From NCBI GenBank assembly GCA_964482725.1, contig CAYZYT010000003.1, positions 116,010 through 180,009 of the forward strand: 64,000 nucleotides of DNA. The letters run 5' to 3'. The position numbers were made by a program, and so were the translations under genes. How positions within the stretch are numbered: the first letter of the stretch is position 1; the number at the start of each line of letters is the position of its first letter. The notes under the pieces are model-generated. The model saw only the letters and a program-made list of their open reading frames with translations. It was not told where the DNA came from and made no database searches. This document shows positions 1-64,000 of this stretch, piece by piece. The stretch comes from an uncultured bacterium. GTDB taxonomy: Bacteria; Omnitrophota; Omnitrophia; Omnitrophales; Aquincolibacteriaceae.

Positions 1-243
1 GTTTTTGCGATTCTGGGGCTTCGGGCTCTTTATTTTGTGATCGCGGAGCTGATGCGGCTCTTCCACCATCTGCACTACGGGCTTTCTCTTATCCTGGTGC
101 TGATCGGGGTCAAGATGCTGATAGCCTCCTTCATCCACATTCCCACGGCGATCGCGCTCGGAGCGATCTTACTGATCTTGGCGGCTTCCGTCGTTGCGTC
201 CATTATTTGGCCCCAAAAAGCGGGGGAGTGTGGTCACGGTTGA
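1..243 (+). CDS. TerC-family integral membrane protein, C-terminal fragment (5' end outside window)
   Basis: Frame-1 ORF runs from the window edge. The translation is hydrophobic (...VFAILGLRALYFVIAELMRLFHHLHYGLSLILVLIGVKMLIASF...), resembling the TerC C-terminus. It is followed by an intrinsic terminator. Confidence 0.45.
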   Translation, partial: VFAILGLRALYFVIAELMRLFHHLHYGLSLILVLIGVKMLIASFIHIPTAIALGAILLILAASVVASIIWPQKAGECGHG

Positions 244-274
244 GTTCCTGCCTTTTCTGAGAGACGCTTAGATC

Positions 275-318
275 TAAAAAAAAGCGCCTCGCCGAATTAA
301 CGGCGAGGCGCTTTTTTT
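275..318. terminator. Bidirectional rho-independent terminator between convergent TerC and H+-PPase genes
   Basis: A-run, then GC-rich inverted repeat gcgcctcgccg/cggcgaggcgc with a 6-nt loop, then T-run. It lies between two convergent stops (243 and 382). Confidence 0.65.
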
Positions 319-381
319 GTGTCCAAAATAATCGAAACAGGGACGGTTCTCTTTTGGAGAACCGTCCCCGGAAGACAAGCC

Positions 382-2850
382 TCAGGCTTTAGCTTTTTTC
401 GGGATGCCCAGCACCGGGATCCGCATTTTGTAGAAGGACCTCCAGACGAAGAACAGGCCTGTAATGAAAAAGACCGTTCCGCTGATGCGCGTCGTGGCCG
501 GATTCATCTTGATCGCGATCTCGACGGCAAGCATGCCGAAGAGGGTCGAGAACTTGATGATCGGATTGAGCGATACCGAAGTGGTGTCCTTGAAAGGATC
601 GCCCACCGTGTCGCCGATGACCGTGGCGGCATGAAGTGCTGTGCCCTTTTCTCCCAGATCGACCTCCACAACCTTTTTCGCGTTATCCCACGAGCCACCC
701 GCGTTCGCCATGAACATCGCCTGGAAAAGCCCGAAGGTGGCGATGGCGATCAAGTAAGCGATAAAGAAATAGGGGTCGAACATCGCAAAGGCGAGCGTGA
801 GCATGAGCAGCCCCACGAAAATATTCCACATGCCTTTTTGAGCGTACTCGGTGCAGATCTTCACGACCTGAATGGAATCCGCGCGATCGGCCTCTTTTTT
901 ATCGAGGTTCAAATTCTTCTTGATGTACTCCACTGCGGAGTAGGCCCCGGTGGCCACGGCTTGAATGGAAGCGCCGCAGAACCAGAAGATCACCGCACCG
1001 CCGCAGAGGATCCCCAAAAGGATCGGCGCGGCCGTGAGGGACAGTTTTGCGTTGAGCAGGGTCTCGCCGATGTTCTCGGGAACGAATCCGCCCAGCGCGG
1101 CGGCAACGGCGCCCTCATGGAGATGCTGCTGGAGGAGCAGGATGATCGAGAAGATCATCGTCGTCGCTCCGGCGACGGCCGTTCCGATCAGCACCGGTTT
1201 TGCGGTCGCTTTAAAGGTGTTGCCCGCCGAGTCGTTGGCTTCGAGATAATGTTTGCCGAGCTTAAAATCAGGCTTGAATCCGAAATCCTTCTCGATCTCT
1301 TTCTCGATCCCGGGGATCGACTCCGTCTGGGCGAGTTCGAAGATCGACTGGGCGTTATCCGTCACCGGACCGTAGGAGTCCACGGCGATGTTCACCGGGC
1401 CCATGCAAAGGAACCCGTAAGCCACAAGACCGAACGCGAAAATGGAAGCGTGCGGCATGATATTCTGGAGCCCCGTTCCTGAGATCAAGTAGGCGCCGAA
1501 CATCAGGGCTGCGATGAGGATGCCTTTCCAAAAGGCTGAAAAGTAGCCAGCCACGAGTCCCGAGAGGATCGTGAGCGATGCGCCGCCTTCGCGCGAAGCG
1601 GTGACGATCTCCTGGACATGCTTGGAGTGGGAGGAGGTAAAAGCCTTAGTGAATTCCGGAATGAGGTAAGCTGCCAAAGTCCCGCACGTGATGATCGAGG
1701 CGAGTTTCCACCAAAGCGTCGGATCGGGAAGGTCCCCGACGAGCAGGTACGACATCCCGAACGAGGTGGAGATGCAGAGGGCTGAAGCGATCTGGATGAG
1801 GCGCGTGAGCGGCTCCTCGAAATTGAACTCTTTCAAGCCCTTATACTTGCGTTCGGAGATGGCTTGGTTGATGAAATAGGAAAGACCTGACATGAAGTCC
1901 ATCAAAAAGCGCATGGCGAAGATCCAGACAATGAGCTTTGCCTGAAGCGAGGGATCTTTGACCGCCAGGGTGATGAACATGATAAGCGCGACGCCGGTCA
2001 CGCCGTAGGTCTCGAAACCGTCGGCGGTAGGTCCCACCGAGTCGCCGGCATTGTCCCCGGTGCAGTCGGCGATGACGCCGGGATTGCGTGGGTCGTCCTC
2101 TTTAACGTTAAAAACAATCTTCATGAGGTCGGAGCCGATATCAGCGATCTTGGTGAAGATGCCGCCCGCGATACGCAGCGCGCTTGCCGCAAGCGATTCT
2201 CCGATGGCGAACCCCAAAAAGCAATACCCGACGATGTTGCGCGGCACGAAGAGCAGGATGATCACCATCATCACCAGTTCGATCGAAATCAGGAAAAGGC
2301 CGACCGACATCCCGGAGCGCATGGGAATATTGACCACATCCCAGGGTTTTCCGCGCAGGGAAGCGAACGCGGTTCTTGAATTGGCATAGGTGTTAACGCG
2401 GATCCCGTAATACGCCACCAGGGAAGATCCCGCCATGCCCACGATCGAGAAAAAGAGGACGAGTCCCAAGGTTCCGAGAGGCTCGTGCTTGAGTCCCAGG
2501 AAGTAATAACTCATCGCGCAGGCAATGATCGCGAACAGGATCGTAAGGAACTTGACCTGCTGCTTGAGGTAGGTCTTGCAGGTTTGGAAGATCGTTTCGG
2601 AGACGTCCAGCATCGACTTGTGGGCGGGAAGAGCCTTCACATTCAAAAACTGGTAAAGGGATAGCCCGACCGTCCCCAGGATCACCATCGCTCCGTAGAG
2701 GAGGATCTGGAAGCCCGAAAGGCCGCCGAACATCGCGAAGTGCCCTTCGTGAAGGTCCGGGATCTTCAGGTCCGCTTCGCTGGCCCATGCGGCGCCATGC
2801 CACAGGAAAAGCATTCCTAGAAAAGAGAGTCGGGTAAAAAGTTTTTTCAT
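382..2850 (-). CDS. hppA: Membrane-bound proton/sodium-translocating pyrophosphatase (V-type H+-PPase)
   Basis: 822-aa polytopic protein carrying the PPase signature motifs GDNAGD...GDTVGDPFKDT; GGGAGA RBS 5 nt upstream of the ATG on the minus strand. Confidence 0.9.
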   Translation of the reverse strand: MKKLFTRLSFLGMLFLWHGAAWASEADLKIPDLHEGHFAMFGGLSGFQILLYGAMVILGTVGLSLYQFLNVKALPAHKSMLDVSETIFQTCKTYLKQQVKFLTILFAIIACAMSYYFLGLKHEPLGTLGLVLFFSIVGMAGSSLVAYYGIRVNTYANSRTAFASLRGKPWDVVNIPMRSGMSVGLFLISIELVMMVIILLFVPRNIVGYCFLGFAIGESLAASALRIAGGIFTKIADIGSDLMKIVFNVKEDDPRNPGVIADCTGDNAGDSVGPTADGFETYGVTGVALIMFITLAVKDPSLQAKLIVWIFAMRFLMDFMSGLSYFINQAISERKYKGLKEFNFEEPLTRLIQIASALCISTSFGMSYLLVGDLPDPTLWWKLASIITCGTLAAYLIPEFTKAFTSSHSKHVQEIVTASREGGASLTILSGLVAGYFSAFWKGILIAALMFGAYLISGTGLQNIMPHASIFAFGLVAYGFLCMGPVNIAVDSYGPVTDNAQSIFELAQTESIPGIEKEIEKDFGFKPDFKLGKHYLEANDSAGNTFKATAKPVLIGTAVAGATTMIFSIILLLQQHLHEGAVAAALGGFVPENIGETLLNAKLSLTAAPILLGILCGGAVIFWFCGASIQAVATGAYSAVEYIKKNLNLDKKEADRADSIQVVKICTEYAQKGMWNIFVGLLMLTLAFAMFDPYFFIAYLIAIATFGLFQAMFMANAGGSWDNAKKVVEVDLGEKGTALHAATVIGDTVGDPFKDTTSVSLNPIIKFSTLFGMLAVEIAIKMNPATTRISGTVFFITGLFFVWRSFYKMRIPVLGIPKKAKA

Positions 2851-3074
2851 GATGTCTCCCGTTGAATTAGTAACTCAAGTCTTGCAGCTTTTCGATGGAA
2901 TGACCAGGAAATGCAGAGCCCAAGCTAATAATTTTTTTTGATTGTTGAAGTTGAATAAGGGTCTTGAGGGACCAATATGCCGAATGGGCTTGTATGATAG
3001 CGAAATGGCGTAAAAATACCACTCAAATCTTCGACTTCACGGAGTCGCCTTCATAGGAAGTCGACGCACATCTA

Positions 3075-4841
3075 TTGATTGTCCGTCCCTTTCTGCTATA
3101 TTACCCTGCTTATATGGCACTTATGATCAAACGGGTCGAAAGACCTCGCGAACTTAAATGGTATCACGCCGGCGCCATGCTCTATGGCGACTGGGGCACT
3201 TCGAAGGCCTATGTCCTCGGGATCGCTTTTGCTCTCGCCGGCCACGCCTCGTGGTTCTTCCTCGGGCTCATGTCCCTGCTCATGATCCTGATCGGGGTCT
3301 GTTATATGATCGTCTGCCGCATCTATCCTGACGGCGGCGGCGTTTACTCCTCAGTCAAACACCGTTCCCAGACGTTGGCCGTGATCGGCGCTTTCCTTTT
3401 GATCGCGGATTATGTTGTCACGGTTTCTTTAAGCGTCCTGGATGCTTTCCATTATTTCAATGTCCCGAATCCTGAACTCTGGGCGGTCGGGGCGATCCTT
3501 ACCATCGGAACTTTGAGCTGGGTCGGGCCTGCGAAAGGCGGTACGGTTGCCACCGTGATCGCTGTTTTTGCATCCCTCACGGCGTTGGTCCTTTTTGCTT
3601 TTACCGTGCCGGGTCTTTCGCATGTTCAGCTTACGATGCCGGTGGGCGGGTTCATGAAGAATTGGCCGGTCTTTGTCGGGATCGTGCTCGCGCTTTCAGG
3701 CGTGGAGGCTATTGCAAATCTGACCGGCGTGATGGTGGAGCCTGTCAAAAAAACTTCCCGCCGTGCTATTCTTCCGGTGATGATCGAAGTGGCGATTCTA
3801 ACCTTCCTGTTGGGGGTTGCGATGAACGCCATCCCGGGCCTGAAAGGGCACACGGAAGATATGCTCCGTGCGCTCGGCGATCATTACATCGGCCCCTGGT
3901 ACGGGACCGTGATCTCCATCGTCTTCGGGTGTTTGCTCCTGTCTGCAGGTAATACAGCGATCATGGGGCTTGTGAGTATTCAGTTTGCCTTGGCCAAAGA
4001 TCGCGAATTGCCGCCTGTTTTTGCAAAACTCAACCGCTTCGGGATGCCTTGGCTCGCGCTGATCATTGCGACGCTGGTGCCGATCATTGTGATCCTTGTC
4101 GAGAAGGACATCGTCCACCTGGCGGCCCTTTACGCGATTGGTGTCGTCGGGGCGATCGCGCTCAACCTTGCGACGAGTGCCACGAATTTTTCGATCCGGC
4201 TGAAGCTTTGGGAGCGTGTCCTTTTGGGTGCCGGTGCGATCATCACGCTTTTTATCGAAGTGACGATCGCGATCCAGAAACAGAACGCGCTTTTCTTCGT
4301 CCTGACCATCCTGGGCGTAGGCCTCGCGCTCCGTTATGCGGCGAAGATGATCGTGCCGGCGCCGATGCCGGAATTGGCTTCCAATGTCAATTTGCTCACT
4401 GTAGCCGAGGCCAAAGAACTTACCTCGCTTTACAAAAGTTCGGCGCTTGTGGCTCTGAAGTCATACAATCCAGTGCTGCTTGAAGAGGCCGCCCTTCATG
4501 TGAAGGCGATGGGTGAGAATTCGGTTTATTTGAGCTATGTGGAAGAGACGCCCCCGTCGCCTGAATTGCCTACCGAAATGGAACCGTCGCGGGAATCGGT
4601 GATGGTCCTGGCGCAGGCTCAGGAAGATATGGAAAAGCGTGGCATCACGGCGGTCCCGATCTGGATGGTGGGGGACAATCCCGGCCGGTTGATCGCACGC
4701 GCGGCCCAAGAACTGGATGTCCGGGCCGTGGCGATCGGCGCCACGAAGCGCAGCGCCCTCATCAGCCTTCTTCGCGGCGACGTGCTGCGGACGCTGGCCC
4801 ATAACCTTCGCAAAGATTGCCATTTATTGATTGTCGGTTAG
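3075..4841 (+). CDS. APC-family amino-acid/polyamine permease fused to a C-terminal universal stress protein (UspA) domain
   Basis: About 12 TM helices typical of APC transporters, plus a C-terminal ~140-aa Usp-like alpha/beta domain (..VPIWMVGDNPGRLIARAAQELDVRAVAIGATKRS..). Start is uncertain (3075 or the downstream ATG near 3117). Confidence 0.7.
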   Translation: MIVRPFLLYYPAYMALMIKRVERPRELKWYHAGAMLYGDWGTSKAYVLGIAFALAGHASWFFLGLMSLLMILIGVCYMIVCRIYPDGGGVYSSVKHRSQTLAVIGAFLLIADYVVTVSLSVLDAFHYFNVPNPELWAVGAILTIGTLSWVGPAKGGTVATVIAVFASLTALVLFAFTVPGLSHVQLTMPVGGFMKNWPVFVGIVLALSGVEAIANLTGVMVEPVKKTSRRAILPVMIEVAILTFLLGVAMNAIPGLKGHTEDMLRALGDHYIGPWYGTVISIVFGCLLLSAGNTAIMGLVSIQFALAKDRELPPVFAKLNRFGMPWLALIIATLVPIIVILVEKDIVHLAALYAIGVVGAIALNLATSATNFSIRLKLWERVLLGAGAIITLFIEVTIAIQKQNALFFVLTILGVGLALRYAAKMIVPAPMPELASNVNLLTVAEAKELTSLYKSSALVALKSYNPVLLEEAALHVKAMGENSVYLSYVEETPPSPELPTEMEPSRESVMVLAQAQEDMEKRGITAVPIWMVGDNPGRLIARAAQELDVRAVAIGATKRSALISLLRGDVLRTLAHNLRKDCHLLIVG

Positions 4842-4953
4842 CGCCTTTTGGGAGTATTCTAAACGCCGTTGCTGGGTTACGGCGACGATGCCCGTTTCGT
4901 TTTTGGATTACGGTTACGTTCCCGTGGCCGTCACCATTTCATTCGTCGAGGAA

Positions 4954-5277
4954 ATGCCCGTGAAAAAATATTTGATTGCTGCGCTCATATTTTCCCTCCT
5001 GATTCTTGGGGCGAGGGCGTCATTTGCGGAATGGTTCGATGGAGAAGTCCAGAAGATCGATGCCAAGGCCAAGACGATCACCATCAGTGAGATCGATCCG
5101 ATCACGGATACCGAAGAAAAAAAAGAAATCCTGACCGATCAAACCACCGTCTTTTTGGGCGTCACTTCTCTCCAGGATATCCGCGGGAACGATAATGTCA
5201 CGATTGAGGCCCAATACGATGAGCCGGCCGACGTCTGGAAAGCCCTTTCCGTTGAGGTCGCCGAGGCCGGCGCGTGA
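4954..5277 (+). CDS. Small secreted/periplasmic hypothetical protein with signal peptide
   Basis: ATG at 4954 preceded by a GAGGAA RBS; N-terminal signal peptide MPVKKYLIAALIFSLLILGARASFA; acidic mature part. The annotated longer ORF start (4831) lacks an RBS. Confidence 0.55.
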   Translation: MPVKKYLIAALIFSLLILGARASFAEWFDGEVQKIDAKAKTITISEIDPITDTEEKKEILTDQTTVFLGVTSLQDIRGNDNVTIEAQYDEPADVWKALSVEVAEAGA

Positions 5278-6254
5278 AACCTCGGGGAATCCACCGCACT
5301 TCGGGTTCCCGATCGCGGTGTTCAAAGGGATCTCTGGCTAAGCGGCGCTCATATGTTTTCGGGATCCTAACCACCCCTGCTAAAGATATCTTCCATTCGA
5401 ATTACCACCTCGGACTTCTTGCCGGGATTCTTCCGAAGATCAAGGCCGCGAAAAGCTGTTTGAAGATTGTCATGATGCCCTCCCAAACTTATAAGAGTCT
5501 CGATCAGATTCTTACTGAGCATGGACTAGACGGACTTTTGATCCTGACCTGGCGATGGATCCATCCTGAGATCGCGCGGTTGATCGAAACTTCCCGCCAC
5601 GATCGAGTGCTTGTGATTAATGACCCGGTCCCTGGGTTTCGAGTGAATAATCTTTACACCGATACCGATGCGGGCATGGCTCAGGCGGTGACGCATCTCG
5701 TCAAAAAGGGTTATCGGAAGATCGGCATGCTGCACGGGCCGTGGGAAGTGTCCTTTCAAATAAAAGGGACAGGTCTGAAAAAGCGCAGCAGACCTCTCCC
5801 TGACAAGAAGATCAAAGTGCCGTTCATTGATACCCAGCTCAAAGTGCGAGGGCTTCTCCGGGCGCTGAAGGCCAAGCGTGTCCCTTGTGATCCAACGTGG
5901 CTCCGGTCGGGAGCCGCCAACAGCGAGGCTGAGGGCTATTGCGTGATGACAGACTGGCTGCGTGAAAAAGATCTTCCCGAAGCGATCGTCTGCGGGAATG
6001 ACGACCTTGCCTTCGGGGCGATCAAGGCTTTGAAAGAAGCCGGCAGAAGTATTCCCCGGGATATGGCGGTGATCGGGTTCGATGACAATGAACGCGCAAA
6101 AAGTTTTTCGCCGCCGCTCTCGACCGTTCGCCAGCCGCTCGGGAAAATGGGGAAGGACGCCGTGGATATCCTGATCCGGCAGATCGAACGTCCTGCTTCC
6201 CAGCCTGTTTCCAGACGGTATCTCCCTAAACTCGTCGTTCGGAAGACCACCTAA
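5274..6254 (+). CDS. LacI-family periplasmic-binding-fold (sugar-binding core) protein apparently lacking the N-terminal HTH
   Basis: PBP type-1 core motifs of LacI/GalR regulators (..GILTTPAKDIFHS.., ..CGNDDLAFGAIKALKEAGRSIPRDMAVIGFDD..). No helix-turn-helix is visible in the ~25 residues before the core. True start uncertain. Confidence 0.5.
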   Translation: MKPRGIHRTSGSRSRCSKGSLAKRRSYVFGILTTPAKDIFHSNYHLGLLAGILPKIKAAKSCLKIVMMPSQTYKSLDQILTEHGLDGLLILTWRWIHPEIARLIETSRHDRVLVINDPVPGFRVNNLYTDTDAGMAQAVTHLVKKGYRKIGMLHGPWEVSFQIKGTGLKKRSRPLPDKKIKVPFIDTQLKVRGLLRALKAKRVPCDPTWLRSGAANSEAEGYCVMTDWLREKDLPEAIVCGNDDLAFGAIKALKEAGRSIPRDMAVIGFDDNERAKSFSPPLSTVRQPLGKMGKDAVDILIRQIERPASQPVSRRYLPKLVVRKTT

Positions 6255-6450
6255 AAGCAGGGTGTTGGATGGCGGAGGGTGGATGGCGCAAAAAGATGGG
6301 ATGGCGGGTATCGGGTGACGAAAAACAAAAGGTTTGACGCCATCCGCCCTCCTCCATCCGTTATCCTAAAATGTTTGTTCCCGCATCAATAATAGTCTGC
6401 GTATTGCCGTAACTATACCTAGGGTCTAAATAATTTTCAGAGGGGGAAGT

Positions 6451-7239
6451 ATGCTTACCACGGCCATTGCCATCGTGATCGGGTTCGGGTATTTTTTCTA
6501 TCCGTTCAAACTTGCCTGGGTCAGATTATTGCTCAAGTATATCGCCGGGCTTTTCTGCTTCTGGGCGGCATTTTTTTTCGCCGGTCCTTCGGTTGAGGCT
6601 CAGTTCGTGTCTCTTGCCGGGATCGTGATCCTTGGCATTGCTGCCGGGCTCATTTGTACGGATATGGTGGTCTCGGTCGTTCTGTGGCTTGTCGAACTGC
6701 TCGGGAATATCTTCCATAAGACGCCCCAGCTCCCGCAGTATCTGCTCGAGATCTGGTCAGCCATGGAGCGGATGGCCTCTCGTAAAGTGGGGGCTCTCAT
6801 CATCCTTCAACGCAAACAGCCGCTGCGTCCCTTGATGAAAGGCGGAATGCCGTTTGACGCGGAGATCAAGTCCGAGATCCTTGTCCCTCTCTTTTTGACC
6901 TCCTCTCCCGTGCATGACGGCGCACTTGTGGTGAATAAGGGCCGAGTGCAAACGGTGAAAGGGATTCTCCCGCTCGCGTCACTTTCCGATCTTTCTCCGA
7001 GTTTTGGGACACGGCATCGGGCAGCGATCGGGATCACGGAAAAGACGGACGCGGTCGCGCTCGTGGTCTCCGAAGAACGCGGCCAGATCAGCGTGGCTTA
7101 TCGCGGTTGTCTGGTTCATATTGCCGACCGTTCCGAATTTCTTAAGACCCTGCAGTGGGTGCTTAAGGGCAAGAATATCCTTCGCCTCAAGAACGCGAGC
7201 TTCATTGTTACCACCAAAGTGCTGGACGATCTGACATAA
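6451..7239 (+). CDS. cdaA: Diadenylate cyclase (c-di-AMP synthase, CdaA/DacA-like) with N-terminal TM segments
   Basis: DAC-domain hallmarks DGA...GTRHRAA and VVSEERGQIS; AGGGGGAAG RBS upstream of ATG 6451. Confidence 0.85.
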   Translation: MLTTAIAIVIGFGYFFYPFKLAWVRLLLKYIAGLFCFWAAFFFAGPSVEAQFVSLAGIVILGIAAGLICTDMVVSVVLWLVELLGNIFHKTPQLPQYLLEIWSAMERMASRKVGALIILQRKQPLRPLMKGGMPFDAEIKSEILVPLFLTSSPVHDGALVVNKGRVQTVKGILPLASLSDLSPSFGTRHRAAIGITEKTDAVALVVSEERGQISVAYRGCLVHIADRSEFLKTLQWVLKGKNILRLKNASFIVTTKVLDDLT

Positions 7240-7264
7240 GGTGACTGCCACCATTTTTATTAGA

Positions 7265-7301
7265 GCACACTAAGGTAGGTCACGTTTAAACGTGACCTAC
7301 C
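7265..7301. repeat. Intergenic 37-nt element with a 28-bp perfect palindrome (ggtaggtcacgtttaaacgtgacctacc), copy 1
   Basis: Exact 37-nt identity with 31293..31329. Palindrome checked base by base. Sits 46 nt upstream of the glpK ATG. Confidence 0.8.
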
Positions 7302-7346
7302 CCAGGAATAGAAAAAAGGTGCCAGACCCCAAGGCTAAGGAACCCT

Positions 7347-8825
7347 ATGAAAAAATATATCTTGGCGATCGATCAAGGGACGACGGGTTCCCGGGCCATT
7401 CTTTTTGATGTGGCGGGAAAGACTGTCGCAAGTGCCTACCGCGAGTTCAAACAATATTTCCCTAAGCCCGGCTGGGTGGAACACGACGCCCAAGAGATCT
7501 GGCGCTCCTGCGAGACTGTGATTCGGGAGACCGTTCGTAAAAGCAAAATTGCTCCCAAAGAGATTCTTGCCATCGGCATTACGAACCAGCGCGAGACCAC
7601 TGTCCTGTGGGATCGCGAGACTTCGAGGCCTGTCCATCACGCCATCGTTTGGCAATGCCGCCGCACCTCAGACCTCTGCCGTGCTCACAAAAAACACGAG
7701 TCCGTGATCCATAAGAAAACCGGTCTTGTCCTTGATCCGTATTTCTCCGGCACCAAGATCGAGTGGCTGCTTGGCCATGTTCCGGGTCTTCGGAAAAGGG
7801 CTGTGGAGGGGAAGATTGCGTTCGGGACGATCGACAGTTGGTTGATCTGGAAACTTACAGGGGGTCGATCGCATGTAACGGATCTGACGAATGCGTCACG
7901 AACCATGCTTCTTAACATTAAAACAAAAAAGTGGGATTCCGAGCTTCTCAGGATCTTCGGTGTCTCTGCCAAGGTGTTGCCGAAGCTTCAGCCCTCCGGA
8001 TCGATCTTTGGGACGACTCAAAATGTTGCCGGACTTCCGGCCGGTATTCCGATCGCGGGCGTGATGGGGGATCAGCAGGCCGCGCTTTATGGCCAGGGCT
8101 GCTACGAAACCGGTACGAGCAAGAATACCTACGGCACAGGTTGCTTCATTATGATGAATACCGGCAAGAAATTTGTCACTTCAAAGGCGGGACTTCTTAC
8201 GACGCTTGCTTGCGACTTCAAAGGCCGGCCGGTTTACGCGCTCGAGGGGTCCGTTTTTATCGGCGGGGCCGTGGTCCAATGGCTTCGGGACGGTCTCAAG
8301 GTCATTAAGAGTTCTGTGGCGACTGAAAAAGCGGTCCGGAAGTTGAAGGACAACGGCGGCGTCTATGTGGTGCCGGCATTTGTTGGGTTGGGCGCGCCTT
8401 ACTGGAAAAGTGATGCGCGCGGCCTCATTACCGGGATCACGCGCGGGACTACGATGCCTCATATCATCCGGGCATGCCTTGAAGCGATCGCCTATCAGAG
8501 CCGCGATGTTTTTGATATTATGCAAAAGGCGTTCGGGGGTCGGATCCATGAACTGAAAGTCGATGGCGGCGCCTGCAAGAACGATCTTCTCATGCAATTC
8601 CAGGCGGATATTCTGAACGCGAGGATCCTCCGGCCCAAAGTGATCGAACTCACGGCCCGCGGTGTGGCGCATCTGGCGGGGGTGACGATGGGGCTCTGGA
8701 AAAAGAGCCACGACCTCAAGAAGCAACACCAGGTCGATCATATTTTTTCTCCGGCTATGAAGCCGGGGAAGCGAGCGAAGCTTTATCAGGGATGGCAGAA
8801 GGCCGTGGAACGAGCGATGCTCTAA
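7347..8825 (+). CDS. glpK: Glycerol kinase
   Basis: MKKYILAIDQGTTGSRAILFD... FGGY-family sugar-kinase motifs along the full length; 492 aa. Confidence 0.95.
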   Translation: MKKYILAIDQGTTGSRAILFDVAGKTVASAYREFKQYFPKPGWVEHDAQEIWRSCETVIRETVRKSKIAPKEILAIGITNQRETTVLWDRETSRPVHHAIVWQCRRTSDLCRAHKKHESVIHKKTGLVLDPYFSGTKIEWLLGHVPGLRKRAVEGKIAFGTIDSWLIWKLTGGRSHVTDLTNASRTMLLNIKTKKWDSELLRIFGVSAKVLPKLQPSGSIFGTTQNVAGLPAGIPIAGVMGDQQAALYGQGCYETGTSKNTYGTGCFIMMNTGKKFVTSKAGLLTTLACDFKGRPVYALEGSVFIGGAVVQWLRDGLKVIKSSVATEKAVRKLKDNGGVYVVPAFVGLGAPYWKSDARGLITGITRGTTMPHIIRACLEAIAYQSRDVFDIMQKAFGGRIHELKVDGGACKNDLLMQFQADILNARILRPKVIELTARGVAHLAGVTMGLWKKSHDLKKQHQVDHIFSPAMKPGKRAKLYQGWQKAVERAML

Positions 8826-8914
8826 AAATTGGGTGACGGATGGCGGAGGGCGTAAAACCAAAAACTCCATCCACCATCCTCCATCCGATGCGCACTTATA
8901 GAGGCTAAATAATT

Positions 8915-10405
8915 ATGCTTAGGGACATTGGGTGTTTGAGTAGGGGGACATACGATCTTCTTGTGATCGGCGGCGGGATCAACGGCGCTGCGATCGCGCA
9001 TCTTGCGGCCAAGCGTGGCCTGAAGGTGGCGCTCCTCGAAAAAGGGGACTTCGCGAGCGGAACCTCAAGCAAGTCCACCAAGCTCATTCATGGCGGCATC
9101 CGCTATCTCGAAAATCTTGAAGTCGATCTCGTCTGGGAATCCTTAAGAGAACGCCATATCCAGTTGGAGGTGGCACCGCATCTGGTGAAGCCTCTCCCGT
9201 TCGTGATTCCGGTCTACGAAGGCGACAAGCGGCCGCTTTGGATGATGCAGCTCGGGGTTTTTCTCTACGACCTACTTGCTGGGAAGTATCGAGTGAAGCC
9301 GCGCAAGAATCTCACGCGCGAAGAAGTGATCCGTCTGGAGCCCGGCATTGAACAAAAGGGGCTGAAGGGCGGCGTGCTTTATTATGACGCGCAGATGGAT
9401 GACGCGCGGCTTTGTCTCGAGAACGTTCTGATGTCCGCCCAATACGGCGCGCATGTCGCGAATTATGTGAAGGTGGTATCGTTCGTGAAGGAGAATGGTC
9501 GGGTTGCTGGCGTCAGGGCGCATGACATGCTTGGGATCAAGGAGTTCGAAGTGCGCGCGAAGCGGGTGATTTGTGCGGCCGGACCGTGGACGAACGATCT
9601 GCTGCGCCTGGATATCCCGAACGCGAAGAAAAAAGTCCGTACGACCAAGGGTATTCACATTGTCTACAAAGGCGAGATCTCAAAACACGCCGTCCTGATC
9701 GGCTCGCAAAGCGACCGGCGCATCTTCTTCGTCATTCCCTGGATGGGGAACTCTTTGATCGGTACGACCGACACGGACTATGTTGCGAGTCCTGATAAAG
9801 TGAAGGTAGAGAAAGAGGATATCGATTATCTTGTGAGAGAATCCAAGCGCGTTTTTCCGAAGATCGATCTCAGCTCCGGTAATATCCTTTCAACGTTCGC
9901 AGGCCTCCGGCCGCTGATCCGTCAGGGAGGCTCGCCGCGCAAGGTCTCGCGCAAGCATCTTTTTTATAGCTCGAAGTCCGGCGTTATCTTCGTGGTTGGC
10001 GGCAAATACACGACCTACCGGAAAGTCGCCGAGGATTGCATGAATCGCATCCACCGGATCTATGAAAAAGAAACATTCGCAGTCTATGGCAGCGGAGCTA
10101 TTACGGAAACCGTTGAAGCTGCGGCCGTGCGCTCGGGTCTCGAGAGGGAAGTCGTACAGTCGCTCATGGATCTTTACGGCAGCCGCTACAAAGATGTTCT
10201 GAAACTTATCGAAAAAGATTCCGGGCTTAAGGGAAAGATTTCAGACAACCCGCCTGTGATCAAGGCCCAGCTTGTCTATTCTGTCGAGACCGAAATGGCA
10301 CGGACCGTAGAGGACATCACCGACCGCCGTCTCTCACTCGTTTTCCGTGGCCCCGTCTCTGAAAAGACCCTCTCTGCCATCAAGGTCGCTCTTCCCAAGA
10401 AATAA
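8915..10405 (+). CDS. glpD: FAD-dependent glycerol-3-phosphate dehydrogenase
   Basis: N-terminal FAD fold DLLVIGGGINGAAIAHLAAKRGLKVALLEKGDFASGTSSKSTKLIHGGIRYLE; adjacent to glpK. Confidence 0.9.
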   Translation: MLRDIGCLSRGTYDLLVIGGGINGAAIAHLAAKRGLKVALLEKGDFASGTSSKSTKLIHGGIRYLENLEVDLVWESLRERHIQLEVAPHLVKPLPFVIPVYEGDKRPLWMMQLGVFLYDLLAGKYRVKPRKNLTREEVIRLEPGIEQKGLKGGVLYYDAQMDDARLCLENVLMSAQYGAHVANYVKVVSFVKENGRVAGVRAHDMLGIKEFEVRAKRVICAAGPWTNDLLRLDIPNAKKKVRTTKGIHIVYKGEISKHAVLIGSQSDRRIFFVIPWMGNSLIGTTDTDYVASPDKVKVEKEDIDYLVRESKRVFPKIDLSSGNILSTFAGLRPLIRQGGSPRKVSRKHLFYSSKSGVIFVVGGKYTTYRKVAEDCMNRIHRIYEKETFAVYGSGAITETVEAAAVRSGLEREVVQSLMDLYGSRYKDVLKLIEKDSGLKGKISDNPPVIKAQLVYSVETEMARTVEDITDRRLSLVFRGPVSEKTLSAIKVALPKK

Positions 10406-10420
10406 CAATAAGGAGAAAAT

Positions 10421-10750
10421 ATGGGATCAAACTGGAAACACGCAGTCACTGTTTATACGAAGACAGCGAAACTGTTTTATGCGGTTTCTGTGTTTTTGCT
10501 AATTATTCCTGCGGCATGCTTGCCGGTAACTAGAAATATGTTTAAATGGAATTTTCCAGCATGGAAATGGCTTCAGGATTTTGCGCAGGCTCCGCAGGGG
10601 AACTTTCTTAAATTTCCGGCAGCATTATGGCTGCTGGGCGTTGCTTTTTTTATATTGGCTGTGACCGTCAATATATTTGATCATTATTATCGAAGATCGA
10701 GAAAGGAAGATTTTAAAGAAGGCGGCCTTCTGAAAGATGCTCAGAAATAG
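10421..10750 (+). CDS. Small hypothetical membrane protein (2 TM), low-GC island
   Basis: 109-aa ORF with GGAG RBS, two hydrophobic helices and a Trp-rich loop. Local GC is markedly lower (~40%) than its surroundings. Confidence 0.45.
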   Translation: MGSNWKHAVTVYTKTAKLFYAVSVFLLIIPAACLPVTRNMFKWNFPAWKWLQDFAQAPQGNFLKFPAALWLLGVAFFILAVTVNIFDHYYRRSRKEDFKEGGLLKDAQK

Positions 10751-11016
10751 GTTGGTTGATACTCCGCGGACGGTTTAGTTTTTCTTGCACAAAACCTCTT
10801 CTGTCATTCAGTCGGTCCTTCCCAAGATGTAAGCCCTAGCATACCTTCCTGATTGAGTTCGCGGGATTTTGTGGTAGGATACGCCCTCTAGCAAAGGGGG
10901 GAAGGCCCCTTTGCCCGGTCAACGTACAACGGACAACGAAGATGACGTTGACCGTTGATCGTTGCGCCCGCAAATGGCGTTGTCCCCCATTAATTCACTC
11001 TTACGGAAGTTTTATC

Positions 11017-12639
11017 ATGATCTCAGCGAATGGTGTTACTTTACAATACGGGAAACGCGTGCTCTTCGAGAACGTGAATATCATGTTCTCGCCAGGGAAT
11101 TGCTATGGCTTGATCGGGGCCAATGGCTCCGGGAAGTCCACGTTCCTGAAGATCCTCGCGGGCCTGCTCGAGTCCAATGCCGGATCCGTGGCCGTGGGGA
11201 AGAACGAGCGCATTTCCTTCCTGAAACAGGACCAGTTTGCCTATGACGAATATACGGTCCTGACGACGGTTATCATGGGCCACGAGCGGCTTTATAACAT
11301 TATCAAAGAAAAAGACGCAATCTATGCCAAGCCCGATTTCTCGGACGCGGACGGCATCCGGACCGCGGAGTTGGAGCATGAATTCGCGGATATGAGCGGC
11401 TGGGACGCGGAGCCCGAGGCCGCGAAACTTCTGAGTGACCTTGGGATCCCGGACGCCATGCATCAAATCCCTATGAAGCAGCTCGAGGCGAGCGAGAAGG
11501 TGCGCGTGCTTCTGGCGCAGGCGCTTTTCGGAAATCCCGATGTCCTGCTTCTCGACGAACCAACGAACCACCTCGATGTCGAGACCTGCATGTGGCTTGA
11601 GGATTTCCTTTATGAGTTCAAAAATACAGCCATCGTCGTCTCGCACGATCGCCATTTCCTCGACCGGGTCTGCACCCATATCGCGGATATCGATTACGGG
11701 AAGATACAGCTTTTTACAGGCAATTTCACATTTTGGTCGGAATCCAGTCAGCTTGCGCTCCGTCAGAAGAACGAAGCGAATAAGGACACCGAAGCCCGGC
11801 GCAAGGAACTTCAGGCTTTCATCGCGCGGTTCAGCGCGAACGCGTCGAAAGCCCGGCAGGCTACGTCGCGCAGAAAACTGCTGGAAAAGCTGACGCTCGA
11901 GGATATCAAACCGTCTTCTCGAAAATACCCTTATGTGGCGTTCAAGTATGAAAAGGATTCCGGCAACGATCTTCTGGAGATCGAAGGATTGGAGAAGTCG
12001 ATCGAAGGGGAGGTGCAGTTCACCGGACTCAATCTCCGGATCGATAAAGGCGACAAGATCGCGTTCCTCGGGCCGCTCGACCGTGTGAAGACCACGCTTT
12101 TTCAGGTGCTTATGGGGGAACTCGCGGCAGACAAAGGGGTTTTTAAGTGGGGAGCCTCCACGACGCGGGCTTATTATCCGAAAGAGAACGGAAAATATTT
12201 TGAAACAGATCTCTCCCTCGTCGATTGGCTGCGCCAGTTCTCCAAAGAAACGGATGAAAATTTTATCCGGGGATTTCTCGGGCGCATGCTCTTCTCGGGC
12301 GAAGAGTCACTTAAGAAAGCCTCGGTGCTTTCCGGAGGCGAGAGGGTTCGTTGCATGCTTTCCCGCATGATGCTTGTCGGGGCAAACGTAGTCATCCTGG
12401 ACGAACCGACGAACCATTTGGACCTGGAGTCCATCACCTCACTCAATAAAGGCCTCGAGACTTTCAACGGCACCGTGCTTTTTTCCTCGCATGACCATCA
12501 ATTCGTCCAGACCGTGGCCAATCGCATTATTGAGCTTACGCCCCGCGGCATGATCGATCGCCGGGATATCACCCTGGACGATTACCTCGCCAATCCCGAG
12601 CTGAAAGCCAAACGCGCCGCACTTTACGCCAAAGTCTGA
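11017..12639 (+). CDS. ABC-F family ATPase (tandem ABC ATP-binding cassettes, no TMD; EttA/Uup/YbiT-like)
   Basis: Two Walker A motifs (GANGSGKST; second cassette), linker and ABC signature; start set at the ATG preceded by GGAAG. Confidence 0.85.
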   Translation: MISANGVTLQYGKRVLFENVNIMFSPGNCYGLIGANGSGKSTFLKILAGLLESNAGSVAVGKNERISFLKQDQFAYDEYTVLTTVIMGHERLYNIIKEKDAIYAKPDFSDADGIRTAELEHEFADMSGWDAEPEAAKLLSDLGIPDAMHQIPMKQLEASEKVRVLLAQALFGNPDVLLLDEPTNHLDVETCMWLEDFLYEFKNTAIVVSHDRHFLDRVCTHIADIDYGKIQLFTGNFTFWSESSQLALRQKNEANKDTEARRKELQAFIARFSANASKARQATSRRKLLEKLTLEDIKPSSRKYPYVAFKYEKDSGNDLLEIEGLEKSIEGEVQFTGLNLRIDKGDKIAFLGPLDRVKTTLFQVLMGELAADKGVFKWGASTTRAYYPKENGKYFETDLSLVDWLRQFSKETDENFIRGFLGRMLFSGEESLKKASVLSGGERVRCMLSRMMLVGANVVILDEPTNHLDLESITSLNKGLETFNGTVLFSSHDHQFVQTVANRIIELTPRGMIDRRDITLDDYLANPELKAKRAALYAKV

Positions 12640-12747
12640 CCGTTTCAAGCTTTTAGCGGTGGCCTATAAACGCTATACTACGCATCATGCTGTTCCGACT
12701 TTTGGGGCTTCACTGATTTCCAAAAAATCTTTTTAAATGAGGATTCT

Positions 12748-14406
12748 GTGCTAACCCAACTTCATATTAAAAATTTCGCGCTGATCGAAGATCTGACCCT
12801 TGAATTCTCCGGGCAGATGAATGTGCTCACCGGGGAGACGGGCGCGGGTAAATCTATTTTAATCGACGCGATCCGGTTCGTTTTGGGAGAACGCATGGAC
12901 GGACTCCGGGTCGAGGTCCAGGATAAGCCCTGCCAGGTGGAAGCCGCGTTTGAGCTCCCAAAGGCCTTTCTCAAAAATCAATCCGCTCTTGAACCGTATC
13001 TCGCTGAAGAGGATCTGCTTATCCTGCGCCGGGAATTTTCTCAAGGCAAGACCCGCGCCTGGATCAATAACCGATTGGTTTCGCGCACTCTTTTGAAAGA
13101 AGCCGGCGCTTATCTTATCGATATCCATGGTCAGCATGATCACCAACGACTTCTCGATAGCGGGTCTCACCTTGATATCCTTGACCGTCTCGCAAACGTG
13201 GAAGCGCTGAAGGAAAGTTACCGGACTCTTTATGAACAGTATGCCCGCCTGATCCAAGGACAGGAAGAGCTGGCTTCGCTTGAGCAGAACAAGGAGCGGG
13301 AGTTGGACGTGCTTAAATACCAGATGGATGAGATCGAGCGGGCGGAGATCAAAGATCTTAGTGAGGAAGCCCTGGAGCTTGAACGCATGCGGCTCGCGAA
13401 TGCTGAAAGGCTTTCGGAGATAGTGTCTCATGCCCTTGCGGTCTTGGATGAGAATGAGATCAATGCGGATAGTTTTTTGTCCGAAGCGGTTCGCGATCTT
13501 AAGGGGTTGGTCAAATTCGACAGCTCGGTTGAGAAAACAAAAACCGATTGCGAGAACGTCCAGTATTCCTTGCAGGAAACGGTCCAGGCGCTCCGGGACT
13601 ATAGAGACAAACTCACGTTTGATCCGGATCGTCTCCGGGAGCTTGAAAAAAAAGCGGATCTCCTGGATCATCTCAAGCGGAAATATGGCGGCACCCATGC
13701 CAAGGTGCTTGAGTTCTACCGGGAGGCGAAGGCAAAATATGAAAAATTAATCGATATGGAAATGACTCAAAGCGATCTTCAAAAAGATCTGCGGGACCTG
13801 GAGCCGAAACTTCGTGAGGCCGCGCTGAAGTTCTCCGAGAAACGGAAAAAGGCAGGGGGGCTTCTTAAAAAGACGATCGAATTCGAGCTGAAGGACCTTC
13901 AGATCGCGCACGCGGAGTTTGAGGTGCGCATCGAAAAGACGGATTTCTCAGCGACCGGGATGGATCGCGTGGAATTTATGGCGCGCATGAATCCGGGCCA
14001 GCCGATGCTCGCGATCGCAAAGATCATTTCCGGCGGCGAGGCTTCCCGCGTGATGCTTGCCATGAAAAAAGCGCTTATGGAAGTTGACCCCGTGCCTGTC
14101 CTTATCTTTGATGAGATCGATACCAATATCGGAGGTCGTCTGGGGCAGGTCACCGGCCAGAAGCTCAAAAGCATCTCCGGAGAGCGGCAGGTGCTGCTCG
14201 TGACCCATCTTCCGCAGATCGCGTCTTTTGCGGACCGGCACATCAAGGTCACGAAGTCTGTGCAAAAGGGCCGGACTCTGGTTCAGTATCAGATGTTGGA
14301 AGGAGAGGACAAGGTTCGTGAATTGGCGCAGATGATGAGCGGGCAGCAGGAAAGTGAGATTTCGCGCCGTCATGCCCAAGAAATGCTCAGCCGCGCGAAT
14401 TCCTGA
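12748..14406 (+). CDS. recN: DNA repair protein RecN
   Basis: GTG start with GAGGA RBS; MLTQLHIKNFALIEDLTLEFSGQMNVLTGETGAGKSILIDAI... SMC-like coiled-coil protein, 552 aa. Confidence 0.9.
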   Translation: MLTQLHIKNFALIEDLTLEFSGQMNVLTGETGAGKSILIDAIRFVLGERMDGLRVEVQDKPCQVEAAFELPKAFLKNQSALEPYLAEEDLLILRREFSQGKTRAWINNRLVSRTLLKEAGAYLIDIHGQHDHQRLLDSGSHLDILDRLANVEALKESYRTLYEQYARLIQGQEELASLEQNKERELDVLKYQMDEIERAEIKDLSEEALELERMRLANAERLSEIVSHALAVLDENEINADSFLSEAVRDLKGLVKFDSSVEKTKTDCENVQYSLQETVQALRDYRDKLTFDPDRLRELEKKADLLDHLKRKYGGTHAKVLEFYREAKAKYEKLIDMEMTQSDLQKDLRDLEPKLREAALKFSEKRKKAGGLLKKTIEFELKDLQIAHAEFEVRIEKTDFSATGMDRVEFMARMNPGQPMLAIAKIISGGEASRVMLAMKKALMEVDPVPVLIFDEIDTNIGGRLGQVTGQKLKSISGERQVLLVTHLPQIASFADRHIKVTKSVQKGRTLVQYQMLEGEDKVRELAQMMSGQQESEISRRHAQEMLSRANS

Positions 14407-14446
14407 AGAGGGTGACGAAGAGGGTAAGACAAAGGAAGTGCGTTCC

Positions 14447-14746
14447 ATGGCAAAACTAACAAGTGGGCCGGGCTGGTCTCTGAGTGCTGACGAGCCGTCT
14501 CCCGTGATCAAAAAAGAGAATCCGAACACGCCCAAGCCTGTCGTTCGTTTGGAAAAAAGAGTCGGGAAATACGTGACGGTGGTTTCCGGTCTCCACACCT
14601 ACGGTTCCGAGAGGCTGAATGGCATGGCGAAGGAGTGGAAAACGTTTTGTGGGACCGGAGGCACGGTCAAGAACGGAACGATCGAGATCCAGGGGGATCG
14701 GGTTAAGACGATTCAGGAATGGTTTTTAAAGAAGGCTTCCCGGTAA
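14447..14746 (+). CDS. yciH: SUI1/YciH-family translation initiation factor-like protein
   Basis: AAGGAAG RBS; core ..KRVGKYVTVVSGL...KEWKTFCGTGGTVKNGTIEIQGDRVKTIQEW.. typical of SUI1/eIF1 fold proteins. Confidence 0.75.
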   Translation: MAKLTSGPGWSLSADEPSPVIKKENPNTPKPVVRLEKRVGKYVTVVSGLHTYGSERLNGMAKEWKTFCGTGGTVKNGTIEIQGDRVKTIQEWFLKKASR

Positions 14747-15023
14747 TTTTTTATTGAAATAAATCATTGGAGATGAGTCGTTCTTTTCCCCCCGACGGAT
14801 CTTCGCTTTGTCCTGACTTTCACCCTCCGCGCGGCTCCTTAAGCCGGGGCTTACCCCCTTCATCCAATCTCCGCGGTTGGGAAAGGTCGCGGTAGGTTTT
14901 GACGCAGGGTCGCAGGCAGGATACAATCCATCCGCTACAGGATGTTCATTAATTTTAAGGAAGCGACAATCATGATTAGCATTGCTTCCTTAATTTAAAA
15001 AAGTGAAATGAGAGCCAGGGCTT

Positions 15024-15806
15024 ATGTTGACCGACATGCATCTTCATTTACAGGATATTCCGGACCTTCACATGTGCAAGAGTGTTTTGGCTCTGGCGCA
15101 GGATCTTCGGGTAGGGCAATTTGTGTGCAATGGCACCCGGCCGGAGGATTGGCCGGCGGTGGAAAAGTTTGCGCAAGAGGACCGGCGGGTCGTGCCGTTC
15201 TTCGGGGTCCATCCCTGGTATGCAGGCAAGCTCCCGGTGGATTGGTACAAAACGCTTGAGGATTTTTTAAAAAGAAATCCGGCGGCGGGGGTCGGCGAGG
15301 TGGGTCTCGATAAGGTGCGGAATGTGGATCTTGCGCGGCAGACCGAGGTATTTCACCGCCAGCTCGAGATCGCCGGCCGTTTGGCGCGGCCGTTGGCGAT
15401 CCACTGCGTTCGGGCGTGGAGCGACCTTGTGAATGTCCTGAAAAGAAGTCTTCCTCCCAAGACGCGTTTCATGGTCCACTCCTTTCAAGGTTCCCCGCAA
15501 GTATTGAAAGATCTTTTAAACCTCGGGGCCTATATCTCGTTCTCATGGAAAAGTCTCCAGCGTGACAGCGAGGAATCGATCGCGCTGATGCGCGGCGTGC
15601 CGCTCGACCGGTTGCTTCTTGAAACAGATTTTCCTTATACGGAACCGGGACGTATCGGCGCCGATGTGCATGATGAGAAATATTACGAAACGCTCCAGGG
15701 GGTTTATGATCTTGCGGAGCGCGCCAAAGGGGTCGATGTTGAAGCTTTAGAGAAAGCGGTGTGGTCGAATGGAACGGCTTTTCTGTCTGGAGCTTCTGCT
15801 CGGTAA
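15024..15806 (+). CDS. tatD: TatD-family metal-dependent hydrolase/DNase
   Basis: MLTDMHLHLQD... plus conserved HCVRAW, HSFQGS and ETDFPY motifs of TatD. Confidence 0.85.
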   Translation: MLTDMHLHLQDIPDLHMCKSVLALAQDLRVGQFVCNGTRPEDWPAVEKFAQEDRRVVPFFGVHPWYAGKLPVDWYKTLEDFLKRNPAAGVGEVGLDKVRNVDLARQTEVFHRQLEIAGRLARPLAIHCVRAWSDLVNVLKRSLPPKTRFMVHSFQGSPQVLKDLLNLGAYISFSWKSLQRDSEESIALMRGVPLDRLLLETDFPYTEPGRIGADVHDEKYYETLQGVYDLAERAKGVDVEALEKAVWSNGTAFLSGASAR

Positions 15807-16518
15807 GGAAAAGGTCGAGCGGCTCAAAAAGGCTTTTGTGGTGGTGATCGGGATCGGCGCGGTGGGAAGCTACGCGACCGAGGCTCTCGCGCGTTCCGGT
15901 ATTGGCCGCCTGCGGCTTGTGGATTTTGACACGATCAAAGTGACCAATTTCAACCGCCATATCCTCGCGATCACTCCCAATCTCGGAAAACTCAAGGCGG
16001 AAGCCGCCAAAGAACGCATTGCCCAGATCAATCCCCATTGCAAGGTCGAGGTCGTGAGCGAATTTGCGGCCGAGGAAACGATGGGCCGCATCACAGAAGG
16101 GCGGCCGGACCTTGTGATTGATGCCGTGGATTCTCTGAACCCCAAAGTCCAGATCCTCGCCTACTGCCATGAGAAGAAGATCCCCGTGATCTCTTCGATG
16201 GGCGCTGCGCTCCGTATGAATATCTTTTCGATCAAAGCCGGGGATCTTTTTAAAACAACCGGTTGTCCGCTTGCCCGCTATGTTCGTTCCCGTCTCCGGC
16301 GGCGTGGAATCCAGAAGGGGATCTTCTGCATTTATTCCGATACGCCGGTTTCCGAGGAGCCCATCCAGAAGACGAACATTCTCAACGAAGAGCAGGATCA
16401 TGACCGCGGACGGAAACGGCAAAAATTGGGTAGCACGCCCACGGTGACCGGCGCCTTCGGTCTTGCCGTCGCTCATCACGCTCTTCTCCATCTGGTCGGC
16501 GATCTCAAACTCGGCTGA
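15769..16518 (+). CDS. tcdA: tRNA threonylcarbamoyladenosine dehydratase (TcdA/CsdL, ThiF/E1-like)
   Basis: Rossmann motif VVVIGIGAVGSYATEALARSGIGRLRLVDFDTIKVTNFNRH; overlaps the tatD 3' end by 38 nt. Confidence 0.8.
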   Translation: MERLFCLELLLGKEKVERLKKAFVVVIGIGAVGSYATEALARSGIGRLRLVDFDTIKVTNFNRHILAITPNLGKLKAEAAKERIAQINPHCKVEVVSEFAAEETMGRITEGRPDLVIDAVDSLNPKVQILAYCHEKKIPVISSMGAALRMNIFSIKAGDLFKTTGCPLARYVRSRLRRRGIQKGIFCIYSDTPVSEEPIQKTNILNEEQDHDRGRKRQKLGSTPTVTGAFGLAVAHHALLHLVGDLKLG

Positions 16519-16603
16519 TCCCTGCTTTTTAAAGTGACTTTGCGGGAAGGTCTGATATACTTCGCGGCATGAATAATTTGCATAATGAATTAATGGAGGG
16601 ACT

Positions 16604-17041
16604 ATGAGCCGTTTGAGCCTGGAAGCTTTTGCGGACCGAGCGACCGAGATCTTTCCGCAGTTGGTTCGCGGTATGACCCGGCACGAGAATAATTATCTGA
16701 CCAAGGGGGTTGTTACGCTGCCCCAAGTCTGGGCCCTAAGGTATCTGTCCCGGCAACCTGAATGCCCGATGCGTGAACTTGCGGATTTCATGAAGATGGG
16801 GCTTTCCTCTGTGACCGGACTGGTGGACCGCCTTGTGAAGCAGGGGCTTGCGGTGCGGAGGCGGACTGAAAAAGACCGGCGGGTTGTTTTTGTGGAAATT
16901 ACCGCCAAAGGGCGCAAAGCTCTCAAAGAGATCTTGGATCAACGGCGCAAGACGACTCTGAATCTTTTTGAATCGCTCACTTCCGAAGAGAGATCGACCT
17001 ATTTGTGTATTCTTGAAAAGCTTGTCAAAAAGCTTTGTTGA
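16604..17041 (+). CDS. MarR-family transcriptional regulator
   Basis: Winged HTH LPQVWALRYLSRQPECPMRELADFMKMGLSSVTGLVDRLVKQGLAVRRRTEKDRRVVFVEITAKGRKAL. Confidence 0.85.
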   Translation: MSRLSLEAFADRATEIFPQLVRGMTRHENNYLTKGVVTLPQVWALRYLSRQPECPMRELADFMKMGLSSVTGLVDRLVKQGLAVRRRTEKDRRVVFVEITAKGRKALKEILDQRRKTTLNLFESLTSEERSTYLCILEKLVKKLC

Positions 17042-17080
17042 AATAAATACGGATTTAGCTAAAAAACGGAGTTTGTTTTT

Positions 17081-17869
17081 ATGAGTCAGCCTCAAAGTCC
17101 CGCGCCGAAATCGCCGACTTCACATCTTCATGTGATCAACCTTGTCGTCGCGTTGCTTGCCGGGGTGATTTCGATCACGGGCGGGATCTATTCTCTCAAG
17201 AACAACCTTTTTTCAGGGCCGGCCTACGGAAGCCTCCAGGGGATCGTTCGGGATGAAAGGATCGCAAAGCCCCTCAAACTCGCATCGGTTGAGATCGCCG
17301 ACCTGGCCGGGGCCGTGGTGAATACCGCAGCGACAGACGATAACGGGCATTATTTGGTCGAGGCGCTCAAGACCGGAAATTATGTCGTGAAATTTACGGC
17401 GCCGCTCCATAAGGTCGAAACCAAGACCATCAAGATCGAGAAGGATCTCACGTCTTCGATCCATGTAGACCTTGTCCCGGAGGTTCCGCAGACGAACCTG
17501 CCGTCCGTCGAATCCGTGGTCGCCATGCCGCAAAATATTCGAGCGCCTTACGTTCCAGCGACGACTTATCAGGCGACCGCTCCTGTCGTGACCGGCTACA
17601 ACGTTCCAACGAATGTTGCTTCTGTTCCGATGGCCTCTCCGACCTATTCTCACACAGAACCAGTGCAAGACCCGTCACTTTCCGGTCCGCCGCGCCAGGG
17701 TTCTCGACGGCATCCCCGTCGCAGTTACTCCGGGGATTCCACCGCCGGTTCGTCTGCCACTTCTCAGACTACTTCCCAGGGAAGTGCTTTTGCGGAGACA
17801 GGCGCGCAGTTGCTTCAAGCCTTGCTGAGCAAGAAATCAGACACCAGCTCATCGACGACATCGAATTGA
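17081..17869 (+). CDS. Membrane-anchored protein with carboxypeptidase-regulatory-like (CarboxypepD_reg) beta-sandwich domain and S/T/P-rich tail
   Basis: N-terminal TM helix, then GSLQGIVRDE...VEIADLAGAVVNTAATDDNGHYLVEALKTGNYVVKFTAPLHK matching CarboxypepD_reg; low-complexity Ser/Thr/Pro C-terminus. Confidence 0.6.
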   Translation: MSQPQSPAPKSPTSHLHVINLVVALLAGVISITGGIYSLKNNLFSGPAYGSLQGIVRDERIAKPLKLASVEIADLAGAVVNTAATDDNGHYLVEALKTGNYVVKFTAPLHKVETKTIKIEKDLTSSIHVDLVPEVPQTNLPSVESVVAMPQNIRAPYVPATTYQATAPVVTGYNVPTNVASVPMASPTYSHTEPVQDPSLSGPPRQGSRRHPRRSYSGDSTAGSSATSQTTSQGSAFAETGAQLLQALLSKKSDTSSSTTSN

Positions 17870-17945
17870 TCGGGAAGGTTTGCGCTTTTTTGTCCCACAG
17901 GGACTGCAAAAAACGCTGTCATTCCCGCATGCTTTAACAAAGTTT

Positions 17946-19286
17946 ATGATGAAAAGAAAAAATATGAATCCTTTTCAGAAATTATTCATAACCGTGCTGG
18001 CGGTCCTTCTTCTCGGAGGGTGTCTCTCAGTTCGTTTGCCGGGAGTTAAAATCAGACAGGCGGCGGAGCCTCAAACTCTGACGTGGGATGGGCTTGTCCG
18101 TCAGACGCTCACGCTGAACCCCGATCTCCAGATGGCGCGGTACCTGATCACCTCAAGCGCCCGGAGCCGGGATATCGCTTTCGGGGATTATCTCCCGTCG
18201 GTGGATGGAGGATTTCAGAGAGATATTTCAAGGACGACAGGGACGGCCCCGTCCCAGGACGGGTTGGGATTGGATCTCGCGGCCCAACAGTCGCTTTTTA
18301 ACGGTTTTGGGACCACGGGGAATTGGCTGAAGGCGCGAAAAGATCTCGAGGCCGTGAGATTGGCTTATGTGGAAACCAGCGCGGAAGTCCGGTTCCGCTT
18401 AAGATCGGTCTATGTGGATATCATAAGGCTGGAAAGACTTCTTGAGACGAACCGTCTGATCTATGAGAGGCGCAAGCAGAACTCAGATCTCGTCCGACTT
18501 CGTTATGAAGCGGGACGGGAGAATTTGGGTTCCGCCTTACGTGCGGAGGCGATCACCGGACAGGCGGATTTTGATGTCAAGCAGACGGAACGCTATCTGG
18601 AGAGCGACGCGCTGAGACTTGCGCGTGAAAGCGGTGGGGAATTCGTTTTTCCCGTTCGTATGGATGATGACTTGGAAAAGATGCTCCCCAAAGTGGCGCT
18701 TACCAAGGCGGATTACGCGGCTCTTGCTGAGAAAACGCCCAAGGTGATGCGTCTTATCAAGACGGCAGAAGCCGCCAAGGCAGCCGTCGTGAAGGCGCAG
18801 TCCGTGGTGTGGCCTCAAATCGACGGCAATTATGATTATGGTTATTCGGGTGAGCGCGCGTCTGCTCTGAAAGATTCGAGTTTCCTCGGAGTGAATGTCA
18901 CCGTGCCTTTCTTTAACGGCGGGAAGAACATTGCCGCGATCCGCAAAGCCGTAGCGGATTACGATGCCGCCCAGAAGGCCGCCCAAGGTGCGCGGGACGA
19001 AGCGATCGCCGCACTGGCCGCCGCGTGGGTGCCTTACATGGACGCCATCGAGTATGTGGGGGTCCGCGAGAAGTTCCTGGAATCTTCGAAGAAACGCGCT
19101 GAGATCATCCGGGCGGAATATGCCATGGGACTTGTGAATTTCACGGATTTTGACGCGGCGGAGCAGGAAAATGCGACCGCGGAAAAAGATTATGTGGCGA
19201 GTCTTGCGAATGTTTTTATTCAGCAGGCCAACTGGGAAAAGACCCAGGGGGCCACTTTGGAGGATGCTTACCATGAAAATAAATAA
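17946..19286 (+). CDS. TolC-like outer-membrane efflux protein (lipoprotein signal)
   Basis: ATGATG start; lipobox LLGGC. Two OEP repeats with a coiled-coil-rich alpha/beta-barrel pattern. Heads a macA-macB-like operon. Confidence 0.75.
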   Translation: MMKRKNMNPFQKLFITVLAVLLLGGCLSVRLPGVKIRQAAEPQTLTWDGLVRQTLTLNPDLQMARYLITSSARSRDIAFGDYLPSVDGGFQRDISRTTGTAPSQDGLGLDLAAQQSLFNGFGTTGNWLKARKDLEAVRLAYVETSAEVRFRLRSVYVDIIRLERLLETNRLIYERRKQNSDLVRLRYEAGRENLGSALRAEAITGQADFDVKQTERYLESDALRLARESGGEFVFPVRMDDDLEKMLPKVALTKADYAALAEKTPKVMRLIKTAEAAKAAVVKAQSVVWPQIDGNYDYGYSGERASALKDSSFLGVNVTVPFFNGGKNIAAIRKAVADYDAAQKAAQGARDEAIAALAAAWVPYMDAIEYVGVREKFLESSKKRAEIIRAEYAMGLVNFTDFDAAEQENATAEKDYVASLANVFIQQANWEKTQGATLEDAYHENK

Positions 19287-20256
19287 TTTGTCGCGGCCGG
19301 TGAAGTTCGGATTGATCCTTTTGGGTGTGTTTCTTCTTGTGCGGATGTTCTCTTCATGCGGCTCGTCGAAAGATCCCTTGCAGATCGTTCGTGCCGTAAA
19401 GGTCTCTCGAGGGGATCTCTCGGTCGCGGTCACGGCGACGGGAACGGTCAAACCGTATAACCGGGTCGAGATCAAGGCTCCGATCCCGGGACGCATCGAG
19501 GAAGTTCTTGTGCACGAGGGAGAAAATGTGAAGCTAGGGCAGGTGCTTGCTTGGATGAGTTCGGTCGAAAGGGCGGCGCTTCTTGATGCAGCGCGATCTC
19601 AGGGAGAAGCCGCGGTCAAACGCTGGCAGGAGGCTTATAAGGCCGCGCCGCTTCTCGCCCCGTTGGATGGGATGATCATTGTCCGTTCTGTAGAACCCGG
19701 ACAGACCGTGACCACGATCGATCCGGTGGTGGTACTTTCGGATCGGCTGATCGTGGAAGCGCTGGTGGATGAAACCGATCTTTCCATGATTAAGCTCGGA
19801 CAACGAACGGAGATCCGCCTGGATGCTTATCCCCAAGAGGTCTTTGAAGGCAAAGTCGATCACATCACGTTCGAAAGCAAGCTTGAGAATAACGTGAATG
19901 TCTACGCGATCGATATCCTTCCGGAAAAGGTTCCCGAGTCATTCCGGAGCGGGATGACCGCCAATGTTATTTTTATCGTGAAAGAAAAAAAAGGTGTCCT
20001 GCTCGTTCCTTCCGAGGCCGTTGTGGAATGGCCGAAAGGTCTTCGCAAACCTGAGGATGCGGTTTTTGCTGTTTATAAAAAAACGTTTGGTGGAAAACCG
20101 GGACCGGTCCCGGTCAAGGTCGGGGAATCTGATGGCCGGATGACTGAGATTACGGAAGGCCTGAAGGAAAGGACGGAAGTGGTGATCGTCCGGAAGAAAG
20201 AAAAGCAGCAATCTTCCAATCCGTTCAGCCCCGGGGGCGCTCCCAAAAAAAAGTGA
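19273..20256 (+). CDS. macA: Periplasmic adaptor (membrane-fusion, HlyD/MacA-like) subunit of ABC efflux pump
   Basis: GGAGGA RBS; signal anchor. Biotinyl-lipoyl, beta-barrel and MP domains typical of MFP. Overlaps the tolC-like stop by 14 nt. Confidence 0.8.
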   Translation: MKINNLSRPVKFGLILLGVFLLVRMFSSCGSSKDPLQIVRAVKVSRGDLSVAVTATGTVKPYNRVEIKAPIPGRIEEVLVHEGENVKLGQVLAWMSSVERAALLDAARSQGEAAVKRWQEAYKAAPLLAPLDGMIIVRSVEPGQTVTTIDPVVVLSDRLIVEALVDETDLSMIKLGQRTEIRLDAYPQEVFEGKVDHITFESKLENNVNVYAIDILPEKVPESFRSGMTANVIFIVKEKKGVLLVPSEAVVEWPKGLRKPEDAVFAVYKKTFGGKPGPVPVKVGESDGRMTEITEGLKERTEVVIVRKKEKQQSSNPFSPGGAPKKK

Positions 20257-20417
20257 TAAGCCGGGACAAGGACGGTAAGTGATCAAGCGAAAGTTCTTGG
20301 GTCTTTCGTCATCCTGAGCCCCGAAGAGGGCGAAGGATCTTATTTGAGATGCTTCGCTTTGCTCAGCATGACGAAATTCTGAAAAGCACAGAAACTCAGT
20401 AATGTCTAAGGAACCTC

Positions 20418-22379
20418 ATGAAACTATTGGAAGTCGAGCGCATCTCAAAAACGTACAAGATCGGTGAAGTCGAGGTCCGGGCGCTCCAGGATGTTTCGCT
20501 TACTATTGAAACCGGCGAATTTGTCGCGATCATGGGGCCTTCCGGTTCCGGCAAATCCACACTGATGCATCTCATGGGGTTTTTGGATACGCCTGACAGC
20601 GGCGCCTTTCGCTTGATGGGAAAAGACACCTCTCGCTTAAAAGAAGAAGAATACGCCTTTCTGCGCAATCGCGTCATCGGCTTTGTATTTCAACAATTCA
20701 ATCTAATGACGCGTTCCACCGCCCTCGAAAATGTTTGTCTCCCTTTGCTTTATTCGGATGATCGGGTCAGGGATCTTGAGCGATCGAAGGAGATGCTTGC
20801 CAAGGTCGGGCTTGCCAACCGTGTGGGGCACCGTCCCAATGAACTGTCGGGGGGACAGCAGCAACGTGTTGCGATTGCCCGGTCGCTTGTGACCCAACCG
20901 CTCATGATCCTCGCGGACGAGCCCACCGGGAATCTTGATTCCAAATCCGGGACCGAGATCCTGGAGATCTTCAGGGATCTCCACAAGCAAGGCATGACCA
21001 TCGTGCTTGTCACGCATTCCGAAGAGGTTGCGAACGCGGCGGAACGGGTCATTCGCATGCACGACGGAAAGATCGTGAGCGATGAAAAGCGCAAGACTTT
21101 AGGAAAGAGGCCGGGTTCCGAGATCAAGGCGCCGGATTTCCGCGAATTGTCCAAAGAGAAAAAGTACAATTATGAAGAATTTCTGGAACACTTTAAACAG
21201 GCCAGCCGCGTGATCCTCGGTAACAAATTAAGATCGTTCCTCTCCATGCTGGGCGTTCTGATCGGGGTGGCTTGCGTGATCACTATGCTCGCGCTGGGTC
21301 GGGGCGCGCGCGAAGCGATCACCGAACAGTTGTCCCGCATGGGTTCCAATCTTCTTTCCATCCGCCCGGGTTCGGTGAAAGTGCACGGGGTTGAAGCTGT
21401 GGCCGCGACGCGGTTGACCTTCGACGATGTCCGGGCCGTCAAGGAAGTCTCTTCGGTCAAACAAGTGGGGCCGCAGGTCACGGGGCAAGGGCAGCTTGTT
21501 TTTGGAAATAAGAATTGGAGCACTCGGGTCATTGGGGCCACTCCGGAATTTGCAAGTATGAGAAACCAGGAGCCTGTGGCCGGTCGTTTTTTTACCGCAG
21601 ATGAGGATCAGGGACGTCAACGTGTGGTCTTGATCGGCAAGACAGTGCAAACGGCCCTTTTTGGAGATGAGGATCCCCTGGGGCAAACAATCAAGATCAA
21701 TCGTGTGAGCTTTCAGGTCACGGGCATTCTGCCTTCCCTGGGGGCCAATGCCTTTCATGATCAGGATGACGTTGTGGTGATCCCTCTTATGACAGCGATG
21801 AAACGGCTTATGGGGAAGGACTATGTCGACCAGATCGATGTGGAGATCTCAGACCTGAAGCAGATGCCTCTTGCGCAGGAAGAGATCAACCAGCTGATCA
21901 TTCGGAGGCATCGTCTGACTCCGGATCGATATGATAGTTTTAATATCCGTAATTTTGCGGATATTCAAGCCGCGCTCTCAAGCACGACCAAGACTTTTTC
22001 TGTGCTGCTGGGCGCTGTGGCGACGATCTCGCTGGTGGTCGGAGGGATCGGGATCATGAACATCATGCTCGTTTCTGTCAAAGAAAGAACGCGCGAGATC
22101 GGTCTGCGCAAGGCCCTGGGAGCTACCCCCCGGGATATTCTGATGCAATTTCTTGTGGAGGCGGTCATGATCACGTTTCTGGGAGGGCTGGTGGGGATCG
22201 CGCTCGCCGGAGTGATCTCCTGGCTTATCGCGGCTCTGGCGCAGTGGGAAATGATCATCACGATAGACTCTTTATTGTTAGCGTTTATTTTTTCAGCGGG
22301 AGTCGGGATCGTTTTCGGTCTCTGGCCTGCCAAACAAGCCGCGGCACTCGATCCGATCCAAGCTTTGCGGTATGAATAA
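20418..22379 (+). CDS. macB: MacB-type ABC transporter (fused ATPase + FtsX-like permease)
   Basis: N-terminal ABC ATPase ([38 protein letters not shown]) followed by 4-TM FtsX permease with periplasmic domain; 653 aa. Confidence 0.9.
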
Positions 22380-23724
22380 GGGTTGCATGAAATCCTCGCA
22401 CGATTCTTCTCAGAGATCGGGTGGACTCAGGAACGTCTTCCGTGCGCTCCGGCACAGAAATTATCGTCTGTTCTCGGCCGGACAGTGCATTTCACTCGTG
22501 GGGACCTGGATGCAGTATATCGCTGTGAGTTGGCTCGTTTACCGCCTGACGAATTCGGCTTTCATGCTCGGGCTTGTGGGATTCGTGGGCCAGCTTCCGA
22601 CCTTTGTGATCTCGCCTTTGGCGGGGGTGCTCGGGGATAGGCATAATCGGCGGCGCATGTTGATCAAGATCCAGTCGCTGGCCATGCTCCAAGCGGCGAT
22701 CCTGGCTTTCTTGGTGCTTTCTCACCAGATCCAAATTTGGCAGATTATCGCCCTGAGTGCTTTTCTTGGGATCATTAACTCTTTTGACATGACGATCCGG
22801 CAGGCCTTTACCGTGGAGCTGCTCGACGATCGTGAGGATCTCGGGAATGCAATCGCGTTGAATTCGACGATGCTCAATGCTGCGAGGCTGATCGGGCCGT
22901 CGATCGCGGGGCTTTTGATCGTTTCCGTGGGCGAAGGGATCTGTTTTCTCTTGAATGCGATCAGTTACATCGCTGTGATCGCGTCGCTTCTTGTGATGAG
23001 GATCCCTGAGGGCAAGGTTGTCGCGGCGTCGCGCAGGATCCTTGCTGAACTGAAAGAAGGTTTCAGCTATGCCGCGAATTTTCCTCCCATCAAGTGGATC
23101 CTTTTGGTTTTGTCGCTTGTCAGTTTGATGGGGGTTTCGTATCAGACCCTGCTGCCGGTCTTTACGCGCGAAATCTTCCAAGGCGGCGCGAATATGATGG
23201 GTTTTTTTATGACCATGGCCGGGTTCGGGGCGTTGGGAGGAGCCATATTTCTTGCCGCTCGGAAAAACGTTCGTGGCCTTGCAAAGATCATTGCGTGGAC
23301 GGCGGGCCTCTTCGGTCTTACGCTGATGGCCTTCGCTTTTTCGAGGGCGTATTGGCTTTCCATGGGGATCCTTCTGGTTTCCGGTTTTGGGATGATGGTC
23401 CACATGGCCGCTTGCAACACGATCCTGCAGACGATCGTGGAAGAGGACAAGCGCGGCCGGATCATGAGTTTTTACACGATGGCTTTTTTGGGCATGATGC
23501 CCTTTGGCAGTTTGCTGGCCGGAGGCTTGGCCATGTGGATCGGCGTATCCTATACGCTGGCTTTAGAAGGATTTTTCTGTGTCCTGGGAGCGTTTTATTT
23601 TGCTTCCAAACTTCCGTTGATCCGGGCCAAGATCCGTCCGATCTATGTGGAAAAAGGGATCATCTCGGAAGTTGCGAGAGGGATCCAGGTGGCTACGGGT
23701 CTTGAAAGCGTTACGAAGGAATAA
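22372..23724 (+). CDS. MFS transporter (EntS/MefA-like efflux family)
   Basis: 12 predicted TM helices with the MFS pattern; overlaps the macB stop by 8 nt. Start may be the ATG at 22387. Confidence 0.75.
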   Translation: MNKGCMKSSHDSSQRSGGLRNVFRALRHRNYRLFSAGQCISLVGTWMQYIAVSWLVYRLTNSAFMLGLVGFVGQLPTFVISPLAGVLGDRHNRRRMLIKIQSLAMLQAAILAFLVLSHQIQIWQIIALSAFLGIINSFDMTIRQAFTVELLDDREDLGNAIALNSTMLNAARLIGPSIAGLLIVSVGEGICFLLNAISYIAVIASLLVMRIPEGKVVAASRRILAELKEGFSYAANFPPIKWILLVLSLVSLMGVSYQTLLPVFTREIFQGGANMMGFFMTMAGFGALGGAIFLAARKNVRGLAKIIAWTAGLFGLTLMAFAFSRAYWLSMGILLVSGFGMMVHMAACNTILQTIVEEDKRGRIMSFYTMAFLGMMPFGSLLAGGLAMWIGVSYTLALEGFFCVLGAFYFASKLPLIRAKIRPIYVEKGIISEVARGIQVATGLESVTKE

Positions 23725-23839
23725 AAGCGACCCCCCGGGGTGTTGTTTTTCCCGAGATTTTTCACCGTCTCGTGGTCAGAATGACGCGAAATCGGTTTAA
23801 AGATATTCTGTTCAACCATGATAAGAAAGGAATCCCAAA

Positions 23840-26095
23840 ATGGCTTCCGGATCACGGAAAAAAATCAAAACCGCACCCCGAAAGCCTCGGTGGCTGGTGG
23901 CGCCGGAGGGAATCGAAGGGATCCTGCGTTTTGAGTCGGGAGATCCTTTTAACGTCTTAGGACCTCATCCGTCCAAGGACGGGCGGGGTATGATCATTCG
24001 CGCCTTTCTTCCGCAGGCTTCCCAAGCCTGGATCCGGCCTCTGGAAGGAAAGAACACGCGCGTTCCGATGACGAAGACCCATCCCGAAGGTTTCTTTCAG
24101 GTTGTTTTCGAAAAAGCCCATGAGATCTTTCCCTATAAGATCGAGACTTGCGATGAAGCGGGTATGTTGAAGGAAGCCTCCGATCCTTATGCTTTTTTCC
24201 CCGACCAGCTCAGTGATTACGATCTGCATTTGATCGGAGAAGGGACCCATCACCGGAGCTACGAAAAATTCGGAAGCCATCTTTTGACCTTGAAAGGCGT
24301 CCGGGGTGTTCTTTTTACGGTGTGGGCGCCGAACGCGAAAAGTATCAGTGTCGTCGGGAATTTCAATGGCTGGGTGCCAGGCGCGCATCCGATGACCCGG
24401 CTTTCCACTTCGAGCGTCTGGGGTCTTTTCATCCCCGGGCTAGAGAATGGGGAAGTTTACAAGTTTGCGATCCGTTCTGCGGTGGATGGTCAGGTTCGCT
24501 TGAAGACCGATCCTTACGCGTTCGGCACGGAATTAAGGCCGCGGAGCGCCGCGGTCGTGACACGTCTGGATACTTTCTCTTGGTCGGACGAGGCATGGAT
24601 GACGCGGCGAAAGCAAAAGGATCCTCTCCGTTCTCCCATCTCGATCTATGAGGTGCATCTCGGTTCCTGGAAGAGAGAAGAGAAGAACGGCTGGGGATTT
24701 CTGAATTACCGGGACCTGGCGCACCAGCTTGTGGAGTATGTCAAATTCATGGGTTACACCCACATTGAACTTATGCCTGTGATGGAGCATCCCCTGGATG
24801 AATCGTGGGGATATCAGGTCATTAATTATTATGCTCCGACGCGGCGTTTCGGCAGTCCGGAGGATCTCATGTATCTGGTGGATTATTGCCACCGCTACGA
24901 CATCGGCGTGATCCTGGACTGGGTGCCGGCGCATTTTCCGCGCGACGGTCACGGCCTTTTCGATTTTGACGGCCGGCAGATCTATGCTTCCGAAAACCTG
25001 AAAAGGGCCGAGCAACGCGAATGGGGAACGATGGTTTTTGACTTCGGGAAAAATGAGGTCAGCAATTTCCTGATCTCCAACGCTCTTTTCTGGCTGGACC
25101 GGTATCACGTGGACGGTCTGCGAGCGGATGCTGTTGCTTGCATGCTGTATCTGGATTATGCCCGCAAGCCGGGGGAATGGGAGCCCAACCGTTACGGCGG
25201 GCATGAGAACCTTGAGGCGATCGAATTTTTGAAAGAATTCAACAAGGTGGTGCATGCCACTTTCCCGGGCGTTCTGACGATCGCCGAAGAATCGACGGCC
25301 TGGCCCGGCGTTTCAAGACCCGTCCACTTGGGCGGGCTTGGGTTCAGCATGAAATGGAACATGGGCTGGATGCATGACACGCTGGAGTATTTTTCCAAAG
25401 ATCCTCTTTTCCGGAAATACCACCAGGGGGTTTTCCCGCTTTCAAGCCACTACGCGTTCTCGGAGAATTTTGTCCTTCCGATCTCACACGATGAGATCGT
25501 TTATGGGAAACGGTCGCTGCTCGAAAAAATGGTCGGCGACGATTGGCAAAAGTTCGCCAATCTCCGGCTTTTCTTCGCCTATCTTTTTTCATTCCCCGGA
25601 AAGAAGCTTCTTTTCATGGGGAACGATTTTGCCCAGAGGAGCGAATGGGATTCCAACCGGTCGCTGGACTGGCACTTGATGCAAGCGCCGCGACACCGGC
25701 GGGTGAACCTTTTGCTCCGGGACCTGCACCGTCTTTACCGGGAGAGTCCGGCGCTTTATGAAGGGGATTTCTCAAATGGATCGTTCGAATGGATCGATTG
25801 TTCGGACTCCGACCGTTCCGTTGTGAGCTTTCTGCGTTGGTCGCAGGATTACAGCCACGTCTTTATTTTCGTTTTCAATATGACGCCTGTGATCCTGGAG
25901 CGCTACCGTGTCGGGGTCCCTCGGTGGGGTTATTACCGGGAGGTTTTTAACAGCCAGGCCTTTGACTATGGCGGCTGTGGTTTGGGGAACCTCGGTGGCG
26001 TTCATTCCGAAGATGTGTCGTGGCAAAACCGTCCCTGTTCGATCAATCTTCAGATCCCACCCTTGGGGGCGCTCATTTTCCGTCTTGCGACCTGA
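23840..26095 (+). CDS. glgB: 1,4-alpha-glucan branching enzyme (GH13)
   Basis: CBM48 N-terminus (VWAPNAKSISVVGNFNGW) and GH13 catalytic motifs (..GLRADAVACMLYLDY.., ..EESTAWPGVSRP..); 751 aa. Confidence 0.9.
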   Translation: MASGSRKKIKTAPRKPRWLVAPEGIEGILRFESGDPFNVLGPHPSKDGRGMIIRAFLPQASQAWIRPLEGKNTRVPMTKTHPEGFFQVVFEKAHEIFPYKIETCDEAGMLKEASDPYAFFPDQLSDYDLHLIGEGTHHRSYEKFGSHLLTLKGVRGVLFTVWAPNAKSISVVGNFNGWVPGAHPMTRLSTSSVWGLFIPGLENGEVYKFAIRSAVDGQVRLKTDPYAFGTELRPRSAAVVTRLDTFSWSDEAWMTRRKQKDPLRSPISIYEVHLGSWKREEKNGWGFLNYRDLAHQLVEYVKFMGYTHIELMPVMEHPLDESWGYQVINYYAPTRRFGSPEDLMYLVDYCHRYDIGVILDWVPAHFPRDGHGLFDFDGRQIYASENLKRAEQREWGTMVFDFGKNEVSNFLISNALFWLDRYHVDGLRADAVACMLYLDYARKPGEWEPNRYGGHENLEAIEFLKEFNKVVHATFPGVLTIAEESTAWPGVSRPVHLGGLGFSMKWNMGWMHDTLEYFSKDPLFRKYHQGVFPLSSHYAFSENFVLPISHDEIVYGKRSLLEKMVGDDWQKFANLRLFFAYLFSFPGKKLLFMGNDFAQRSEWDSNRSLDWHLMQAPRHRRVNLLLRDLHRLYRESPALYEGDFSNGSFEWIDCSDSDRSVVSFLRWSQDYSHVFIFVFNMTPVILERYRVGVPRWGYYREVFNSQAFDYGGCGLGNLGGVHSEDVSWQNRPCSINLQIPPLGALIFRLAT

Positions 26096-26224
26096 AAAAA
26101 CTCAGGGGCGGTTCTCGAAGGGAGCACCGTCTCTCGAATGCCTCGGAATCATGGAATTACAGTCAATACAGAATCAGAAATTTGTTTGATTTTTCGGGAT
26201 AGCTCGTTATACTCCATTCATTGT

Positions 26225-26400
26225 TCTTTGAAGAAATCAGTGATAGGTGCTGCGGAACTGCGAAAGCGGTTCACGCGGCTTGATAGGGAAGTGAGTCTCG
26301 CGGAAAGATCGCGGGAACTCCACGGTGCCGCCGCTGTAGATGAGAACGAAAGCGAAACAGCCACTGCTCCTTCGGGGGTGGGAAGGTTCGCGATTAGGAA
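26225..26400 (+). ncRNA. Cobalamin (adenosylcobalamin) riboswitch aptamer
   Basis: Conserved core AUAGGGAA (26283-26290) ... GGUGCCGCCGCUGUAGA (variant of CGGUCCCGCCACUGU) ... B12 box CAGCCACUGCUCCUUCGGGGGUGGGAAGGUUC (26358-26390). Close to the E. coli btuB leader (GACACUGCCAUUCGGUGGGAAGUC). Sits upstream of a btuB-like operon. Confidence 0.7.
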
Positions 26401-26540
26401 TGACAAAGCTCATCGAGTCAGAAGACCTGCCTGTTACACAACTCAATATTCAAAATCCTCCGTGCAGAGGAAGCAAAGGTGTCCCGATTCTCCTCTTCTG
26501 AAAATCGGGACCGCGCGGATCAATCAAATGATCCGCTGGC

Positions 26541-26578
26541 CCTTTCTTGCCGATGCCTGAGGCGGAAAGGGTTTTTTT
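26541..26578 (+). terminator. Riboswitch expression-platform intrinsic terminator immediately upstream of the receptor start codon
   Basis: Hairpin ccctttc...gaaaggg followed by a T7 run ending 1 nt before the GTG at 26579. Additional hairpins (gtcccgatt..aatcgggac; cggatca..tgatccg) could form the alternative structure. Confidence 0.6.
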
Positions 26579-28699
26579 GTGTCTGGAAATTCAAAGCTCC
26601 GGAGCGAGCATCTCCGGAAGATCAGTTTTTTGTTTCTCGCCGTTTGCCTTCTAAATATCGGATGGAGCTGGCCGTTCTCTAAAAAAAATGACGGGGAACG
26701 CAAACCTACCGTCGAAACTCAATCTATAGCGCCGATCGCTCCGAAAGCTGAAATTAAAGGCCCTCTCCGTCCCGTCGCCGCAGATGTGACGGTCCTCGAA
26801 GTTACACGAACTGAGGATCCCATTGCGAATGTGACCCGGAGTATTTCGGTCATTGATCAGGAAGAGATCCAAAATTCCACCGCTCGCTATGTGCCGGAAC
26901 TATTGAAATCCAAGGCCGGGATCACCGTGACAAATACCACCGGGAACCCCAAAGGGATGACCGTCGATATGCGCGGTTTTGGCGATACGGCAAATCGGAA
27001 CGTGCTTGTGCTTGTCGACGGCCGCCGGACAAATCCGATGGATATTTCCGGGTCGGATTGGGCCGCTATTCCACTTGAGACCGTCGAGCGCATTGAGATC
27101 ATTCGCGGGCCTTCTTCCGTGCTTTACGGGGACAATGCCGCGGGAGGTGTGATCAACGTGGTGACAAAAAAGGCCGGGCCAGGCGTTCATGCCAAGGCGG
27201 AGACTGAAATCGGATTGCATCAATACAAGCGGACGGGTGCGACAGTCTCCGGGGCTAACGACTGGGCGGACGGTCTCTTCCATTATGAAAACACACAGGA
27301 TGACGGCTGGCGCAACAATACGCAATATTGGGCGAACGACTGGTTCGGCAAGTTCGGGGTCGGGCCTTTTGAAGGAGCGGGAGTGAATTTCACTGCGGGG
27401 CATCATCGCGATCGGTATGGGTTAGCAGGCGATCTCTCTGTGGACGAAATGGCGAGCATGGGTCGAACGGGGAGTACGACTTCAAAGGATCATGCCTGGA
27501 GCCAAGAGACCTATTTCACAGCAGATCCTGAGTGGAAATTTGAGCTAGGCGAAAACGCATTTGTGATCTCCGGGTTTAACTCGTTTCAGCGCCGTTTAGC
27601 TAAGGCGGATTATGTTTCCATGGCCAGCAGTGCCGTGAACAATCTGGATTCCTATGAGTTCCAGCCCAAGATGAGCTGGGCGCGCCCTCTTACCGATTGG
27701 CTCACGAGCAAATTAACGACGGGTCTTGATTTCTTTTCAGGGAAGAATGATGTCAAAAACGTCGGGACCACGTTTACGAAGCTTGCGACCATCACCAAGA
27801 AGTCGCTGGATGTTTATGTGATCGAGAATTTTTCATTGTGGGATAAGTTGCTCTTGAATATGGGATTTCGCGGGGGCTGGGCAAAGTACCGGTTTGATCA
27901 GTCTGGGGATACGACGAACCTTGATCAGACGGGGATGCGGAATGCCTCGTTTGATTTTGGAGTCGGGTACAAAGTGTTTGAGAGGTCTCTTGCCTATTTT
28001 GATATCTCCCGTTCTTTTCGGATGCCAGCGACCGATGAATTTTACAGCACCTTCGGAAGCGGTTTGAATGCGGGTTTGAAACAGCAGCAAGAGATGGATT
28101 ATGAATTGGGTTTCCGTGACAATACATTCAAACCGTTGAATATGAGCATGAATCTCTTTCTGGCTGACATCAAAGATGAAATTTTTTATGACCCGAGTGG
28201 CGGCCCGGGAGGATGGGGGGCTAATGCGAATTACGAATCGCCGACGAGACGGTACGGATTCGAAATGGAATCCTCACTGAAACTTTTTAAAAAACGCTGG
28301 TTCAATATTACGCCGTTTTTTAACCTCACAACACAAAAGCCTTATTTTAAAGGGGGGACCTATTCGGGAAAGCACGTCCCGATGGTGCCTGATTTTAAGT
28401 ATTCCACGGGATATACCCTGGAACCCCTTAAAGGGCTGACGGTTTCGACCGAGCTGAACCATCTCGGGCACCAGTTTGCGATCAACGATCAAAAGAATAA
28501 CCTTCCAAAACTTAAAGCTTATACAGTCGTGGATATGAAGGTCCGCTATCATTGGCGATGGGCCACGGCTTGGATTTCTCTTACGAACCTTTTCAATAAA
28601 AAGTACTCAGAGTACAGCGTCGATAACTACATCGGTGGCACGGACTACTATCCGGCGCAGGGCCGCAACCTGGTCACGGGTTTTTCACTGGAGTATTAG
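26579..28699 (+). CDS. btuB: TonB-dependent outer-membrane receptor (BtuB-like cobalamin receptor)
   Basis: Plug domain (..DMRGFGDTANRNVLVLVDGRRTNPMDISGSDWAAIPLETVERIEIIRGPSSVLYGDNAAGGVINVVTKK..), 22-strand barrel region, C-terminal ..GFSLEY. Riboswitch-controlled. Start codon uncertain (GTG 26579). Confidence 0.85.
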   Translation: MSGNSKLRSEHLRKISFLFLAVCLLNIGWSWPFSKKNDGERKPTVETQSIAPIAPKAEIKGPLRPVAADVTVLEVTRTEDPIANVTRSISVIDQEEIQNSTARYVPELLKSKAGITVTNTTGNPKGMTVDMRGFGDTANRNVLVLVDGRRTNPMDISGSDWAAIPLETVERIEIIRGPSSVLYGDNAAGGVINVVTKKAGPGVHAKAETEIGLHQYKRTGATVSGANDWADGLFHYENTQDDGWRNNTQYWANDWFGKFGVGPFEGAGVNFTAGHHRDRYGLAGDLSVDEMASMGRTGSTTSKDHAWSQETYFTADPEWKFELGENAFVISGFNSFQRRLAKADYVSMASSAVNNLDSYEFQPKMSWARPLTDWLTSKLTTGLDFFSGKNDVKNVGTTFTKLATITKKSLDVYVIENFSLWDKLLLNMGFRGGWAKYRFDQSGDTTNLDQTGMRNASFDFGVGYKVFERSLAYFDISRSFRMPATDEFYSTFGSGLNAGLKQQQEMDYELGFRDNTFKPLNMSMNLFLADIKDEIFYDPSGGPGGWGANANYESPTRRYGFEMESSLKLFKKRWFNITPFFNLTTQKPYFKGGTYSGKHVPMVPDFKYSTGYTLEPLKGLTVSTELNHLGHQFAINDQKNNLPKLKAYTVVDMKVRYHWRWATAWISLTNLFNKKYSEYSVDNYIGGTDYYPAQGRNLVTGFSLEY

Positions 28700-28729
28700 G
28701 GTGTCGAGGAAATTTATTCCGGAAAGGAA

Positions 28730-29242
28730 ATGGGAGCTTATATGATCAAGGTTTTCGCTTTAGCGCTTCTGACGGTGTGCGTTTGTTTGCCGGACCTTTG
28801 CGCGCAGGAGATGGCGGGGCAGGGCTTGACGGCCCCAGAGCCGAGACAACGCTCGTCGAGTGCGATTGCGATGGCCATCCCGGGGAACGATCACAATGTC
28901 ATGCGTGTATCTTCGTCGGATTTGATTCCTCCCGCTATCCAACAACAGGCCGAGGGAGAGAGCCTTCCGCCTTTTCCCGTTCTGATGCCGAAAGCCATTG
29001 TCTATCCACGGAAAGCGATTCGTAAGGGATGGGAAGGTCAGACTGTGGTCGCCGCGGAAGTCCTTGCGGATGGGTCCGTAGGGCGAACGGCCTTGGCGAA
29101 GTCCTCCGGCCATGTAGTTTTAGATCAAGCCGCGCAAGAGGCTATCCAATCCTGGAAATTTAAAAATGAGGCTGAGACAGATGAGACTGTCCCGCAATAT
29201 GTGGATATACCGGTCACGTTCAAGCTTCAGGGCGAGGAATAA
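28730..29242 (+). CDS. tonB: TonB-family energy transducer (C-terminal TonB domain)
   Basis: Signal anchor, proline-containing linker and C-terminal TonB_C motif (..VYPRKAIRKGWEGQTVVAAEVLADGSVGRTALAKSSGHVVLDQAAQEAIQSWKFK..). Confidence 0.75.
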   Translation: MGAYMIKVFALALLTVCVCLPDLCAQEMAGQGLTAPEPRQRSSSAIAMAIPGNDHNVMRVSSSDLIPPAIQQQAEGESLPPFPVLMPKAIVYPRKAIRKGWEGQTVVAAEVLADGSVGRTALAKSSGHVVLDQAAQEAIQSWKFKNEAETDETVPQYVDIPVTFKLQGEE

Positions 29243-29244
29243 TC

Positions 29245-30198
29245 TTGAGCTCCTCTAGAAGGAAATTCTTGATTGGCTTCTTACTCTTTATTTTTTGCGC
29301 TTCAAATAGGTCGTTCACTTTTGCGGCCGATATAAAACAAGCGAGTCCCCAGAGAATCGTTTCCATCAATCTTTGTACGGATGAATTGCTCCTTCAGCTG
29401 GTGACTCCGGAACGTGTGGCGGCCCTGACGAAATTTAGCGCCGACCCTGAAGTTTCGACGGTCGCCTCTCAGGCCAGAGACATCCAAAAGATCCAGGGCG
29501 GCATCGAGGATGTTCAGGCTTGTGGCCCGGACCTTCTTGTGGGCGGAAAGTTCAGCCATAAAGAAACGCTCCGTTTTTTTGAAAGTTCCGGGATCCCGGT
29601 CTTGACGTTTGGCCTTCCCAAAAATTTCGAAGACATTTATGCGGATATTCGTAAACTTGCCACAGCGGTGGGGGAAACGGCCCGAGGGGACCAGATCATT
29701 CAAAGGATGCGATCAGATCTCGCGGCGCTCAAGCCGGAGGCCCGGCACAGCGTCGTCATTCTGAGGCCGGAGGCCGAAGAATCTAAAGATGAGATCCTTC
29801 GCCCCGGAATGGCTCAGAATGACGGAAAAAAGATTTTGAAACGCGCATTCTTTTTTCAGAGTGGGGGGCTCGTTCCAGGTTCGGGGACATTCGAGAATGC
29901 GATCATGGAAGCCGCCGGGCTTGAAAATCTTTCGGCCACGATGGGTATTCGGGATTATGGGAGCCTTTCTTTGGAAAAATTGATTGAGATGAAGCCTGAG
30001 GTTTTGATTTTCTCAAGCGATCAGAAAGAAAAACCCACTATTCGAGGGGAAGTGCTCAGTCATCCCGCGATACGGAAGGCATTGCCTCATGTAAAGACAG
30101 TGATCCTTCCGTCGGCGATCCTCAATTGCGGCTCGCCGGCCTCGGTGGAGGCCGTGAGGATTTTGGTGGAAGAGACTCAAAAATCGGAAGAGGCTTAA
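29245..30198 (+). CDS. btuF: Periplasmic substrate-binding protein, class 8 (BtuF/FecB-like) of B12/iron-complex ABC importer
   Basis: Signal peptide; ..RIVSINLCTDELLLQLV.. motif typical of BtuF/FhuD-type binding proteins. Confidence 0.75.
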   Translation: MSSSRRKFLIGFLLFIFCASNRSFTFAADIKQASPQRIVSINLCTDELLLQLVTPERVAALTKFSADPEVSTVASQARDIQKIQGGIEDVQACGPDLLVGGKFSHKETLRFFESSGIPVLTFGLPKNFEDIYADIRKLATAVGETARGDQIIQRMRSDLAALKPEARHSVVILRPEAEESKDEILRPGMAQNDGKKILKRAFFFQSGGLVPGSGTFENAIMEAAGLENLSATMGIRDYGSLSLEKLIEMKPEVLIFSSDQKEKPTIRGEVLSHPAIRKALPHVKTVILPSAILNCGSPASVEAVRILVEETQKSEEA

Positions 30199-30246
30199 AA
30201 AGCCCCAAAAGCTAAAAAGGGTTTCTTTTTTAGCCTTTCAGGCATC

Positions 30247-31284
30247 TTGAGCATTTTTAGCTTTCAGCCTAGGCGAGGATTCATGAAAAAAAATATTGGC
30301 AAAGAGCTGCCGGCCCTATGGCTTTATGGCCTGCTCGGGATCGCGCTTGCGGCAGCTTTTCTTGGGTCCTTGAATGTCGGTCCTACGAAGATCCCGCTCT
30401 GGAATGCTTTCCTCCATCCTTCGTCGGAGGGGGCTTTTATTCTCTGGGACATTCGTTTGCCACGCGCAATCTTGGGACTTTTGGTGGGAGCGACGCTCGG
30501 GCTTGCCGGTGCCGCGATGCAGGGATTTTTGCGTAATCCTTTGGCGGAACCCGGCGTGCTTGGCGTGACGGGCGGCGCGGCGCTTGGCGCAGTGCTTGTT
30601 TTTTACACCGGGCTTGCCTCGGCGTTTTCGCTGGCATTGCCCCTCGGCGGCATTTTGGGGGCATTTTTTTCCGTGCTTTTGCTCTATCTTTTTGCCGGCC
30701 GTCTCGCGAACGTTCAGACGCTGATCCTGGCGGGTGTGGCGATCAACGTGATTGCGTTCTCGGGGACTTCTCTGGTGCTCAATCTCACGAAAGATCCGTA
30801 CGCCGTTCTTGATATTGTTTTTTGGCAGATGGGTTCGCTCGCGGACCGGAGTTGGACGCATGTCTTTTTGGCGTTGCCTTTCATCCTGATCGGGTGGGGT
30901 TGGCTTTTTTGGGACCGGCGGGCGCTGGACGCGTTAAGCCTCGGCGAAGAAACGGCGGCGAGTCTTGGTCTGGATCTCAAGGCCCTGCGCCTGAGGATGA
31001 TCCTGGGGACGGCTCTTTGTGTGGGCGCGGCAGTGTCGATATGTGGAAGCATCGGTTTTGTTGGACTCGTGGTGCCGCACCTTTTGCGCCCGCTCGTGGG
31101 GCATGAACCGGGAAAACTTTTGGGCGTTAGCGCTTTGGGCGGGGCGCTGCTTCTTCTTTTATCCGATAGCGTGGTACGGCTCATTCCCTCCATGGTGGAA
31201 CTGAAGCTGGGCGTTGTGACGTCCCTGATCGGCGCGCCATTTTTCATTTTGCTGATCTTTCAGATGAGGCGGAAACTTTTATGA
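30247..31284 (+). CDS. btuC: FecCD-family ABC permease (BtuC-like)
   Basis: 10-TM FecCD pattern with conserved ..LPRAILGLLVGATLGLAGAAMQGFLRNPLAEPGVLGV..; start may be the ATG near 30283. Confidence 0.85.
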   Translation: MSIFSFQPRRGFMKKNIGKELPALWLYGLLGIALAAAFLGSLNVGPTKIPLWNAFLHPSSEGAFILWDIRLPRAILGLLVGATLGLAGAAMQGFLRNPLAEPGVLGVTGGAALGAVLVFYTGLASAFSLALPLGGILGAFFSVLLLYLFAGRLANVQTLILAGVAINVIAFSGTSLVLNLTKDPYAVLDIVFWQMGSLADRSWTHVFLALPFILIGWGWLFWDRRALDALSLGEETAASLGLDLKALRLRMILGTALCVGAAVSICGSIGFVGLVVPHLLRPLVGHEPGKLLGVSALGGALLLLLSDSVVRLIPSMVELKLGVVTSLIGAPFFILLIFQMRRKLL

Positions 31285-31292
31285 AGGGACAG

Positions 31293-31329
31293 GCACACTA
31301 AGGTAGGTCACGTTTAAACGTGACCTACC
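31293..31329. repeat. Intergenic 37-nt element with 28-bp perfect palindrome, copy 2 (between btuC-like and btuD-like)
   Basis: Identical to 7265..7301; palindrome ends 16 nt before the ATG at 31345. Confidence 0.8.
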
Positions 31330-31344
31330 TCCATTAGGATAAAT

Positions 31345-32103
31345 ATGGCGACCTTAATTGAAGCGAAAAAAATCAGCGTTTCGTTTGGCGACGTTCCGAT
31401 CCTTCAGGACGTGGACCTTGAACTCCGGAAGGGAGAAGTGCTTGGGCTTATCGGACCGAATGGCGCTGGAAAATCGACTTTGCTGAAAGTGCTTATCGGC
31501 GAAGTGACGCCGGAGTCGGGGAGTGTCAGGATCCTGGACGGGAAGAAGTCCCCACTGGCAAAAAAGGTCGCTTATTTGCCGCAAGGGCAGGTTATCCACT
31601 GGCCGCTTAGCGTGAAGCGGTTGGTTTCCCTGGGGCGCATTCCACACCTTATGCCTTGGGAGCCGTTGGGCCCGGAAGATGAGAAAGCGATCGCTCGTGC
31701 GATGGAAGATACGGACGTGACACGTCTGAAAGACCGTTTTGTTGATCATTTGGCCGGAGGCGAAAGAAATCTGGTTCTCTTAGCTCGCGCGCTTGCGACT
31801 CAACCTTCCGTGCTTTTGGCGGATGAGCCTGTTCAGGGGCTTGATCCGGCACACGGACTTCAAGTGATGGAACTTTTATCCCGGTTTGTGGACCACGAAC
31901 GGGGCGCGATCGTGGTATTGCACGATCTGACGCTTGCGGCTCGGTTTTGTCACCGGCTTGTCCTGCTCGATCAGGGAAAGGTTCTTGCCTCGGGAAAGCC
32001 CGAAGAAGTTCTTTCGCCCGAAAATCTCAAGAAGAGTTATCATGTCGAAGCTAAGTACGGAACCGGCGACGAGTTTTATATCGTGCCTTGGAGAAAGGTC
32101 TGA
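31345..32103 (+). CDS. btuD: ABC ATPase of B12/iron-complex importer (BtuD/FhuC-like)
   Basis: Walker A GPNGAGKSTLLK, signature LAGGERNLVLLARAL, Walker B LLADEP. Confidence 0.85.
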   Translation: MATLIEAKKISVSFGDVPILQDVDLELRKGEVLGLIGPNGAGKSTLLKVLIGEVTPESGSVRILDGKKSPLAKKVAYLPQGQVIHWPLSVKRLVSLGRIPHLMPWEPLGPEDEKAIARAMEDTDVTRLKDRFVDHLAGGERNLVLLARALATQPSVLLADEPVQGLDPAHGLQVMELLSRFVDHERGAIVVLHDLTLAARFCHRLVLLDQGKVLASGKPEEVLSPENLKKSYHVEAKYGTGDEFYIVPWRKV

Positions 32104-32726
32104 AAATGCGGGGAACGGGGAGCGGTCCCAATACTTTTCAATCGAAGCAAAGCGGAGATTGGGGCCGTCCTGACTACCGTCAATCAAACAAAAGCCAAAG
32201 TCAGGACGGGGAACGAGCCAAGGGAAAGAGGCGAGGGCTGATCCTTGTTTTTACCGGTGAAGGTAAAGGGAAGACGACCGCGGCGATGGGAACAGCGCTT
32301 CGAATGATCGCCCAGGGCGGGAAAGTGGGCGCAGTTCATTTTTTTAAACCCCGTACTTCGTGCGCCGTACTTGGTTCTCAATACAAGAGTTGGAGCTTTG
32401 GCGGTGGGTTCACGTGGAAGACGTCGCGGGAAGAAAATTCCGGAGCGGTCCGCCAGGCGTGGAAGAAATGCTGTGAATTATTGAAGGACCCGAAATACAG
32501 CCTTGTGATCTTTGATGAGATCCACATTGCGCTGAAATATAAATTTCTCACAACCGCCGAGGTCCTGAGCGCTCTCCAAAAAAGGCCGGCCCGCCAGCAT
32601 GTGATTCTCACCGGGCGCGGTGCTCCCAAAGCCATCCTTCGTGGGGCGGATCTCGTGACCGAGATGAAATGCGTGAAGCATCCCTTCAAGCGGGGTGTGC
32701 TCGCCCAACCTGGGATTGAATTCTAA
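32088..32726 (+). CDS. cobO: ATP:cob(I)alamin adenosyltransferase (CobO/BtuR/CobA family)
   Basis: P-loop GLILVFTGEGKGKTTAAMG and conserved C-terminal ..DEIHIALKYKFL..VLTGRGAP.. regions. The 5' end is ambiguous (TTG 32088 or ATG 32106 with a GGAGAAAGG RBS). The N-terminal ~35 codons run through a REP-like repeat. Confidence 0.8.
   Translation: MEKGLKMRGTGSGPNTFQSKQSGDWGRPDYRQSNKSQSQDGERAKGKRRGLILVFTGEGKGKTTAAMGTALRMIAQGGKVGAVHFFKPRTSCAVLGSQYKSWSFGGGFTWKTSREENSGAVRQAWKKCCELLKDPKYSLVIFDEIHIALKYKFLTTAEVLSALQKRPARQHVILTGRGAPKAILRGADLVTEMKCVKHPFKRGVLAQPGIEF
32115..32200. repeat. REP-like hairpin repeat, cggtcccaat/attggggccg family, copy 1 (inside the cobO 5' region)
   Basis: About 80% identical to 35425..35520 (agcggtcccaatacNtttc...attggggccgtcc...actacc). 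Confidence 0.6.
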
Positions 32727-32735
32727 AAAATCGTG

Positions 32736-32810
32736 GAACGGGTAACGGGAAACGGGGAACGCATGACCAAACTCGTTTGCCGTTCCCCGTTCAGCGTTCC
32801 CCGATCCTTG
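32736..32810. repeat. REP-like hairpin repeat, gggtaacgggaaacgg / ccgttccccgttcagcgttcccc family, copy 1 (downstream of cobO)
   Basis: Imperfect ~75-nt palindrome, about 80% identical to 34547..34625; a related ggcaacggtaacg...cgttaccg hairpin lies at ~33540-33650. Confidence 0.6.
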
Positions 32811-32845
32811 TCATTTTTCCCACTCTTATTTCGCCTCTCACTTGG

Positions 32846-32853
32846 TGTATAAT
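32846..32853 (+). promoter_or_regulatory. Candidate sigma70-like promoter -10 (TGTATAAT, extended -10) for the FTCD-like/folD/panB genes
   Basis: TGTATAAT motif about 40 nt upstream of ATG 32894; no convincing -35. Confidence 0.35.
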
Positions 32854-32893
32854 GCCTCTTACGGAAAACCTTTAACGTTCAGCGAGCATACAC

Positions 32894-33499
32894 ATGAAAA
32901 AATATACAGATCTCAGTCTCGAAGATTATATCGAAAAGCTTGCCAGCGATGCGCCGGTGCCGGGTGGCGGGAGCGTTTCAGCCTATGCCGGAGCTTTGGG
33001 CATGGCCCTGACGCAGATGGTTTCGCGGATCGCGCTCAAGCGAAAACCCAAAGCGGACCTTACGGCAGAGCAGAAATTCCAGGATGAAGCCAACCGGAAG
33101 CGGATGCAGGAGATCGTCGATTCGCTGGAGAAGACCCGGGCGGATGCCCTTCAGGTAGTGTCGCTCGATCCCCAAGTCTATGATGAAGTGATGGCGTGTT
33201 ACAAAGAAGGGGCGGGGCCCGAGAAACTGGAAGATGCGCTTCAGAATGCGTTCCGGCTGCAGGCGGATCTTGCGCTGATCCTTGTGATGGCAAAGGAATG
33301 GAACGAGCACATGAAAACCCTCGTAAAAGGCGCTGTCGCCAACGATCTGATCGTCAGTGACGGACTTCTCTCCGCGGCATTTGAAGGAGCTTTTCATACC
33401 GCGCATATCAATGTGGTTTACATGAAAAACAAAGAACGGAAAGAGCGTGCCGAAAAGGCGCTGGCGGAACTGAGAGGGCGTTTCACCAAGGGTGCGTAA
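32894..33499 (+). CDS. Cyclodeaminase/cyclohydrolase-family protein (FTCD C-terminal-like; formimidoyl-/methenyl-THF cyclo-enzyme)
   Basis: N-terminal LSLEDYIEKLASDAPVPGGGSVSAYAGALGMALTQMVSRIAL matches the FTCD_C/FchA signature; 201 aa. Confidence 0.75.
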   Translation: MKKYTDLSLEDYIEKLASDAPVPGGGSVSAYAGALGMALTQMVSRIALKRKPKADLTAEQKFQDEANRKRMQEIVDSLEKTRADALQVVSLDPQVYDEVMACYKEGAGPEKLEDALQNAFRLQADLALILVMAKEWNEHMKTLVKGAVANDLIVSDGLLSAAFEGAFHTAHINVVYMKNKERKERAEKALAELRGRFTKGA

Positions 33500-33690
33500 A
33501 ATCTAATATTTATTGCCGGGTGTTAAGTAACGGCAATGGTTACGAAGCCCGTATCGGAAAGGGCAACGGTAACGTAATTTAAAAGAAACGCCACCGCCTG
33601 CGAAGCGGCGGGGTCCCGCCAAAGGCGGGAAAACGGGCATCGTTACCGTAGCCGGACAACATAACTCGGGATTCATCAAAGGAGATTCAT

Positions 33691-34545
33691 GTGGAAGCGA
33701 AAAGACTTGAAGGAAAAGTAATCGCAGCGAGCCTGCAGGAAAAGATCCTTGAGAAGGTAGGGGCCGCTACAAGGGCGGGTCTTCCAAGGCCGTCTTTGGC
33801 TGCGATCCAGACGAGTGATGATCCGTCCGCAGTCTGGTATATCAACAGCCAAGAAAAACTTGCCGCAAAACTCGGCATTGATTTTCGGCGCATTATGCCT
33901 GATCAAGTGAAGGGGGAGAAAGCCCTGATCCAGAAGGTTCAGGAGCTTGGCGCCGATAAAACGGTCCATGGACTTTTCATTTCAATGCCGTTCCCCCAGG
34001 GAATTGACGCCGACAAAGTGTTGCTTGCCATGGATCCGAAAAAGGATGTCGAGGGGGTTCATCCCACAAGCCTTGGACTGATCGTTCTTCGGCGCGGCAA
34101 ACTGATCCCTCCTACGGCATTTGCCGCCTACACGCTCATTAAGGCGAGCGGCATCATGTTACGCGGGAAAAAGGCGGCAATCATCGGTCAAAGCGCCATT
34201 GTCGGAAGACCCCTCCAGCTATTGCTGGGCGAGGCACGGGTGACGACGCTTGTTTGTAATACGGGTACGGCCGAAGAAGATATGAAGAAAATCGTTGGAG
34301 CGGCTGAGATCGTAGTGGCTTGTTCGGGGAAGCCCGGTCTTGTGAAAGGCGCTTGGATCAAGCAAGGCGCGGTCGTGATCGATGTCGGGACGACTGAGGT
34401 CGACGGGAAACTCCAGGGCGATGTCGAATTCGATGAAGCGAGCAAAAAAGCCAGTTTTATTACGCCCGTCCCTGGAGGCGTGGGGCCGCTCACCGTGACC
34501 ATGCTCATGGAAAATCTTATCATTGCGTATGAATGGCAAAAATAA
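33691..34545 (+). CDS. folD: Bifunctional 5,10-methylene-THF dehydrogenase / 5,10-methenyl-THF cyclohydrolase
   Basis: Conserved FolD blocks ..GKKAAIIGQSAIVGRPLQLLL.. and ..TPVPGGVGPLTVTMLMENLI..; 284 aa. Confidence 0.9.
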   Translation: MEAKRLEGKVIAASLQEKILEKVGAATRAGLPRPSLAAIQTSDDPSAVWYINSQEKLAAKLGIDFRRIMPDQVKGEKALIQKVQELGADKTVHGLFISMPFPQGIDADKVLLAMDPKKDVEGVHPTSLGLIVLRRGKLIPPTAFAAYTLIKASGIMLRGKKAAIIGQSAIVGRPLQLLLGEARVTTLVCNTGTAEEDMKKIVGAAEIVVACSGKPGLVKGAWIKQGAVVIDVGTTEVDGKLQGDVEFDEASKKASFITPVPGGVGPLTVTMLMENLIIAYEWQK

Positions 34546-34546
34546 A

Positions 34547-34625
34547 AGCCGGGTAACGGGTAACGGGAAACGGCGAACGCATGCCGGTTTTCGTTCCCCG
34601 TTCAGCGTTCCCCGTTCCCCGAGAA
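34547..34625. repeat. REP-like hairpin repeat, gggtaacgggaaacgg family, copy 2 (downstream of folD)
   Basis: See 32736..32810. Confidence 0.6.
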
Positions 34626-34629
34626 AATT

Positions 34630-35421
34630 ATGAAACTCACCCCTCAAACCATCTATTCAAAAAAGAAGGCCGGCGAGAAGATCGTCTCTCTCAGTCTCTA
34701 CGACTATCCGAGCGCGAGGATCGCCGATGGGGCGGGTGTGGATGTCATCATGGTCGGCGATTCGGTGGGGATGGTGCTTCTGGGGCATGAAAACACGCTC
34801 GGGATGACGATCGAACACATGCTTTATCACACCGCAGCGGTCGTCAAGGGTGTGAAGCGCGCTCTCGTGGTCGCGGATATGCCCATTCATTCCTACAATG
34901 ATCCCGAACTGGCGTTTGTGAACGCAAAACGTTTGATGCGAGAGGCAGGGGCCGATGCTGTGAAGCTCGAAGGCGGTGCGAAGATCCAAGCCCAGATCCA
35001 AAAACTTGTGACCGAAGGCATTTCTGTGATGGGGCATGTCGGGATGCTGCCGCAAAGTGTCGGAGACGGAAAATACCGTGTCTATGGAAAAGATCCGGAC
35101 GAAGCCGAAAGGATCCTTGAAGACGCGAAACTTCTGGACCGGATGGGCGCGTTTGCGATCGTACTCGAATGTGTGCCGGTAAAACTGGCTGATCAGATCA
35201 CAAAAGTCGTGAAGTGTCCGACGATCGGGATCGGCGCGGGTCCCGCGACCGATGGGCAGGTGCTCGTATTCCACGATCTGCTGGGCATTCGTTCCGGTGT
35301 GAGCCCTCGTTTCGTGCGGCGCTATGTGAATCTTGACGCGATCATGAAAAAAGCGGCTGGCGATTACTGCCGTGATGTTCAGAAACAGAAATTTCCTTCC
35401 ACCAAAGAGAGCTTCTCATGA
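34630..35421 (+). CDS. panB: 3-methyl-2-oxobutanoate hydroxymethyltransferase (ketopantoate hydroxymethyltransferase)
   Basis: ..IVSLSLYDYPSARIADGAGVDVIMVGDSVGMVLLGHENTLGMTIEHMLYHTAAV.. PanB signature; 263 aa. Confidence 0.9.
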   Translation: MKLTPQTIYSKKKAGEKIVSLSLYDYPSARIADGAGVDVIMVGDSVGMVLLGHENTLGMTIEHMLYHTAAVVKGVKRALVVADMPIHSYNDPELAFVNAKRLMREAGADAVKLEGGAKIQAQIQKLVTEGISVMGHVGMLPQSVGDGKYRVYGKDPDEAERILEDAKLLDRMGAFAIVLECVPVKLADQITKVVKCPTIGIGAGPATDGQVLVFHDLLGIRSGVSPRFVRRYVNLDAIMKKAAGDYCRDVQKQKFPSTKESFS

Positions 35422-35424
35422 TCA

Positions 35425-35520
35425 AAGGGCGGTCCCAATACCTTTCGATCGTAGCCGAGCGGTCCCAACACCTTTCAATTTCCAGGGAAGTGGAAATTGG
35501 GGCCGTCCAAACTACCATTT
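35425..35520. repeat. REP-like hairpin repeat, cggtcccaat family, copy 2 (with a partial third copy)
   Basis: ggcggtcccaatacctttcgatcgtagccgagcggtcccaacacctttcaatttccagggaagtggaaattggggccgtccaaactacc. Confidence 0.6.
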
Positions 35521-35542
35521 CAGAAAAAAATAAAAAGTTTGG

Positions 35543-37057
35543 ATGGAGATCGGGGCAGTCCTTGATTACTTTACGGAGACATTTATCATGATCAAGGGCA
35601 AGCGGATCCTGGTCGCCGAACGTGACGACGCGACACGGGAGCTTATCCTTATGCGCCTTCATTCCCGCCACCATAAGGTTTTTGAGGCTTCGAAAAGCAG
35701 CCAGGCTGTGAGATTTCTGGATCGTGAGGTCTTGGACCTGATCCTGCTTTCGAGCGATATGGAACCCGTGGGCGGCAAGATGCTTATCCAGGTCATTCGC
35801 TCCCGTTCTCATCTTATGTCGGTCCCCGTGATCATGATCACCGAGGAACACCAGCTGACAGAGCTCATGCTCGGGCATGAAAAAGGTTTCGACGATTTTC
35901 TGGTGAGGCCGTTCAGCCCGCTTGTGTTGCAACTGCGTGTGAATCTGAACATTGCTAAGACGATGGAGAGGATGGAAGCCAATGCGCTCACGCATCTCCC
36001 GGGCAATCATGCGATCGAGAAGCTCGTCCTGAAGAAGATCCAGGCGGGAGAAAAATTCTCGGTTCTTTACATCGATATCAATAACTTCAAGGCGTTCAAC
36101 GATCATTACAGTTTCCAAAAAGGGGATGAGGCGATCCTTCAGACCGCCCGGCTTCTCGTGACGACCAGTCATGCCGTGGCGCGGGACGGGGAGTGCTTCA
36201 TCGGGCATATCGGGGGTGACGATTTCATTGTAGTGCTGCCCGCAGAACTTGAAGAAGTCTTCGCGCGGCAATTCATCGACGATTTTGACCGGATCATTCC
36301 CACTTATTACAATATGAAGGATCGGGATGCAGGATTCATCCGAGTGGAGAACCGGCGCGGCAAAATGGAAAATTTCGCCCTGATGTCCTGCTCCGTCGCA
36401 GGCTGCACCAACCTATACCGGAATTACGTGAATCTCCGCGAGATCGCGCAGGATGCCGCAGAGGTCAAGACGTTTCTCAAAAGCCAGCCGGGGAGCCATT
36501 ATCTCCAGGACCGCCGTTCCTCGCCAATCAAGCAACTGGAGGAGGCTGTCCACATTCTGGAGCCAGAGATCAAACCCGCCAAACCGAAGAAGCGTGTGGA
36601 CCCACTTGGCCAGGTCCTTGTGAGTTCCGGCCTCATCACTGAAGAGCAGCTTGGCAAGGCCCTCAAGCAGCATCTCGAGACAGGACATCGCCTTGGCCAG
36701 ACCCTGATCGATATGAATCTCATCTCAAGCCAAGACGTGGGCAGGATGCTAGAAAAGAAGCTCAAGGTTCCTTATTTCAGTCTGAAGGGATGGACTCCGG
36801 ACCCGGCGATCTTTCATCTTTTTAATGCGGAATTTATTTTTCATCACCGCGTGGTCCCGATCGGCGTGAGTGAAGACTCGGTGAGGATCGCGATGTGCGA
36901 CCCGTTCGATCTGAAGACTTTGGACGCGATCGAGCGGATCACAGGGCTCAAACCCGTGCCTTATCTTGCCTTGGAAGATGAATTTGAACAATTTCTGGAA
37001 AGCCTGGCTCCGGAGACGGACTCCAGGCTCGAAACCGAGACACAAAAAATAGTGTGA
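35543..37057 (+). CDS. Response-regulator receiver + GGDEF-like (variant GGDDF) + MshEN/T2SSE_N-type c-di-GMP-binding domain protein
   Basis: REC domain (KRILVAERDD..DLILLSSDM..). GGDEF fold with ..YIDINNFKAFND..HIGGDDFIVVL... C-terminal T2SSE_N repeats carry the MshEN c-di-GMP motif PLGQVLVSSGLITEEQLGKALKQ and a second RLGQTLIDMNLISSQDVGRMLEKK. Confidence 0.7.
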   Translation: MEIGAVLDYFTETFIMIKGKRILVAERDDATRELILMRLHSRHHKVFEASKSSQAVRFLDREVLDLILLSSDMEPVGGKMLIQVIRSRSHLMSVPVIMITEEHQLTELMLGHEKGFDDFLVRPFSPLVLQLRVNLNIAKTMERMEANALTHLPGNHAIEKLVLKKIQAGEKFSVLYIDINNFKAFNDHYSFQKGDEAILQTARLLVTTSHAVARDGECFIGHIGGDDFIVVLPAELEEVFARQFIDDFDRIIPTYYNMKDRDAGFIRVENRRGKMENFALMSCSVAGCTNLYRNYVNLREIAQDAAEVKTFLKSQPGSHYLQDRRSSPIKQLEEAVHILEPEIKPAKPKKRVDPLGQVLVSSGLITEEQLGKALKQHLETGHRLGQTLIDMNLISSQDVGRMLEKKLKVPYFSLKGWTPDPAIFHLFNAEFIFHHRVVPIGVSEDSVRIAMCDPFDLKTLDAIERITGLKPVPYLALEDEFEQFLESLAPETDSRLETETQKIV

Positions 37058-37115
37058 AGGTTGTGGCCTTTTTGGCCGTTCCTATAGATGGCAGAGAACG
37101 CCATACTGAGGAACT

Positions 37116-37451
37116 ATGGGAATCGAATCCTTTCCAGAGATCGAGAATTTTCAAAAGTTACCGCGCGAAGTGATCATCAAAGGCGCCAGCACCCACTTCA
37201 ATGAAGCGGAAGGCGCGTCCCTCCAAGGCATTGTTATCAACAATATCGGCCATCCTATTAAGAATATCCGCGCTCAATTGGTGATCTTTGATAAGAATCA
37301 GGTCCCTCTCTTGGGGACCAGTGTTCCGACCGAACCAGACCACTTGCCCCAGGGCGGGATTGCGAATTTTCAATTTCGGCTAAAGGAGCATAAAACAGAG
37401 ATTAAAAAATATTTCTTGCACGCCAATTGGGGCTTTGACGAAACGGTCTAG
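37116..37451 (+). CDS. Hypothetical small protein
   Basis: 111-aa ORF with AGGAA RBS; no recognisable motifs. Confidence 0.4.
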   Translation: MGIESFPEIENFQKLPREVIIKGASTHFNEAEGASLQGIVINNIGHPIKNIRAQLVIFDKNQVPLLGTSVPTEPDHLPQGGIANFQFRLKEHKTEIKKYFLHANWGFDETV

Positions 37452-37591
37452 CCCGTTGAAAAGTTATCCGCCAGAGAACGGATCCGCCTGGCAATGGGTG
37501 GTCGGATATAGGGCGGAAAATCAATTGAAACGCCGTGCCAGTTCGTTTAAGCTATGGGCCGTTTCTAGAGGTCTGAAATGCCCCCCGGAGA

Positions 37592-37801
37592 ATGGCCCCG
37601 ATGGAAAATTATGTATGTCCGGTTTGCAAGGAGCAGTTGGAGCACGATTTGATGGTTTTTTTGAAACATACGGACCATCACATTATCGAAGTGATCCTGA
37701 AGGAGCATCCCAAGTGGGCAAACCGGGACGGGATCTGCCGGGAGTGTTTGGATTATTATAAGAAAAGCATCGGCCATACATCTTACATGGACGAGATGTA
37801 A
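37592..37801 (+). CDS. Small zinc-ribbon-like protein (CxxC...CxxC)
   Basis: CPVCKEQ...CRECLDYY cysteine pairs; 69 aa. Confidence 0.4.
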   Translation: MAPMENYVCPVCKEQLEHDLMVFLKHTDHHIIEVILKEHPKWANRDGICRECLDYYKKSIGHTSYMDEM

Positions 37802-37837
37802 TTTCGATCGGTCGGAAGGTAAGGGATCATAAAGGCA

Positions 37838-38287
37838 ATGAAGAAATTTTTGGTGGGCGTTTTCTTGGCGGTCTCGTTCAGCTTTGTTTTTTCAGGCACA
37901 GTTCCTGCGGCCATGGGTGCGGAGGCACTCGAACCTGTGGAGCAATCCCAGGCCTACCAGGAATTCCTTAAAAAGCCCGGGAACGATCTTGCCAAGATGG
38001 TCTGTCTCCTGAATTATTTCCGGACCGCACCGGTCGTGGTTCGGTTCGAAGGGATCGATTACACGGCGCAAGTCGCTTATCCGATCGGGTTGGTGTATTT
38101 GATGACCAATTATCGGAACGAGAAGCCGGATGCCTGGGCGAAGAAGCATTGCTATCGGTCGATTTTTAGTAACAAAATCATTTATTTAAAGTTTGAGGAT
38201 GGCAGTTTGCGGCCGGCCCGCGATGTAATCCTTGAAAAATATCATGAACTTGAGGCGGCCCAGAAGAAGCGGGCTTCCGCGGCCTAA
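37838..38287 (+). CDS. Secreted hypothetical protein
   Basis: Signal peptide MKKFLVGVFLAVSFSFVFSGTVPAAMG; 149 aa. Confidence 0.5.
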   Translation: MKKFLVGVFLAVSFSFVFSGTVPAAMGAEALEPVEQSQAYQEFLKKPGNDLAKMVCLLNYFRTAPVVVRFEGIDYTAQVAYPIGLVYLMTNYRNEKPDAWAKKHCYRSIFSNKIIYLKFEDGSLRPARDVILEKYHELEAAQKKRASAA

Positions 38288-38302
38288 AAGGGAGGTGCTT
38301 GG

Positions 38303-38527
38303 ATGGTGACCGAAATGGACGTCAAACCTGTAAGATCGCGTGATCTCGCGCTGATCGGTTATGATGCTGCGACAGCGATCCTGGAGGTTGTCTTTCGTGC
38401 CGGCGGTGTGTATCGCTATCAAGAGGTTCCCGAAAGTATTTATCACGGATTGATGGCCGCGCCATCGCATGGGACCTTTTTCCAGAAACATATCAAGGTC
38501 CAGTATCCTTTCGTGAAGGTCAGCTGA
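38303..38527 (+). CDS. KTSC-domain protein
   Basis: ..IGYDAATAILEVVFRAGGVYRYQEVPESIYHGLMAAPSHGTFFQKHIK.. matches the KTSC domain; GGAGG RBS. Confidence 0.65.
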   Translation: MVTEMDVKPVRSRDLALIGYDAATAILEVVFRAGGVYRYQEVPESIYHGLMAAPSHGTFFQKHIKVQYPFVKVS

Positions 38528-38535
38528 TCTTTGCG

Positions 38536-39465
38536 ATGAAAAAGAGACTGTTCCTTATTTTCAGCGCGCTTCTTTTTCTCGTTCTTCCCGCACTTTTTTT
38601 CAATGCTCCTGTTGCCCGGGCGGAAGATTCGCTTCTCAAGATCCAGGTGCTTCCCGACCAGAACTCCGTGAAGGGCGGGATGATGTTCCTGGTTCATGTG
38701 CAGGCTTTGAACTCGAGCTCCGATACCTCCGTGGAATTTTGGAGCAATTCCTGCTCTTATGAGAAACATTGGGTGACGGACAATGCCGGGGTGTTTATCC
38801 AATCCTGGACCTGTAATGAAAACACTCTCGAGCCGGTTACGCTGGGTCCTGGCGAGGCTTATGAGAAGAATCTCATTCTCTACATCCCTAAAAAAGATAA
38901 GACCGATCCGGTGGTTTTTCGGCTTGGGTTCAAACGCATGAGCGAGGCCGGCGATGTCTCGGAGCCTCTTTGGAGCGATCCGGTGACGATGAACGTCATT
39001 GTTCCCGAAGAAATGAAGGAAGTCGTGCCGCCTTCTGTTGCGGAGACCGCCTCTCAAACGCCGGATCAAGTTCCGGGCACCTCGGTTAAAATCATCGGAA
39101 CGCCTTCCAAGGCGATGCCGGATTCTGCCGTGCCGGCAGAAAGTCAACCCTTGGTGTTTCAGGATCCCGGCGTGCCTATCAAGATTTCGCCTGGCCAGGA
39201 ATTTTCAATTGCTCTGACGAGCAATCCCTCGACAGGATTTGGCTGGAAGATGACCCTGCCGGTAGACCAGAAGACCGTTAAGCCTTTGGGGTCCGGGTAT
39301 GTCGCTCCTCAGAAAATGTTGATGGGTGCTCCCGGTGAAGAGGTTTATAAATTCAAGGCCATGACCCCGGGCGAGACCAAGGTTGACTTTGTCTATGAGC
39401 GGCCGTGGGAACGTAAAACCACTCCGCCCCGTAAGATCTTCACAATTCTAGTTGAAAAGAATTAG
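38536..39465 (+). CDS. Secreted protein with C-terminal chagasin-family (I42) peptidase-inhibitor domain
   Basis: Signal peptide; C-terminal ..SNPSTGFGWKM.. (NPTTGY.W-type chagasin motif) in a ~100-aa beta-sandwich region. Confidence 0.6.
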   Translation: MKKRLFLIFSALLFLVLPALFFNAPVARAEDSLLKIQVLPDQNSVKGGMMFLVHVQALNSSSDTSVEFWSNSCSYEKHWVTDNAGVFIQSWTCNENTLEPVTLGPGEAYEKNLILYIPKKDKTDPVVFRLGFKRMSEAGDVSEPLWSDPVTMNVIVPEEMKEVVPPSVAETASQTPDQVPGTSVKIIGTPSKAMPDSAVPAESQPLVFQDPGVPIKISPGQEFSIALTSNPSTGFGWKMTLPVDQKTVKPLGSGYVAPQKMLMGAPGEEVYKFKAMTPGETKVDFVYERPWERKTTPPRKIFTILVEKN

Positions 39466-39619
39466 CTCTCCCATAAAGCGCGTTATCCTAAGCAAAGCGA
39501 AGGATCGCGCTTTGAGATTCTTCGCCCTGCTTCTTACTTTCGCAAGAAAGCATCGGGCTCAGCATGACGGACAGTAGGGGCATGCTGTTTAATCCCCGTC
39601 ATTTCTCAGAGATGCTCCC

Positions 39620-40984
39620 ATGAATAAAAAACACGTAATGATCGTGGGGGGCGGCGTCTCTGGCCTGAGCACCGCCTTTTTTCTTTCCCGAAGAGCTTCC
39701 CGGGGACATCTTCCTCTCAAGATCACCGTACTCGAAGCTTCGAACCGTTTCGGTGGGGTGCTTCGTACGCTGGCCTGCGAAGATCTTCAGATGGAAGCCG
39801 GCGCGGATGCTTTCTATGCCGGCCCCAAGGATGATGTCATGGATCTTTGCCGTGAGCTGGATCTCCAGGACGATCTCATCGAAGCGGCGCCGTGTTTTCG
39901 GCATTTCTTCAGCGTTAAAAATAAAAAACCTTATCCTGTCCCCGGTCTTCCCGGATCTTTTGGGGACGTCCTGCGCCTTCTGAGTCATTCCCAGATGAGT
40001 TTCCTCGCGAAATGCCGGATGCTGGGGGAACCGTTCATCTCGCGCCGAAAAGAAAAGGGCGATGAAAGCCTCGCAGATTTCATCCGGCGCCGTCTTGGGC
40101 AGGGCTTCTTCCGGGAATTCGTAAAACCCCTGGTGCGGGGCGTTTACATGATGGACCCTGAAACTATGAGTCTGGAAGCGGCATTCCCGCGCTTACGGCA
40201 GGCCGAGAAAACCTGCGGGAGTCTTACGGCATCTTTTTTGAATAAGAAAAGTGAAAAGGACCCGCCAAAATTTTTCACTCTTAAACAAGGTCTTGAAGGA
40301 CTGATCCGGGCGCTCGAACGGGAATTGGAGCAATGCGAGTTTCGGCTCTCAACGCCTGTTCGTCAATGTGCCTTTCGCAAGGGGTGGGAAATTTTTCTGG
40401 AGAATGGCGAAGTTTTGCATGCGGATAGCCTGTTTCTTGCTATGAACGCTTGCGATGCCGCTCAATTGCTTTCCGGGAACGCTCCGGAACTTTCCGCGGG
40501 ACTCTCGGGTATCCGGTACGATTCGATCGCCACGGTGAATCTCATTTACAGGGTCGAAGACATGCCGTCCGGGGGCTGGGATCCCGGGTTCCTGGTGCCT
40601 ATGGAGGGCGAGCCGTATCCTTTTTCAAGTCTCAAATGGCTCGGCCCGAGCGCGGATGGAAAAACGTTTTCACTGCGAGCATTTCTTTCCGAGGCGATGA
40701 TGCCCGGGCTTTTTAACGAGACCGATGAAGTGCTTCAACGAAAGATCCGGATCTTTTTGAGTGACTCCTGTGGCATTCAGGCCAAGCCGTTGAGTGTCAG
40801 CATCCAGCGCTATCCGGATGCGTTGCCGCAGTATGAAACAGGCCATTTTGAGCGTGTGACACGGATCGAAAAAAGGGTACTTCAATATCCCGGGCTGCAC
40901 CTCACAGGGAATGGATTTCGCGGATTCGGTATTGCCGATTGTATTCACCAAGCTCGGATCGTTGCTTCCAGCCACCAGTTCTGA
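39620..40984 (+). CDS. hemY: FAD-dependent protoporphyrinogen/coproporphyrinogen oxidase (HemY/CgoX-like amine-oxidase fold)
   Basis: N-terminal dinucleotide fold VMIVGGGVSGLSTAFFL...ITVLEASNRFGGVLRT; 454 aa. Confidence 0.7.
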   Translation: MNKKHVMIVGGGVSGLSTAFFLSRRASRGHLPLKITVLEASNRFGGVLRTLACEDLQMEAGADAFYAGPKDDVMDLCRELDLQDDLIEAAPCFRHFFSVKNKKPYPVPGLPGSFGDVLRLLSHSQMSFLAKCRMLGEPFISRRKEKGDESLADFIRRRLGQGFFREFVKPLVRGVYMMDPETMSLEAAFPRLRQAEKTCGSLTASFLNKKSEKDPPKFFTLKQGLEGLIRALERELEQCEFRLSTPVRQCAFRKGWEIFLENGEVLHADSLFLAMNACDAAQLLSGNAPELSAGLSGIRYDSIATVNLIYRVEDMPSGGWDPGFLVPMEGEPYPFSSLKWLGPSADGKTFSLRAFLSEAMMPGLFNETDEVLQRKIRIFLSDSCGIQAKPLSVSIQRYPDALPQYETGHFERVTRIEKRVLQYPGLHLTGNGFRGFGIADCIHQARIVASSHQF

Positions 40985-41045
40985 TGGCTCCGAGGAAGAA
41001 ACCATTCCTAGTAGTACCTCCTTAAATGGGGTATAATTCCTCCCC

Positions 41046-43124
41046 ATGCAAATTCGAGAAAATCCCGTCTCTTCAAACTGTGCCTGCTCTTTGGAGGTCT
41101 CCTCGGAGGCCTCAAGCACGGCAAGTTCCCATCCATACAAACGCCTCCATCTTTTTCTGATCAAGCCCTCCAAGTACGATGATGAGGGGTATGTGATCCG
41201 CTATTGGAAAGGGGTCCTTCCCAGCAATACCCTTTCTTGTCTGAACGGCCTTAGCGAGGACGTTCGCGAACGGGGTGTCTTGGGTAAGGACCTGGCTTGG
41301 GAGATCACGCTGATCGATGATACGGTTCAAGGCATTCCTTATCGAAAGATCATTAAAGAAAACCATCGGGTCGGAACCAAAACCGTGGTCTGCCTGGTCG
41401 GTGTTCAGTCCAATCAGATGCCGCGCGCCGCGGATATCGCGATGAGATTCCGCATGGCCGGGATTGATGTTTTGTTGGGAGGGTTCCATGTCAGTGGCGT
41501 TGTGGCGACTTTGCCCGACCTTACCCCGGAACTCGTGACGCTCCGGAATGCCGGCGTAAGCCTTTCCGCAGGGGAAGCTGAAGGCGGGCATTGGGAGCAG
41601 ATGTTGAATGATGTGATCCATGATCGAATCAAGCCCATGTATAATTTCCTGAATGATATCCCGGATATTTCGAAAGCGCCTTTTCCGCGCATCAATCCTA
41701 AACATCAGACGCGTTACGCGCTCCAGCACTTCGGGACGCTCGACTGCGGCCGCGGTTGCCCCTTTGGGTGCAGTTTTTGTACGGTCATCAATGTCCAGGG
41801 TCGCAAGATGCGCTTCCGGGATGTCGATCTTCTGATCGAAACGGTCCGCGAAGGTTATCGCAGCCACAAGATCTCGCATTATTTTTTTACAGATGACAAT
41901 TTTTGCCGTCACAAGAACTGGGAAACGATCCTGGACCGTTTGATCGAGCTGAAAGAAAAAGAGGGGATCCCGTTCCATTTCATGATGCAGCTGGACACCC
42001 AGGCCCACACGGTGCCGAATTTTGTGGAAAAAGCGGCCCGGGCCGGCTGCCGGCAGGTCTTTATCGGGATGGAAAGCTTGAATCAGGAGAATCTCAAAGC
42101 TGCGAAGAAGAGCCAGAACGATATCGAAAATTTCAAAAAACTCGTCGATTCTTTTCATGAGGTCGGGATCGTTTGCCATTTAGCCTATATCATCGGGTTC
42201 CCTCTGGATACGGTGGAATCCGTCAAGCAAGACATTGAAAAACTCTTGTCCTTCGGTGCGGGGCAAGCTTCGTTTTTTATGATGACGCCGCTTCCGGGGG
42301 CTATGGATTATAAAAACGCTCTCGAGAAAGGGATGCTGCTGGACGCGGACCTTAATAATTATGACACCTTTCATGAAACCCATCGTCACCCGCGGATGAA
42401 ACCGGGGGAATGGCAGGTCGCTTACGAGGCGGCGTGGCAAGCCTTTTACAGCGTGGAGAACATGAAGAAGATCCTGGCCCGGGACCTCAAGGCGGATAAC
42501 TACTGGGGCATTTTTTCAAACTTCATGTGGTATAAGAATTCCATCGATGTGGAAGGCGGGCATCCGATGATCAGCGGTTTCTTTCGCTTGAAGGAACGTT
42601 TGGAGCGTCGGGCGGGCTATCCGATCGAAGGTCGTTGGGTCTATTCCAAACGGAGATTTTGGGATATTCTGCGTGCGGTGAAGGGCCGGTGGAAGCTGAC
42701 ACTCGAGCTTGAAGAAGTTTGGCTCGCGACGCGCCACCGAGGACCTCTCGAGCAGAAAGTGATCTCCGAGATCGCGCGAATGACTCAGTGCGCGAAGGAA
42801 TGGCGGGACCTCAGGACTTCGGAGCTTTTCCTCCTGTATCAGAAAGCCGCCACAGCCCTCGAAAAAAAGAATATTTACCGGTTTCGCATCCCATCACGTT
42901 TCCAGATCTGGATGAACAAGTGGAACCTTTTTTCGCTCCGATTGACTTCGACGCGTGAGCCGCTCCAGAAGTTTTGGGATCATGTTCAGGCATCTTGGAA
43001 ACGGGGGGACGTGCTGCGGGTCAACTATCTCCGGATGTTCCTTGCGATGATCGAGGAGTCCGTTTATTTCATTCGATTTATTCTTTCTATTGTTATCTCC
43101 GGGATCTTTTTAAGGAAACATTGA
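41046..43124 (+). CDS. B12-binding-domain radical SAM protein with C-terminal DUF4070-like extension (paralog 1)
   Basis: N-terminal cobalamin-binding Rossmann-like region and radical SAM core (HFGTLDCGRGCPFGCSFCTV). Paralogous to 43260..44879 along most of its length. About 30 extra N-terminal residues make the start uncertain. Confidence 0.75.
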   Translation: MQIRENPVSSNCACSLEVSSEASSTASSHPYKRLHLFLIKPSKYDDEGYVIRYWKGVLPSNTLSCLNGLSEDVRERGVLGKDLAWEITLIDDTVQGIPYRKIIKENHRVGTKTVVCLVGVQSNQMPRAADIAMRFRMAGIDVLLGGFHVSGVVATLPDLTPELVTLRNAGVSLSAGEAEGGHWEQMLNDVIHDRIKPMYNFLNDIPDISKAPFPRINPKHQTRYALQHFGTLDCGRGCPFGCSFCTVINVQGRKMRFRDVDLLIETVREGYRSHKISHYFFTDDNFCRHKNWETILDRLIELKEKEGIPFHFMMQLDTQAHTVPNFVEKAARAGCRQVFIGMESLNQENLKAAKKSQNDIENFKKLVDSFHEVGIVCHLAYIIGFPLDTVESVKQDIEKLLSFGAGQASFFMMTPLPGAMDYKNALEKGMLLDADLNNYDTFHETHRHPRMKPGEWQVAYEAAWQAFYSVENMKKILARDLKADNYWGIFSNFMWYKNSIDVEGGHPMISGFFRLKERLERRAGYPIEGRWVYSKRRFWDILRAVKGRWKLTLELEEVWLATRHRGPLEQKVISEIARMTQCAKEWRDLRTSELFLLYQKAATALEKKNIYRFRIPSRFQIWMNKWNLFSLRLTSTREPLQKFWDHVQASWKRGDVLRVNYLRMFLAMIEESVYFIRFILSIVISGIFLRKH

Positions 43125-43129
43125 AGACT

Positions 43130-43240
43130 GGTACTTAGTACATAGTACTTGGTACTTGGAAAAACAAGCCGGATTTCAAACGTTTTGCTATGTACCATGT
43201 ACTACGTACCAGGTGCTCAATCCTTTAGAATCTTAATCAG
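43130..43240. repeat. Imperfect inverted repeat built from GTAC heptad repeats (GTACnnn x4 / x3) between the two radical-SAM genes
   Basis: tgGTACttaGTACataGTACttgGTACttgg...ctatGTACcatGTACtacGTACcagg; the arms are approximately reverse-complementary. Confidence 0.7.
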
Positions 43241-43259
43241 AAGAAAAGGTCTGTGAATT

Positions 43260-44879
43260 TTGAAAGTCTATCTCATCAATCCCCGTTTTCAGCCGACGAT
43301 CTGGTCCTTTGAGGGGCTTCAGCCGCTTACCGGGACCCGTTTTTCTACGACGCCCCTCGGCCTTGCCACCGTGGCCGCTCTCACGCCGGAACCTTGGGAG
43401 GTCGAGATCAGTGACGAGAACGTCGAGGACATCAATTTTGATTCTGCTGCCGACCTGATCGCGATCAGTGCTTTCAATGTGCAGTACCACCGGGCGCTTG
43501 AGATCATCGCGGAATTCAGGAGGCGCGGCAAGAAGATCGCCGTCGGAGGGCCTTACAACAGCCTTTTCCCGGAAGCCTTCGAGGGGAAATGTGATTACCG
43601 GATCGTCGGGGAGGCTGAAGAGATATGGCCTGAATTCCTTCGCGATTTTGAACAAGGAAAAGCTCGGGAACTTTATAAGGCAGTCGCCAAGGCCGATATC
43701 AAAAAAAGTCCGATTCCGCGCTATGACCTCATTCGCGGCGACCGTTACAACATGTTCTCACTCCAGACCAGCCGGGGGTGTCCGTACAATTGCGAGTTCT
43801 GTGACATTATTGTGATGGACGGGCGCGTGCCGCGCACGAAGACCGTTTCGCAAGTGCTTGCGGAGGTGGATCATTGCGTGAAGCAGGGAGCTCATTACAT
43901 TGTTTTTGGCGACGCGAATTTCATCGGTAATATTCCGTACGCCCGGGAATTGCTCACAGCCCTGGTGGATTATTCAAAAAAGAACGGCTACCCGATCGAA
44001 TTCTCCTGCGAACTAACGATCAATGTGGCGCATCATCCGGACCTTCTGGAGCTGTTCCAGGAAGCGAATTTTTATGCGCTTTTTATCGGGATCGAATCAC
44101 CTCGGAAAGCGAGCCTTGTGGAGTCGGGGAAGGTGCAGAACACGCGCGAGAATGTGTTGGAAGATATCAAGCGCATCCACTCGTATCACCTGACCGTTGT
44201 GGCCGGGATGATCGTGGGTTTCGATGCGGACGATAAACTGATATTTAAGGAAACTTTCGATTTCTTGCAGGAGCTCGGAATCCCGTTCACCACCTGCGGG
44301 ACGCTCATGGCGCTCCCCAACACCCCCTTGATCAAGCGGCTTGAAGCGGAGGGCCGTCTCTTGAGCCTGGATTGGACGGAGACCAAGGGGCACGGGTCCT
44401 CAGACTGTAATTTCGTCCCCAAACTGATGACCCAGGAAGAACTCCATCAAGGTTATAACTGGCTGAGTCGATGTCTTTACCGGTACGACACTTATGCAGA
44501 TCGTCTGGTGACGGCCTTGAACCGTTTCCGGAATCTGAATCCGGAACACAAACGCGCGTCGTTAGATTTTAAATTTACGAGCCTTCTGATCAAGCTCGCG
44601 GCTTATTATCTGCTGACCTTTGATTTTGTGCGGATGAGATTTTTTACCAGGACCTTTTGGCGCGTGGCGAAGGGCGGGCCGTTCTCGATGAGTAAGTGGC
44701 TGGAATTTTTTCGCTGGATCGCAACGCACCGGGCTTTTCGAAAATATGTGACCGAAACCCAAGGGATCCCGGAAGGACAGGATCCGAAGAAACCGCCCTT
44801 TGAAGGGGCCGGAGTTTCTGAAGATTCGAAAATGCAATCGACCCCAACTGAAAGAACTCCTACAGGGGTGGCCTTATGA
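43260..44879 (+). CDS. B12-binding-domain radical SAM protein with DUF4070-like C-terminus (paralog 2)
   Basis: ..LQTSRGCPYNCEFCDIIVMDGR.. radical SAM motif; N-terminal B12-binding region (..DLIAISAFNVQYHRALEIIAEFRRRGKKIAVGGPY..). Confidence 0.8.
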   Translation: MKVYLINPRFQPTIWSFEGLQPLTGTRFSTTPLGLATVAALTPEPWEVEISDENVEDINFDSAADLIAISAFNVQYHRALEIIAEFRRRGKKIAVGGPYNSLFPEAFEGKCDYRIVGEAEEIWPEFLRDFEQGKARELYKAVAKADIKKSPIPRYDLIRGDRYNMFSLQTSRGCPYNCEFCDIIVMDGRVPRTKTVSQVLAEVDHCVKQGAHYIVFGDANFIGNIPYARELLTALVDYSKKNGYPIEFSCELTINVAHHPDLLELFQEANFYALFIGIESPRKASLVESGKVQNTRENVLEDIKRIHSYHLTVVAGMIVGFDADDKLIFKETFDFLQELGIPFTTCGTLMALPNTPLIKRLEAEGRLLSLDWTETKGHGSSDCNFVPKLMTQEELHQGYNWLSRCLYRYDTYADRLVTALNRFRNLNPEHKRASLDFKFTSLLIKLAAYYLLTFDFVRMRFFTRTFWRVAKGGPFSMSKWLEFFRWIATHRAFRKYVTETQGIPEGQDPKKPPFEGAGVSEDSKMQSTPTERTPTGVAL

Positions 44880-45532
44880 TGAAGGTGACAAGCAAGATCC
44901 CTCTCGATAAACGGGCATGGCCCGGCGTCGTATTTTTGGGAATCCTCATGATCCTGGAGCGAGCCTGGCACATCCCGTATGTATTTCCAGCTCTGGGGCT
45001 TCTCCTCGTGGCGCATCTTCTTTTTTTTAGGGATCCACAACGGGAATCGCCGAGAGAACAAGGGCTTCTCGCTCCTGCGGACGGAACCGTGTCGAAGATC
45101 GACGAGGTCTTTGAGGACCGGTTCCTTCACGAACAAGCGGTCCGCATTCGTATCTTCCTTTCGGTCTTTGACGTTCATACCACGCGTGCGCCTTTGGCCG
45201 GCATTATCAAATATCAGAATTACGTGAAGGGAAAGTTCCTCAACGCTCTGCGCAAAGATGCTTTTGATCACAACGAATCCAATTGGATCGGGATCGAGAA
45301 TCGCGCGCGGCGGGTCCTGGTGCGTCAGTTGACCGGCGCGATCGCGCGGCGTATCTACTCTGACGTAGTGATCGGACAGGTGATGGGACGAGGGGAAAAG
45401 CTGGGCATGATCTGCTACGGGTCCGGGGTTGAGATCACGATCCCCAAGAGGATGTTCCGGGAGAGTGTTCGGGTGGGGCAGCATGTCGCCGGCGGGGTCA
45501 CGGTCCTCGGGACGTGGGTCGAGGAGAATTAA
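44876..45532 (+). CDS. psd: Phosphatidylserine decarboxylase-family proenzyme (short, archaetidylserine-decarboxylase-like form)
   Basis: ..FLSVFDVHTTRAPLAGII.. and the C-terminal ..MICYGSGVEI.. self-cleavage-type motif; overlaps the previous stop by 4 nt. Confidence 0.75.
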   Translation: MMKVTSKIPLDKRAWPGVVFLGILMILERAWHIPYVFPALGLLLVAHLLFFRDPQRESPREQGLLAPADGTVSKIDEVFEDRFLHEQAVRIRIFLSVFDVHTTRAPLAGIIKYQNYVKGKFLNALRKDAFDHNESNWIGIENRARRVLVRQLTGAIARRIYSDVVIGQVMGRGEKLGMICYGSGVEITIPKRMFRESVRVGQHVAGGVTVLGTWVEEN

Positions 45533-45536
45533 GACC

Positions 45537-46277
45537 ATGAAGAAACGTTTTTATTTTACGAGCGCCGCTTTTCCCAACATGATCACGATGCTCAATCTCG
45601 TGGCCGGTTTTTTTTCCATTCTGATGAGCGTCCAGGAAAAATATGAATATGCCGTCTGGCTTGTTTTTCTTGCGCTCATTCTGGATTCGTTGGACGGTCA
45701 TGTGGCCCGGATCTTTGGGAATGAAACGGAATTTGGGCGAGAATTGGATTCGCTTGCCGATGCGGTTTCTTTCGTTGTGGCGCCCTGCATGCTTGTCTAC
45801 AAGGCTTTTTTTCAGAACTCTCCCATGGCGCTTCTTTTGGTCATCGTGTTTTATCTTTGCGCCGGGATCTTTCGTTTGGCGAGGTTCAATGTGAGTCCGA
45901 CCCACGGAGGCTGTTTCGAAGGACTTCCGACGCCGGCTGCCGCCCTGACGCTCATGATGACCATGCTGGCTTTTCATAAGAACCTGTGGACCGACCGTTC
46001 TTTTTCCCTGATAAGCGAAGTGTTTCTTATGACCGCGCTTGGTTTTCTCATGGTGAGTGATATCCCTTACCCGAAGGTCTCCGCTATCAAGTTCCGTTCC
46101 TGGAGGACTTTGTTCGTGGTGCAGGTTGCCGCATTTATTGCCGTGTTTTTCTATCTTAATGTTGAAAGTGCGATCGCCTCGATCTTTTTGACATTTATTG
46201 TGCTGTCTCCGTTCTATTGTGTGTCTTTCCATAAAGCCGTAGGTGAGGATGCCCCGGATGCGGGAGGGAGCGCTTAA
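45537..46277 (+). CDS. pssA: CDP-diacylglycerol--serine O-phosphatidyltransferase (CDP-alcohol phosphatidyltransferase family)
   Basis: GAGGAG RBS; CDP-OH_P_transf motif ..DSLDGHVARIFGNETEFGRELDSLADAVSF..; 6-7 TM helices. Confidence 0.85.
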   Translation: MKKRFYFTSAAFPNMITMLNLVAGFFSILMSVQEKYEYAVWLVFLALILDSLDGHVARIFGNETEFGRELDSLADAVSFVVAPCMLVYKAFFQNSPMALLLVIVFYLCAGIFRLARFNVSPTHGGCFEGLPTPAAALTLMMTMLAFHKNLWTDRSFSLISEVFLMTALGFLMVSDIPYPKVSAIKFRSWRTLFVVQVAAFIAVFFYLNVESAIASIFLTFIVLSPFYCVSFHKAVGEDAPDAGGSA

Positions 46278-46894
46278 TGCTGATCGGGATCTTGACTGGT
46301 TTTTTGGCGTCCTGTTTTGGCTGGCAGATCGATCTGATCGCGATTCAGCGCGGTCTCAAACGGGGGCGCATAGCGGCTTTTTTGGTGGGGTGTGGTGCGA
46401 TCCTGGCGGACATGATATTCCTTTCGGTCGGTTTCACAGGCACCCAACCCCTTTTAGACCACCCAGAATGGTGGGGGATTATCCGATGGCTGGGGATTGG
46501 GGTGATCTTAGTGTTGGCGGCACGTGGTTTTTGGGGCCATAGCCAACCCCGGAAGCAGGACGAAGAGGTGAGCAAAAGGAATCCGACGAAAAACTTTCTC
46601 GTCGGATTCTTGGTGGTCATCACGAATCCCGTGGTTTTCCTGATGTGGGTTGGGATCATCGGTTTTTTGAGGACCCATTTCCCCGAGGCGCGTGAGCCTT
46701 GGTTCAAGGAGCTCTTTCTGGGCGGTTTTCTGATCGGGGCCCTGCTTTGGTTTATTCCTCTCGCTTTCATTTTTTTAAAGAAATTAGAAGGCTGGAGTGA
46801 GGAGAATCACTCGTTCCTCTCGCGGCTTTCTTCCGGGACGCTTGTTTTAGTCGCCCTCTACTTGATCTTTTTTGAAAAACTCAGTTTTTCTTGA
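46277..46894 (+). CDS. LysE/RhtB-family amino-acid exporter
   Basis: 205-aa 6-TM protein with a LysE-type translocator pattern; start overlaps the pssA stop. Confidence 0.65.
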   Translation: MLIGILTGFLASCFGWQIDLIAIQRGLKRGRIAAFLVGCGAILADMIFLSVGFTGTQPLLDHPEWWGIIRWLGIGVILVLAARGFWGHSQPRKQDEEVSKRNPTKNFLVGFLVVITNPVVFLMWVGIIGFLRTHFPEAREPWFKELFLGGFLIGALLWFIPLAFIFLKKLEGWSEENHSFLSRLSSGTLVLVALYLIFFEKLSFS

Positions 46895-47164
46895 TGCTTC
46901 GGGCTCTCGAGAGTTGTTAGACGCAGCATTGGGGAAGTTGAGCTTTTCCGGAATGGAGCGAAGGTGAACGAATTCGCCTGTTGCCATGCTTCCTTCCTTT
47001 TGGTATATTATCGCCGCTTCCCATCCGGTTGCGACCAGTGCCTGGCAGGGTTTCAGCGCTATTTTTTCCGCATTTGATTATAATAGTTTTATTCATAAGC
47101 TAGCGCGTTGAAGTAAGAATGTCATTTCCCTGAGTGCTGCTGGTATTAAAAAAGGACCGGACAG

Positions 47165-48217
47165 ATGGCTTTGTCGCCTCGCAAGAAAGCTAAGGTCGTT
47201 AAGAAAAAGCCTTTGAACAAGGCGCAAGGCAACACCTCCGTAAAAAAAACTGCGGCTAAGTCGGCCGCGTCAACTCTCAAGCGGGTCCCCGTCACTAAAC
47301 GATCTGCTCCGGTCCTTTCCGAAGAGAATCTCCCTGTCATTGTTCACGAAACTGTTCCTGAAGCCGTGATCGTTTCGCCCAAAATTGAGAAACGGACGTA
47401 TCAGGAGATGCCGCGCGAACTTCCCGACAACTACGGCGACAATCAGGTTTATCTTATCGTCCGCGATCCTTATTGGGTCTATGCCTACTGGGAGATCCAG
47501 GAAGACCACCAGCGGCACCATCTTGCGAAACTCGGCGGAAGCTGGGAGAGCGTCGTTTCGGTTCTTCGCGTCTATGACACGACGGAAGAAGGCAAGGCCC
47601 CCTCCGTTTCTGATATCGTTCTCCAGAATATGTGCAAGTGTTGGTATGTCAATACCCAGCCGAACCACAGCTATTTTGTCGAGATCGGGCTCCTGCATCG
47701 TGATGGCCGTTTTATCTGTCTTGCCCGCTCCAATCAGGTGATCACCCCGCGATCCGGGATGTCCGAGGTTATTGATGAGCAGTGGATGAGTGTGGATTTT
47801 GATAAGATGTATGCCCTTTCCGGAGGGTTCGAGGTCGGTAAAAGTTCCGCGGAACTCCGCACGCTCATGGAAGAGCGCTTCAAGAATGCGATAACATCAG
47901 GCTCCGGGGCCGGCGCGGTCTCCAGTTTTTCCAGCCCGGTCAAGATCAAGCCGCGCGGCTTCAATTTCTGGCTTGAGTGCGAACTGATTATCTATGGCGG
48001 CACGGAACCTGACGCCAAGGTGACGATGCAGGGAAGACCCGTTCAGCTCCGGCCGGACGGAACCTTTACGCTTCGTTACGGGTTGCCGGACGGAAAATTT
48101 GTGTTTGATTGTCACGCCGAATCCTCGGACGGTATCGAGGAAAGGGTCATCACCCCGATCGTGAGTCGCAATACAGAAAGGCCCGCTCCTGTCATCAAGG
48201 CAGGAAAGCACTCCTAG
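47165..48217 (+). CDS. DUF4912-domain protein (lysine-rich N-terminus) co-located with a GH57 enzyme
   Basis: ..YGDNQVYLIVRDPYWVYAYWEI.. core typical of DUF4912; immediately followed (3 nt) by a GH57 gene. Confidence 0.65.
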   Translation: MALSPRKKAKVVKKKPLNKAQGNTSVKKTAAKSAASTLKRVPVTKRSAPVLSEENLPVIVHETVPEAVIVSPKIEKRTYQEMPRELPDNYGDNQVYLIVRDPYWVYAYWEIQEDHQRHHLAKLGGSWESVVSVLRVYDTTEEGKAPSVSDIVLQNMCKCWYVNTQPNHSYFVEIGLLHRDGRFICLARSNQVITPRSGMSEVIDEQWMSVDFDKMYALSGGFEVGKSSAELRTLMEERFKNAITSGSGAGAVSSFSSPVKIKPRGFNFWLECELIIYGGTEPDAKVTMQGRPVQLRPDGTFTLRYGLPDGKFVFDCHAESSDGIEERVITPIVSRNTERPAPVIKAGKHS

Positions 48218-48219
48218 CT

Positions 48220-49797
48220 ATGGAAAAAGGTTTTCTTTCCATAGTGCTTCACGCGCATCTGCCGTTCATTCGCCATCCTGAACACGAATATTTCTTGGAA
48301 GAGGCCTGGCTTTATGAGGCCATCACCGAGACCTACATCCCGCTTATCCATATGTTCGAGGGCCTGGAGCGGGACAACGTTCCTTGGCGACTCACGATGT
48401 CGCTCACCCCTTCGCTTATGTCCATGCTGCGCGACGAGCTCTTGCAGAACCGCTATCTGCGGCATCTGGACAAGATGATCGAGTTGGCCAATAAAGAGAT
48501 CGAGCGAACGCGTTTCCAGCCTGAATTCCATGAAACGGCGCTCCATTATTATTGGGAATTCACGCGAGCAAAGGACACCTTCGAGAACCGCTATCACAGG
48601 GATCTGACCCAGGCTTTCCGGAAATTTCAGGATCGCGGGCATCTGGAGATCATCACTTGTGCTGCGACGCACGGATTTCTCCCCTTGATTAGCCGCAATG
48701 AAGGGACTGTCCGTGCGCAGATCAAGACCGCGGCGGAACTTTATGAAAAAGTGCTCGGCCGCCGTCCGATCGGCATCTGGCTTCCTGAGTGCGGTTATTA
48801 CCCGGGCGTGGATAAATACTTAAAAGAGCAGGGCATTCGTTATTTTCTGACCGACACGCATGGTATCCTTCATGCCTCGCCGCGTCCGAAGTACGGGGTT
48901 TTCGCGCCGATCTTTTGTCCGAGTGGGGTGGCCGCGTTCGGCCGCGATGTGGAATCTTCCAAGCAGGTCTGGTCGGCCATTGAAGGATATCCTGGCGACC
49001 CGGATTACCGGGAATTTTATCGCGATATCGGTTTCGAACTGGATTTCGATTATATCCGTCCCTATATTTCCCCCGACGGCCTGCGCGTCAATACCGGCAT
49101 CAAATATCACCGTATCACGGGCAGCGGCGAAGATAAAAAACCCTACGTGCGGAACTGGGCCATGCAAAAGGCTGCTTCACACGCCGCGAACTTCATGTTC
49201 AATCGAGAGAAGCAAGCGGAATACCTTTATGACTTCATGGGCCGGAAACCCCTGATCGTGGCTCCTTATGACGCGGAACTTTACGGACACTGGTGGTATG
49301 AAGGTCCGGATTTCTTGAACCTTTTCGTGCGCAAGTCTGCCTTCGATCAGAAGACATTCCGTTTGATCGCGCCGTCCGATTATTTCAAGGAATATCCCGT
49401 CAATCAGGTTTCCACCCCCTGTTTCTCAAGCTGGGGTTGGAAGGGATATAGCGAAACATGGCTTTCCAGTGCCAACGACTGGATCTATCGCCACCTTCAC
49501 AAAGCTTCCTTGCGCATGAGCGAGATGGCCCAGAAATTCCGTGGTCAGAACGGGAATGTCGGCCGTGCGCTCAAACAGGCCGCGCGCGAACTTTTTCTCG
49601 CGCAGTCCAGTGACTGGGCGTTTATCATGCATACGGGGACCGTGGTGCCCTATGCCGTGAAACGGACGAAAGAGCATCTTCTCAATTTCACAAAGATCTA
49701 TGACGATCTTATGAATAACCGGCTTGATGAAGGCTGGCTCCGCGAACTGGAAGGGAAGAATAATATCTTTCCGGATGTGGATCACGAAGTCTTTTAA
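48220..49797 (+). CDS. Glycoside hydrolase family 57 alpha-glucan enzyme (GH57 branching enzyme / amylase-like)
   Basis: N-terminal ..FLSIVLHAHLPFIRHPEHEYFLEEAWLYEAITETYIPL.. GH57 signature and ..WLPECGY.. catalytic region; 525 aa after start correction. Confidence 0.85.
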   Translation: MEKGFLSIVLHAHLPFIRHPEHEYFLEEAWLYEAITETYIPLIHMFEGLERDNVPWRLTMSLTPSLMSMLRDELLQNRYLRHLDKMIELANKEIERTRFQPEFHETALHYYWEFTRAKDTFENRYHRDLTQAFRKFQDRGHLEIITCAATHGFLPLISRNEGTVRAQIKTAAELYEKVLGRRPIGIWLPECGYYPGVDKYLKEQGIRYFLTDTHGILHASPRPKYGVFAPIFCPSGVAAFGRDVESSKQVWSAIEGYPGDPDYREFYRDIGFELDFDYIRPYISPDGLRVNTGIKYHRITGSGEDKKPYVRNWAMQKAASHAANFMFNREKQAEYLYDFMGRKPLIVAPYDAELYGHWWYEGPDFLNLFVRKSAFDQKTFRLIAPSDYFKEYPVNQVSTPCFSSWGWKGYSETWLSSANDWIYRHLHKASLRMSEMAQKFRGQNGNVGRALKQAARELFLAQSSDWAFIMHTGTVVPYAVKRTKEHLLNFTKIYDDLMNNRLDEGWLRELEGKNNIFPDVDHEVF

Positions 49798-49983
49798 AAG
49801 CCAAGAACATAAACGCTAAATCCTAAGCTCTAGAAAAATCCAAAAAGCAAAGTCTTAAAAGAACCAGGGTTCTGAATTTTTGGTTTTGAATGTTTGAGTT
49901 TATTTAGAGTTTAGTGTTTTATGTTTAGAGTTTTCTATGGACATCGGCGTGCGTTTTGCACATTTTCTTAAAATAGAGAGGGT

Positions 49984-50202
49984 ATGATCATGCAGGAACA
50001 GTATTACGGGATCGGTGAAACGGCGGGAAAGATCTATAAAACGTTGGAACAAAAAGGGGAGATGACCCTCGCGAGGCTTCTTAAAGAAGTCGCGACAGAT
50101 GAGGCTCTTTTCAACCAGGCTATCGGTTGGCTCGCCCGTGAGAATAATATTAATTTTGGAAAGATCGGCAAGATCGTTAAGGTGTCTCTCCTGAAGGGGT
50201 AA
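49984..50202 (+). CDS. Small winged-helix-like protein (possible regulator) upstream of the giant gene
   Basis: 72-aa ORF followed by a strong intrinsic terminator; function unknown. Confidence 0.45.
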   Translation: MIMQEQYYGIGETAGKIYKTLEQKGEMTLARLLKEVATDEALFNQAIGWLARENNINFGKIGKIVKVSLLKG

Positions 50203-50231
50203 CTCTTTCATCAAAGATAATCACGCTTTTA

Positions 50232-50268
50232 AGGCGTGGGGCGATCTCTTGGCCCCGCGCCTTTTTTT
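50232..50268 (+). terminator. Rho-independent terminator
   Basis: ggcgtggggc / gccccgcgcc stem (one G-U pair), 9-nt loop, T8 run. Confidence 0.7.
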
Positions 50269-50496
50269 TCTTTCCCCCTGAGTTCCAGCGTCGGCGTAAG
50301 TGCCGGCTTGTCGGCTCCCCCTGAATGCGATGGGGTGTGTGTTTTCGGATAAAAGAAAGTAGCGGTCAGCTGCTCTTCTCGTTGTTTCTCTCTCTGAAGT
50401 CGCTCGTTCTAATCCATGACGGTTAGGCCCGCATTCATTTTCTCCCCAGTTCAATGATTCTTGAAGGGCCGAATTCTATGATTATTTGATTAACGA

Positions 50497-50540
50497 TGCT
50501 ATAAAGTGCTATAAGCGCTGCTATAAATTGTTATAAACGG
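50497..50540 (+). promoter_or_regulatory. Four phased GCTATAA(A/G) direct repeats (10-12 bp spacing) in the promoter region of the giant gene
   Basis: gctataaag-t-gctataagc-gct-gctataaat-t-gttataaac, about 80-120 nt upstream of ATG 50617; AT-rich context. Confidence 0.45.
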
Positions 50541-50616
50541 TGTTTTTTATTAAAAAAGTGATGCGGAGCTATTGATTTACCTCATTTTGTAGAGTATTCT
50601 TCTATTAGGGAAGAAA

Positions 50617-53600
50617 ATGAAAAATAAAAATGTTGTAGACCAACTATGGGAATGCAGTGACTCGAAACGTGGAATGGGGAATGGGGAACGTTCTGCGAAT
50701 TTCGAACTGCAGAAGACAGACCAGAGACTAGAGACTGCAGCCTGGAATTTTGGAACGTGTGACAAGCGTTTGGTTTATGAGTCTCCGGTCTCCAGTCTCT
50801 TGTCTCGAGTCGTTTTCAAAAAAGCGGTGGCGCTTGCGACAGCCTTTGTATTCCTTTGGTCGATGTGCATCACGCCGGTGATGGCGGAAACGATCAATGT
50901 CCAGGGCGGCAGTATTGATGTGAATGTTCAGGACAATACGACGAACTGGAATGTCCAGGGCAATCCCGTGTGGAACGTCCCCGAGTTCAATGTGGCGCAA
51001 GGAAACATTTATAACATCGCGGGTCTTAATCAGGGCTCCAGTCTTGCGCTTCTTGTGAACGGCGGCAGTGCCTCCAACATCTTCGGAACGATGAACCTCT
51101 CCAATCTGGATTTCATTCTTCAAAATATCGCCGGCATCAACATCGGCGGAAGTGCCATGATCAATCTCTCGAACGCGTCCCTAATCGCCTCGACATTGCC
51201 ACTCAACCTGAGCACGACGGATTTTCTCTCAAGGGATTATCAGTTCAGCGGGCAGGGCGGGTTCCTGATGAATGCTGGGAAGATCGTCGGGACAAATGCC
51301 GATCTTGTGGCCCTGGTTGCGAACGCCATCGAAAACCGCGGGACGATCGAAGTACCGATGGGTACCGTGGCGCTTGCTGCGGGGAATACGGTCACCGTTG
51401 GCATCTCGCCGGACGGCATGGTCTCGATCGGTGTCGATGAAGCGACAGCGAACAAAATGGGCTTGAAGGATCAGATCAAGAACAGTGGAAGTATCACGGC
51501 CGACGGAGGCCGGGTGGTCCTGAATGCTCAGGCCATGGACGGGCTCTTTGACAAAGCCATCAGCATTGAACGGAGCGGGAACTCTGTCGATGCAGTCCGG
51601 GCGGATAACGGTACTGTCGATTTCCAATCCATGGATGATGTCTTTAACGATGCGGTTATCAAAGCATCGGGCGGGACCGTCAAGATCGCATCAACCCAAG
51701 GCGCCGTGATGAATGCCGGAACCCTTGAAGCAAACAAGGGCAAAGTTGAAGTGACAGCTGCCCAAGAAGTGACGAATAAGGCGAAGATCGAGGCGATCGA
51801 AGGAGCGATCAAGATCATCTCTGAGAAAAGCGACGTGGTGAATCAGGGGACGATGAAGGCGGACAAGGGTGAGATCAAGATCGCCTCGACCCAGGGTGCC
51901 GTGACGAATGCCGGGACTGTGGTGGCGGCTAAAGGTAAAGTCGAAGTCGTGGCCGCTAAAGACGTGACGAATCAAGCGACCGTTCAGGCGGATGAGGGTT
52001 CGATCATCGTCGTGTCCACGAAAAGAGATGTGGTGAATCAGGGGACAATGAAGTCAGAGAAAGGCGAGGTCAAGATCACCTCCACTCAAGGGAACGTGAC
52101 GAATGCCGGGACGGTTGCCGCGGATCATGGCAAGATCGAAGTGACCGCTAAAAAGGATATTGTGAACGACGCCATCATGAGCGGCGTGGGAGGAGAGATC
52201 AAGGTCAATTCCACCGAAGGGGCTATCACGAATAAAGGCACGCTGAAAGCCGACGACGGAGCCATCAGACTCACGGCGGCGCAAACGGTTTATAACAAAA
52301 AACTTATGGATGCGCGACAGGGCAAGATCGAAGTTGAGTCCGTAAAGAGTGACGTGGTGAACGAAGGGACGATGGCGGCTGAAAAAGGCGAGATCAAAGT
52401 CACGTCTCTGGAGGGCAAGATCACGAACGCCGGCATCATGCAGGCCCAGAGCGGCAATATCAAGCTCACCGCCGAACAGGCGGTTTACAACAAAATGCTC
52501 ATCGAAGCGCTTGGCGGTAAGGTGGAAGTGACCTCCAAGAAAGCGGAGGTTACGAACGATGGTACGCTTGACGCGGTGGGAGGAAAAGTCGCGCTGACTG
52601 CGGCGGGCGCAGTGGAAACAAAGGGCGTTTTGAAAGCGGCGGAAGTGACCGAGCGTGGCGCGAGCTTCAAGATGGGCGGGCGGGTCGAAGTCGGGACGAT
52701 GGATATGGATAACCTCGACAATCGCGCGGACATCGCGGCGCTGGCCGAACTTTCCGGTGTTTTTTCAGACGAAGATGACATTACCGTCCTCGGCGATTTC
52801 AGTCTTGTCGGAGATACCACGATCTGGACCGATTCCAATGTGACTGGGACGGACGGGACGCTCACCTGGGATGCGGATCATACCGTGACTGGGAACGGCC
52901 ACGACCTCACGCTCAAAGTCTCCAAGAATTCCACCGTCGGCGCGATCACAGGCGTGGATCTTCTCACGCTCGACAAGAACACCGACAAGACGCCGACTTA
53001 TACCGGCTCCACCGCCAATGACATCAGCGTGAACACTTTCAAGACCATGAACGGCGTGACCTTTTCCAAGACCGTCACCGGAAGAGACGGCCTCGCCGCG
53101 AATACAGCCTTTCTTGTCTACGATGTGACCCAACTCCAGGGCATGGCCAATGACCTGGATGCCTTTTATGAAGTCGCCAACAACATTGACGCCTCCGAGA
53201 CCTCAAGCTGGAATGCCGGTGCCGGTTTCGATCCTGTGGGAAATGTCGATCCGGGGACCGAGTTTACGGGAACGTTTGACGGTGCAAACCACACCATTTC
53301 TGATCTTAAGATCAGCACCTCTTCCGACAATGTCGGCCTTTTCGGCTATATCTCCGGGGCCGGAGCCATGATCTCAGATATCCGGCTCTTGAATGTCGCT
53401 GTCGCGGGCGGTACTTACGTTGGCGGACTCGTAGGATTTAATGCCGGCGGCTCCGTTGATAATGCAGGCAGCAACGGGACTGTTAGTGGTAGTAATGTCG
53501 GCGGGCTAGTGGGACAGAATGAAGGTTTTATCAGTAACTCTTACGGCGGCGGAACCCTCAGCGGTGGCAATGTCGGCGGCTTCGTGGGATACAATACGGG

Positions 53601-56600
53601 CACTATCAGCTACTCCTACAGTACGGGGAGTGTCAGCGGCGGTAACAATGTCGGCGGATTGGTGGCGGTGAATAGTGGACCTATCAGTTACTCCTATAGC
53701 AATGCAGATGTTTTTAGCAGCAATTCTTCTATCGGCGGGTTGGTGGGAAATAACTCCTTTGCTACCATCAGTAACTCCTACAGCACCGGACGCGTTTTCG
53801 GCGGTCAGTATGTGGGCGGGTTGGTGGGTATCAACGATAACGGTTTTGTCAATAATTCCTACAGCACAGGAAATGTTGTTGGAAGTGGTTCTTATTATAG
53901 CAATGGTCAGTACATCGGCGGGTTGGTGGGAGGTAACTGGTATGGCTCGGTCACTGATTCCTACAGTACGGGAAGTGTAAGCGGCGGAATCCGTGTGGGG
54001 GGATTGGTGGGTATGAACGATTGGAGTTCCATCAATAATTCCTATGCGACAGGAAATGTATCAGGCAATACCGCGTCTAACAATTTAGTCGGGCCTCTCA
54101 CAGGTACTCAGGGCACTATTAATAATTCCTACTACGTGTCAGGCACTGCCAGCAATAGTGGCGGCGGTACAGTCAATACCTATGGAACCGGGACTGATAC
54201 CGTAGCCAATTTTCAGAATCCGGCTCACACAGCCTTGGTTTACACAGCGGGTGCTTCTCCTTGGACATTCAATGCCTCCAACTGGAAGGTCGTGACCTAC
54301 GATGATGATTATCCCTATCTGACGTTCGAGGAGAATGTTAATACGGCGGCTCAACTTAAAGCTATCTCTGGCGGTGATTTAACGGCCCGATACAGGCAGG
54401 GCGCCGATATCGATCTGACCAGCGTAGATTTTACCTCCTATATCATCGGTAACACTACGGCTTTTACGGGCACATACAATGGCAATGGTTATACTATTTC
54501 TAATCTTACAATAAGTGCGCCGACCACGGATAATGTCGGGCTCTTCGGATCCACATCCAACGCGACGATCCTTTCCAACATACATCTCCAGAACGTGGAT
54601 ATTTCCGGTCAATCGAGCGTCGGCGGATTGGTGGGGTCCAATAGCGGTGCTTTTATCAGCAATTCATCGGTTTCCGGGATTGTAAGCAGTACAGGTGATT
54701 ATGTAGGCGGGCTTGCGGGATCGAGCTTTGGCTCTATCAGTAATTCTTACAGCTCCGGCAGTGTAACAGGCGGTGGCGATTATGCCGGCGGGTTGGTGGG
54801 AAGTGTTTTTTTTAGCACCCTCAGTAACACCTACAGTACTTCGAGCGTAAGCGGTCATGATTATGTGGGCGGGTTGGTGGCATACAGTGAAGGTATAACC
54901 ATTCTTAACTCCTACAGCACCGGGAATGTAAGCGGTGCTAGCTATGTCGGTGGTTTGCAGGGATTTAGTGATGGTTCCATCGATAATTCGTTTAGTACAG
55001 GACGTGTCACTGCTACCGGTAGTTATGTGGGCGGTTTGGTGGGAGGAAATTGGAGCACAATTACCAATTCCGGATGGTATGACAACGCCGGAGATAGTGC
55101 CACTTATGCCATCGGAAGCGCCTCAGCGGACATCACCTACAATGTCGGGAAAGCAGGTACGGACGGAGGCGGCAAATATTACTATGCATCTTCTGACTCG
55201 ACCTGGTTCTTCGATTCCTCGAAGGATATTTATGATACGGGCGCGACTCCGTGGGATATTGCCGCAACGCATGATGGCTCTGCTTGGGCGATGTCGGGGA
55301 GTAATAGCGCGTTCCCGCTCCTGCAGATGCGTTACTCCACGACGATTACTGACGCTGTTCAGCTCCAGTTGATGTTCCTTGATCTCGCAGGTAATTACAC
55401 TCTCGCCAACAACATCAGCGCTGCGGAAACCTCGACCTGGAACGCTGGTCTCGGATTCGATCCGGTGGGAGACAGTACGAATGAATTCAGGGGAATTTTT
55501 GACGGTAATTCGAAGGTGATCACAGGCCTTACGATCAACAGAGAAACCGAGAGTTATGTCGGCCTTTTTGGGCAAACAAGCGCCGCGACAATTTCAGACA
55601 TCGGCCTCTCTGACGTCAATGTCAAAGGCCTCGAGTTTACCGGCGGACTGGTGGGCTACAATTACAACAGCACGATCGAAAATTCTTTTTCAGCAGGTAC
55701 CGTGACGGGCGCTGATGCGAGTTCCCAAATCGGAGGTCTCGTGGGTAAAAATGATTCTTCAGGCGAGATTACCCATTCTTATTCCACCGGGACTGTCACT
55801 GCCGGCAGCGGGAGTTATCGTGTCGGCGGGCTTGTGGGTTATGCCGGCTCTACAAGTAATATCAACGATTCCTATTCCACGGCGGACGTGACAGGCGTCG
55901 GCGATAGTTCTTATCTCGGCGGTCTTTTGGGCTTTAATAATGGCGGTGCCATCGCCAGCTCTTACGCGTCAGGTACCGTAACAGGCGGCGTTGGAAGCTA
56001 CAATATGGGCGGCCTTGTCGGGACGAATTATAACGGCGGCACGATCAATAAGTCCTACTCCACCGGGGCTGTCACGGGAAATGACGACAGTTATCAACTG
56101 GGCGGACTTGTGGGGCAAAACGGTACTGCCGGCGCTGCAAGCGTGGTCAGCAACTCTTATTCCACGAGTAACGTAACGGGCGGCAGCAATAGTTATCGTC
56201 TCGGTGGACTTGTGGGAGAGAACAGCTCCAGCGATATTACCAACGCCTATTCATCCGGAACTGTCGCAGGTGCAGACGGTACCTCCCAAGTGGGCGGTCT
56301 TGTGGGTTTTAATAATTCAGGCGACGTCACGAACTCCTTTTCGGCAGGCGCCGTCACCGGCGGTACCGGCAGCGACCACATCGGCGGTCTTGTCGGTGAT
56401 GATGTCACCGGCACCTACGTCAACAACTGGTATGTTTCCACCAGCCAGGGGATTAGCAATAAAGCGGATGTTGTAGGCGAGGTGAGCAAGGAGACCGACG
56501 GCGCGAGCGCTTTCTTTGATTCTGCGCATCCGGTCTATTGGCTTAATGGCATTCCCTCAGGGACGGCTGCTTGGGATATCCATACGACTTACAATGCCAG

Positions 56601-59600
56601 CAATATATGGGCGATGCAGGGGACAGGCGAAATGCTTCCGATGCTCCAGATGCGCTATGCGACGGACATCACGGATGCCGTATCGTTACAGCTGATGTTC
56701 CTCAACCTCGCAGGCAATTACACCCTCGCAAATAACATCGATGCTTCGGAGACTGCGACCTGGAATGCCGGTCTTGGCTTCGATCCGGTGGGCAATAACG
56801 CGGGCCGGTTCACGGGTTCGTTCGACGGGAACGGATATTCCATCAGCGGGCTGATCATCGATCGGACCACGGATCATACCGGTCTCTTCGGTTACGCGCA
56901 GTCCTCCAACAGTTTCACCGATGTTAACCTCACGGGCGTGTCGATCACGGGCGCCAATAACGTTGGCGGCTTGATCGGAACGAGTGACGGAGTGAGCGTG
57001 TCGGGTTCTTCCGTGGCCGGCGCGGTGAGCGGCTCGGGCCAGCAGATCGGCGGCCTCATCGGTTTTATGACGGAGGGAATTCTTTCGGACTCCTACACGA
57101 CGGCTTCCGTGACCGCTACGGGAACGAGCGATAGCGTGGGTGGCATTGTCGGCGGGCTTACAGCCGGGACGATCGAGAGAGCTTATGCCTCCGGAGATAT
57201 TTCAGGTTATGGGAATGTGGGCGGCATTGCCGGATATGCGGACACTTCCAGCACGATCAAAAATGTTTACTCCACCGGACACGTGACGGGGACTTCCTGG
57301 TGCATCGGCGGTATCGTTGGCTGGTTTGATTCGAGCACGCTTGAAAATTCCTACGCCTCGGGAAGGGTCGAGGGTGGCTCGGGCGACAGCGGGGATGTGG
57401 GCGGACTTGTAGGAACCAACAAATCGACCAGCACGGTGAAGAATTCTTTCGCGACGGGACTGGTCACCGGCCAAACCGATGTGGGCGGCGCAATCGGCGA
57501 TAACGCCAGCGCTACGAATGTGAACAACTGGTGGTACAGCGCCACCGCCCAGGGCGTCGGGGCCGGTTCCGCGTCGGGAGTGAGCCAGGAGACGAACGGT
57601 GCTGCAGCTTTCTACGACCCCAGCCATCCAGTGTATAACGGCACCACAACCTGGGATTTCGCCACACCGGTTTGGGTGGAAACCGCGAATACCTATCCTC
57701 TCTTAGCGTTTCAATTCACAGTCATCTCGACTCCTGAACAGTTAGAGGCGGTGTCGAGTGGTAATCTTGCCGGATACTATCGGCTTGGAGACGATATTGA
57801 TCTGGCCGGTATTGATTTTACGCCTTATATGATCGGGAATGATGCCACGGCATTCTCAGGTATCTTTGCGGGGGCCGGGCATACGATATCCAATCTATCC
57901 ATAAACAGCGGATCGAATAACGTGGGATTGTTCGGATATACGAATGGCGCCCGATTTTCAAATATTGGATTGATCAATACCGATGTCACAGGCACCGGTT
58001 ATGCCACCGGGGGATTAGTGGGGGTGAGTTACTACTCCGCCATAGCCCATGCCTATTCCTTGGGGACTGTAACGGGTTCTTTTATCACCGGCGCCTTGGT
58101 GGGCTATAATTTCTCTTCGCCTATTTCTAATTCTTATGCCGCGAGTACTGTCGTGGGTTATCAAACCACCGGCGGCTTGGTAGGAAGTAATTCCTACTCC
58201 GACATCTCTAATTCCTACTCCACGGGCACTGTCACAGGGACGGGAACCGGCGGAGGTGATTATTCCACCGGCGGCTTAGTGGGATGGAATGAAGCATCCA
58301 CCATCTTTAGTTCTTATTCCGCGAGCGCCGTAACAGGTGCGGGTTATTCCACCGGCGGTTTAGTGGGATGGAATGGTTACGCCATCATCTCGAACTCCTA
58401 TTCCGTCGGTCCGGTCATAGGAACTGGTTATGCCACCGGCGGCTTAGCCGGAGTTAATAATTTGTCCGAGATCACCAACTCCTACTCTGCGGGTACTGTG
58501 GCAGGCAATAATGCCGCCGGAGGGGTGGTGGGATTTAACCGCTATTCCACCATCACCAACTCCTTTGCCACCGGGAGGGTGGATGGTTCTCTGTACATCG
58601 GCGGCCTTGTGGGCGACGATTTCAGTGGCACCTATGCCAACAGCGGTTGGTACAAAGATCCCGCCGGCGATGCCGTCTACGCCATAGGGGACACTTCGAC
58701 GGACGCTACCTATAACGTAGGAAAGTCCGGTACAGATTCAGGGGACCTACATTACTTTTCTACTGCCACCCCGAGCTGGTTCTACGATAAAACGCAGGAC
58801 ATTTATGATACAGGCGCGACGCCGTGGGATTTTGATGCGGATGGTGTTTCGGCTGGACATAACGGCAACTGGATCATGGCGGGCCTGCCGCACCTGCAGA
58901 ATGAATGGACGGACACCATTACCAACGTCGCGCAACTCCAGATGATGGCGCTTGATCTTGATGCCAATTACACCCTCGCCAATAATATCGATGCTTCGGA
59001 TACCGTCAACTGGAACGCTGGCCTCGGCTTTGATCCGGTGGGGTATTCGACCATTGTGAATTCGATGGACCATCCTTATACCGGAAATTTTGATGGGAAT
59101 TCCCATACGATCACGGGGCTTACGATCAATCGTCCCACAGAGGATTTCGTGGGTCTTTTTGGAGGTATCTCGGGGAATGTACACGATGTCGGGCTTACCA
59201 ATGTGTCTGTCACAGGGGCTGCGTATGCCAGCGGCTTAGTTGCCATGAACCTTGGTACGATCGATAAATCATATTCACAAGGTGCCGTTAGCGGTTCAGA
59301 CGCTGTTGGCGTGCTATGTGGATATAATGGATATCTCTCGGGCTCTATTTCGAATTCCTATTCAACGGGAACAGTTCGCACCAGTTGGAGAGACGTGGGG
59401 GGACTGGTCGGGACCAATGCCGGCATCATTCTCAACAGCTATTCATCGGCTGCTGTGACAGGAGGATCGCTTACCACTTCCGGGGGTCTCGTGGGGTATT
59501 TCCCCGCAGGGAGTATCTCTAACAGCTACGCAACGGGGATTGCCACAGGTCCCAGCAATGTGGGCGGGCTGATTGGCTATTATAGTGCCGGTACGCTGAC

Positions 59601-62600
59601 GAACAACTATTGGTACAACGAGACGAATACGGTGGGTATCGGAAATACCACTTCCGCCAACGTAACGAAAGCCGCGTCCTCATCAGCCCTGACGAGTTCT
59701 AGCCACGCGGTTTATTCGGGATGGGATTTTGATGCGGATGGTGTTTCGGCTGGACATAACGGCAACTGGATCATGGCGGGCCTTCCGCATCTGCAGATGG
59801 AATGGACGACAAGTATCACGAATGCCGCCGAACTCCAGATGATGGCCCTCAATCTCGATGCTTCCTATGTGCTCGCCGACAACATTGATGCCTCCGGGAC
59901 CGCGACCTGGAATTGGGACGGGGCAAAGTATCTCGGATTTGATCCGATAGGCAGAAGTGCGCCATATTTTACGGGAACTTTTGACGGACAAAATCACACG
60001 ATCGCGGACCTTGCTATCAATCGGCGAACTGAAACCATGGTCGGTCTTTTTGGGATGACGAGCGGTGCGGAAATTCGGGATGTTGGCCTTGTGGGTGGCA
60101 GCGTGAGTGGCCATGGTTTTGTCGGTTCATTGGTTGCGGTCCATTCTGCGAGTTCAATCATTACAAACGCGTACTCGACGGCTGATGTGATCGGCACTTG
60201 GGCTGTGGGTGGCCTAGTGGGCAATAATCAGGTAGGTGCGAGCGTTGTCGATTCGTACGCGGCTGGGGACATCCACGGTAGTTACAACCAGATTGGGGGT
60301 CTGGTCGGTCATAATGTTAGTTCGAGTATCACAAATTCTTACGCGACTGGCAATGTGACCGGTGAAGGGAACGAAGTTGGCGGTTTGGTTGGGAATAATG
60401 AATTGGGTGCGAGCATTACCGACTCGCATGCTACGGGCAGTGCAAGTGGGGTCGATAGTGTCGGGGGTTTGGTGGGAATGAATGAGGATGAGGATTCCCT
60501 TATTACAAATTCCTATGCTACGGGCGATGTAAGCGGTACGACCAATTTTGGCGGTCTTATTGGACTTAATGTTGCAAGCGGGATCACGGGGATTACCGAT
60601 TCTTACGCTCATAAAGTCTACAACGCCCTCGATCTGCAACTCATGCGGTATGACCTCGATGGTAACTTCACACTTCAGAACAATATCGATGCTTCGGCGA
60701 CCTCGACCTGGAACTCCGGTTCCGGTTTTGTCCCCGTCGGCGATTTTACTAATAAATTTTCCGGATCACTCAATGGCCTTGGCCATAAGATCAGCGGCCT
60801 CTTTATCAACCGATCGACGACAGACAACGTGGGCTTGTTTGGAGCTACGTCAGGAACGGCGGTGCTGAGTAACATCGGCATGGTGGGGAGTAATTTCCTC
60901 GGGAAACGGGAGGTGGGGGGATTGGTCGGCTATCATCTGGGGGCGATCAGCAACTCTTACAATGCTGGGACTCTCTCGGCTGCGGGTGTGTATCTTGGAG
61001 GATTGGTCGGCTACATGGCCGGCGGGTCGATCACCGATTCGTACAATACGGGAACTCTTTCCGGGCTTCAGGCCGTCGGAGGACTGGTCGGGTATAGTGC
61101 CGGTTCCATTACTCGTTCTTATAATTCCGGAAGTGTGACCGGCACCGATATCAATATCGGCGGTTTGGTGGGGAGTAACACGGGCGCGATCACCAATTCG
61201 TTTAACGCGGGGCATGTCACCGGCGTCACCACTTCGACCGGCGGCGCGATCGGCCTTCAGAGCAGTGGTGCGCTTACCAACAACTGGTATGTCGACAGTT
61301 CCGATACCGGGATTACCTGGGGAGTCGGCAGCAACCATACCGACCCCAGCGGCATCAATAAGCAAGCCGGTGCAACGATCGATGTAGCCAAGGCCGCTTT
61401 CTATTCCTCCGGACATACGGTCTATTCGGGATGGGATTTTGATATGAACGGTATTTCAGCGGGGAATGACGGGACCTGGATCATGGCCGGCCTGCCGCAT
61501 CTTCAGAACGAATGGACCACGACGATCACGAATGCCACCGAACTCCAGATGATGAACTTGAATTTTTCTGCCCATTACACTCTCGCCAATGATATCGATG
61601 CCTCCGCGACTTCGACTTGGAATGGCGGTCTCGGTTTTAAACAAGTGGGGTACACGACAGGAAACCAGTGGAGTCCTCCGAACAAGCTGTTCACCGGAGA
61701 ACTGGACGGCGGGGCGCACACGATCACGGGGCTGACGATCGATCGACCGGCGGAGTCCTATGTCGGGTTGTTCGGAGCGACCAGCGGAGCGACGGTCAGT
61801 AACATCGGGCTCCTGGACGTCGACATCACCGGTTACATGTCCGTCGGCGGTCTTGCCGGTTCGAGTGCCGGCGGCAGCAGCATCACCAATGCCTATGTCA
61901 CTGGGATTGTGACCGGGGATATGAGCAACCAGTGTTTTGGCGGGCTTGTGGGGGTCAACGATACCGCCTCTTCCATTGCGAATTCCTATTCGACGGCGGC
62001 GGTCGTAGGCGGGGATCTTGCGGGCGGTCTGGTGGGTTTTAATGACATCGGTTCTACGATCACCAACTCCTTCTCCACCGGAATCGTCACCGGCGGGTGG
62101 GGCATTATCGGCGGCTTTGCCGGTGAGAATGACGGCACGATCACCAATTCTTTTTCAACCGGCGCCGCGACGGGGGCAGGAACGGTGGGCGGAATGCTCG
62201 GGTATGTCAGCGGCGGCACGCTGACGAATAACTGGTGGTTTAACGAGACGAATCGAGTCGCGGTCGGCAATGCGTCTCCTGCCGGCGTTACCAAAGCCAG
62301 CGGCTATGGCGATTTCTACGGGACGGGTTCGGGCACCGGTGGCGCGGTGTATAACCCCGCGGCCAGCAGTCCGTGGGTGTTCGATGCTTCGAATTGGTCC
62401 GCGTCGCTCGACGATATGGATAGCGACCTCTACTATCCGTCCCTTGCTTTCGAGAATAAAGTTTACACAAAGATCTCGGATGAAGCGGGCCTCCGAAATC
62501 TTCATGAAGGAAATCTTGCCGGCAATTACTATCTCGGTGCGGATATTCCGCTCACCGCGCCTTTTACAAGCGACATCATCGGGAACAGTACGACGCCTTT

Positions 62601-64000
62601 CACCGGCATGTTTCTCGGCCACGGCCACACTATCTCAGATCTTGTGATTGACACTTCGAGCAGTAATTCCGGATTATTCGGCAAAACATCCGGAGCGACG
62701 CTCGCCGATATCCAGCTCCTCAACGTGGATGTCTCGGGAGGTAATTCCACCGGGAGTTTGGTGGGTTATAGTGATTTCTCTTCCATCACCTCCAGCTATG
62801 CGACGGGTAGCGTGAGCGGGGCAGACTCCGTGGGTGGTTTGGTCGGCGTGACTAACTACTCCGCCATCGCCTCAAGCTCGACCGGGGGGAGTGTGAGCGG
62901 CGTGAGTTCCGTGGGCGGTCTTGTGGGTCTCAATTGGTCGACGCCTGTCACCTCGAGCCATTCTTCGGCAACCGTTAGCGGTAGCGGCGACTGGACTGGT
63001 GGCCTCGTGGGTTATAACAATTCCTCAGCGATTACCGCGAGCTACGCGACGGGAAATGTTACAGGCGGCGTCAGGGAAGCCGGCGGTCTTGTCGGGCGCA
63101 ATATTGATTCAAGTTCAATCACCGGTTCCTACGCTTCGGGAACGGTTCAGGGTGGCGATGATACCGGGGGCTTGGTCGGGAAGAACTGGGATGCTTCTTC
63201 GGTCACTTCCAGCTATGCCACGGGAAGCGTCAGCGGTGAGAACAGCGTGGGTGGCCTGGTTGGGCGTAACTGGTCGGACAGCGGGACAAGTTCTATCACC
63301 TCCAGTTATGCTTCCGGGAGTGTGATGGGTACGACGAATGTCGGGGGTCTGGTCGGTGAAAATTATGATTCTTCCATCACCAGTTCTTTCAGTACTGGAT
63401 TGGCGAGAGCGTCGGGAAGTGACGAGAGCGGTCTGATCGGGTATTACTGGAGCGGCACGCTGGCGAACAACTGGTGGTTTAGCAGTAATATCTCGGGAGT
63501 TTGGCACACGACTCCCACGGGCGTGACTAAAGCCGCGTCCGCCGAAGCCTTTTTTAATTCCACTCATTCGGTTTATACCGGCGCCAGTCCCTGGGATATT
63601 GCATCCACTTATGACGGATCGGTCTGGGCGCTGTCGGGGAATAATGGCGCGTTCCCGCTTTTGCAGATGCGGTATTCCACGGATATTTCGGATGTCACGC
63701 AACTGCAACTTATGTATCTCGATCTCGATGCTTCTTACACTTTAGCCAATGACATCGACGCTTCTTCGACCGCAACCTGGAACGTTGGCAAAGGGTTTGA
63801 ACCGGTGGGGACTTCGGCCGGAGACCCTTGGGATGCTCCTGTGAACCCATTCATGGGAGATCTTGACGGTGGAAGACATACGATCTCAGGTCTTACGATC
63901 AACCGTCCGACGGAGGACTACGTCGGATTATTTGGCGCGACAAACGGATCCATGATCACCGATGTGGGGTTGGTGGGTGGCAGCATCAGCGGTCATAATA
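50617..64000 (+). CDS. Giant secreted TpsA-like exoprotein: extended leader/signal peptide, TPS (haemagglutination-activity) domain, FHA-like beta-helix repeats and >=11 tandem capped parallel-beta-helix modules of GLUG-like 20-aa repeats (3' end outside window; >4460 codons)
   Basis: ATG 50617 with AGGGAAG RBS. Frame 1 was read through by eye with no stops found (the supplied ORF track lists no frame-1 ORF here), with spot checks at 50941, 51061, 52261, 52861, 53881, 54121, 55201, 56461, 57661, 58981, 59281, 60601, 61321, 62401 and 63901. Signal-peptide-like h-region ..KKAVALATAFVFLWSMCITPVMA. TPS-like region ..NVQGNPVWNVPEFNVAQGNIYNI...ALLVNGGSASNIFGTMNLSNLDFILQNIAGINIGGSAMINLSNASLIASTL.... 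Repeats such as VGGLVGxNxGxIxNSYSTGxVxG recur more than 100 times. Confidence 0.75.
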   Translation, partial: MKNKNVVDQLWECSDSKRGMGNGERSANFELQKTDQRLETAAWNFGTCDKRLVYESPVSSLLSRVVFKKAVALATAFVFLWSMCITPVMAETINVQGGSIDVNVQDNTTNWNVQGNPVWNVPEFNVAQGNIYNIAGLNQGSSLALLVNGGSASNIFGTMNLSNLDFILQNIAGINIGGSAMINLSNASLIASTLPLNLSTTDFLSRDYQFSGQGGFLMNAGKIVGTNADLVALVANAIENRGTIEVPMGTVALAAGNTVTVGISPDGMVSIGVDEATANKMGLKDQIKNSGSITADGGRVVLNAQAMDGLFDKAISIERSGNSVDAVRADNGTVDFQSMDDVFNDAVIKASGGTVKIASTQGAVMNAGTLEANKGKVEVTAAQEVTNKAKIEAIEGAIKIISEKSDVVNQGTMKADKGEIKIASTQGAVTNAGTVVAAKGKVEVVAAKDVTNQATVQADEGSIIVVSTKRDVVNQGTMKSEKGEVKITSTQGNVTNAGTVAADHGKIEVTAKKDIVNDAIMSGVGGEIKVNSTEGAITNKGTLKADDGAIRLTAAQTVYNKKLMDARQGKIEVESVKSDVVNEGTMAAEKGEIKVTSLEGKITNAGIMQAQSGNIKLTAEQAVYNKMLIEALGGKVEVTSKKAEVTNDGTLDAVGGKVALTAAGAVETKGVLKAAEVTERGASFKMGGRVEVGTMDMDNLDNRADIAALAELSGVFSDEDDITVLGDFSLVGDTTIWTDSNVTGTDGTLTWDADHTVTGNGHDLTLKVSKNSTVGAITGVDLLTLDKNTDKTPTYTGSTANDISVNTFKTMNGVTFSKTVTGRDGLAANTAFLVYDVTQLQGMANDLDAFYEVANNIDASETSSWNAGAGFDPVGNVDPGTEFTGTFDGANHTISDLKISTSSDNVGLFGYISGAGAMISDIRLLNVAVAGGTYVGGLVGFNAGGSVDNAGSNGTVSGSNVGGLVGQNEGFISNSYGGGTLSGGNVGGFVGYNTGTISYSYSTGSVSGGNNVGGLVAVNSGPISYSYSNADVFSSNSSIGGLVGNNSFATISNSYSTGRVFGGQYVGGLVGINDNGFVNNSYSTGNVVGSGSYYSNGQYIGGLVGGNWYGSVTDSYSTGSVSGGIRVGGLVGMNDWSSINNSYATGNVSGNTASNNLVGPLTGTQGTINNSYYVSGTASNSGGGTVNTYGTGTDTVANFQNPAHTALVYTAGASPWTFNASNWKVVTYDDDYPYLTFEENVNTAAQLKAISGGDLTARYRQGADIDLTSVDFTSYIIGNTTAFTGTYNGNGYTISNLTISAPTTDNVGLFGSTSNATILSNIHLQNVDISGQSSVGGLVGSNSGAFISNSSVSGIVSSTGDYVGGLAGSSFGSISNSYSSGSVTGGGDYAGGLVGSVFFSTLSNTYSTSSVSGHDYVGGLVAYSEGITILNSYSTGNVSGASYVGGLQGFSDGSIDNSFSTGRVTATGSYVGGLVGGNWSTITNSGWYDNAGDSATYAIGSASADITYNVGKAGTDGGGKYYYASSDSTWFFDSSKDIYDTGATPWDIAATHDGSAWAMSGSNSAFPLLQMRYSTTITDAVQLQLMFLDLAGNYTLANNISAAETSTWNAGLGFDPVGDSTNEFRGIFDGNSKVITGLTINRETESYVGLFGQTSAATISDIGLSDVNVKGLEFTGGLVGYNYNSTIENSFSAGTVTGADASSQIGGLVGKNDSSGEITHSYSTGTVTAGSGSYRVGGLVGYAGSTSNINDSYSTADVTGVGDSSYLGGLLGFNNGGAIASSYASGTVTGGVGSYNMGGLVGTNYNGGTINKSYSTGAVTGNDDSYQLGGLVGQNGTAGAASVVSNSYSTSNVTGGSNSYRLGGLVGENSSSDITNAYSSGTVAGADGTSQVGGLVGFNNSGDVTNSFSAGAVTGGTGSDHIGGLVGDDVTGTYVNNWYVSTSQGISNKADVVGEVSKETDGASAFFDSAHPVYWLNGIPSGTAAWDIHTTYNASNIWAMQGTGEMLPMLQMRYATDITDAVSLQLMFLNLAGNYTLANNIDASETATWNAGLGFDPVGNNAGRFTGSFDGNGYSISGLIIDRTTDHTGLFGYAQSSNSFTDVNLTGVSITGANNVGGLIGTSDGVSVSGSSVAGAVSGSGQQIGGLIGFMTEGILSDSYTTASVTATGTSDSVGGIVGGLTAGTIERAYASGDISGYGNVGGIAGYADTSSTIKNVYSTGHVTGTSWCIGGIVGWFDSSTLENSYASGRVEGGSGDSGDVGGLVGTNKSTSTVKNSFATGLVTGQTDVGGAIGDNASATNVNNWWYSATAQGVGAGSASGVSQETNGAAAFYDPSHPVYNGTTTWDFATPVWVETANTYPLLAFQFTVISTPEQLEAVSSGNLAGYYRLGDDIDLAGIDFTPYMIGNDATAFSGIFAGAGHTISNLSINSGSNNVGLFGYTNGARFSNIGLINTDVTGTGYATGGLVGVSYYSAIAHAYSLGTVTGSFITGALVGYNFSSPISNSYAASTVVGYQTTGGLVGSNSYSDISNSYSTGTVTGTGTGGGDYSTGGLVGWNEASTIFSSYSASAVTGAGYSTGGLVGWNGYAIISNSYSVGPVIGTGYATGGLAGVNNLSEITNSYSAGTVAGNNAAGGVVGFNRYSTITNSFATGRVDGSLYIGGLVGDDFSGTYANSGWYKDPAGDAVYAIGDTSTDATYNVGKSGTDSGDLHYFSTATPSWFYDKTQDIYDTGATPWDFDADGVSAGHNGNWIMAGLPHLQNEWTDTITNVAQLQMMALDLDANYTLANNIDASDTVNWNAGLGFDPVGYSTIVNSMDHPYTGNFDGNSHTITGLTINRPTEDFVGLFGGISGNVHDVGLTNVSVTGAAYASGLVAMNLGTIDKSYSQGAVSGSDAVGVLCGYNGYLSGSISNSYSTGTVRTSWRDVGGLVGTNAGIILNSYSSAAVTGGSLTTSGGLVGYFPAGSISNSYATGIATGPSNVGGLIGYYSAGTLTNNYWYNETNTVGIGNTTSANVTKAASSSALTSSSHAVYSGWDFDADGVSAGHNGNWIMAGLPHLQMEWTTSITNAAELQMMALNLDASYVLADNIDASGTATWNWDGAKYLGFDPIGRSAPYFTGTFDGQNHTIADLAINRRTETMVGLFGMTSGAEIRDVGLVGGSVSGHGFVGSLVAVHSASSIITNAYSTADVIGTWAVGGLVGNNQVGASVVDSYAAGDIHGSYNQIGGLVGHNVSSSITNSYATGNVTGEGNEVGGLVGNNELGASITDSHATGSASGVDSVGGLVGMNEDEDSLITNSYATGDVSGTTNFGGLIGLNVASGITGITDSYAHKVYNALDLQLMRYDLDGNFTLQNNIDASATSTWNSGSGFVPVGDFTNKFSGSLNGLGHKISGLFINRSTTDNVGLFGATSGTAVLSNIGMVGSNFLGKREVGGLVGYHLGAISNSYNAGTLSAAGVYLGGLVGYMAGGSITDSYNTGTLSGLQAVGGLVGYSAGSITRSYNSGSVTGTDINIGGLVGSNTGAITNSFNAGHVTGVTTSTGGAIGLQSSGALTNNWYVDSSDTGITWGVGSNHTDPSGINKQAGATIDVAKAAFYSSGHTVYSGWDFDMNGISAGNDGTWIMAGLPHLQNEWTTTITNATELQMMNLNFSAHYTLANDIDASATSTWNGGLGFKQVGYTTGNQWSPPNKLFTGELDGGAHTITGLTIDRPAESYVGLFGATSGATVSNIGLLDVDITGYMSVGGLAGSSAGGSSITNAYVTGIVTGDMSNQCFGGLVGVNDTASSIANSYSTAAVVGGDLAGGLVGFNDIGSTITNSFSTGIVTGGWGIIGGFAGENDGTITNSFSTGAATGAGTVGGMLGYVSGGTLTNNWWFNETNRVAVGNASPAGVTKASGYGDFYGTGSGTGGAVYNPAASSPWVFDASNWSASLDDMDSDLYYPSLAFENKVYTKISDEAGLRNLHEGNLAGNYYLGADIPLTAPFTSDIIGNSTTPFTGMFLGHGHTISDLVIDTSSSNSGLFGKTSGATLADIQLLNVDVSGGNSTGSLVGYSDFSSITSSYATGSVSGADSVGGLVGVTNYSAIASSSTGGSVSGVSSVGGLVGLNWSTPVTSSHSSATVSGSGDWTGGLVGYNNSSAITASYATGNVTGGVREAGGLVGRNIDSSSITGSYASGTVQGGDDTGGLVGKNWDASSVTSSYATGSVSGENSVGGLVGRNWSDSGTSSITSSYASGSVMGTTNVGGLVGENYDSSITSSFSTGLARASGSDESGLIGYYWSGTLANNWWFSSNISGVWHTTPTGVTKAASAEAFFNSTHSVYTGASPWDIASTYDGSVWALSGNNGAFPLLQMRYSTDISDVTQLQLMYLDLDASYTLANDIDASSTATWNVGKGFEPVGTSAGDPWDAPVNPFMGDLDGGRHTISGLTINRPTEDYVGLFGATNGSMITDVGLVGGSISGHN
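53150..64000 (+). repeat. Tandem coding modules (about 0.8-1.3 kb each, >=11 copies) within the giant ORF
   Basis: Cap motifs recur at ~53179, 54403, 55408, 56731, 57791, 58981, 59878, 60679, 61589, 62539 and 63749. Two cap types: ..LQLM.L.L..NYTLANNIDAS.T.TWN.G.GF.PVG...FTG.FDGN.HTI.GL.I.R.....VGLFG and ..YRLG.DIDL...DFT.Y.IGN..TAF.G.F.G.GHTISNL.I. Confidence 0.75.

Follow-up and report, generated by a model that had tools for sequence, protein, structure and literature searches.

The 37-nt element gcacactaaggtaggtcacgtttaaacgtgacctacc, which occurs twice in the window (the whole 64-kb stretch of DNA analysed here), is very probably a member of a GTAG-tagged REP family whose cognate enzyme is a RAYT (HUH/Y1) conserved in Candidatus Omnitrophota. 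Hairpins of this family are physically associated with RAYT genes in the loci of relatives. Judged by sequence comparison, both window copies are lineage-specific additions that were recently acquired. This is a known kind of system, namely a GTAG-type REP family with its RAYT, and the transposases have already been labelled by annotation pipelines, whereas the repeats have not.

Both copies lie on the forward strand, at 7265..7301 and 31293..31329, and are identical, as the preliminary description of this DNA had reported. Each consists of a 5' tail and a perfect hairpin. The tail motif CACACTAAGG occupies 7266..7275 (+) in copy 1 and 31294..31303 (+) in copy 2; it ends in the G that opens GTAG and includes a conserved CT dinucleotide 3 nt before GTAG. 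The 28-bp perfect palindrome GGTAGGTCACGTTTAAACGTGACCTACC that had been noticed inside the element was confirmed at 7274-7301 and 31302-31329, and in copy 2 one more complementary pair extends it to 30 bp (31301..31330). It fits the family consensus GTAGGNCACNTTTAAANGTGNCCTAC, with GTAG at 7275-7278, the TTTAAA centre at 7285-7290 and CTAC at 7297-7300 of copy 1. The arms and loop of the hairpin read GTAG-GTCACGT-TTAA-ACGTGAC-CTAC. Since GTAG, conserved throughout the family, is mirrored by CTAC on the opposite arm, GTAG is formally part of the stem, and the hairpin, being symmetric and double-GTAG-tagged, is therefore identical on both DNA strands. The predicted RNA fold has the 12-bp stem and 4-nt loop proposed earlier (-20.5 kcal/mol, z = -6.8), and the hairpin is predicted to be strong whichever strand is transcribed (-20.5 to -24 kcal/mol, z -4.9 to -6.8).

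The 28-bp palindrome has only these two matches in the window when up to 3 mismatches are allowed (0.00 expected, based on 100 dinucleotide-preserving shuffles), and no degenerate relatives were found in the 64-kb window at up to 6 mismatches to the family consensus. Scanning the window for other TTTAAA-centred palindromes, for GTAG...CTAC hairpins and for the tail motif alone likewise gave no further copies, and the copy number is thus 2 per 64-kb window, both of them singletons; REPs usually occur in many copies. The flanks of the two copies show no significant similarity to each other; the shared unit is therefore exactly 37 nt, and a longer shared unit is rejected. An Rfam scan of the window at gathering thresholds returned the cobalamin riboswitch only, with no match at the 37-nt element, and neither a RAYT nor a comM gene is present in the 64-kb window. 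A second, unrelated hairpin repeat of ~75 nt (GGAACGGGTAACGGGAAACGGGGAACG ... CGTTCCCCGTTCAGCGTTCCCCG) was observed at 32731-32807 and 34550-34622, with both copies intergenic, one right after btuR and the other after an ORF ending at 34545; it may represent another REP-like or terminator-like family.

Copy 1 occupies part of the 107-nt spacer that separates cdaA (6451-7239), which encodes a diadenylate cyclase (DAC) domain, from the FGGY kinase gene glpK (7347-8825), which is followed by a glpD-like gene; the element ends 46 nt before the glpK ATG at 7347. Copy 2 lies in the B12 uptake operon, in the spacer between the FecCD permease gene btuC (30247-31284, TGA at 31282-31284) and the ABC ATPase gene btuD (ABC_tran, 31345-32103, ATG at 31345). 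It begins 8 nt after the permease TGA and ends 16 nt before the ATPase ATG. Both distances to the start codons had been given correctly in the preliminary description, and its gene assignments, glpK on one side and a btuD-like gene with its FecCD partner in a B12 operon on the other, also hold. The B12 operon is headed by the cobalamin riboswitch (26228-26448, 79.7 bits), followed in order by ORF 26579-28699, a TonB-C protein, a BtuF-like protein, the FecCD permease, the element, the ABC ATPase and BtuR; from its operon position, we infer that ORF 26579-28699 encodes a TonB-dependent receptor. Both window copies are intergenic and sit between co-directional genes. Elsewhere in the window, an ORF on the forward strand (50593-63999, at least 4469 codons) runs past the window end and is densely filled with degenerate repeats whose translation gives GGLVG-type motifs. 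The ORF apparently belongs to a giant repeat protein similar to those reported for Omnitrophota (bioRxiv 10.1101/2023.11.21.568195).

Copy 2 is not an assembly artefact, because the independent Logan contig L148 spans btuC, the element and btuD with the same sequence as the window. Two other Logan contigs identical to the window (L146 and L147) both start within the REP, at a point 45 nt upstream of the ATG of btuD, which indicates that short-read assemblies break at the REP.

Sequences of this kind recur in the genomes and metagenomes of many Candidatus Omnitrophota. An exact search with the 20-mer core GGTCACGTTTAAACGTGACC gave 14 matches, distributed over 10 species-representative MAGs. Six of these MAGs are labelled Candidatus Omnitrophota or Omnitrophica and the others Margulisiibacteriota, Chloroflexota, Planctomycetia or uncultured bacterium; among viral contigs, there were 0 matches to this core. 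A metagenome scan with four free positions (TAGGNCACNTTTAAANGTGNCCTA) gave at least 120 loci. Both free N pairs of the consensus are Watson-Crick in 152 of the 155 copies compared (those of the window plus the matches listed), in ten compensated combinations, the window copies being of the T-A/G-C type. The three non-complementary copies among these 155 comprise one G-U wobble and two mismatches, with no enrichment of wobbles. Differently compensated variants share a 2-kb stretch of one genome (L012) and are direct neighbours in another locus (L122). Such coexistence fits hairpin conservation or hairpin-templated repair, and not the operator of one regulator.

Among the matches listed, 113 of 141 distinct copies (80%) are intergenic, in loci of which called ORFs cover 82.5%. 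Where a copy outside ORFs has a called gene on each side, the two genes are co-directional in 62 of 90 cases, again among the matches listed. The neighbours of the core in many genomes are unrelated genes, including argJ, coaX, yggT, comM and those for TPR proteins, among others. In one locus (L005) the full palindrome reaches 46 bp (GCACACTAAGGTAGGTCACGTTTAAACGTGACCTACCTTAGTGTGC), and in other loci an extension of 9-10 nt is present on one side only, which may be either side; the 37-mer of the window can thus be read as a symmetric hairpin with a one-sided tail. Relative to transcription, the tail is sense in 7 cases and antisense in 1, in a small sample that includes RAYT flanks and orthologues.

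Two further features of the family were observed. Of 130 distinct copies (L001-L134 plus the window), 25% are palindromic for 3-30 bp beyond GTAG...CTAC, against 1.6% expected. These extensions are copy-specific, and in one copy (L123) all 74 bp displayed are palindromic; the extensions might stem from insertion at pre-existing palindromes, from two-sided tails or from hairpin-templated copying. In addition, a variant hairpin, GTAGGGCACATTTAAATGTGCCCTAC, is found inside a conserved unit of ~100 nt (ATGCGTTGCTCCAGTTATTCCCTCCTG...GGAAGAGAGGATAGAGCGAATATCTCTCAGG) in both orientations. This unit has 38 full-flank copies in the loci fetched, mostly from sample Ga0265297, including three (at 5155, 9564 and 11706) in the 14-kb locus L034, whose source organism is ~80% identical to the window across cdaA-glpK-glpD.

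The link to a transposase comes from MAG contig JBAZER010000017.1 (L003), where the exact 37/38-mer of the window lies in the same orientation 27 nt upstream of the ATG of a RAYT gene. This gene was reconstructed by joining the adjacent chunks L003:1-326 and L008:7844-8000. A reading of these two pieces as the ends of a circular 47-kb contig was rejected, the simplest interpretation being adjacent 8-kb chunks of one linear record. Downstream of the gene stands a second family hairpin with two tails. Codon 86 of the reconstructed gene is an in-frame TGA instead of the Arg codon (CGA) of its homologues; either the gene became a pseudogene recently or the TGA is a sequencing error.

A tblastn search with the L003 protein retrieved full-length genes for Y1 transposases from L026 and L129, each with a palindrome on either side. 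With 130.7 and 123.8 bits, the encoded proteins clear the cutoff of 80 set for NCBIfam model NF047646 ('REP-associated tyrosine transposase'), and with 30.6 and 34.3 bits they stay below the cutoff of 55 for the IS200 model NF033573. The flanked gene belongs to the Y1/HUH transposases (Pfam PF01797), and its best match among solved structures is 4ER8, the E. coli TnpArep (E = 1e-9, residues 2-144 aligned), with PDHLHLI and LEYMHNNPV aligning with the HUH motif and the Y115 (Y-x-x-x-NPV) region of that enzyme, respectively. A protein search gave 70 homologues, some of which are named 'REP-associated tyrosine transposase [Candidatus Omnitrophota bacterium]' by NCBI and some RayT by JGI.

Five further distinct RAYT loci, with 56-91% identity to the L003 query fragment, were fetched. 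All five have a family palindrome ahead of the RAYT gene, at 16-54 nt from the ATG, and three of them have a recognisable one behind it, at 46-67 nt from the stop. Altogether, the RAYT gene is flanked on both sides in L003+L008, L026, L129, L135, L137 and L141, and in L144 a truncated copy follows the stop. In the three closest loci, the hairpins are preceded on the sense strand by 1-3 tandem CACACTAAGG/CACACTAACG tails that repeat every 15 nt. In L135, L137 and L141 the tails before and after the gene are in direct orientation on the same strand. The RAYT gene adjoins or is near comM (Mg-chelatase-like) in all loci across this 56-91% identity, which points to a fixed, vertically inherited locus rather than a hopping insertion sequence. 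Family hairpins are far more common alone than with the RAYT gene.

Some of these loci carry additional features. A diverged family palindrome (e.g. GTAGCGCATGTTTAAACATGTGCTAC) overlaps the RAYT stop codon, before the tails and REP that follow the gene, at 3483-3508 of L135, 3483-3508 of L137 and about 4875-4900 of L001. In other lineages the tail beside the hairpin is TTATCCACAAGG or GTTATCCACAAT and contains a perfect DnaA-box sequence, TTATCCACA; such tails were seen at 161-200 and 692-740 of L026, at 425-470 and 961-1000 of L129, and in L100. A link of this tail to replication origins was considered and dropped, because the copies bracket RAYT genes, and the resemblance may thus be coincidental.

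Comparison with relatives reveals sites that lack the element. In five orthologous operons with 69-90% BtuD identity, btuC and btuD overlap by ATGA (...AAACTTTTATGA...). The same junction in the window holds lineage-specific extra sequence of about 67 nt net (31285..31351, +), and its 60-nt spacer is made up of 8 nt, the REP and 15 nt with a new AGGA Shine-Dalgarno sequence, btuD having a new ATG and one extra Ala codon compared to the orthologues. A spacer of the window type is also present in relatives with 94-95% identity (L051, L126 and L148). Between copy 2 and the copies of L051 and L126, 0 of 37 positions changed in the element and 7 of 23 in the remaining spacer (Fisher p = 6e-4), and this invariance beside a diverging spacer reflects either constraint or homogenisation. 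At the other site, the stop codon of cdaA overlaps the start codon of glpK (GTGA) in L034, the 80%-identical relative. In L160, whose DAC protein is 91% identical, a 67-nt spacer of unrelated sequence stands between cdaA and glpK; it contains other small palindromes but lacks a REP. That spacer (3290-3356 of L160) holds a 16-bp perfect palindrome of its own, ATCTCAAATTTGAGAT, and the cdaA-glpK junction seems to be a place where small palindromic inserts accumulate. Neither window insertion is clean: the additional sequence amounts to ~67 nt between btuC and btuD and to 107 nt between cdaA and glpK, of which only 37 nt are common to both, and no target-site signature is visible at the window insertions. 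Of the candidates put forward in the preliminary description, the miniature mobile repeat is the one supported, given that family palindromes flank RAYT genes and the orthologous sites of relatives are empty.

Another of those candidates was an operator, which would be bound as a duplex by a dimeric transcription factor co-regulating the glycerol and B12-uptake genes. Perfect dyad symmetry just upstream of two start codons and a nearby gene with a LacI-type periplasmic-binding domain (5274-6254) are in its favour, but the unrelated neighbours of the core in many genomes, the palindromes bracketing transposase genes and the symmetric compensated variants within one genome all speak against it, and the element has no co-occurring regulator. 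Moreover, no sigma-70-like promoter is predicted at either window copy, copy 2 is internal to a riboswitch-controlled operon, and orthologous btuC/btuD junctions exist without any spacer; we consider an operator extremely unlikely. Even less credence can be given to a transcription terminator or attenuator. A stable GC-containing stem-loop does stand downstream of a stop codon at both sites, but the hairpins are followed by CCCAGGAA and TCCATTAG rather than by a T-run, a scan for U-tract terminators finds none at either copy, in agreement with the earlier judgement that a terminator is unlikely, and termination at copy 2 would cut btuD and btuR off from their sole upstream control region.

It is unlikely, though less so than these, that the element is primarily a host RNA element, i.e., a stabiliser or processing hairpin within polycistronic mRNAs that sets how strongly the upstream gene is expressed relative to the downstream one, with mobility being only its historical origin. 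Much of what was observed would suit such a role: the strong hairpin predicted in either orientation, the placement between co-directional genes of both window copies (copy 2 being 8 nt past a stop codon in a riboswitch-led operon) and of most family copies with genes on both sides, and the invariance of the element next to a diverging spacer. REPs have also been reported to stand mostly behind coding regions, with transcription being plausible (PMC3733652). However, these features are compatible with the REP explanation as well and do not exclude it, the rare non-complementary copies are not enriched in G-U wobbles, and relatives do without the element at both junctions. A role in RNA processing or stability, also among the candidates of the preliminary description, is plausible as a secondary effect of the element. 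Very unlikely, in turn, is that a true IS200/IS605 insertion sequence, and not a RAYT-served REP, underlies the element, which would then be one of its ends or a miniature form of it (PATE/MITE). The flanked gene does encode a Y1/HUH transposase, the tails of L135, L137 and L141 are on the same strand at both ends like the left and right ends of IS200/IS605, and the ~100-nt unit with the variant hairpin is highly repeated in one metagenome; but the proteins score above the cutoff of the curated RAYT model and below that of the IS200 model, the position next to or near comM at 56-91% identity points to vertical inheritance at a fixed locus, and the gene together with its ends was not seen as a multi-copy unit, with hairpins being mostly alone.

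A REP served by a RAYT, our preferred reading, finds its parallels in systems described from other bacteria. GTAG REPs are 20-40 bp long with stems of 6-13 bp, form sub-families with complementary stem changes and flank RAYT genes in arrangements called 'REPtrons' (PMC3733652), to which the Omnitrophota RAYT loci conform. In E. coli, TnpArep requires GTAG and cuts at CT on either side of the hairpin, possibly at some distance, and binding depends on a bulge in the stem and on a 5' GTAG that is left unpaired (PMC3479197). The Omnitrophota family resembles E. coli REP/BIME with TnpArep (4ER8), the 'GTAG-3' of Di Nocera et al. 2013, in its short extragenic GTAG hairpin, in the gene for an HUH/Y1 enzyme flanked by repeats, in the compensated stem sub-families and in the CT near the hairpin. 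It differs from E. coli REP in having a perfect stem with no bulge, GTAG on both arms and paired with CTAC, an AT-rich TTTAAA centre, a 10-nt tail motif that is sometimes present in 2-3 tandem copies, window copies that are singletons instead of BIME clusters, and a host outside the Enterobacteria. RAYT-flanking repeats have been described in inverted orientation (PMC2817692), whereas the tails of the Omnitrophota RAYT are direct. With the Pseudomonas REPIN-RAYT system (Bertels and Rainey 2011; Bertels et al. 2017) it shares the fixed transposase position and the dispersed non-autonomous repeats, but its unit is a single perfectly symmetric hairpin and its window copies are singletons. The GTAG-24 REPs, which have 12-13-bp stems and are mostly single in P. 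stutzeri (PMC3733652), are alike in their long stem (12-14 bp in the present family), minimal loop and solitary occurrence, but their sequence is unrelated and their tag is described as unpaired and terminal. Finally, IS200/IS605 ends and PATEs have in common with this family the Y1 enzyme, subterminal hairpins on single-stranded DNA and same-strand motifs at the gene ends, and are set apart by the model scores of the enzyme given above.

By analogy with E. coli TnpArep and IS200/IS605, the hairpin would extrude on single-stranded DNA. The RAYT would then bind the extruded hairpin together with GTAG, cut at a nearby CT, one of which is present in the tail, and transfer the strand, thereby seeding new intergenic copies. 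For the host, the insertions would mean that btuC-btuD and cdaA-glpK have lost translational coupling. The stable hairpin predicted in each transcript could block 3'-to-5' exonucleases, and at copy 2 it could slow ribosomes terminating 8 nt upstream. Either effect would shift the expression ratio between the upstream and downstream genes. REPs of E. coli provide precedents as barriers to 3' exonucleases and in ribosome stalling, and a 2015 paper in Mol Cell reportedly deals with REPs near stop codons. Going further, we tentatively entertain a wider scheme, which we regard as possible but improbable as a whole: a REP-RAYT pair would be inherited vertically throughout the phylum, with a symmetric double-GTAG hairpin and with arrays of CT tails acting as RAYT cleavage or guide sites, and copies would preferentially be kept at overlapping stop/start junctions, where they would rebuild the ribosome binding site and start codon and become co-opted as operon 'punctuation' that uncouples translation.

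To our knowledge, REP-RAYT systems have been studied almost only in Proteobacteria, and in a literature search combining Omnitrophota with REP/RAYT, none of the top-ranked papers links both. Worth recording in the present family are the symmetric double-tagged hairpin, the tail arrays, and a core kept across transposases down to 56% identity, as are the two insertions that split gene pairs which overlap in relatives. The finding extends REP-RAYT systems to the uncultivated phylum Omnitrophota and places the perfect palindrome in a class of selfish or domesticated DNA, which averts its mis-annotation as a glycerol/B12 operator. The consensus GTAGGNCACNTTTAAANGTGNCCTAC with its CACACTAAGG tail is usable for MAG annotation and flags assembly break points. 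Matched occupied and empty sites, with split genes and a new start codon, offer a natural experiment on how repeats reshape operons.

Follow-up and report, generated by a model that had tools for sequence, protein, structure and literature searches.

Several features of described cobalamin riboswitches bear on the locus analysed here. Expression platforms that attenuate both transcription and translation were described by Barrick and Breaker in 2007, after having been predicted for TPP and AdoCbl elements (PMC2258182). In the repressing corrinoid riboswitch of Priestia megaterium metE, a P13 hairpin stabilised by the kissing loop (KL) lets the terminator form, as proven by compensatory mutagenesis, and without ligand the 3' side of P13 pairs with the terminator's 5' side, which constitutes the antiterminator (PMC10327014). 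The published consensus of the aptamer loop L5 is UCCCG (PMC10327014). In AdoCbl riboswitches the kissing loop is never without one or more unpaired nucleotides, L13 has to be presented on a stem-loop, and the length of the linker lowers the rate at which the kissing loop docks (PMC5028336).

Our analysis of a window of 64,000 nucleotides, by which we mean the whole stretch of DNA under study, points with a probability of about 0.75 to an AdoCbl-type OFF riboswitch in an Omnitrophota-like host, whose platform would combine a terminator with a Shine-Dalgarno (SD) sequestor and would control an operon for corrinoid uptake and salvage. The promoter-like site and the aptamer comprise the following features:

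26186 to 26213, plus strand: sigma-70-type promoter-like site, TTGATT-16 nt-TATACT, a putative promoter with a predicted transcript start near 26220
26228 to 26448, plus strand: RF00174 aptamer (cmscan), with the B12 box GCCACUG at 26360-26366 and GGGAAGG at 26380-26386
26241 to 26248, plus strand: 5' strand of P1, UGAUAGGU, paired with GCCUGUUA at 26429-26436 in the cmscan alignment
26326 to 26330, plus strand: L5, UGCCG, the aptamer half of the kissing loop, on a P5 of GG/CC (26324-25 / 26331-32; cmscan alignment)

A cobalamin riboswitch upstream of a TonB-dependent receptor had been proposed by an earlier, sequence-only reading of this DNA, and the covariance model bears it out. Using cmscan with Rfam 15, we obtained a match to RF00174 (Cobalamin) at 26228-26448 on the plus strand, scoring 79.7 bits where the gathering score is 31.5 (E 5.5e-18); the alignment covers model positions 1-189, meaning that the match is full-length, and it is the sole gathering-level Rfam match across the whole 64-kb window. 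The core motifs quoted in that reading were found in the sequence and aligned to the RF00174 consensus, and the conserved core is all there, with the GGGAA junction, CUGUA after P5, the B12 box and GGGAAGG. The pseudoknot-forming loops, chosen beforehand as the test of this assignment, are present as well, in the form of L5 and a complementary hairpin loop, CGUGCA, at 26461-26466.

For comparison we used 19 distinct related leaders (receptor identity 55-88%, designated by L numbers) from Omnitrophota MAGs and metagenomes, retrieved from contigs of genomes and metagenomes and by looking up homologous proteins. The closest relatives, with a receptor identity of up to 88%, are MAGs named Candidatus Omnitrophica or Omnitrophota. 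Thirteen related leaders also exceed the RF00174 gathering score. In relatives P1 is formed by GGUGACAGG pairing with CCUGUCRCU, its outer pairs changing compatibly, and GGUGCCGCC, which holds L5, occurs in all 18 of the related leaders that reach the aptamer (L019 ends before it). Upstream, the -35 and -10 hexamers and the 5' leader that follows them, UUGUUCUUUGAAGAAA, are conserved in relatives. This UUGUUCUUUGAAGAAA makes up the first ~17 nt of the predicted transcript (26220-26238), upstream of P1, and its conservation extends to many relatives.

Downstream of the leader, Pfam and NCBIfam models identify a set of genes that are separated by short gaps or overlap:

26579 to 32726, plus strand: regulated operon (Pfam and NCBIfam)
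26579 to 28699, plus strand: TonB-dependent receptor, Plug and barrel (Pfam)
28730 to 29242, plus strand: TonB_C protein (Pfam/NCBIfam)
29245 to 30198, plus strand: BtuF-like periplasmic binding protein, Peripla_BP_2 (Pfam/NCBIfam)
30247 to 31284, plus strand: FecCD/BtuC-like permease (Pfam/NCBIfam)
31345 to 32103, plus strand: ABC ATPase (Pfam/NCBIfam)
32088 to 32726, plus strand: corrinoid adenosyltransferase CobA/BtuR, which passes the NCBIfam cut-offs

No promoter-like site was found within 28600-33800. The RF00174 element lies 5' of genes for B12 transport and salvage, the location that goes with this family, and glgB is the gene upstream of the riboswitch in the window. The earlier claim of an uptake operon headed by the receptor agrees with the Pfam and NCBIfam content of the genes through CobA, which is that of B12 uptake and salvage. 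Its description as btuB-like holds by operon context but does not extend to the protein models, since the receptor stays below the NCBIfam cut-offs for the BtuB equivalogs TIGR01779 and NF007926 (115.9 bits against 599.7, and 86.2 against 836), with only the plug region matching. We therefore treat it as a generic TonB-dependent receptor, whose corrinoid specificity is suggested by its context.

Between the aptamer and the first codons of the receptor, the leader and the start of the ORF contain the following elements:

26456 to 26471, plus strand: hairpin H1, UCCUC-CGUGCA-GAGGA, a candidate P13/L13 whose loop CG-N-GCA is complementary to L5 with N bulged
26481 to 26537, plus strand: insert hairpins H2 (26481-26511) and H3 (about 26514-26537), self-contained and located in the apical loop of the predicted alternative (ON) fold
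26540 to 26571, plus strand: putative terminator and ribosome-binding-site (RBS)-sequestering hairpin, with 5' arm CCCUUUCUUGCC, loop GAUGCCUGA and 3' arm GGCGGAAAGGG; 11 bp, about -15.8 kcal/mol
26564 to 26571, plus strand: Shine-Dalgarno-like GGAAAGGG, in the lower 3' arm of that hairpin, 7 nt upstream of GTG 26579
26572 to 26578, plus strand: U7 tract, the predicted terminator tail and SD-to-start spacer
26579 to 26581, plus strand: GTG start codon of the TonB-dependent receptor, assigned by comparison, by an in-frame TGA upstream (26558) and by signal-peptide logic
26599 to 26617, plus strand: hairpin H5, CCGGAG-CGAGCAU-CUCCGG, inside the ORF (+21..+39, codons 7-13), with a CG-N-GCA loop as in H1

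On folding, the segment 26450-26640 gives five hairpins (z = -3.6), and its fold was equalled by 0 of 200 shuffled versions. Folding recovered the alternative hairpins that had been noticed before, namely H1, H2 and H3. It also recovered the terminator-like hairpin with a U-run adjoining the GTG: the stem is followed directly by T7, and no base separates the T7 from the start codon. With CCC/GGG at the base of its stem and U7 directly after it, this hairpin has the sequence characteristics of a terminator; it was not listed by a simple consensus terminator scan of the window because its loop has 9 nt, and the scan allows 3-8. The same form is seen at 273-318 of the window in a canonical bidirectional intrinsic terminator, A8-GCGCCUCGCCG-AAUUAA-CGGCGAGGCGC-U7, located between convergent genes. 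An ORF at 319-1482 on the plus strand also starts with TTTTTTT GTG TCC; it is spurious, because it overlaps an 822-aa ORF (2850-382) on the minus strand. Viral contigs searched for the terminator/start pattern yielded 0 matches.

Conservation of these elements among the relatives is extensive. Across 18 sequences, 97.5% of the cells of the terminator hairpin are paired, with loops that differ in length and sequence and a stem that is nearly invariant; no double-sided covariation occurs in the stem among these 18 sequences, and its sole change is from U-A to U-G. All 19 related leaders have 6-8 U directly after the terminator stem, and in each of them the hairpin, the U-run and the start codon are in direct contact, although the conservation of the U-run could serve translation alone. 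H1 is likewise conserved in 19 of 19 leaders, as GCCUC-CG-N-GCA-GAGGU, with a loop that is invariant except for N (U, A or C) and a stem that covaries, two pairs showing double-sided changes (for example CUUC/GAAG in L020). H2 and H3 are common to only three leaders, those of the window, L016 and L019, with a compensatory change in H3 (GCGGAUC/GAUCCGC versus GCUGAUC/GAUCAGC); since most relatives lack both, the switch can dispense with them. In other relatives, different inserts that fold on themselves are found at one of two places, between P1 and H1 or between H1 and the terminator.

The close contact between U-run and GTG had raised the suspicion that the receptor start was wrong. Our comparison dispels it. 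The start codon occupies the same position in all 19 leaders (GTG in 17 of them, ATG in L005 and L024), and coding-type variation begins at this very base, with codon 2 being TCC, TCT or TCA and codons 3-7 varying freely. The check recommended earlier, to look for a downstream alternative start with its own RBS, turned up TTG 26630 as the sole in-frame candidate, which lacks conservation and whose use would cost the signal peptide its charged n-region. From the 19/19 conservation, the codon-type variation, the in-frame TGA at 26558 and the failure of TTG 26630 we conclude, on comparative grounds, that GTG 26579 is the true start of the receptor. Two further candidates were rejected. The GGAG inside H5 is not followed by a start codon for which it could act as RBS, and extending the ORF upstream through the hairpin, which some public gene calls do, is prevented in the window by TGA 26558, with no upstream start being conserved.

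Public gene calls differ on the start among the protein relatives of the receptor 26579-28699 (P0001-P0025). Those for P0010, P0015, P0019 and P0025 read upstream through the terminator, so that their N-termini contain ..GGKGFFVS.., which is GGCGGAAAGGGTTTTTTTGTG translated; those for P0001, P0004 and P0017 take as start an ATG two codons in, and those for P0007, P0009, P0012 and P0014 start further inside. In L023 (1096-1320), an in-frame insertion of ~35 codons separates H5 from the signal peptide's hydrophobic core, and the public gene call places the start 105 nt past the conserved GTG.

The sequence-only reading had also stated that there is no room for an RBS. This is literally true of the gap between the T-run and the GTG, but an RBS-like GGAAAGGG lies in the 3' arm of the hairpin, at a distance of 7 nt from the start codon. 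SD-like 4-mers are found at -18..-5 in 17 of the 38 ORFs in the window, compared with 4 of 38 at a control position and with 17% genome-wide, and glgB has AGAAAGGA 8 nt before its ATG. In L006, a terminator-less relative with a receptor 60% identical and its SD in a small sequestor hairpin, AAAGG-7 nt-AUG stands at the homologous place. The use of SD motifs by the window ORFs, by glgB and by L006 supports the presence of an RBS in the 3' arm of the hairpin, and the start codon would touch the U-run because the U-run doubles as the spacer between SD and start.

Because the SD lies within the stem, folding of the hairpin necessarily pairs it. As judged from the sequence, the hairpin most likely attenuates transcription and also sequesters the RBS. 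The earlier proposal of transcription attenuation of the uptake operon was thus sound as regards a terminator-like hairpin placed before the operon, but incomplete in that the hairpin also hides the SD. The switch that we propose requires one more element:

26469 to 26479, plus strand: candidate antiterminator/anti-sequestor strand GGAAGCAAAGG, formed by the 3' arm of H1 and the next 8 nt, which can pair with the terminator 5' arm CCUUUCUUGCC as suggested by constrained folding and published precedent

With B12 bound, L5 (UGCCG) of the aptamer would kiss the CG-N-GCA loop of H1, which would act as P13/L13 and be locked by this contact; the terminator/sequestor would then form and transcription would stop at the U-run, and in any mRNA resulting from read-through the SD would be buried. 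Without B12, H1 would open, its 3' arm and the purine-rich segment after it would pair with the 5' arm of the terminator, and its 5' arm (UGCCUC in most relatives) would pair with GAGGCR, the top part of the terminator 3' arm. The long alternative hairpin formed in this way would leave GAAAGGG-U7-GUG single-stranded, allowing both read-through and translation.

The two halves of this scheme can be considered separately. As for docking, bulging of N lets CG-N-GCA pair with all five bases of L5, giving 5 pairs, and a loop with a bulged N on a stem matches both of the published rules for kissing loops (PMC5028336); we infer from the sequences that H1 docks to L5. In L006 the SD lies in the single platform hairpin, whose loop, CGCGUGA, can pair with UGCCG if wobbles are allowed, and this independently identifies the CG-N-GCA-type loop as L13. 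L5 does not differ among the leaders that reach the aptamer, meaning that the pairing of L5 with L13 is not open to covariation testing in these leaders, and RNAduplex pairs the stems of L5 and the hairpins instead of their loops, so that its output is uninformative on loop pairing.

As for the alternative fold, local folding from H1 to the U-run gave two folds in 19 of 19 leaders, OFF consisting of H1 plus the terminator and ON of the long hairpin that appears when the SD is kept unpaired. Across the 19 leaders the ON fold lies 0-7.7 kcal/mol above the OFF fold or equals it (6.8 in the window), and in L020 it is the MFE structure; the lineage-specific inserts, H2 and H3 in the case of the window, fall in the apical loop of the ON helix. 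Relatives keep the purine-rich segment after H1 (CRAGACAGG). When the 11 nt that follow H1 were shuffled, the energy of the alternative fold changed little and not significantly (z from +0.5 to -2.0, with -0.17 for the window), covariation of the H1 5' arm with the terminator top was within the column-shuffle control (78/500), this pairing amounting to just 4 bp in the window, and MFE folding of whole leaders with one terminator arm blocked gave no consistent partner, whereas local folding gave one. Since the shuffle and covariation controls are not significant, we infer the ON fold by analogy with published precedent and consider it plausible. A pairing of the segment after H1 with the 3' strand of P1 (CCUGUC / GACAGG) was examined as the switch and rejected, as it is not conserved in L002-, L018-, L022- and window-type leaders and would give ON logic.

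Other explanations of the hairpin and of the start codon must be weighed against the dual platform. The hairpin might be a transcription terminator only, in which case regulation would be by pure attenuation and the GTG would be initiated without an SD, for instance through the U-rich leader. A canonical hairpin with U6-8 in 19 of 19 leaders and the use of such terminators by the genome (273-318) are in keeping with this explanation, yet a good SD-like GGAAAGGG at ideal spacing inside the stem means that folding must affect initiation, SD motifs are used in the genome, and L006 controls the same gene family by a sequestor hairpin alone; we regard a terminator without sequestration as unlikely. 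We find it quite unlikely that the hairpin is, on the contrary, an RBS sequestor only, acting on translation without any termination, with the U-run being a spacer between SD and start or an S1-binding enhancer. Spacers need no such composition as the uninterrupted U6-8 that follows a G+C-rich stem base in every leader, and the form of the hairpin is identical to that of the bona fide terminator at 273-318, even though cobalamin riboswitches in diderm bacteria, that of E. coli btuB among them, usually act on translation (PMC10327014), and L006 itself is translational. Very improbable, finally, is a mis-assigned receptor start, with the true start and its own RBS downstream and a fortuitous GTG at the U-run. 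The disagreement on the start in the relatives' public gene calls (an ATG two codons in, an internal Met or an upstream extension) would fit such an error, but it is outweighed by the constant position of the GTG or ATG in 19 of 19 leaders, by the lack of conservation of TTG 26630, by the absence of a start codon after the GGAG of H5, and by the TGA upstream. The dual terminator and sequestor thus remains our preferred reading of the platform.

One feature of the comparison, hairpin H5, lies within the coding region. In 18 sequences 100% of its cells are paired, and five of its six pairs vary, two with double-sided and three with one-sided changes; the variant of L003, CCGGAA/UUCCGG, alters amino acids (S>N and L>F). 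Third codon positions inside H5 (+21, +24, +27, +30, +36 and +39) are frozen or nearly so, and codons 3-7 vary at all positions. The loop reads CG-[A/C]-GCA-N in 18 of 19 leaders, where the variable position within the motif, the same N as in H1, is a second codon position (Glu/Ala); synonymous sites within the motif are frozen, and the third position just outside it varies. H1 and H5 share this loop motif and have unrelated stems. Within the leader and the first 60 nt of the ORF the CG-N-GCA motif occurs at just two places, H1 and H5, and 128 kb (both strands) contain 5 hairpins of at least 5 bp with a loop of this kind. H5 is not found in the terminator-less L006. As far as alignments can tell, we have here evidence for RNA-level selection on H5.

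A second docking hairpin of the L13 type may be the most economical reading of H5. Two such hairpins would serve a single L5, H1 for the termination decision and H5 for the read-through mRNA, and this we put forward tentatively, as a possibility that we rate below even odds; it is an extension of our main model and not a strict rival of it. In the read-through mRNA, in which H1 is then unfolded, the B12-bound aptamer would dock beside the start codon, and docking of H5 would block initiation, possibly followed by Rho-dependent termination or decay. Such a role would agree with the complete pairing of H5 and its compensatory changes at the expense of amino acids, with a loop motif that is identical to that of H1 and complementary to L5 in 18 of 19 leaders and that occurs just twice in the leader and the first 60 nt of the ORF, and with the frozen synonymous sites, the rarity of such hairpins and the absence of H5 where the terminator is missing (L006). 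Against it, the invariance of L5 in the leaders reaching the aptamer allows no covariation with L5, our literature search found no published precedent for a second L13 or for a kissing-loop partner in a coding region, and a linker of ~160 nt would slow docking, given that longer linkers lower the docking rate (PMC5028336). Alternatively, H5 could have an insulating or stabilising role, or offer a site to a different factor, one recognising both loops.

The relatives also differ in aptamer, platform and operon content. L020 (~1070-1305) and L021 (~1000-1233), with receptors 57% and 55% identical, have a short, class-II-like aptamer without B12 box or P6 extension, for which no Rfam match at gathering level was obtained, and they keep the GGUGCCGCC L5, H1, the terminator-U-run-GTG arrangement and H5. 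A short aptamer joined to the same platform points to aptamer exchange, and the aptamer type thus appears to have been exchanged on a constant expression platform. L003, L016 and L023 have the full cobalamin core motifs (CACGGUGCCGCCGCUGU, GGGAAGG and GUCAGAAUAUC) but no RF00174 match at gathering score, likely due to large insertions in peripheral helices. The platform of L006 (3853-4006) is purely translational, consisting of the hairpin UUUUCCUU-CGCGUGA-AAGGUAAAA followed by AUG, with neither U-run nor H5, and a second cobalamin riboswitch is located ~3 kb upstream on the same contig (942-1132). Downstream of the receptor, L021 (3467-4641) carries CobU and CobT (DBI_PRT) instead of TonB and BtuF, and L018 (3320-4548) is without the TonB-like gene. 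The gene glgB is the upstream neighbour in several relatives, not in all.

These results confirm a B12 riboswitch in the poorly studied candidate phylum Omnitrophota and fix the start codon of its receptor, which public gene callers have placed wrongly in several relatives. The apparent paradox of a terminator touching a start codon would be explained by the known dual design of terminator and RBS sequestor. The clade offers a natural series for the study of platform modularity, the same platform being joined to a long or a short aptamer and insert hairpins being present or absent. If H5 were indeed a second L13, one aptamer would have two alternative kissing-loop partners and would regulate first transcription and then translation. 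This would amount to a cobalamin riboswitch with two checkpoints, the second sensor element being encoded in, and constraining, protein-coding sequence, such that riboswitch elements would impose RNA-level selection on the region coding for the signal peptide.

Compared with described systems, the arrangement at 26540-26581 is that of the dual platform of Barrick and Breaker (PMC2258182), from which nothing essential differs, except that spacing in the window is the minimum possible, the U-run making up the whole spacer from SD to start, and that it is strictly conserved across the clade. With RF00174 elements of class I, such as the E. coli btuB leader, the locus shares a full-length model match with B12 box, L5 and peripheral extension, a location upstream of an operon for a TonB-dependent corrinoid receptor and a presumed OFF logic. 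It departs from the published consensus in its L5, which is UGCCG instead of UCCCG, the candidate L13 being changed to match; unlike E. coli btuB, which is described as translational, its platform carries an intrinsic terminator, and its host is Omnitrophota-like. As in P. megaterium metE (PMC10327014), an L5-L13 kissing loop would stabilise a small P13 hairpin, the switch in the window being presumed by analogy. In contrast to metE, however, the terminator 3' arm can also pair, at its top, with the 5' side of P13, a bulged N is present in L13, and the terminator is predicted to hold the SD. The unpaired nucleotide in the kissing loop and an L13 stem-loop near the translation start are shared with the translational riboswitches env8HyCbl and E. 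coli btuB (PMC5028336), and L006 follows their design, with the SD in the 3' arm of P13. The locus differs from them in that the L13-type loop occurs twice, in H1 before the terminator and in H5 within the ORF, and neither hairpin contains the SD. Overall, the locus represents a known riboswitch class with a known dual platform in a new lineage, and the one thing in it that might surprise a specialist is H5 with its L13-like loop.

Follow-up and report, generated by a model that had tools for sequence, protein, structure and literature searches.

Does a GGDEF-like domain that reads GGDDF at its active site, joined in one protein to a receiver and a MshEN domain, sense c-di-GMP, or does it synthesise c-di-GMP and sense its own product? 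The question is raised by a gene from an uncultured bacterium of the Omnitrophota, found in a window of 64,000 nucleotides (the whole stretch of DNA that was analysed); coordinates below are window positions, and all features given with them lie on the + strand. The open reading frame of 504 codons plus TGA occupies exactly 35543..37057 and encodes a three-domain protein, for which HMM searches gave REC at residues 22-133, a GGDEF-like domain at approximately 147-325 and one MshEN domain at 354-493. The same composition had been proposed in a preliminary description of the locus, and the Pfam and NF053729 matches are all above their cut-offs.

Translation probably starts not at 35543 but at the ATG at 35588..35590 (M16, MIKGKRILVAE...), because it is preceded by GGAGA at a distance of 9 nt, many homologues start at query positions 16-20 (at M16 or a few residues away), and a 92%-identical relative starts at the M16 position, overlapping panB by ATGA. 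In the query, a lineage-specific spacer of approximately 170 bp (35422..35587), at which the junction of panB stop and gene start is duplicated, is inserted between panB and the gene. The upstream neighbours FTCD_C (32894-33499), folD (33691-34545) and panB (34630-35421) are conserved.

The AF2 model of the protein has a mean pLDDT of 83 and a pTM of only 0.44, so that the inter-domain arrangement is unpredicted and its geometry unusable. The folds of the individual domains are confirmed by Foldseek, with WspR, PleD and DgcR as best matches of the model and PilF GSPII-A and MshE as those of the C-terminal domain. Between the cyclase-like domain and MshEN lies a low-confidence linker (residues 326-353; 36518..36601; pLDDT <50 at 322-336 in M16 numbering), which is probably flexible, as far as the model can tell.

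The receiver (35606..35941) scores 47.3 bits against Response_reg (PF00072; cut-off 30.2). Its predicted secondary structure is that of the (beta-alpha)5 fold, and Foldseek matches it to PhoB receiver domains with a target-normalised TM-score of 0.85. The acidic pair after beta1 (E26, D28) and T100 after beta4 are present; at the Lys position after beta5 the query has R122, most homologues K. HMMER alignment to PleD, however, places S70 (35750..35752) at the phospho-acceptor D53, at the end of beta3. Of the first 120 homologues, 105 have S and 13 have A in this column and none has D; over 188 three-domain proteins it is S in 111, D in 47, A in 15 and G in 12, so that S, A or G make up 138/188. 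The protein had been taken for a response regulator, a label that overlooked this loss; judged by its sequence it is not a true one, because its receiver lacks the phospho-acceptor aspartate. A long helix (residues 126-143; 35918..35971; 111-128 in M16 numbering in the AF2 model) joins the receiver to the cyclase-like domain and is presumed to be a dimerisation stalk, since WspR, DgcR and PleD are the best structural matches. The second receiver of PleD (D2) is also aspartate-less and serves dimerisation, which makes it the closest analogue of the receiver described here.

The GGDEF-like palm domain spans residues 147-325 (NALTHLPGN ... QPGSHYLQDRR; 35981..36517) and is recognised by Pfam, by profile search and by Foldseek, which matches it to many GGDEF domains. 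The Pfam GGDEF match (PF00990; residues 149-235; 45.2 bits, cut-off 23.8) covers profile positions 6-91 of 161 only, i.e., the N-terminal half. As had been noticed, the signature is GGDDF (residues 224-228; 36212-36226), which the canonical pattern [G/A/S]G[D/E]E[F/Y] does not match. It forms part of an active-site hairpin H222-I-G-G-D-D-F228 (36206..36226), where the canonical sequence is R-x-G-G-D/E-E-F. The H, G, G, D and D of this hairpin are invariant in 188/188 three-domain proteins. A sequencing error or frameshift, for which orthologues with GGEEF would have spoken, is ruled out by this invariance: every homologue covering the column (120 sequences) has GGDDF and none has GGEEF, and the same signature is found in all 188 three-domain homologues, at 30-99% identity.

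The segment beta1/alpha1/alpha2 that would bind the nucleotide (D178-I-N180-N-F-K183-A-F-N186-D187 ... G194-D195; 36074..36127) contains counterparts of four PleD residues. In the HMMER alignment, D178 corresponds to the metal ligand D327, K183 to the FK-motif lysine K332, and N186 and D195 to the guanine readers N335 and D344. Beyond the hairpin, K309-x3-K313-SQP-G317-S318-H-Y320 at alpha4/beta5 (36467..36502) is the counterpart of canonical K442-xx-G-R446-N, and K313 is probably that of K442, a mapping of the C-terminal half onto PleD that uses motif anchors and predicted secondary structure only. A residue-level mapping of this half by hhalign, with a profile of the domain against five canonical domains, was rejected: in the forced global alignment, confidence was near zero beyond the GGDDF hairpin. 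Likewise, in a profile search of PDB sequences, the match to the GGDDF domain ends at about position 100. Over the 188 three-domain proteins, D178, K183, N186, H222, G224, G225, D226, D227, K309, K313 and S318 are all invariant, and D195 is kept in 184.

Several positions nevertheless depart from those of canonical diguanylate cyclases (DGCs). R366, E371 and R446 are replaced by H222, D227 and S318, and in the clade of the query N180 takes the place of the second Asp in the DxD motif of beta1. We considered, and rejected, a correlation of this last change with the loss of the receiver aspartate as a mark of joint degeneration. A small sample gave no strict link; over 188 sequences the two changes separate two clades, each state being conserved within its clade. 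As had also been observed, there is no RxxD I-site: R214-D-G-E217 is one residue out of register, R214 occurs in only 34/121 homologues, and no RxxD I-site was found across the group. Known degenerate GGDEF receptors tend to the opposite pattern, with a decayed A-site and a retained I-site. The invariance of A-site-type residues over the 188 proteins while the receiver acceptor position varies, and the presence of counterparts for the metal ligand, the lysine and the guanine readers, both argue for an active cyclase.

The GGDDF signature extends far beyond the Omnitrophota. It is the mark of a large, multi-phylum GGDEF subclade with the sequence pattern LTxLPGN...GHxGGDD[F/Y]...K-x3-K...GS-x-Y and the additional signature D-x-[DN]-x-FK-x-x-ND, which the query also has. 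We delimited the subclade with a full-length domain profile built from the family (A2), which at least 1151 cluster representatives (50% clustering) match at E<=1e-30. All of the 149 top matches have GGDD[F/Y], preceded by GH in nearly all, while canonical DGCs in the PDB reach at most 45 bits against this profile and match its N-terminal half only. Members come from many phyla, among them Desulfobacterota, Clostridia, Actinomycetota, Nitrospirota and Omnitrophota. In 100 of them the partner domains are REC (63), HAMP (14), EAL (16) and CBS (11), which are the usual inputs of DGCs, and a universal GGDDF with preceding His in such company is a further argument for catalysis. The base-reading residue is D, S or N across the subclade, and 6 of the 100 weakly match the Cas10/Cmr2 palm2 model. 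As far as conservation can tell, GGDDF marks a large, little-studied enzyme subfamily and not a defect.

Two published proteins bear on the activity of this subclade. In the literature searched, GSU1937 of Geobacter sulfurreducens was the only experimentally active GGDDF enzyme found. In E. coli, its GGDDF domain produced cGAMP as well as c-di-GMP; a GADDF mutation inactivated the active fusion construct, and in Geobacter the protein accounted for part of the cGAMP reporter activity (PMC8835794). A homologue from Geobacter sp. in the subclade (L049), with TM-HAMP, Ser at the base-reading position and all of the signatures that the query has in common with the subclade (LTxLPGN, GHxGGDDF and K...K..GS.Y), fits the published description of GSU1937, and via this homologue we infer by description that GSU1937 belongs to the subclade. 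The second protein is PA3258, with EAL-CBS-GGDDF architecture and apparent residual DGC activity once its EAL domain is inactivated (PMC12900916). The same architecture occurs inside the subclade in Lacrimispora amygdalina (L051). Both proteins support an active cyclase in the query, as does the subclade invariance. The activity of GSU1937, the subclade-wide conservation and the PleD-site residues kept in 188/188 weaken the suggestion that GGDDF points to a sensor and not to a cyclase.

The same two proteins also supply evidence for the opposite case, in which the protein would have no catalytic activity and serve as a c-di-GMP receptor or adaptor: to bind a nucleotide (GTP or c-di-GMP), in an allosteric or scaffolding role, would be all that the GGDDF domain does, MshEN would sense c-di-GMP, and the output would be a protein-protein interaction. 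Wild-type GSU1937 and 3/4 fusion constructs were inactive in E. coli (PMC8835794), and PA3258 had no DGC phenotype in P. aeruginosa (PMC12900916). The non-canonical positions H222, D227, S318 and N180 all belong to the catalytic site, the lost phospho-acceptor could belong to a general degeneration, and there are precedents for degenerate GGDEF domains that sense GTP, such as the GEDEF domain of CC3396. Against this, GGDD, the metal ligand and the guanine readers are absolutely conserved in 188 proteins and in more than 1000 representatives with DGC-type partners; the domain has no I-site with which to bind c-di-GMP; and the one active GGDDF fusion construct lost its activity upon mutation to GADDF. 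We consider a purely receptor-like protein unlikely.

The MshEN region matches two curated models. Pfam MshEN (PF05157) covers residues 408-493 with 74.3 bits (cut-off 23.1), and NCBIfam NF053729 ('c-di-GMP_motif, MshE-related') covers 354-405 with 60.2 bits (cut-off 38); the NfrB model matches residues 349-470. The absence of a detectable T2SSE_N domain would have counted against the original assignment, and T2SSE_N/MshEN is detected by HMM. However, the two T2SSE_N/MshEN repeats originally proposed are in fact one Pfam stretch and one N-terminal motif domain, which make up a single MshEN domain: a four-helix MshEN_N of 53 residues with two tandem motifs (36602..36760), and an alpha/beta MshEN_C at residues 408-493 (36764..37021), which is strongly conserved among homologues. 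Foldseek matches the domain to 5htl (MshE), 9g1w (PilF GSPII-A) and 8pdk. By the definition of the 24-residue MshEN motif in PMC5013675, motif I is P354-H377 and motif II is R383-K406, separated by the 5-residue spacer LETGH (378-382). HMMER aligns query residues 354-463 with residues 9-118 of the MshE chain at a constant offset of 345, so that both motifs fall in register with those of MshE (R9-Q32 and R38-Q61). The string quoted for the c-di-GMP motif in the preliminary description has only 23 residues; the full motif I runs from P354, where Arg is canonical, to H377, where Gln is.

Taking the key residues R1, L2, G3, G10, L17, L21 and Q24 of both motifs, 9/14 are canonical in the query (L2, G3 and L21 in both motifs, G10 and L17 in motif I, R1 in motif II); V399 is a conservative replacement for L17 of motif II. 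The remaining four deviate: P354 (R1 to P) and H377 (Q24 to H) in motif I, and N392 (G10 to N) and K406 (Q24 to K) in motif II. These variants are themselves conserved, and P354, G356, L370, H377 and L403 are near-invariant over the 188 three-domain proteins. The motif as published in relaxed form allows for the P and the K, but not for H at position 24 or for N at position 10. Among the substitutions of the non-binder XpsE, only the loss of the motif II Gln at position 24 is common to the query (Lys here, Val in XpsE). [quoted passage not shown]

These departures leave room for an active GGDDF cyclase whose MshEN no longer binds c-di-GMP and serves instead for docking, like the T2SSE_N domain of GspE on GspL, so that synthesis would be placed at a partner complex. 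In the paralogous clade B, motif II is canonical (G, Q), and it is the clade of the query (clade A) that deviates; the non-binding PilF GSPII-A, its nearest solved structure, also has His at position 24 of motif I; and the strong conservation of MshEN_C would suit a docking surface. On the other hand, the query keeps intact the hydrophobic residues and glycines of the c-di-GMP-contacting core, which is near-invariant, and the NF053729 cut-off is exceeded by 22 bits. A Pro at motif position 1 does not preclude binding, since PilF GSPII-C has one and binds c-di-GMP with a KD of approximately 460 nM. In addition, genes for a T2SS or a type IV pilus are absent from the vicinity, both in this window and in six Pfam-annotated loci of clade-A relatives. 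Pure docking is accordingly rather improbable in our estimate.

Of the two functions originally offered, a cyclase with built-in product sensing appears, from sequence, to be the better supported, and an active GGDDF-class cyclase that senses its product in cis is the reading we prefer, with a probability of roughly 0.45. The protein would then be a c-di-GMP signalling module regulated without phosphorylation, in which the aspartate-less receiver and the stalk helix would provide a dimer scaffold and the GGDDF-class palm domain would bind GTP and synthesise c-di-GMP. MshEN, on its flexible linker, would bind this product in cis and either feed back on the enzyme, in place of the missing RxxD I-site, or convey the signal to a protein partner. 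Of these steps we infer catalytic activity, c-di-GMP binding by the variant MshEN, the formation of a dimer via the stalk and the direction that any feedback would take. That the GGDDF clade instead performs a different chemistry, e.g., makes another cyclic or linear (oligo)nucleotide to which the variant MshEN is tuned, is highly improbable: the clade-wide replacement of R366, E371 and R446 by H, D and S, the clade-specific LTxLPGN and K-x3-K, the varying base reader, the cGAMP made by GSU1937 and the few Cas10/Cmr2 palm2 matches would fit such a chemistry, but N186/D195 of the query is a guanine-type pair, the products of the GSU1937 fusion were ordinary cGAMP and c-di-GMP, and EAL, a frequent partner domain in the clade, suggests c-di-GMP.

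All named members of the three-domain architecture are Omnitrophota; in databases they already go under the names 'response regulator' or 'diguanylate cyclase'. In the clade of the query the gene always lies downstream of panB, directly so in 6/7 fully read loci, and the usual order is folD-panB-X-hemXACDB. The neighbours are cofactor genes, with no pilus, secretion, polysaccharide or kinase gene consistently adjacent. At the Rfam gathering threshold there is no riboswitch upstream of the gene, the only one being a cobalamin riboswitch 9 kb upstream. The domain order had been called unusual, and a GGDEF-type domain fused to MshEN appears to be undescribed: a full-text literature search returned no paper naming such a fusion, and the list of MshEN partner domains in PMC5013675 does not include GGDEF, which occurs in its supplement in census tables only.

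A bolder and doubtful extension of the preferred reading is that the clade with GHxGGDDF represents an ancient class of GGDEF-type cyclases with a distinct mechanism (H, D and S for R366, E371 and R446; no I-site), overlooked because its members are commonly taken for degenerate. The Omnitrophota MshEN fusion would then be a synthase-receptor circuit on a single polypeptide that has lost phosphorylation control and that, set in a conserved folate/pantothenate/haem biosynthesis operon, would couple cofactor metabolism with c-di-GMP homeostasis. Should the clade prove active, genome censuses in which GGDDF counts as degenerate give wrong numbers of diguanylate cyclases for many phyla. A cyclase covalently tied to a MshEN receptor would be a natural case of product sensing in cis in place of the I-site, and a compact system for studies of local c-di-GMP signalling. 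Current concepts are not overturned, as every domain is known. The Omnitrophota are an uncultured phylum of very small cells. Being phylum-wide and syntenic there, this signalling gene is a good first target for heterologous biochemistry.

The closest known systems for the N-terminal two thirds of the protein, by sequence as well as by structure (Foldseek E 5e-18 to 3e-17), are the REC-GGDEF cyclases PleD of C. crescentus, WspR of P. aeruginosa and DgcR of Leptospira, which have the same order of receiver, linker helix and GGDEF palm. The query differs from them in lacking the acceptor Asp and RxxD, in having H-x-GGDDF for R-x-GG(D/E)EF and Ser for R446, in a C-terminal half of the palm domain that is too divergent for the Pfam model, and in its extra C-terminal MshEN. 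GSU1937, a TM-HAMP-GGDDF Hypr enzyme (PMC8835794), shares the GGDDF motif, but has a TM-HAMP input and no MshEN, and at the base-reading position it has Ser, which makes it a cGAMP producer, where the query has Asp. PA3258/RapA of Pseudomonas, compared here by its published description, also has GGDDF; it is primarily a phosphodiesterase, and the evidence for its DGC activity is indirect (PMC12900916).

For the C-terminal third, V. cholerae MshE (5HTL) and GSPII-A/B/C of T. thermophilus PilF have the same two-subdomain fold and motif layout, but their MshEN domains are N-terminal to a secretion or pilus ATPase, whereas that of the query is C-terminal and fused to a cyclase. The combination of a receiver with MshEN is already known from Bd2402 of Bdellovibrio (REC-MshEN_N). 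In Bd2402 as in E. coli NfrB (GT2-MshEN), which is served by a dedicated cyclase, MshEN is the c-di-GMP input module of a fusion with non-ATPase domains. The control of NfrB by its own DGC is reportedly local. On NfrB, PMC12448109 cites Junkermeier and Hengge 2021. NfrB and its own DGC are the two-protein equivalent of the protein described here, in which cyclase and receptor are carried on one polypeptide.

The target gene is called as a 504-codon open reading frame on the + strand (window 35543..37057), and residues are numbered on that ORF throughout. Many homologues start at or near query M16 (query positions 16-20), GGAGA lies 9 nt 5' of ATG 35588, and in a 92%-identical relative (locus L087) the gene begins at the codon equivalent to ATG 35588, in an ATGA overlap with the panB stop; this puts the probable length of the real product at 489 aa (MIKGKRILVAE...). 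Pfam places a Response_reg domain at residues 22-133 (47.3 bits), a GGDEF domain at 149-235 (45.2 bits, profile positions 6-91 of 161 only) and a MshEN domain at 408-493 (74.3 bits), while the NCBIfam entry NF053729, 'cyclic di-GMP-binding domain, MshE-related', matches residues 354-405 (60.2 bits, cut-off 38). Together, the last two matches make the C-terminal third a single MshEN domain (MshEN_N + MshEN_C), where the preliminary description had read two T2SSE_N repeats. The AlphaFold2 model (65 homologues as input, mean pLDDT 83) has three domains that are well folded and a linker of low confidence; given a pTM of 0.44, the placement of the domains relative to each other is not predicted. 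Foldseek matched the first two domains to WspR, PleD and DgcR in the PDB, and the third to PilF GSPII-A (9g1w), MshE (5htl) and PilF GSPII-B.

The receiver lacks the acceptor aspartate. In the HMMER alignment, S70 pairs with PleD D53, a column that holds S in 105 and A in 13 of the first 120 homologues, and D in none. Thus, although the preliminary description called it a response regulator, the protein is not a phospho-accepting one. E26, D28 and T100 are kept, and R122 occupies the Lys position, which is K in most homologues. The domain groups with aspartate-less receivers, its closest analogue being the D2 domain of PleD.

The GGDDF motif was read correctly (residues 224-228) and is present in 120/120 homologues covering the column and in all 188 aligned three-domain proteins (REC-GGDDF-MshEN); the RxxD I-site reported as missing is indeed absent from the query's GGDDF domain. 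As the motif is a clade signature (188/188), we rejected the idea that it is a lesion. D178, K183, N186 and D195, kept in 184-188 of the 188 proteins, align with PleD D327 (metal ligand), K332, and N335 and D344 (guanine readers), respectively. Two departures from canonical diguanylate cyclases (DGCs), H222 for R366 and D227 for E371, are invariant in the family. Further invariant residues are S318, where the canonical K-xx-G-R-N motif has R446, and K309 and K313; as this segment gave no usable profile alignment, all three were placed using only motif anchors and the predicted secondary structure.

A profile of the GGDDF domain alone (A2), searched against 1.84 billion cluster representatives, returned 1151 proteins at E<=1e-30, the best 150 of which cover nearly all 191 profile positions; solved canonical DGCs reached <=45 bits, over the N-terminal half only. 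GGDD[F/Y] occurs in each of the best 149 new matches, with GH before it in nearly all and LTxLPGN in most. Among 100 proteins of this clade, partner domains are REC (63), EAL (16), HAMP (14), MshEN (11) and CBS (11), in architectures that include REC-GGDDF, REC-GGDDF-EAL, TM-HAMP-GGDDF, EAL-CBS-GGDDF and a hybrid kinase form. In a scan of species-representative genomes, clade members turned up in Omnitrophota, Desulfobacterota (Desulfovibrio, Geobacter, Syntrophorhabdus), Clostridia (such as Lacrimispora amygdalina), Actinomycetota, Nitrospirota, Gemmatimonadota, Elusimicrobia, Planctomycetes and Chloroflexi. Most members have D as the base-reading residue, which follows a conserved Gly; GN is found in L023, P0197 and P0154 (N being that of some clade B MshEN fusions, see below), GS in L030, L038 and L040, and AS in L049, the S as in Hypr cGAMP synthases. 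This variation suggests that nucleotide specificity is not uniform across the clade. Six of 100 members (alignment A3), including the GSU1937-like protein of L049, show weak sub-threshold matches to the second palm domain of Cas10/Cmr2 (best E 3.3e-5), probably reflecting the common GGDD hairpin.

The MshEN motif, RLGxx(L/V/I)(L/V/I)xxG(L/V/I)(L/V/I)xxxxLxxxLxxQ, occurs in two copies with a 5-residue spacer (PMC5013675). In the query, motif I is PLGQVLVSSGLITEEQLGKALKQH (residues 354-377), the spacer LETGH (378-382) and motif II RLGQTLIDMNLISSQDVGRMLEKK (383-406). Residues 354-463 pair with MshE 9-118 (HMMER, 5htl), including P354/R9, H377/Q32, R383/R38, N392/G47, V399/L54, L403/L58 and K406/Q61; of 14 key positions, 9 are canonical and 1 is conservative. 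Across the 188 proteins, G356, L370 and L403 are invariant, and P354 (184), H377 (181, otherwise mostly Q), R/K383 (183) and G385 (186) nearly so. This conservation points to a maintained ligand site, and binding of c-di-GMP is probable. XpsE does not bind, and the query shares just one of its listed substitutions, the loss of the motif II position-24 Gln (Lys in the query, Val in XpsE). PilF GSPII-A has His at position 24 as in the query (H377) and is a non-binder, but its motif II is badly degenerate.

The named three-domain proteins are all from Candidatus Omnitrophota and carry labels such as 'response regulator', 'Response regulator PleD', 'diguanylate cyclase' or 'hypothetical protein'. 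The family splits cleanly into clade A (the query's) and clade B. Clade A has S/A/G at the REC acceptor, a DxN beta1 motif, K or R at the REC Lys position, and N and K/R at MshEN motif II positions 10 and 24; clade B has D, DxD, mostly N, G and Q, respectively. In clade B (e.g. P0134, L014) the acceptor Asp is kept, but the mostly Asn residue at the conserved post-beta5 Lys position (DDYIxNPPDPI) makes this receiver atypical too.

panB always lies upstream of clade A genes, directly adjoining in 6/7 fully read loci, the typical order being FTCD_C-folD-panB-X-(ccsA/hemX-like)-hemA-hemC-hemD-hemB, with X the signalling gene. This synteny persists down to about 32-37% identity, often with start/stop codon overlaps in some genomes. 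The conserved supra-operon of folate, pantothenate and haem genes was seen in L001, L005, L006, L008, L009 and L089 (and L088). Clade B genes are located elsewhere; one adjoins hemE. Just 3' of the hem cluster, two Omnitrophota genomes encode a REC-GGDEF-HD-GYP protein (L005 15114-16844, L006 14282-16027) with GGEEF or SGEEF; that of L005 has Ser/Glu at the N335/D344-equivalent positions (INEKFGYRAGE). In the window, the target gene is followed by three small unknown ORFs, a KTSC protein, an I42 inhibitor, a HemY-like oxidase and two radical-SAM enzymes. None of the neighbours, in the window or in the relatives' loci, stands out as a pilus, secretion or kinase partner.

The panB/target junction (window 35413-35598) carries a 16-nt sequence, TTCTCATGATCAAAGG, across the panB stop and a second copy, TTATCATGATCAAGGG, at the probable true start of the target gene, with ~170 bp inserted between them; L087 lacks the insert, and its panB and gene overlap by ATGA. 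The insert leaves open a 57-codon frame (ATG 35418 to TGA 35591) that has an ATGA overlap with each neighbour. An element of ~120 bp occurs here (35455-35570) and at the ABC-ATPase/cobO junction (about 32120-32250). Both copies contain GAGCGGTCCCAAYACYTTTCAAT...ATTGGGGCCGTCC, and their inverted repeat shows compensatory changes (CCGTCCAAACT/AGTTTGGATGG versus CCGTCCTGACT/AGTCAGGACGG). The window holds three copies of its 21-nt unit, where 0 are expected, and the 90 other loci compared have none; the element could be REP/MITE-like or a small structured RNA. Further 5', a cobalamin riboswitch (RF00174, 26228-26448, + strand, 79.7 bits) precedes genes for a TonB-dependent receptor, TonB, a periplasmic binding protein, a FecCD permease, an ABC ATPase and a CobO/BtuR adenosyltransferase (26579-32726), which make up a Btu-like operon of the usual kind for B12 uptake and salvage. 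A giant ORF of >4461 codons (50617-64000, + strand) continues past the window end.

The best explanation, at a probability of roughly 0.45, is an active GGDDF-class cyclase: the aspartate-less receiver and a stalk helix would form a dimer independently of phosphorylation, and the tethered MshEN would bind the product, either as feedback in place of the absent I-site or to pass it on to a target. We favour this on the pattern of selection, which has kept the A-site-type residues and the MshEN core invariant but not the dispensable acceptor Asp, and because of the GSU1937 precedent. A purely non-catalytic receptor or adaptor, which the departures at H222 and D227 would favour but the retained D178, K183, N186 and D195 speak against, is unlikely; so, to the same degree, is an active cyclase whose MshEN is a docking domain only, a reading favoured by the altered position 24 but not by the conserved ligand positions. 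A different chemistry or product for the whole clade, in line with its varied base-reading residue but not with the cGAMP and c-di-GMP made by the GSU1937 fusion, is less likely still.

Every domain is already known, and the proteins are in databases under automatic names. In the literature we found no description of a GGDEF-MshEN fusion (GGDEF is not among the MshEN partners listed in PMC5013675) or of the Omnitrophota-wide, syntenic, aspartate-less form, and no delimitation of the large GHxGGDDF clade.

For an active cyclase, the precedent is GSU1937, a TM-HAMP protein with GGDDF and the Hypr Ser as base reader, which is reported to be the first GGDDF enzyme with activity: in E. coli, one fusion to GacA-REC produced cGAMP and c-di-GMP, a GADDF mutant had no activity, and Geobacter without the gene had less cGAMP reporter activity (PMC8835794). 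As the protein of L049 (Geobacter sp.) is likewise TM-HAMP, reads '...KAS' where the base is recognised and has all clade signatures, GSU1937-type enzymes very probably belong to the clade, GSU1937 itself being compared by description. PA3258 (EAL-CBS-GGDDF) gave no phenotype in P. aeruginosa and, with its EAL domain disabled, apparent residual DGC activity in Salmonella (PMC12900916); its architecture is also found in the GGDDF clade, at locus L051.

Follow-up and report, generated by a model that had tools for sequence, protein, structure and literature searches.

A GTAC heptad-repeat hairpin between two radical SAM genes, a probable member of a proliferated class of intergenic heptanucleotide-repeat hairpins in an Omnitrophota lineage

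The window, by which we mean the whole 64,000 nt stretch of DNA that was analysed, carries a co-oriented gene cluster encoding an amine oxidase, two radical SAM proteins, phosphatidylserine decarboxylase, phosphatidylserine synthase and LysE. The closest homologues that bore a source name were labelled Candidatus Omnitrophota. The first radical SAM protein (692 aa) ends in a C-terminal sequence that is kept in relatives, whilst the second (539 aa) combines B12-binding and DUF4070 domains with its radical SAM domain and displays a conserved N-terminus, (M)KVYLINPRF, in the homologue alignment, its start codon in relatives being TTG, GTG or ATG. The two genes are separated by 135 nt, mostly filled by a heptad-repeat hairpin that starts 3-5 nt past the upstream stop codon, depending on the pairing register, and ends 42-47 nt short of the next start. 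The features of this spacer were as follows.

43122..43124, + strand: stop codon, TGA, of the first radical SAM gene (692 aa, 41046-43124; ORF list, Pfam PF04055; C-terminal ...SGIFLRKH* kept in relatives)
43128..43217, + strand: whole heptad-repeat hairpin (folds and inverted-repeat pairs I1 and I2)
43129..43159, + strand: left arm, 4.4 tandem copies of TGGTACT, reading TGGTACT TAGTACA TAGTACT TGGTACT TGG (Tandem Repeats Finder, period 7, 83% matches; pattern matches)
43160..43189, + strand: central spacer or loop of 30 nt, with a short inner AAAAC/GUUUU pairing predicted (sequence, folds)
43190..43216, + strand: right arm, inverted heptad array ATGTACC ATGTACT ACGTACC AGGTGCT (Tandem Repeats Finder, period 7, 3.1 copies; minus-strand TRGTACW matches)
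43260..43262, + strand: start codon, TTG, of the second, B12-binding radical SAM gene (539 aa, 43260-44879; ORF list, Pfam PF02310/PF04055/PF13282)

The four GTAC cores of the left arm start at 43131, 43138, 43145 and 43152 (spanning 43131-43155), at the exact 7-nt spacing described in an earlier note on this DNA. That note had also placed three inverted GTAC copies about 45 nt further on; the three exact cores were found, starting at 43192, 43199 and 43206 and followed by a degenerate fourth core, GTGC, at 43213 (right-arm cores spanning 43192-43216), but the gap between the last left-arm and the first right-arm GTAC is 36 nt. Read as its reverse complement, the right arm is TGGTACG TAGTACA TGGTACA, and the heptad consensus T-R-G-T-A-C-W is well kept across both arms. 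Allowing one mismatch, the pattern GTAC-N3-GTAC-N3-GTAC had five matches in the window, four of them at the hairpin, against 0.02 in dinucleotide-preserving shuffles. The heptad dimer TRGTACWTRGTACW, allowing two mismatches, matched seven times in the window and always at the hairpin (expected 0.6); it matched the right arm on the minus strand only, indicating that the two GTAC arrays are truly inverted. The hairpin sequence was identical in an independent public assembly (L001), and the element is therefore not an assembly artefact. Rfam returned no match at E <= 1 over 43050-43300, and at the gathering threshold its sole match in the whole window was a cobalamin riboswitch elsewhere.

The two arms are complementary at 90% over 21 nt (43128-43148 with 43192-43212) and at 79% over 33 nt. 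Folded as RNA, the hairpin region reached -40.3 kcal/mol (z = -3.3 against shuffles) and a 101-nt excerpt of it -33.9 kcal/mol (z = -4.1); folded as DNA, the region gave z = -3.8. The long imperfect hairpin with self-complementary GTAC cores proposed in the earlier note is thus borne out by arm complementarity and by folding better than shuffled sequence. Two pairing registers one heptad apart were predicted, because the arms are periodic, and mismatches between the arms fall at the variable heptad positions, without covarying. The sense and antisense RNAs of the element fold about equally well (-33.7 versus -32.1 kcal/mol).

Three simple accounts of the element were rejected. An intrinsic terminator has a G+C-rich stem followed by a U-tract, and neither is present here: there is no T-run 3' of the stem and a terminator scan found nothing at the element, in agreement with the earlier opinion that it is not a canonical terminator. 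A restriction-modification target, which the earlier note had suggested checking, is not supported either, as no methyltransferase or restriction domain was found among the annotated ORFs of the window (Pfam) and GTAC is not avoided there, with an observed/expected ratio of 0.89 that is unremarkable among palindromic tetramers. Finally, the idea of a recombination element separating duplicated genes is not supported by the genes themselves. The two radical SAM proteins share 25% identity only and are adjacent in every relative examined, marking them as old paralogues and not as a recent duplication.

The same architecture recurs elsewhere in the window with other sequences. Run over all 64 kb, Tandem Repeats Finder identified 13 arrays of period 7, whereas dinucleotide-preserving shuffles contained 1.34 on average (maximum 5) and no other period rose above background. 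An independent autocorrelation scan identified eight segments of period 7 but none with periods 5, 6 or 8-12; the excess was measured on these 64 kb of the genome. One additional period-7 locus emerged from a more lenient scan. The arrays form inverted pairs at eight loci with unrelated heptads (GGATGGC, AACGGGN, NNCAACG, GTAC, CTAA/TTAG and GAGACT), and all eight loci fold into long imperfect stems (z = -2.3 to -6.7). The eight loci share a period of 7 nt and inverted arrays but not GTAC, which appears to be incidental. The members other than the GTAC hairpin, and one further array, were as follows.

6259..6367, + strand: a1, GGATGGC/GGAGGGT hairpin, 4 nt past the stop of a LacI-like gene (-58.4 kcal/mol, z = -6.7)
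8828..8889, + strand: a2, of the same GGATGGC family as a1, 2 nt past the stop of an FGGY kinase gene (z = -4.4)
10917..10968, + strand: c, NNCAACG/CGTTGNN hairpin, overlapping the annotated start of an ABC-F gene (z = -3.7)
32735..32807, + strand: b1, AACGGGN/CGTTCCC hairpin, 8 nt past the stop of a BtuR-like gene (z = -3.7)
34550..34621, + strand: b2, of the same AACGGGN family as b1, 4 nt past the FolD stop and ending 8 nt before the PanB start
49801..49940, + strand: e, AT-rich NNNCTAA/TTAGNNN hairpin, 3 nt past the stop of a GH57 gene (z = -3.3)
50714..50813, + strand: f, GAGACT/AGTCTC hairpin, in the 5' region of a giant ORF (z = -3.3)
50666-50691: additional GGAATGG array near element f

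The earlier note had raised the possibility that such arrays would turn out to be ubiquitous low-complexity noise. They are indeed common in the window, but they constitute a structured and essentially intergenic class: seven of the eight loci avoid ORFs altogether and the eighth overlaps one at its annotated start, in a window of which ORFs cover 89%, and together the eight hairpins make up about 10% of its non-coding DNA. Six of the eight begin 2-8 nt past a stop codon, also in spacers with 46-94 nt of slack, for which our own arithmetic on the slacks gives a joint chance of roughly 1e-4 under uniform placement. Hairpins a1 and a2, and likewise b1 and b2, are homologous copies at separate loci with irregular units and loop starts in common (CGTTCAG and GAACGCATG, respectively, for b1 and b2), suggesting that whole hairpins have sometimes been duplicated into new spacers. 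The GTAC type is present once in the window, and families a and b twice each in these 64 kb. Strand preference across the class was mixed. In three elements the sense strand is much the more stable and is rich in G-U pairs (element e has 8 such pairs, and its sense strand leads the antisense by 14 kcal/mol); in three others the balance tips slightly towards the antisense strand, and the GTAC element is neutral. Evidence for RNA-level selection on the class is accordingly mixed, and the inconsistency leaves room for a DNA-level structure or for no selected structure at all.

Comparison with relatives revealed that the GTAC element is patchily distributed. The orthologous spacer was recovered from ten relatives, whose downstream gene products are 79-93% identical to that of the window, and for one more (P0001, 91%) by its length only, 51 nt. 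GTAC heptads occupied the same spacer in two of the 11 assessed relatives, L002 (93%; GGTACTT AGTACTT AGTCCTT) and L082/L083 (89%; GTACCTT GTCAGTG GTACACG GTACTTA in L082). In both carriers the heptads were partly decayed and differed from the window in copy number and sequence. Eight of the 11 displayed unrelated spacers of 3-67 nt without GTAC heptads, the cluster being otherwise unchanged. In L093 (86%), the same spacer lacked the element, and a GTAC-type hairpin (…TGGTACA TAGTACA TAG … CAAGTAC CATGTAC C…) was located one spacer upstream, directly past the stop codon of a BtuR-like gene. The three to four homologous GTAC copies differ by heptad indels and register shifts, and the carriers did not form one clade on a weakly resolved neighbour-joining tree. 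This patchy occurrence marks the element as both labile and dispensable. Across 174 kb of clade sequence, GTAC-N3-GTAC was restricted to four elements in four genomes, all in spacers adjoining the two radical SAM genes.

Period-7 arrays of any sequence were almost absent from about 100 kb of the relatives, indicative of a burst specific to the lineage of the window; the class has expanded recently compared with relatives whose proteins at the locus are 86-91% identical. As a control we used 79 distant homologue loci from other phyla, among the matches listed by a protein-alignment pattern scan in which L002 was the sole close relative. These 79 loci held about 1.8 period-7 arrays per 100 kb versus 12.5 in the window, and inverted heptad pairs with other sequences were found amongst them, for example in Acidobacteriota (L008 and L037).

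Repeats of this type also occur well outside the clade. When metagenome contigs were scanned for runs of four GTAC heptads, at least 120 loci matched, spanning 33-71% G+C among the matches listed, where every kind of GTAC-containing heptad was represented and many arrays were far longer than four units. An inverted partner within 150 nt accompanied 18 of the 80 loci analysed from these matches, against none in a complement-only control, and among the matches listed at least 11 of 21 paired loci began no more than 15 nt past the stop codon of a long ORF. The arrays adjoined all sorts of genes. Viral contigs contained similar heptad arrays and pairs; none had an exact match to an 18-mer of the element, and the degenerate heptad pattern retrieved generic heptad repeats only. 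One contig (L163, assigned to Patescibacteria by its L6 homologues) carried a GTAC hairpin between rplF and rplR, 6 nt past the stop codon, in which 25 consecutive nt, GTACTTAGTACATAGTACTTGGTAC, were identical to the left arm in the window and oriented alike with respect to the genes. The expected number of 25-nt matches is 0.0009 if the two spacers are independent and, by a rough estimate, about 0.1 if a single TWR-GTAC unit gave rise to both arrays, so that as a sign of relatedness between the two elements this sequence identity is suggestive only.

By sequence pattern, the GTAC element matches the class of intergenic heptanucleotide-repeat inverted pairs known from other bacteria: it has a 7-nt unit in at least three degenerate copies, convergent arrays and a stop-proximal intergenic site, it lies in DNA with a period-7 excess, and it varies between relatives. 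Among the long simple repeats of many bacteria heptamers are in excess, and polymerase slippage has been put forward to explain it (PMC4692102); for the general excess of heptamers that paper points to a 2007 survey of prokaryotic repeats (cited in PMC4692102). Rehm et al. 2015 described GGGAATC repeats in Xanthomonas and GGGGAYT repeats in Nostoc with a focus on G-quadruplexes (PMC4692102). Xanthomonas genomes contain 70-75 convergent pairs capable of forming stem-loops, placed between aligned ORFs no more than 50 bp from stop codons; the pairs are transcribed, and their length and sequence differ between species (PMC4692102). The GTAC element resembles these repeats in its degenerate 7-nt unit, typically with about four copies per array, and the arrays of the window resemble them in lying between co-oriented ORFs near the upstream stop, in being convergent (as many of theirs are) and in their lineage-specific abundance. 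They differ in that the GTAC heptad is not G-rich and forms no G-quadruplex, and in that the arrays of the window all occur in inverted pairs, with several unrelated heptads coexisting. The GTAC heptads thus lack the G-tracts that define the G-quadruplex subclass of Rehm et al., whilst G-tracts are present in the GGATGGC and AACGGGN families of the window.

Other known repeats share part of this picture. The P6b stem of the Nostoc tRNA-Leu intron is composed of 7-nt motifs and changes length through indels of 7 or 14 nt, on one side or on both (PMC4476775), and the STRR repeats of Calothrix (as cited in PMC4692102) are comparable. Here too the stem strands consist of a 7-nt motif and its complement, and unrelated motif classes form the same structure; the P6b stem, however, is inside a group I intron, whereas the GTAC hairpin occupies an intercistronic spacer with no conserved RNA around it, as judged by the lack of an Rfam match. 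TAACTGA heptamer direct repeats form abundant, phylogenetically patchy intergenic arrays in Beggiatoaceae and cyanobacteria, nearly all of them direct and just upstream of start codons, with one indirect repeat reported (PMC4679880). As with the GTAC element, related genomes have shorter spacers without the arrays, but the window displays inverted pairs of many heptads beside stop codons. Heptanucleotide elements are also known from Geobacter and Beggiatoaceae (PMC2700814, PMC4679880). Enterobacterial REP/BIME elements are likewise dispersed extragenic imperfect palindromes in operons, often just past stop codons, but they have a fixed consensus of about 35 nt, no internal 7-nt periodicity and a link to RAYT transposases, none of which are among the annotated ORFs of the window. 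According to Liang et al. 2015, as summarised in PMC12306157, ribosomes stall and translation is lowered when fewer than 16 nt separate a REP from the stop codon. The GTAC hairpin, beginning 3-5 nt past a stop, fits this geometry, and by analogy may share the function. In the literature searched, we found no report of such repeats in Omnitrophota; the poorly understood excess of heptanucleotide repeats in bacteria is hereby extended to an uncultivated phylum.

Taken together, these results favour the reading that the GTAC element is a slippage-grown, REP-like stem-loop in a polycistronic mRNA and one of a class of heptad-repeat hairpins that has proliferated in this Omnitrophota lineage, to which we assign a probability of about 0.55. 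Its arms would lengthen and shorten in 7-nt steps by replication slippage, a mechanism taken from the literature and consistent with the sequence pattern, and arm-to-arm copying, for example by template switching inside the hairpin, could keep them complementary. Whole hairpins may occasionally be copied into new spacers, which would explain the a1/a2 and b1/b2 pairs as well as the GTAC-type copy at another site in L093. The hairpin is most likely transcribed within the polycistronic mRNA of the cluster, since the genes are co-oriented, no promoter or terminator signal was seen at the element and the spacers of relatives are short. In that mRNA, the predicted stem of about 30 bp would be imperfect and begin 3-5 nt past the UGA of the upstream radical SAM gene. 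It might block 3'-to-5' exonucleases as REP elements do in E. coli and, being no more than 15 nt from the stop codon, could also hinder the terminating ribosome and so alter how strongly the two radical SAM genes are expressed relative to each other. An influence of this kind would be modulatory, dispensable and independent of the GTAC sequence or of a GTAC-specific protein. Most close relatives lack the element, which is therefore not needed for the cluster, an observation that fits a neutral by-product equally well.

The last point introduces a strong rival, tentative as we hold it, namely that the hairpin is a neutral mutational by-product of heptad slippage and arm copying in tolerated intergenic DNA, with the flanking genes unaffected. 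Its absence from eight of the 11 assessed relatives with an otherwise unchanged cluster is as this reading predicts, and so are the rapid divergence of the heptads between the window, L002 and L082, the arm mismatches at variable positions that do not covary, the lineage-specific burst and the inconsistent strand preference of the fold energies. It is the mixed evidence for RNA-level selection that keeps this rival strong. Against it stands the tight placement of six of the eight starts within 2-8 nt of a stop codon where the spacers would have allowed 46-94 nt, together with the stop-proximal bias of unrelated metagenome loci among the matches listed; such placement suggests function or constraint, but avoidance of the downstream promoter and ribosome-binding site could produce it as well. 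Comparison of closely related genomes could reveal both the origin of such hairpins and any effect on expression of operons.

The homologous copies at separate loci in the window, the GTAC-type hairpin in a different spacer of L093 and the 25-nt identity with the Patescibacteria contig, for which 0.0009 matches are expected between independent spacers, would also be expected of a non-autonomous mobile hairpin comparable to REPs or MITEs, copied into further spacers either through recombination or by a trans-acting transposase, possibly across phyla, with the GTAC type as one family. We consider this unlikely. No transposase or RAYT-like gene was found among the annotated ORFs of the window (Pfam), terminal repeats and target-site duplications were not seen, the 25-nt match is far less surprising given a shared TWR-GTAC unit (about 0.1 expected, as a rough estimate), and local slippage alone explains most of the variation. 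Similarly doubtful is the wider proposition, drawn from the 25-nt identity and the L093 copy, that heptad hairpins are a distinct self-propagating REP-like class, inserted or retained behind stop codons, expanding in lineage bursts and moving between phyla; if it were true, the 7-nt period would reflect the copying mechanism and not polymerase slippage.

The earlier note had read the GTAC tetramers as a repeated protein-binding motif. The omega repressor of plasmid pSM19035 binds operators composed of 7-bp units in direct and inverted orientation, and a ribbon-helix-helix repressor of that kind, or an RNA-binding protein, could in principle recognise TRGTACW and regulate the radical SAM lipid cluster. 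Besides this likeness in heptad orientation, the well-kept consensus in both arms and the confinement of GTAC-N3-GTAC to spacers beside the two radical SAM genes in the 174 kb of clade sequence would suit such an array. We nevertheless judge it very improbable: the same architecture stands at seven other intergenic sites with unrelated heptads behind unrelated genes, the two arrays are 36 nt apart with no recognisable promoter, no regulator gene was found adjoining the hairpin in the Pfam annotation, the element is missing from most relatives that have the cluster, and in metagenomes GTAC-heptad arrays adjoin genes of every sort. Nor does the resemblance to omega operators extend further, given that omega heptads all share one sequence, run contiguously within promoters and are accompanied by a nearby gene for their ribbon-helix-helix repressor; the GTAC element agrees with them in none of these respects. 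For annotation, the GTAC array should accordingly not be labelled an operator, a recombination site or a restriction-modification target of the radical SAM lipid cluster. A scan for promoters detected no plus-strand promoter-like site at the element and one minus-strand site near it, at chance level.

A terminator or attenuator acting without a U-tract between the two radical SAM genes is just as hard to credit: a stable hairpin does lie directly 3' of the stop codon and a second hairpin is predicted in the spacer over the TTG start codon, but the stem is AT-rich and mismatched with neither a T-run nor a hit in the terminator scan, the downstream gene is conserved 3-67 nt from the upstream gene in relatives, which argues for co-transcription, and the genome uses canonical terminators, such as the one elsewhere in the window at 50233-50269, with a G+C-rich stem and T8.

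Besides the GTAC element, an inverted pair of GTAC-heptad arrays situated between two radical SAM genes, the window was found to hold seven more hairpins whose arms likewise consisted of 7-nt units in tandem, unrelated in sequence, at the following positions:
6259-6367, heptad hairpin
8828-8889, heptad hairpin
10917-10968, heptad hairpin
32735-32807, heptad hairpin
34550-34621, heptad hairpin
49801-49940, heptad hairpin
50666-50813, heptad hairpin
Most of these seven began 2-8 nt past a stop codon, and together with the GTAC element they made up approximately 10 % of the non-coding DNA of the window. In front of several of the window's heptad hairpins was an A-rich stretch (TAAAAGC...); seen on the opposite strand, it is a T-run that follows the hairpin.

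Hairpins of the GTAC type were also identified at other sites and in other organisms. The relative L093 carried no GTAC element between its two radical SAM genes; its GTAC-type heptad hairpin was instead in the next spacer upstream (3930-4012), directly behind the stop codon of a BtuR-like gene. In a Patescibacteria contig (L163; OFRM01000288.1), a GTAC-heptad hairpin was located between the ribosomal protein genes rplF and rplR (1144-1222), sharing 25 consecutive nucleotides, GTACTTAGTACATAGTACTTGGTAC, with the left arm in the window in identical orientation relative to the genes. This identity could reflect either horizontal spread or convergence. Inverted heptad-array pairs of other sequences were present in two Acidobacteriota loci (L008, 6429-6519; L037, 5522-5626) and in viral (phage) contigs (L219 and L215/L223). 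Since it is found across unrelated phyla as well as in phage contigs, this architecture is widespread rather than specific to Omnitrophota.

The radical SAM pair belonged to a conserved lipid-type cluster:
39620-46894, genes for an amine oxidase (protoporphyrinogen-oxidase-like or phytoene-desaturase-like), two B12-type radical SAM proteins, phosphatidylserine decarboxylase, phosphatidylserine synthase and LysE
Every NCBIfam family matched by the radical SAM proteins scored far below its cut-off. Acidobacteriota, Binatia, Planctomycetota and other groups encode homologues 36-49 % identical to the downstream protein, whose role is possibly lipid tail modification.

Immediately 5' of the start codon of the first radical SAM gene was a conserved GGGG-TATAAT-N4-5-CCCC-ATG motif, found in the window and three relatives:
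41027-41048, window
~1758-1782, L002
~4040-4073, L093
~765-788, L082
Here a perfect -10-like TATAAT lies 9 nt before the ATG within a small GGGG/CCCC hairpin, which could mean that the transcript has no leader or a very short one, or that the start codon is masked by a structure. Across nearly all relatives the start codon of the downstream radical SAM gene was TTG or GTG (TTG in the window, at 43260, and in L002, L087, L093, L088 and L085; GTG in L082, L084 and L091; ATG in L092), and these codons suggest consistently weak translation initiation.

A cobalamin riboswitch (RF00174, 79.7 bits) was identified at 26228-26448 (+), followed by an operon whose products are a TonB-dependent receptor, TonB, a periplasmic binding protein, FecCD, an ABC ATPase and a BtuR-like protein. 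This B12-uptake block was directly 5' of the B12-dependent radical SAM pair in some relatives.

A single frame of over 4,469 codons ran without a stop to the window's end (50593-64000, +), constituting a giant gene with a signal peptide-like stretch near 50800 and an 84-nt tandem repeat at 58260-58447. Approximately 80 nt 5' of its first ATG, a unit resembling GCTATAAA was directly repeated four times (50498-50539) at a spacing of 10-12 nt, about one helical turn; these repeats could represent a regulator-binding array or promoter region.
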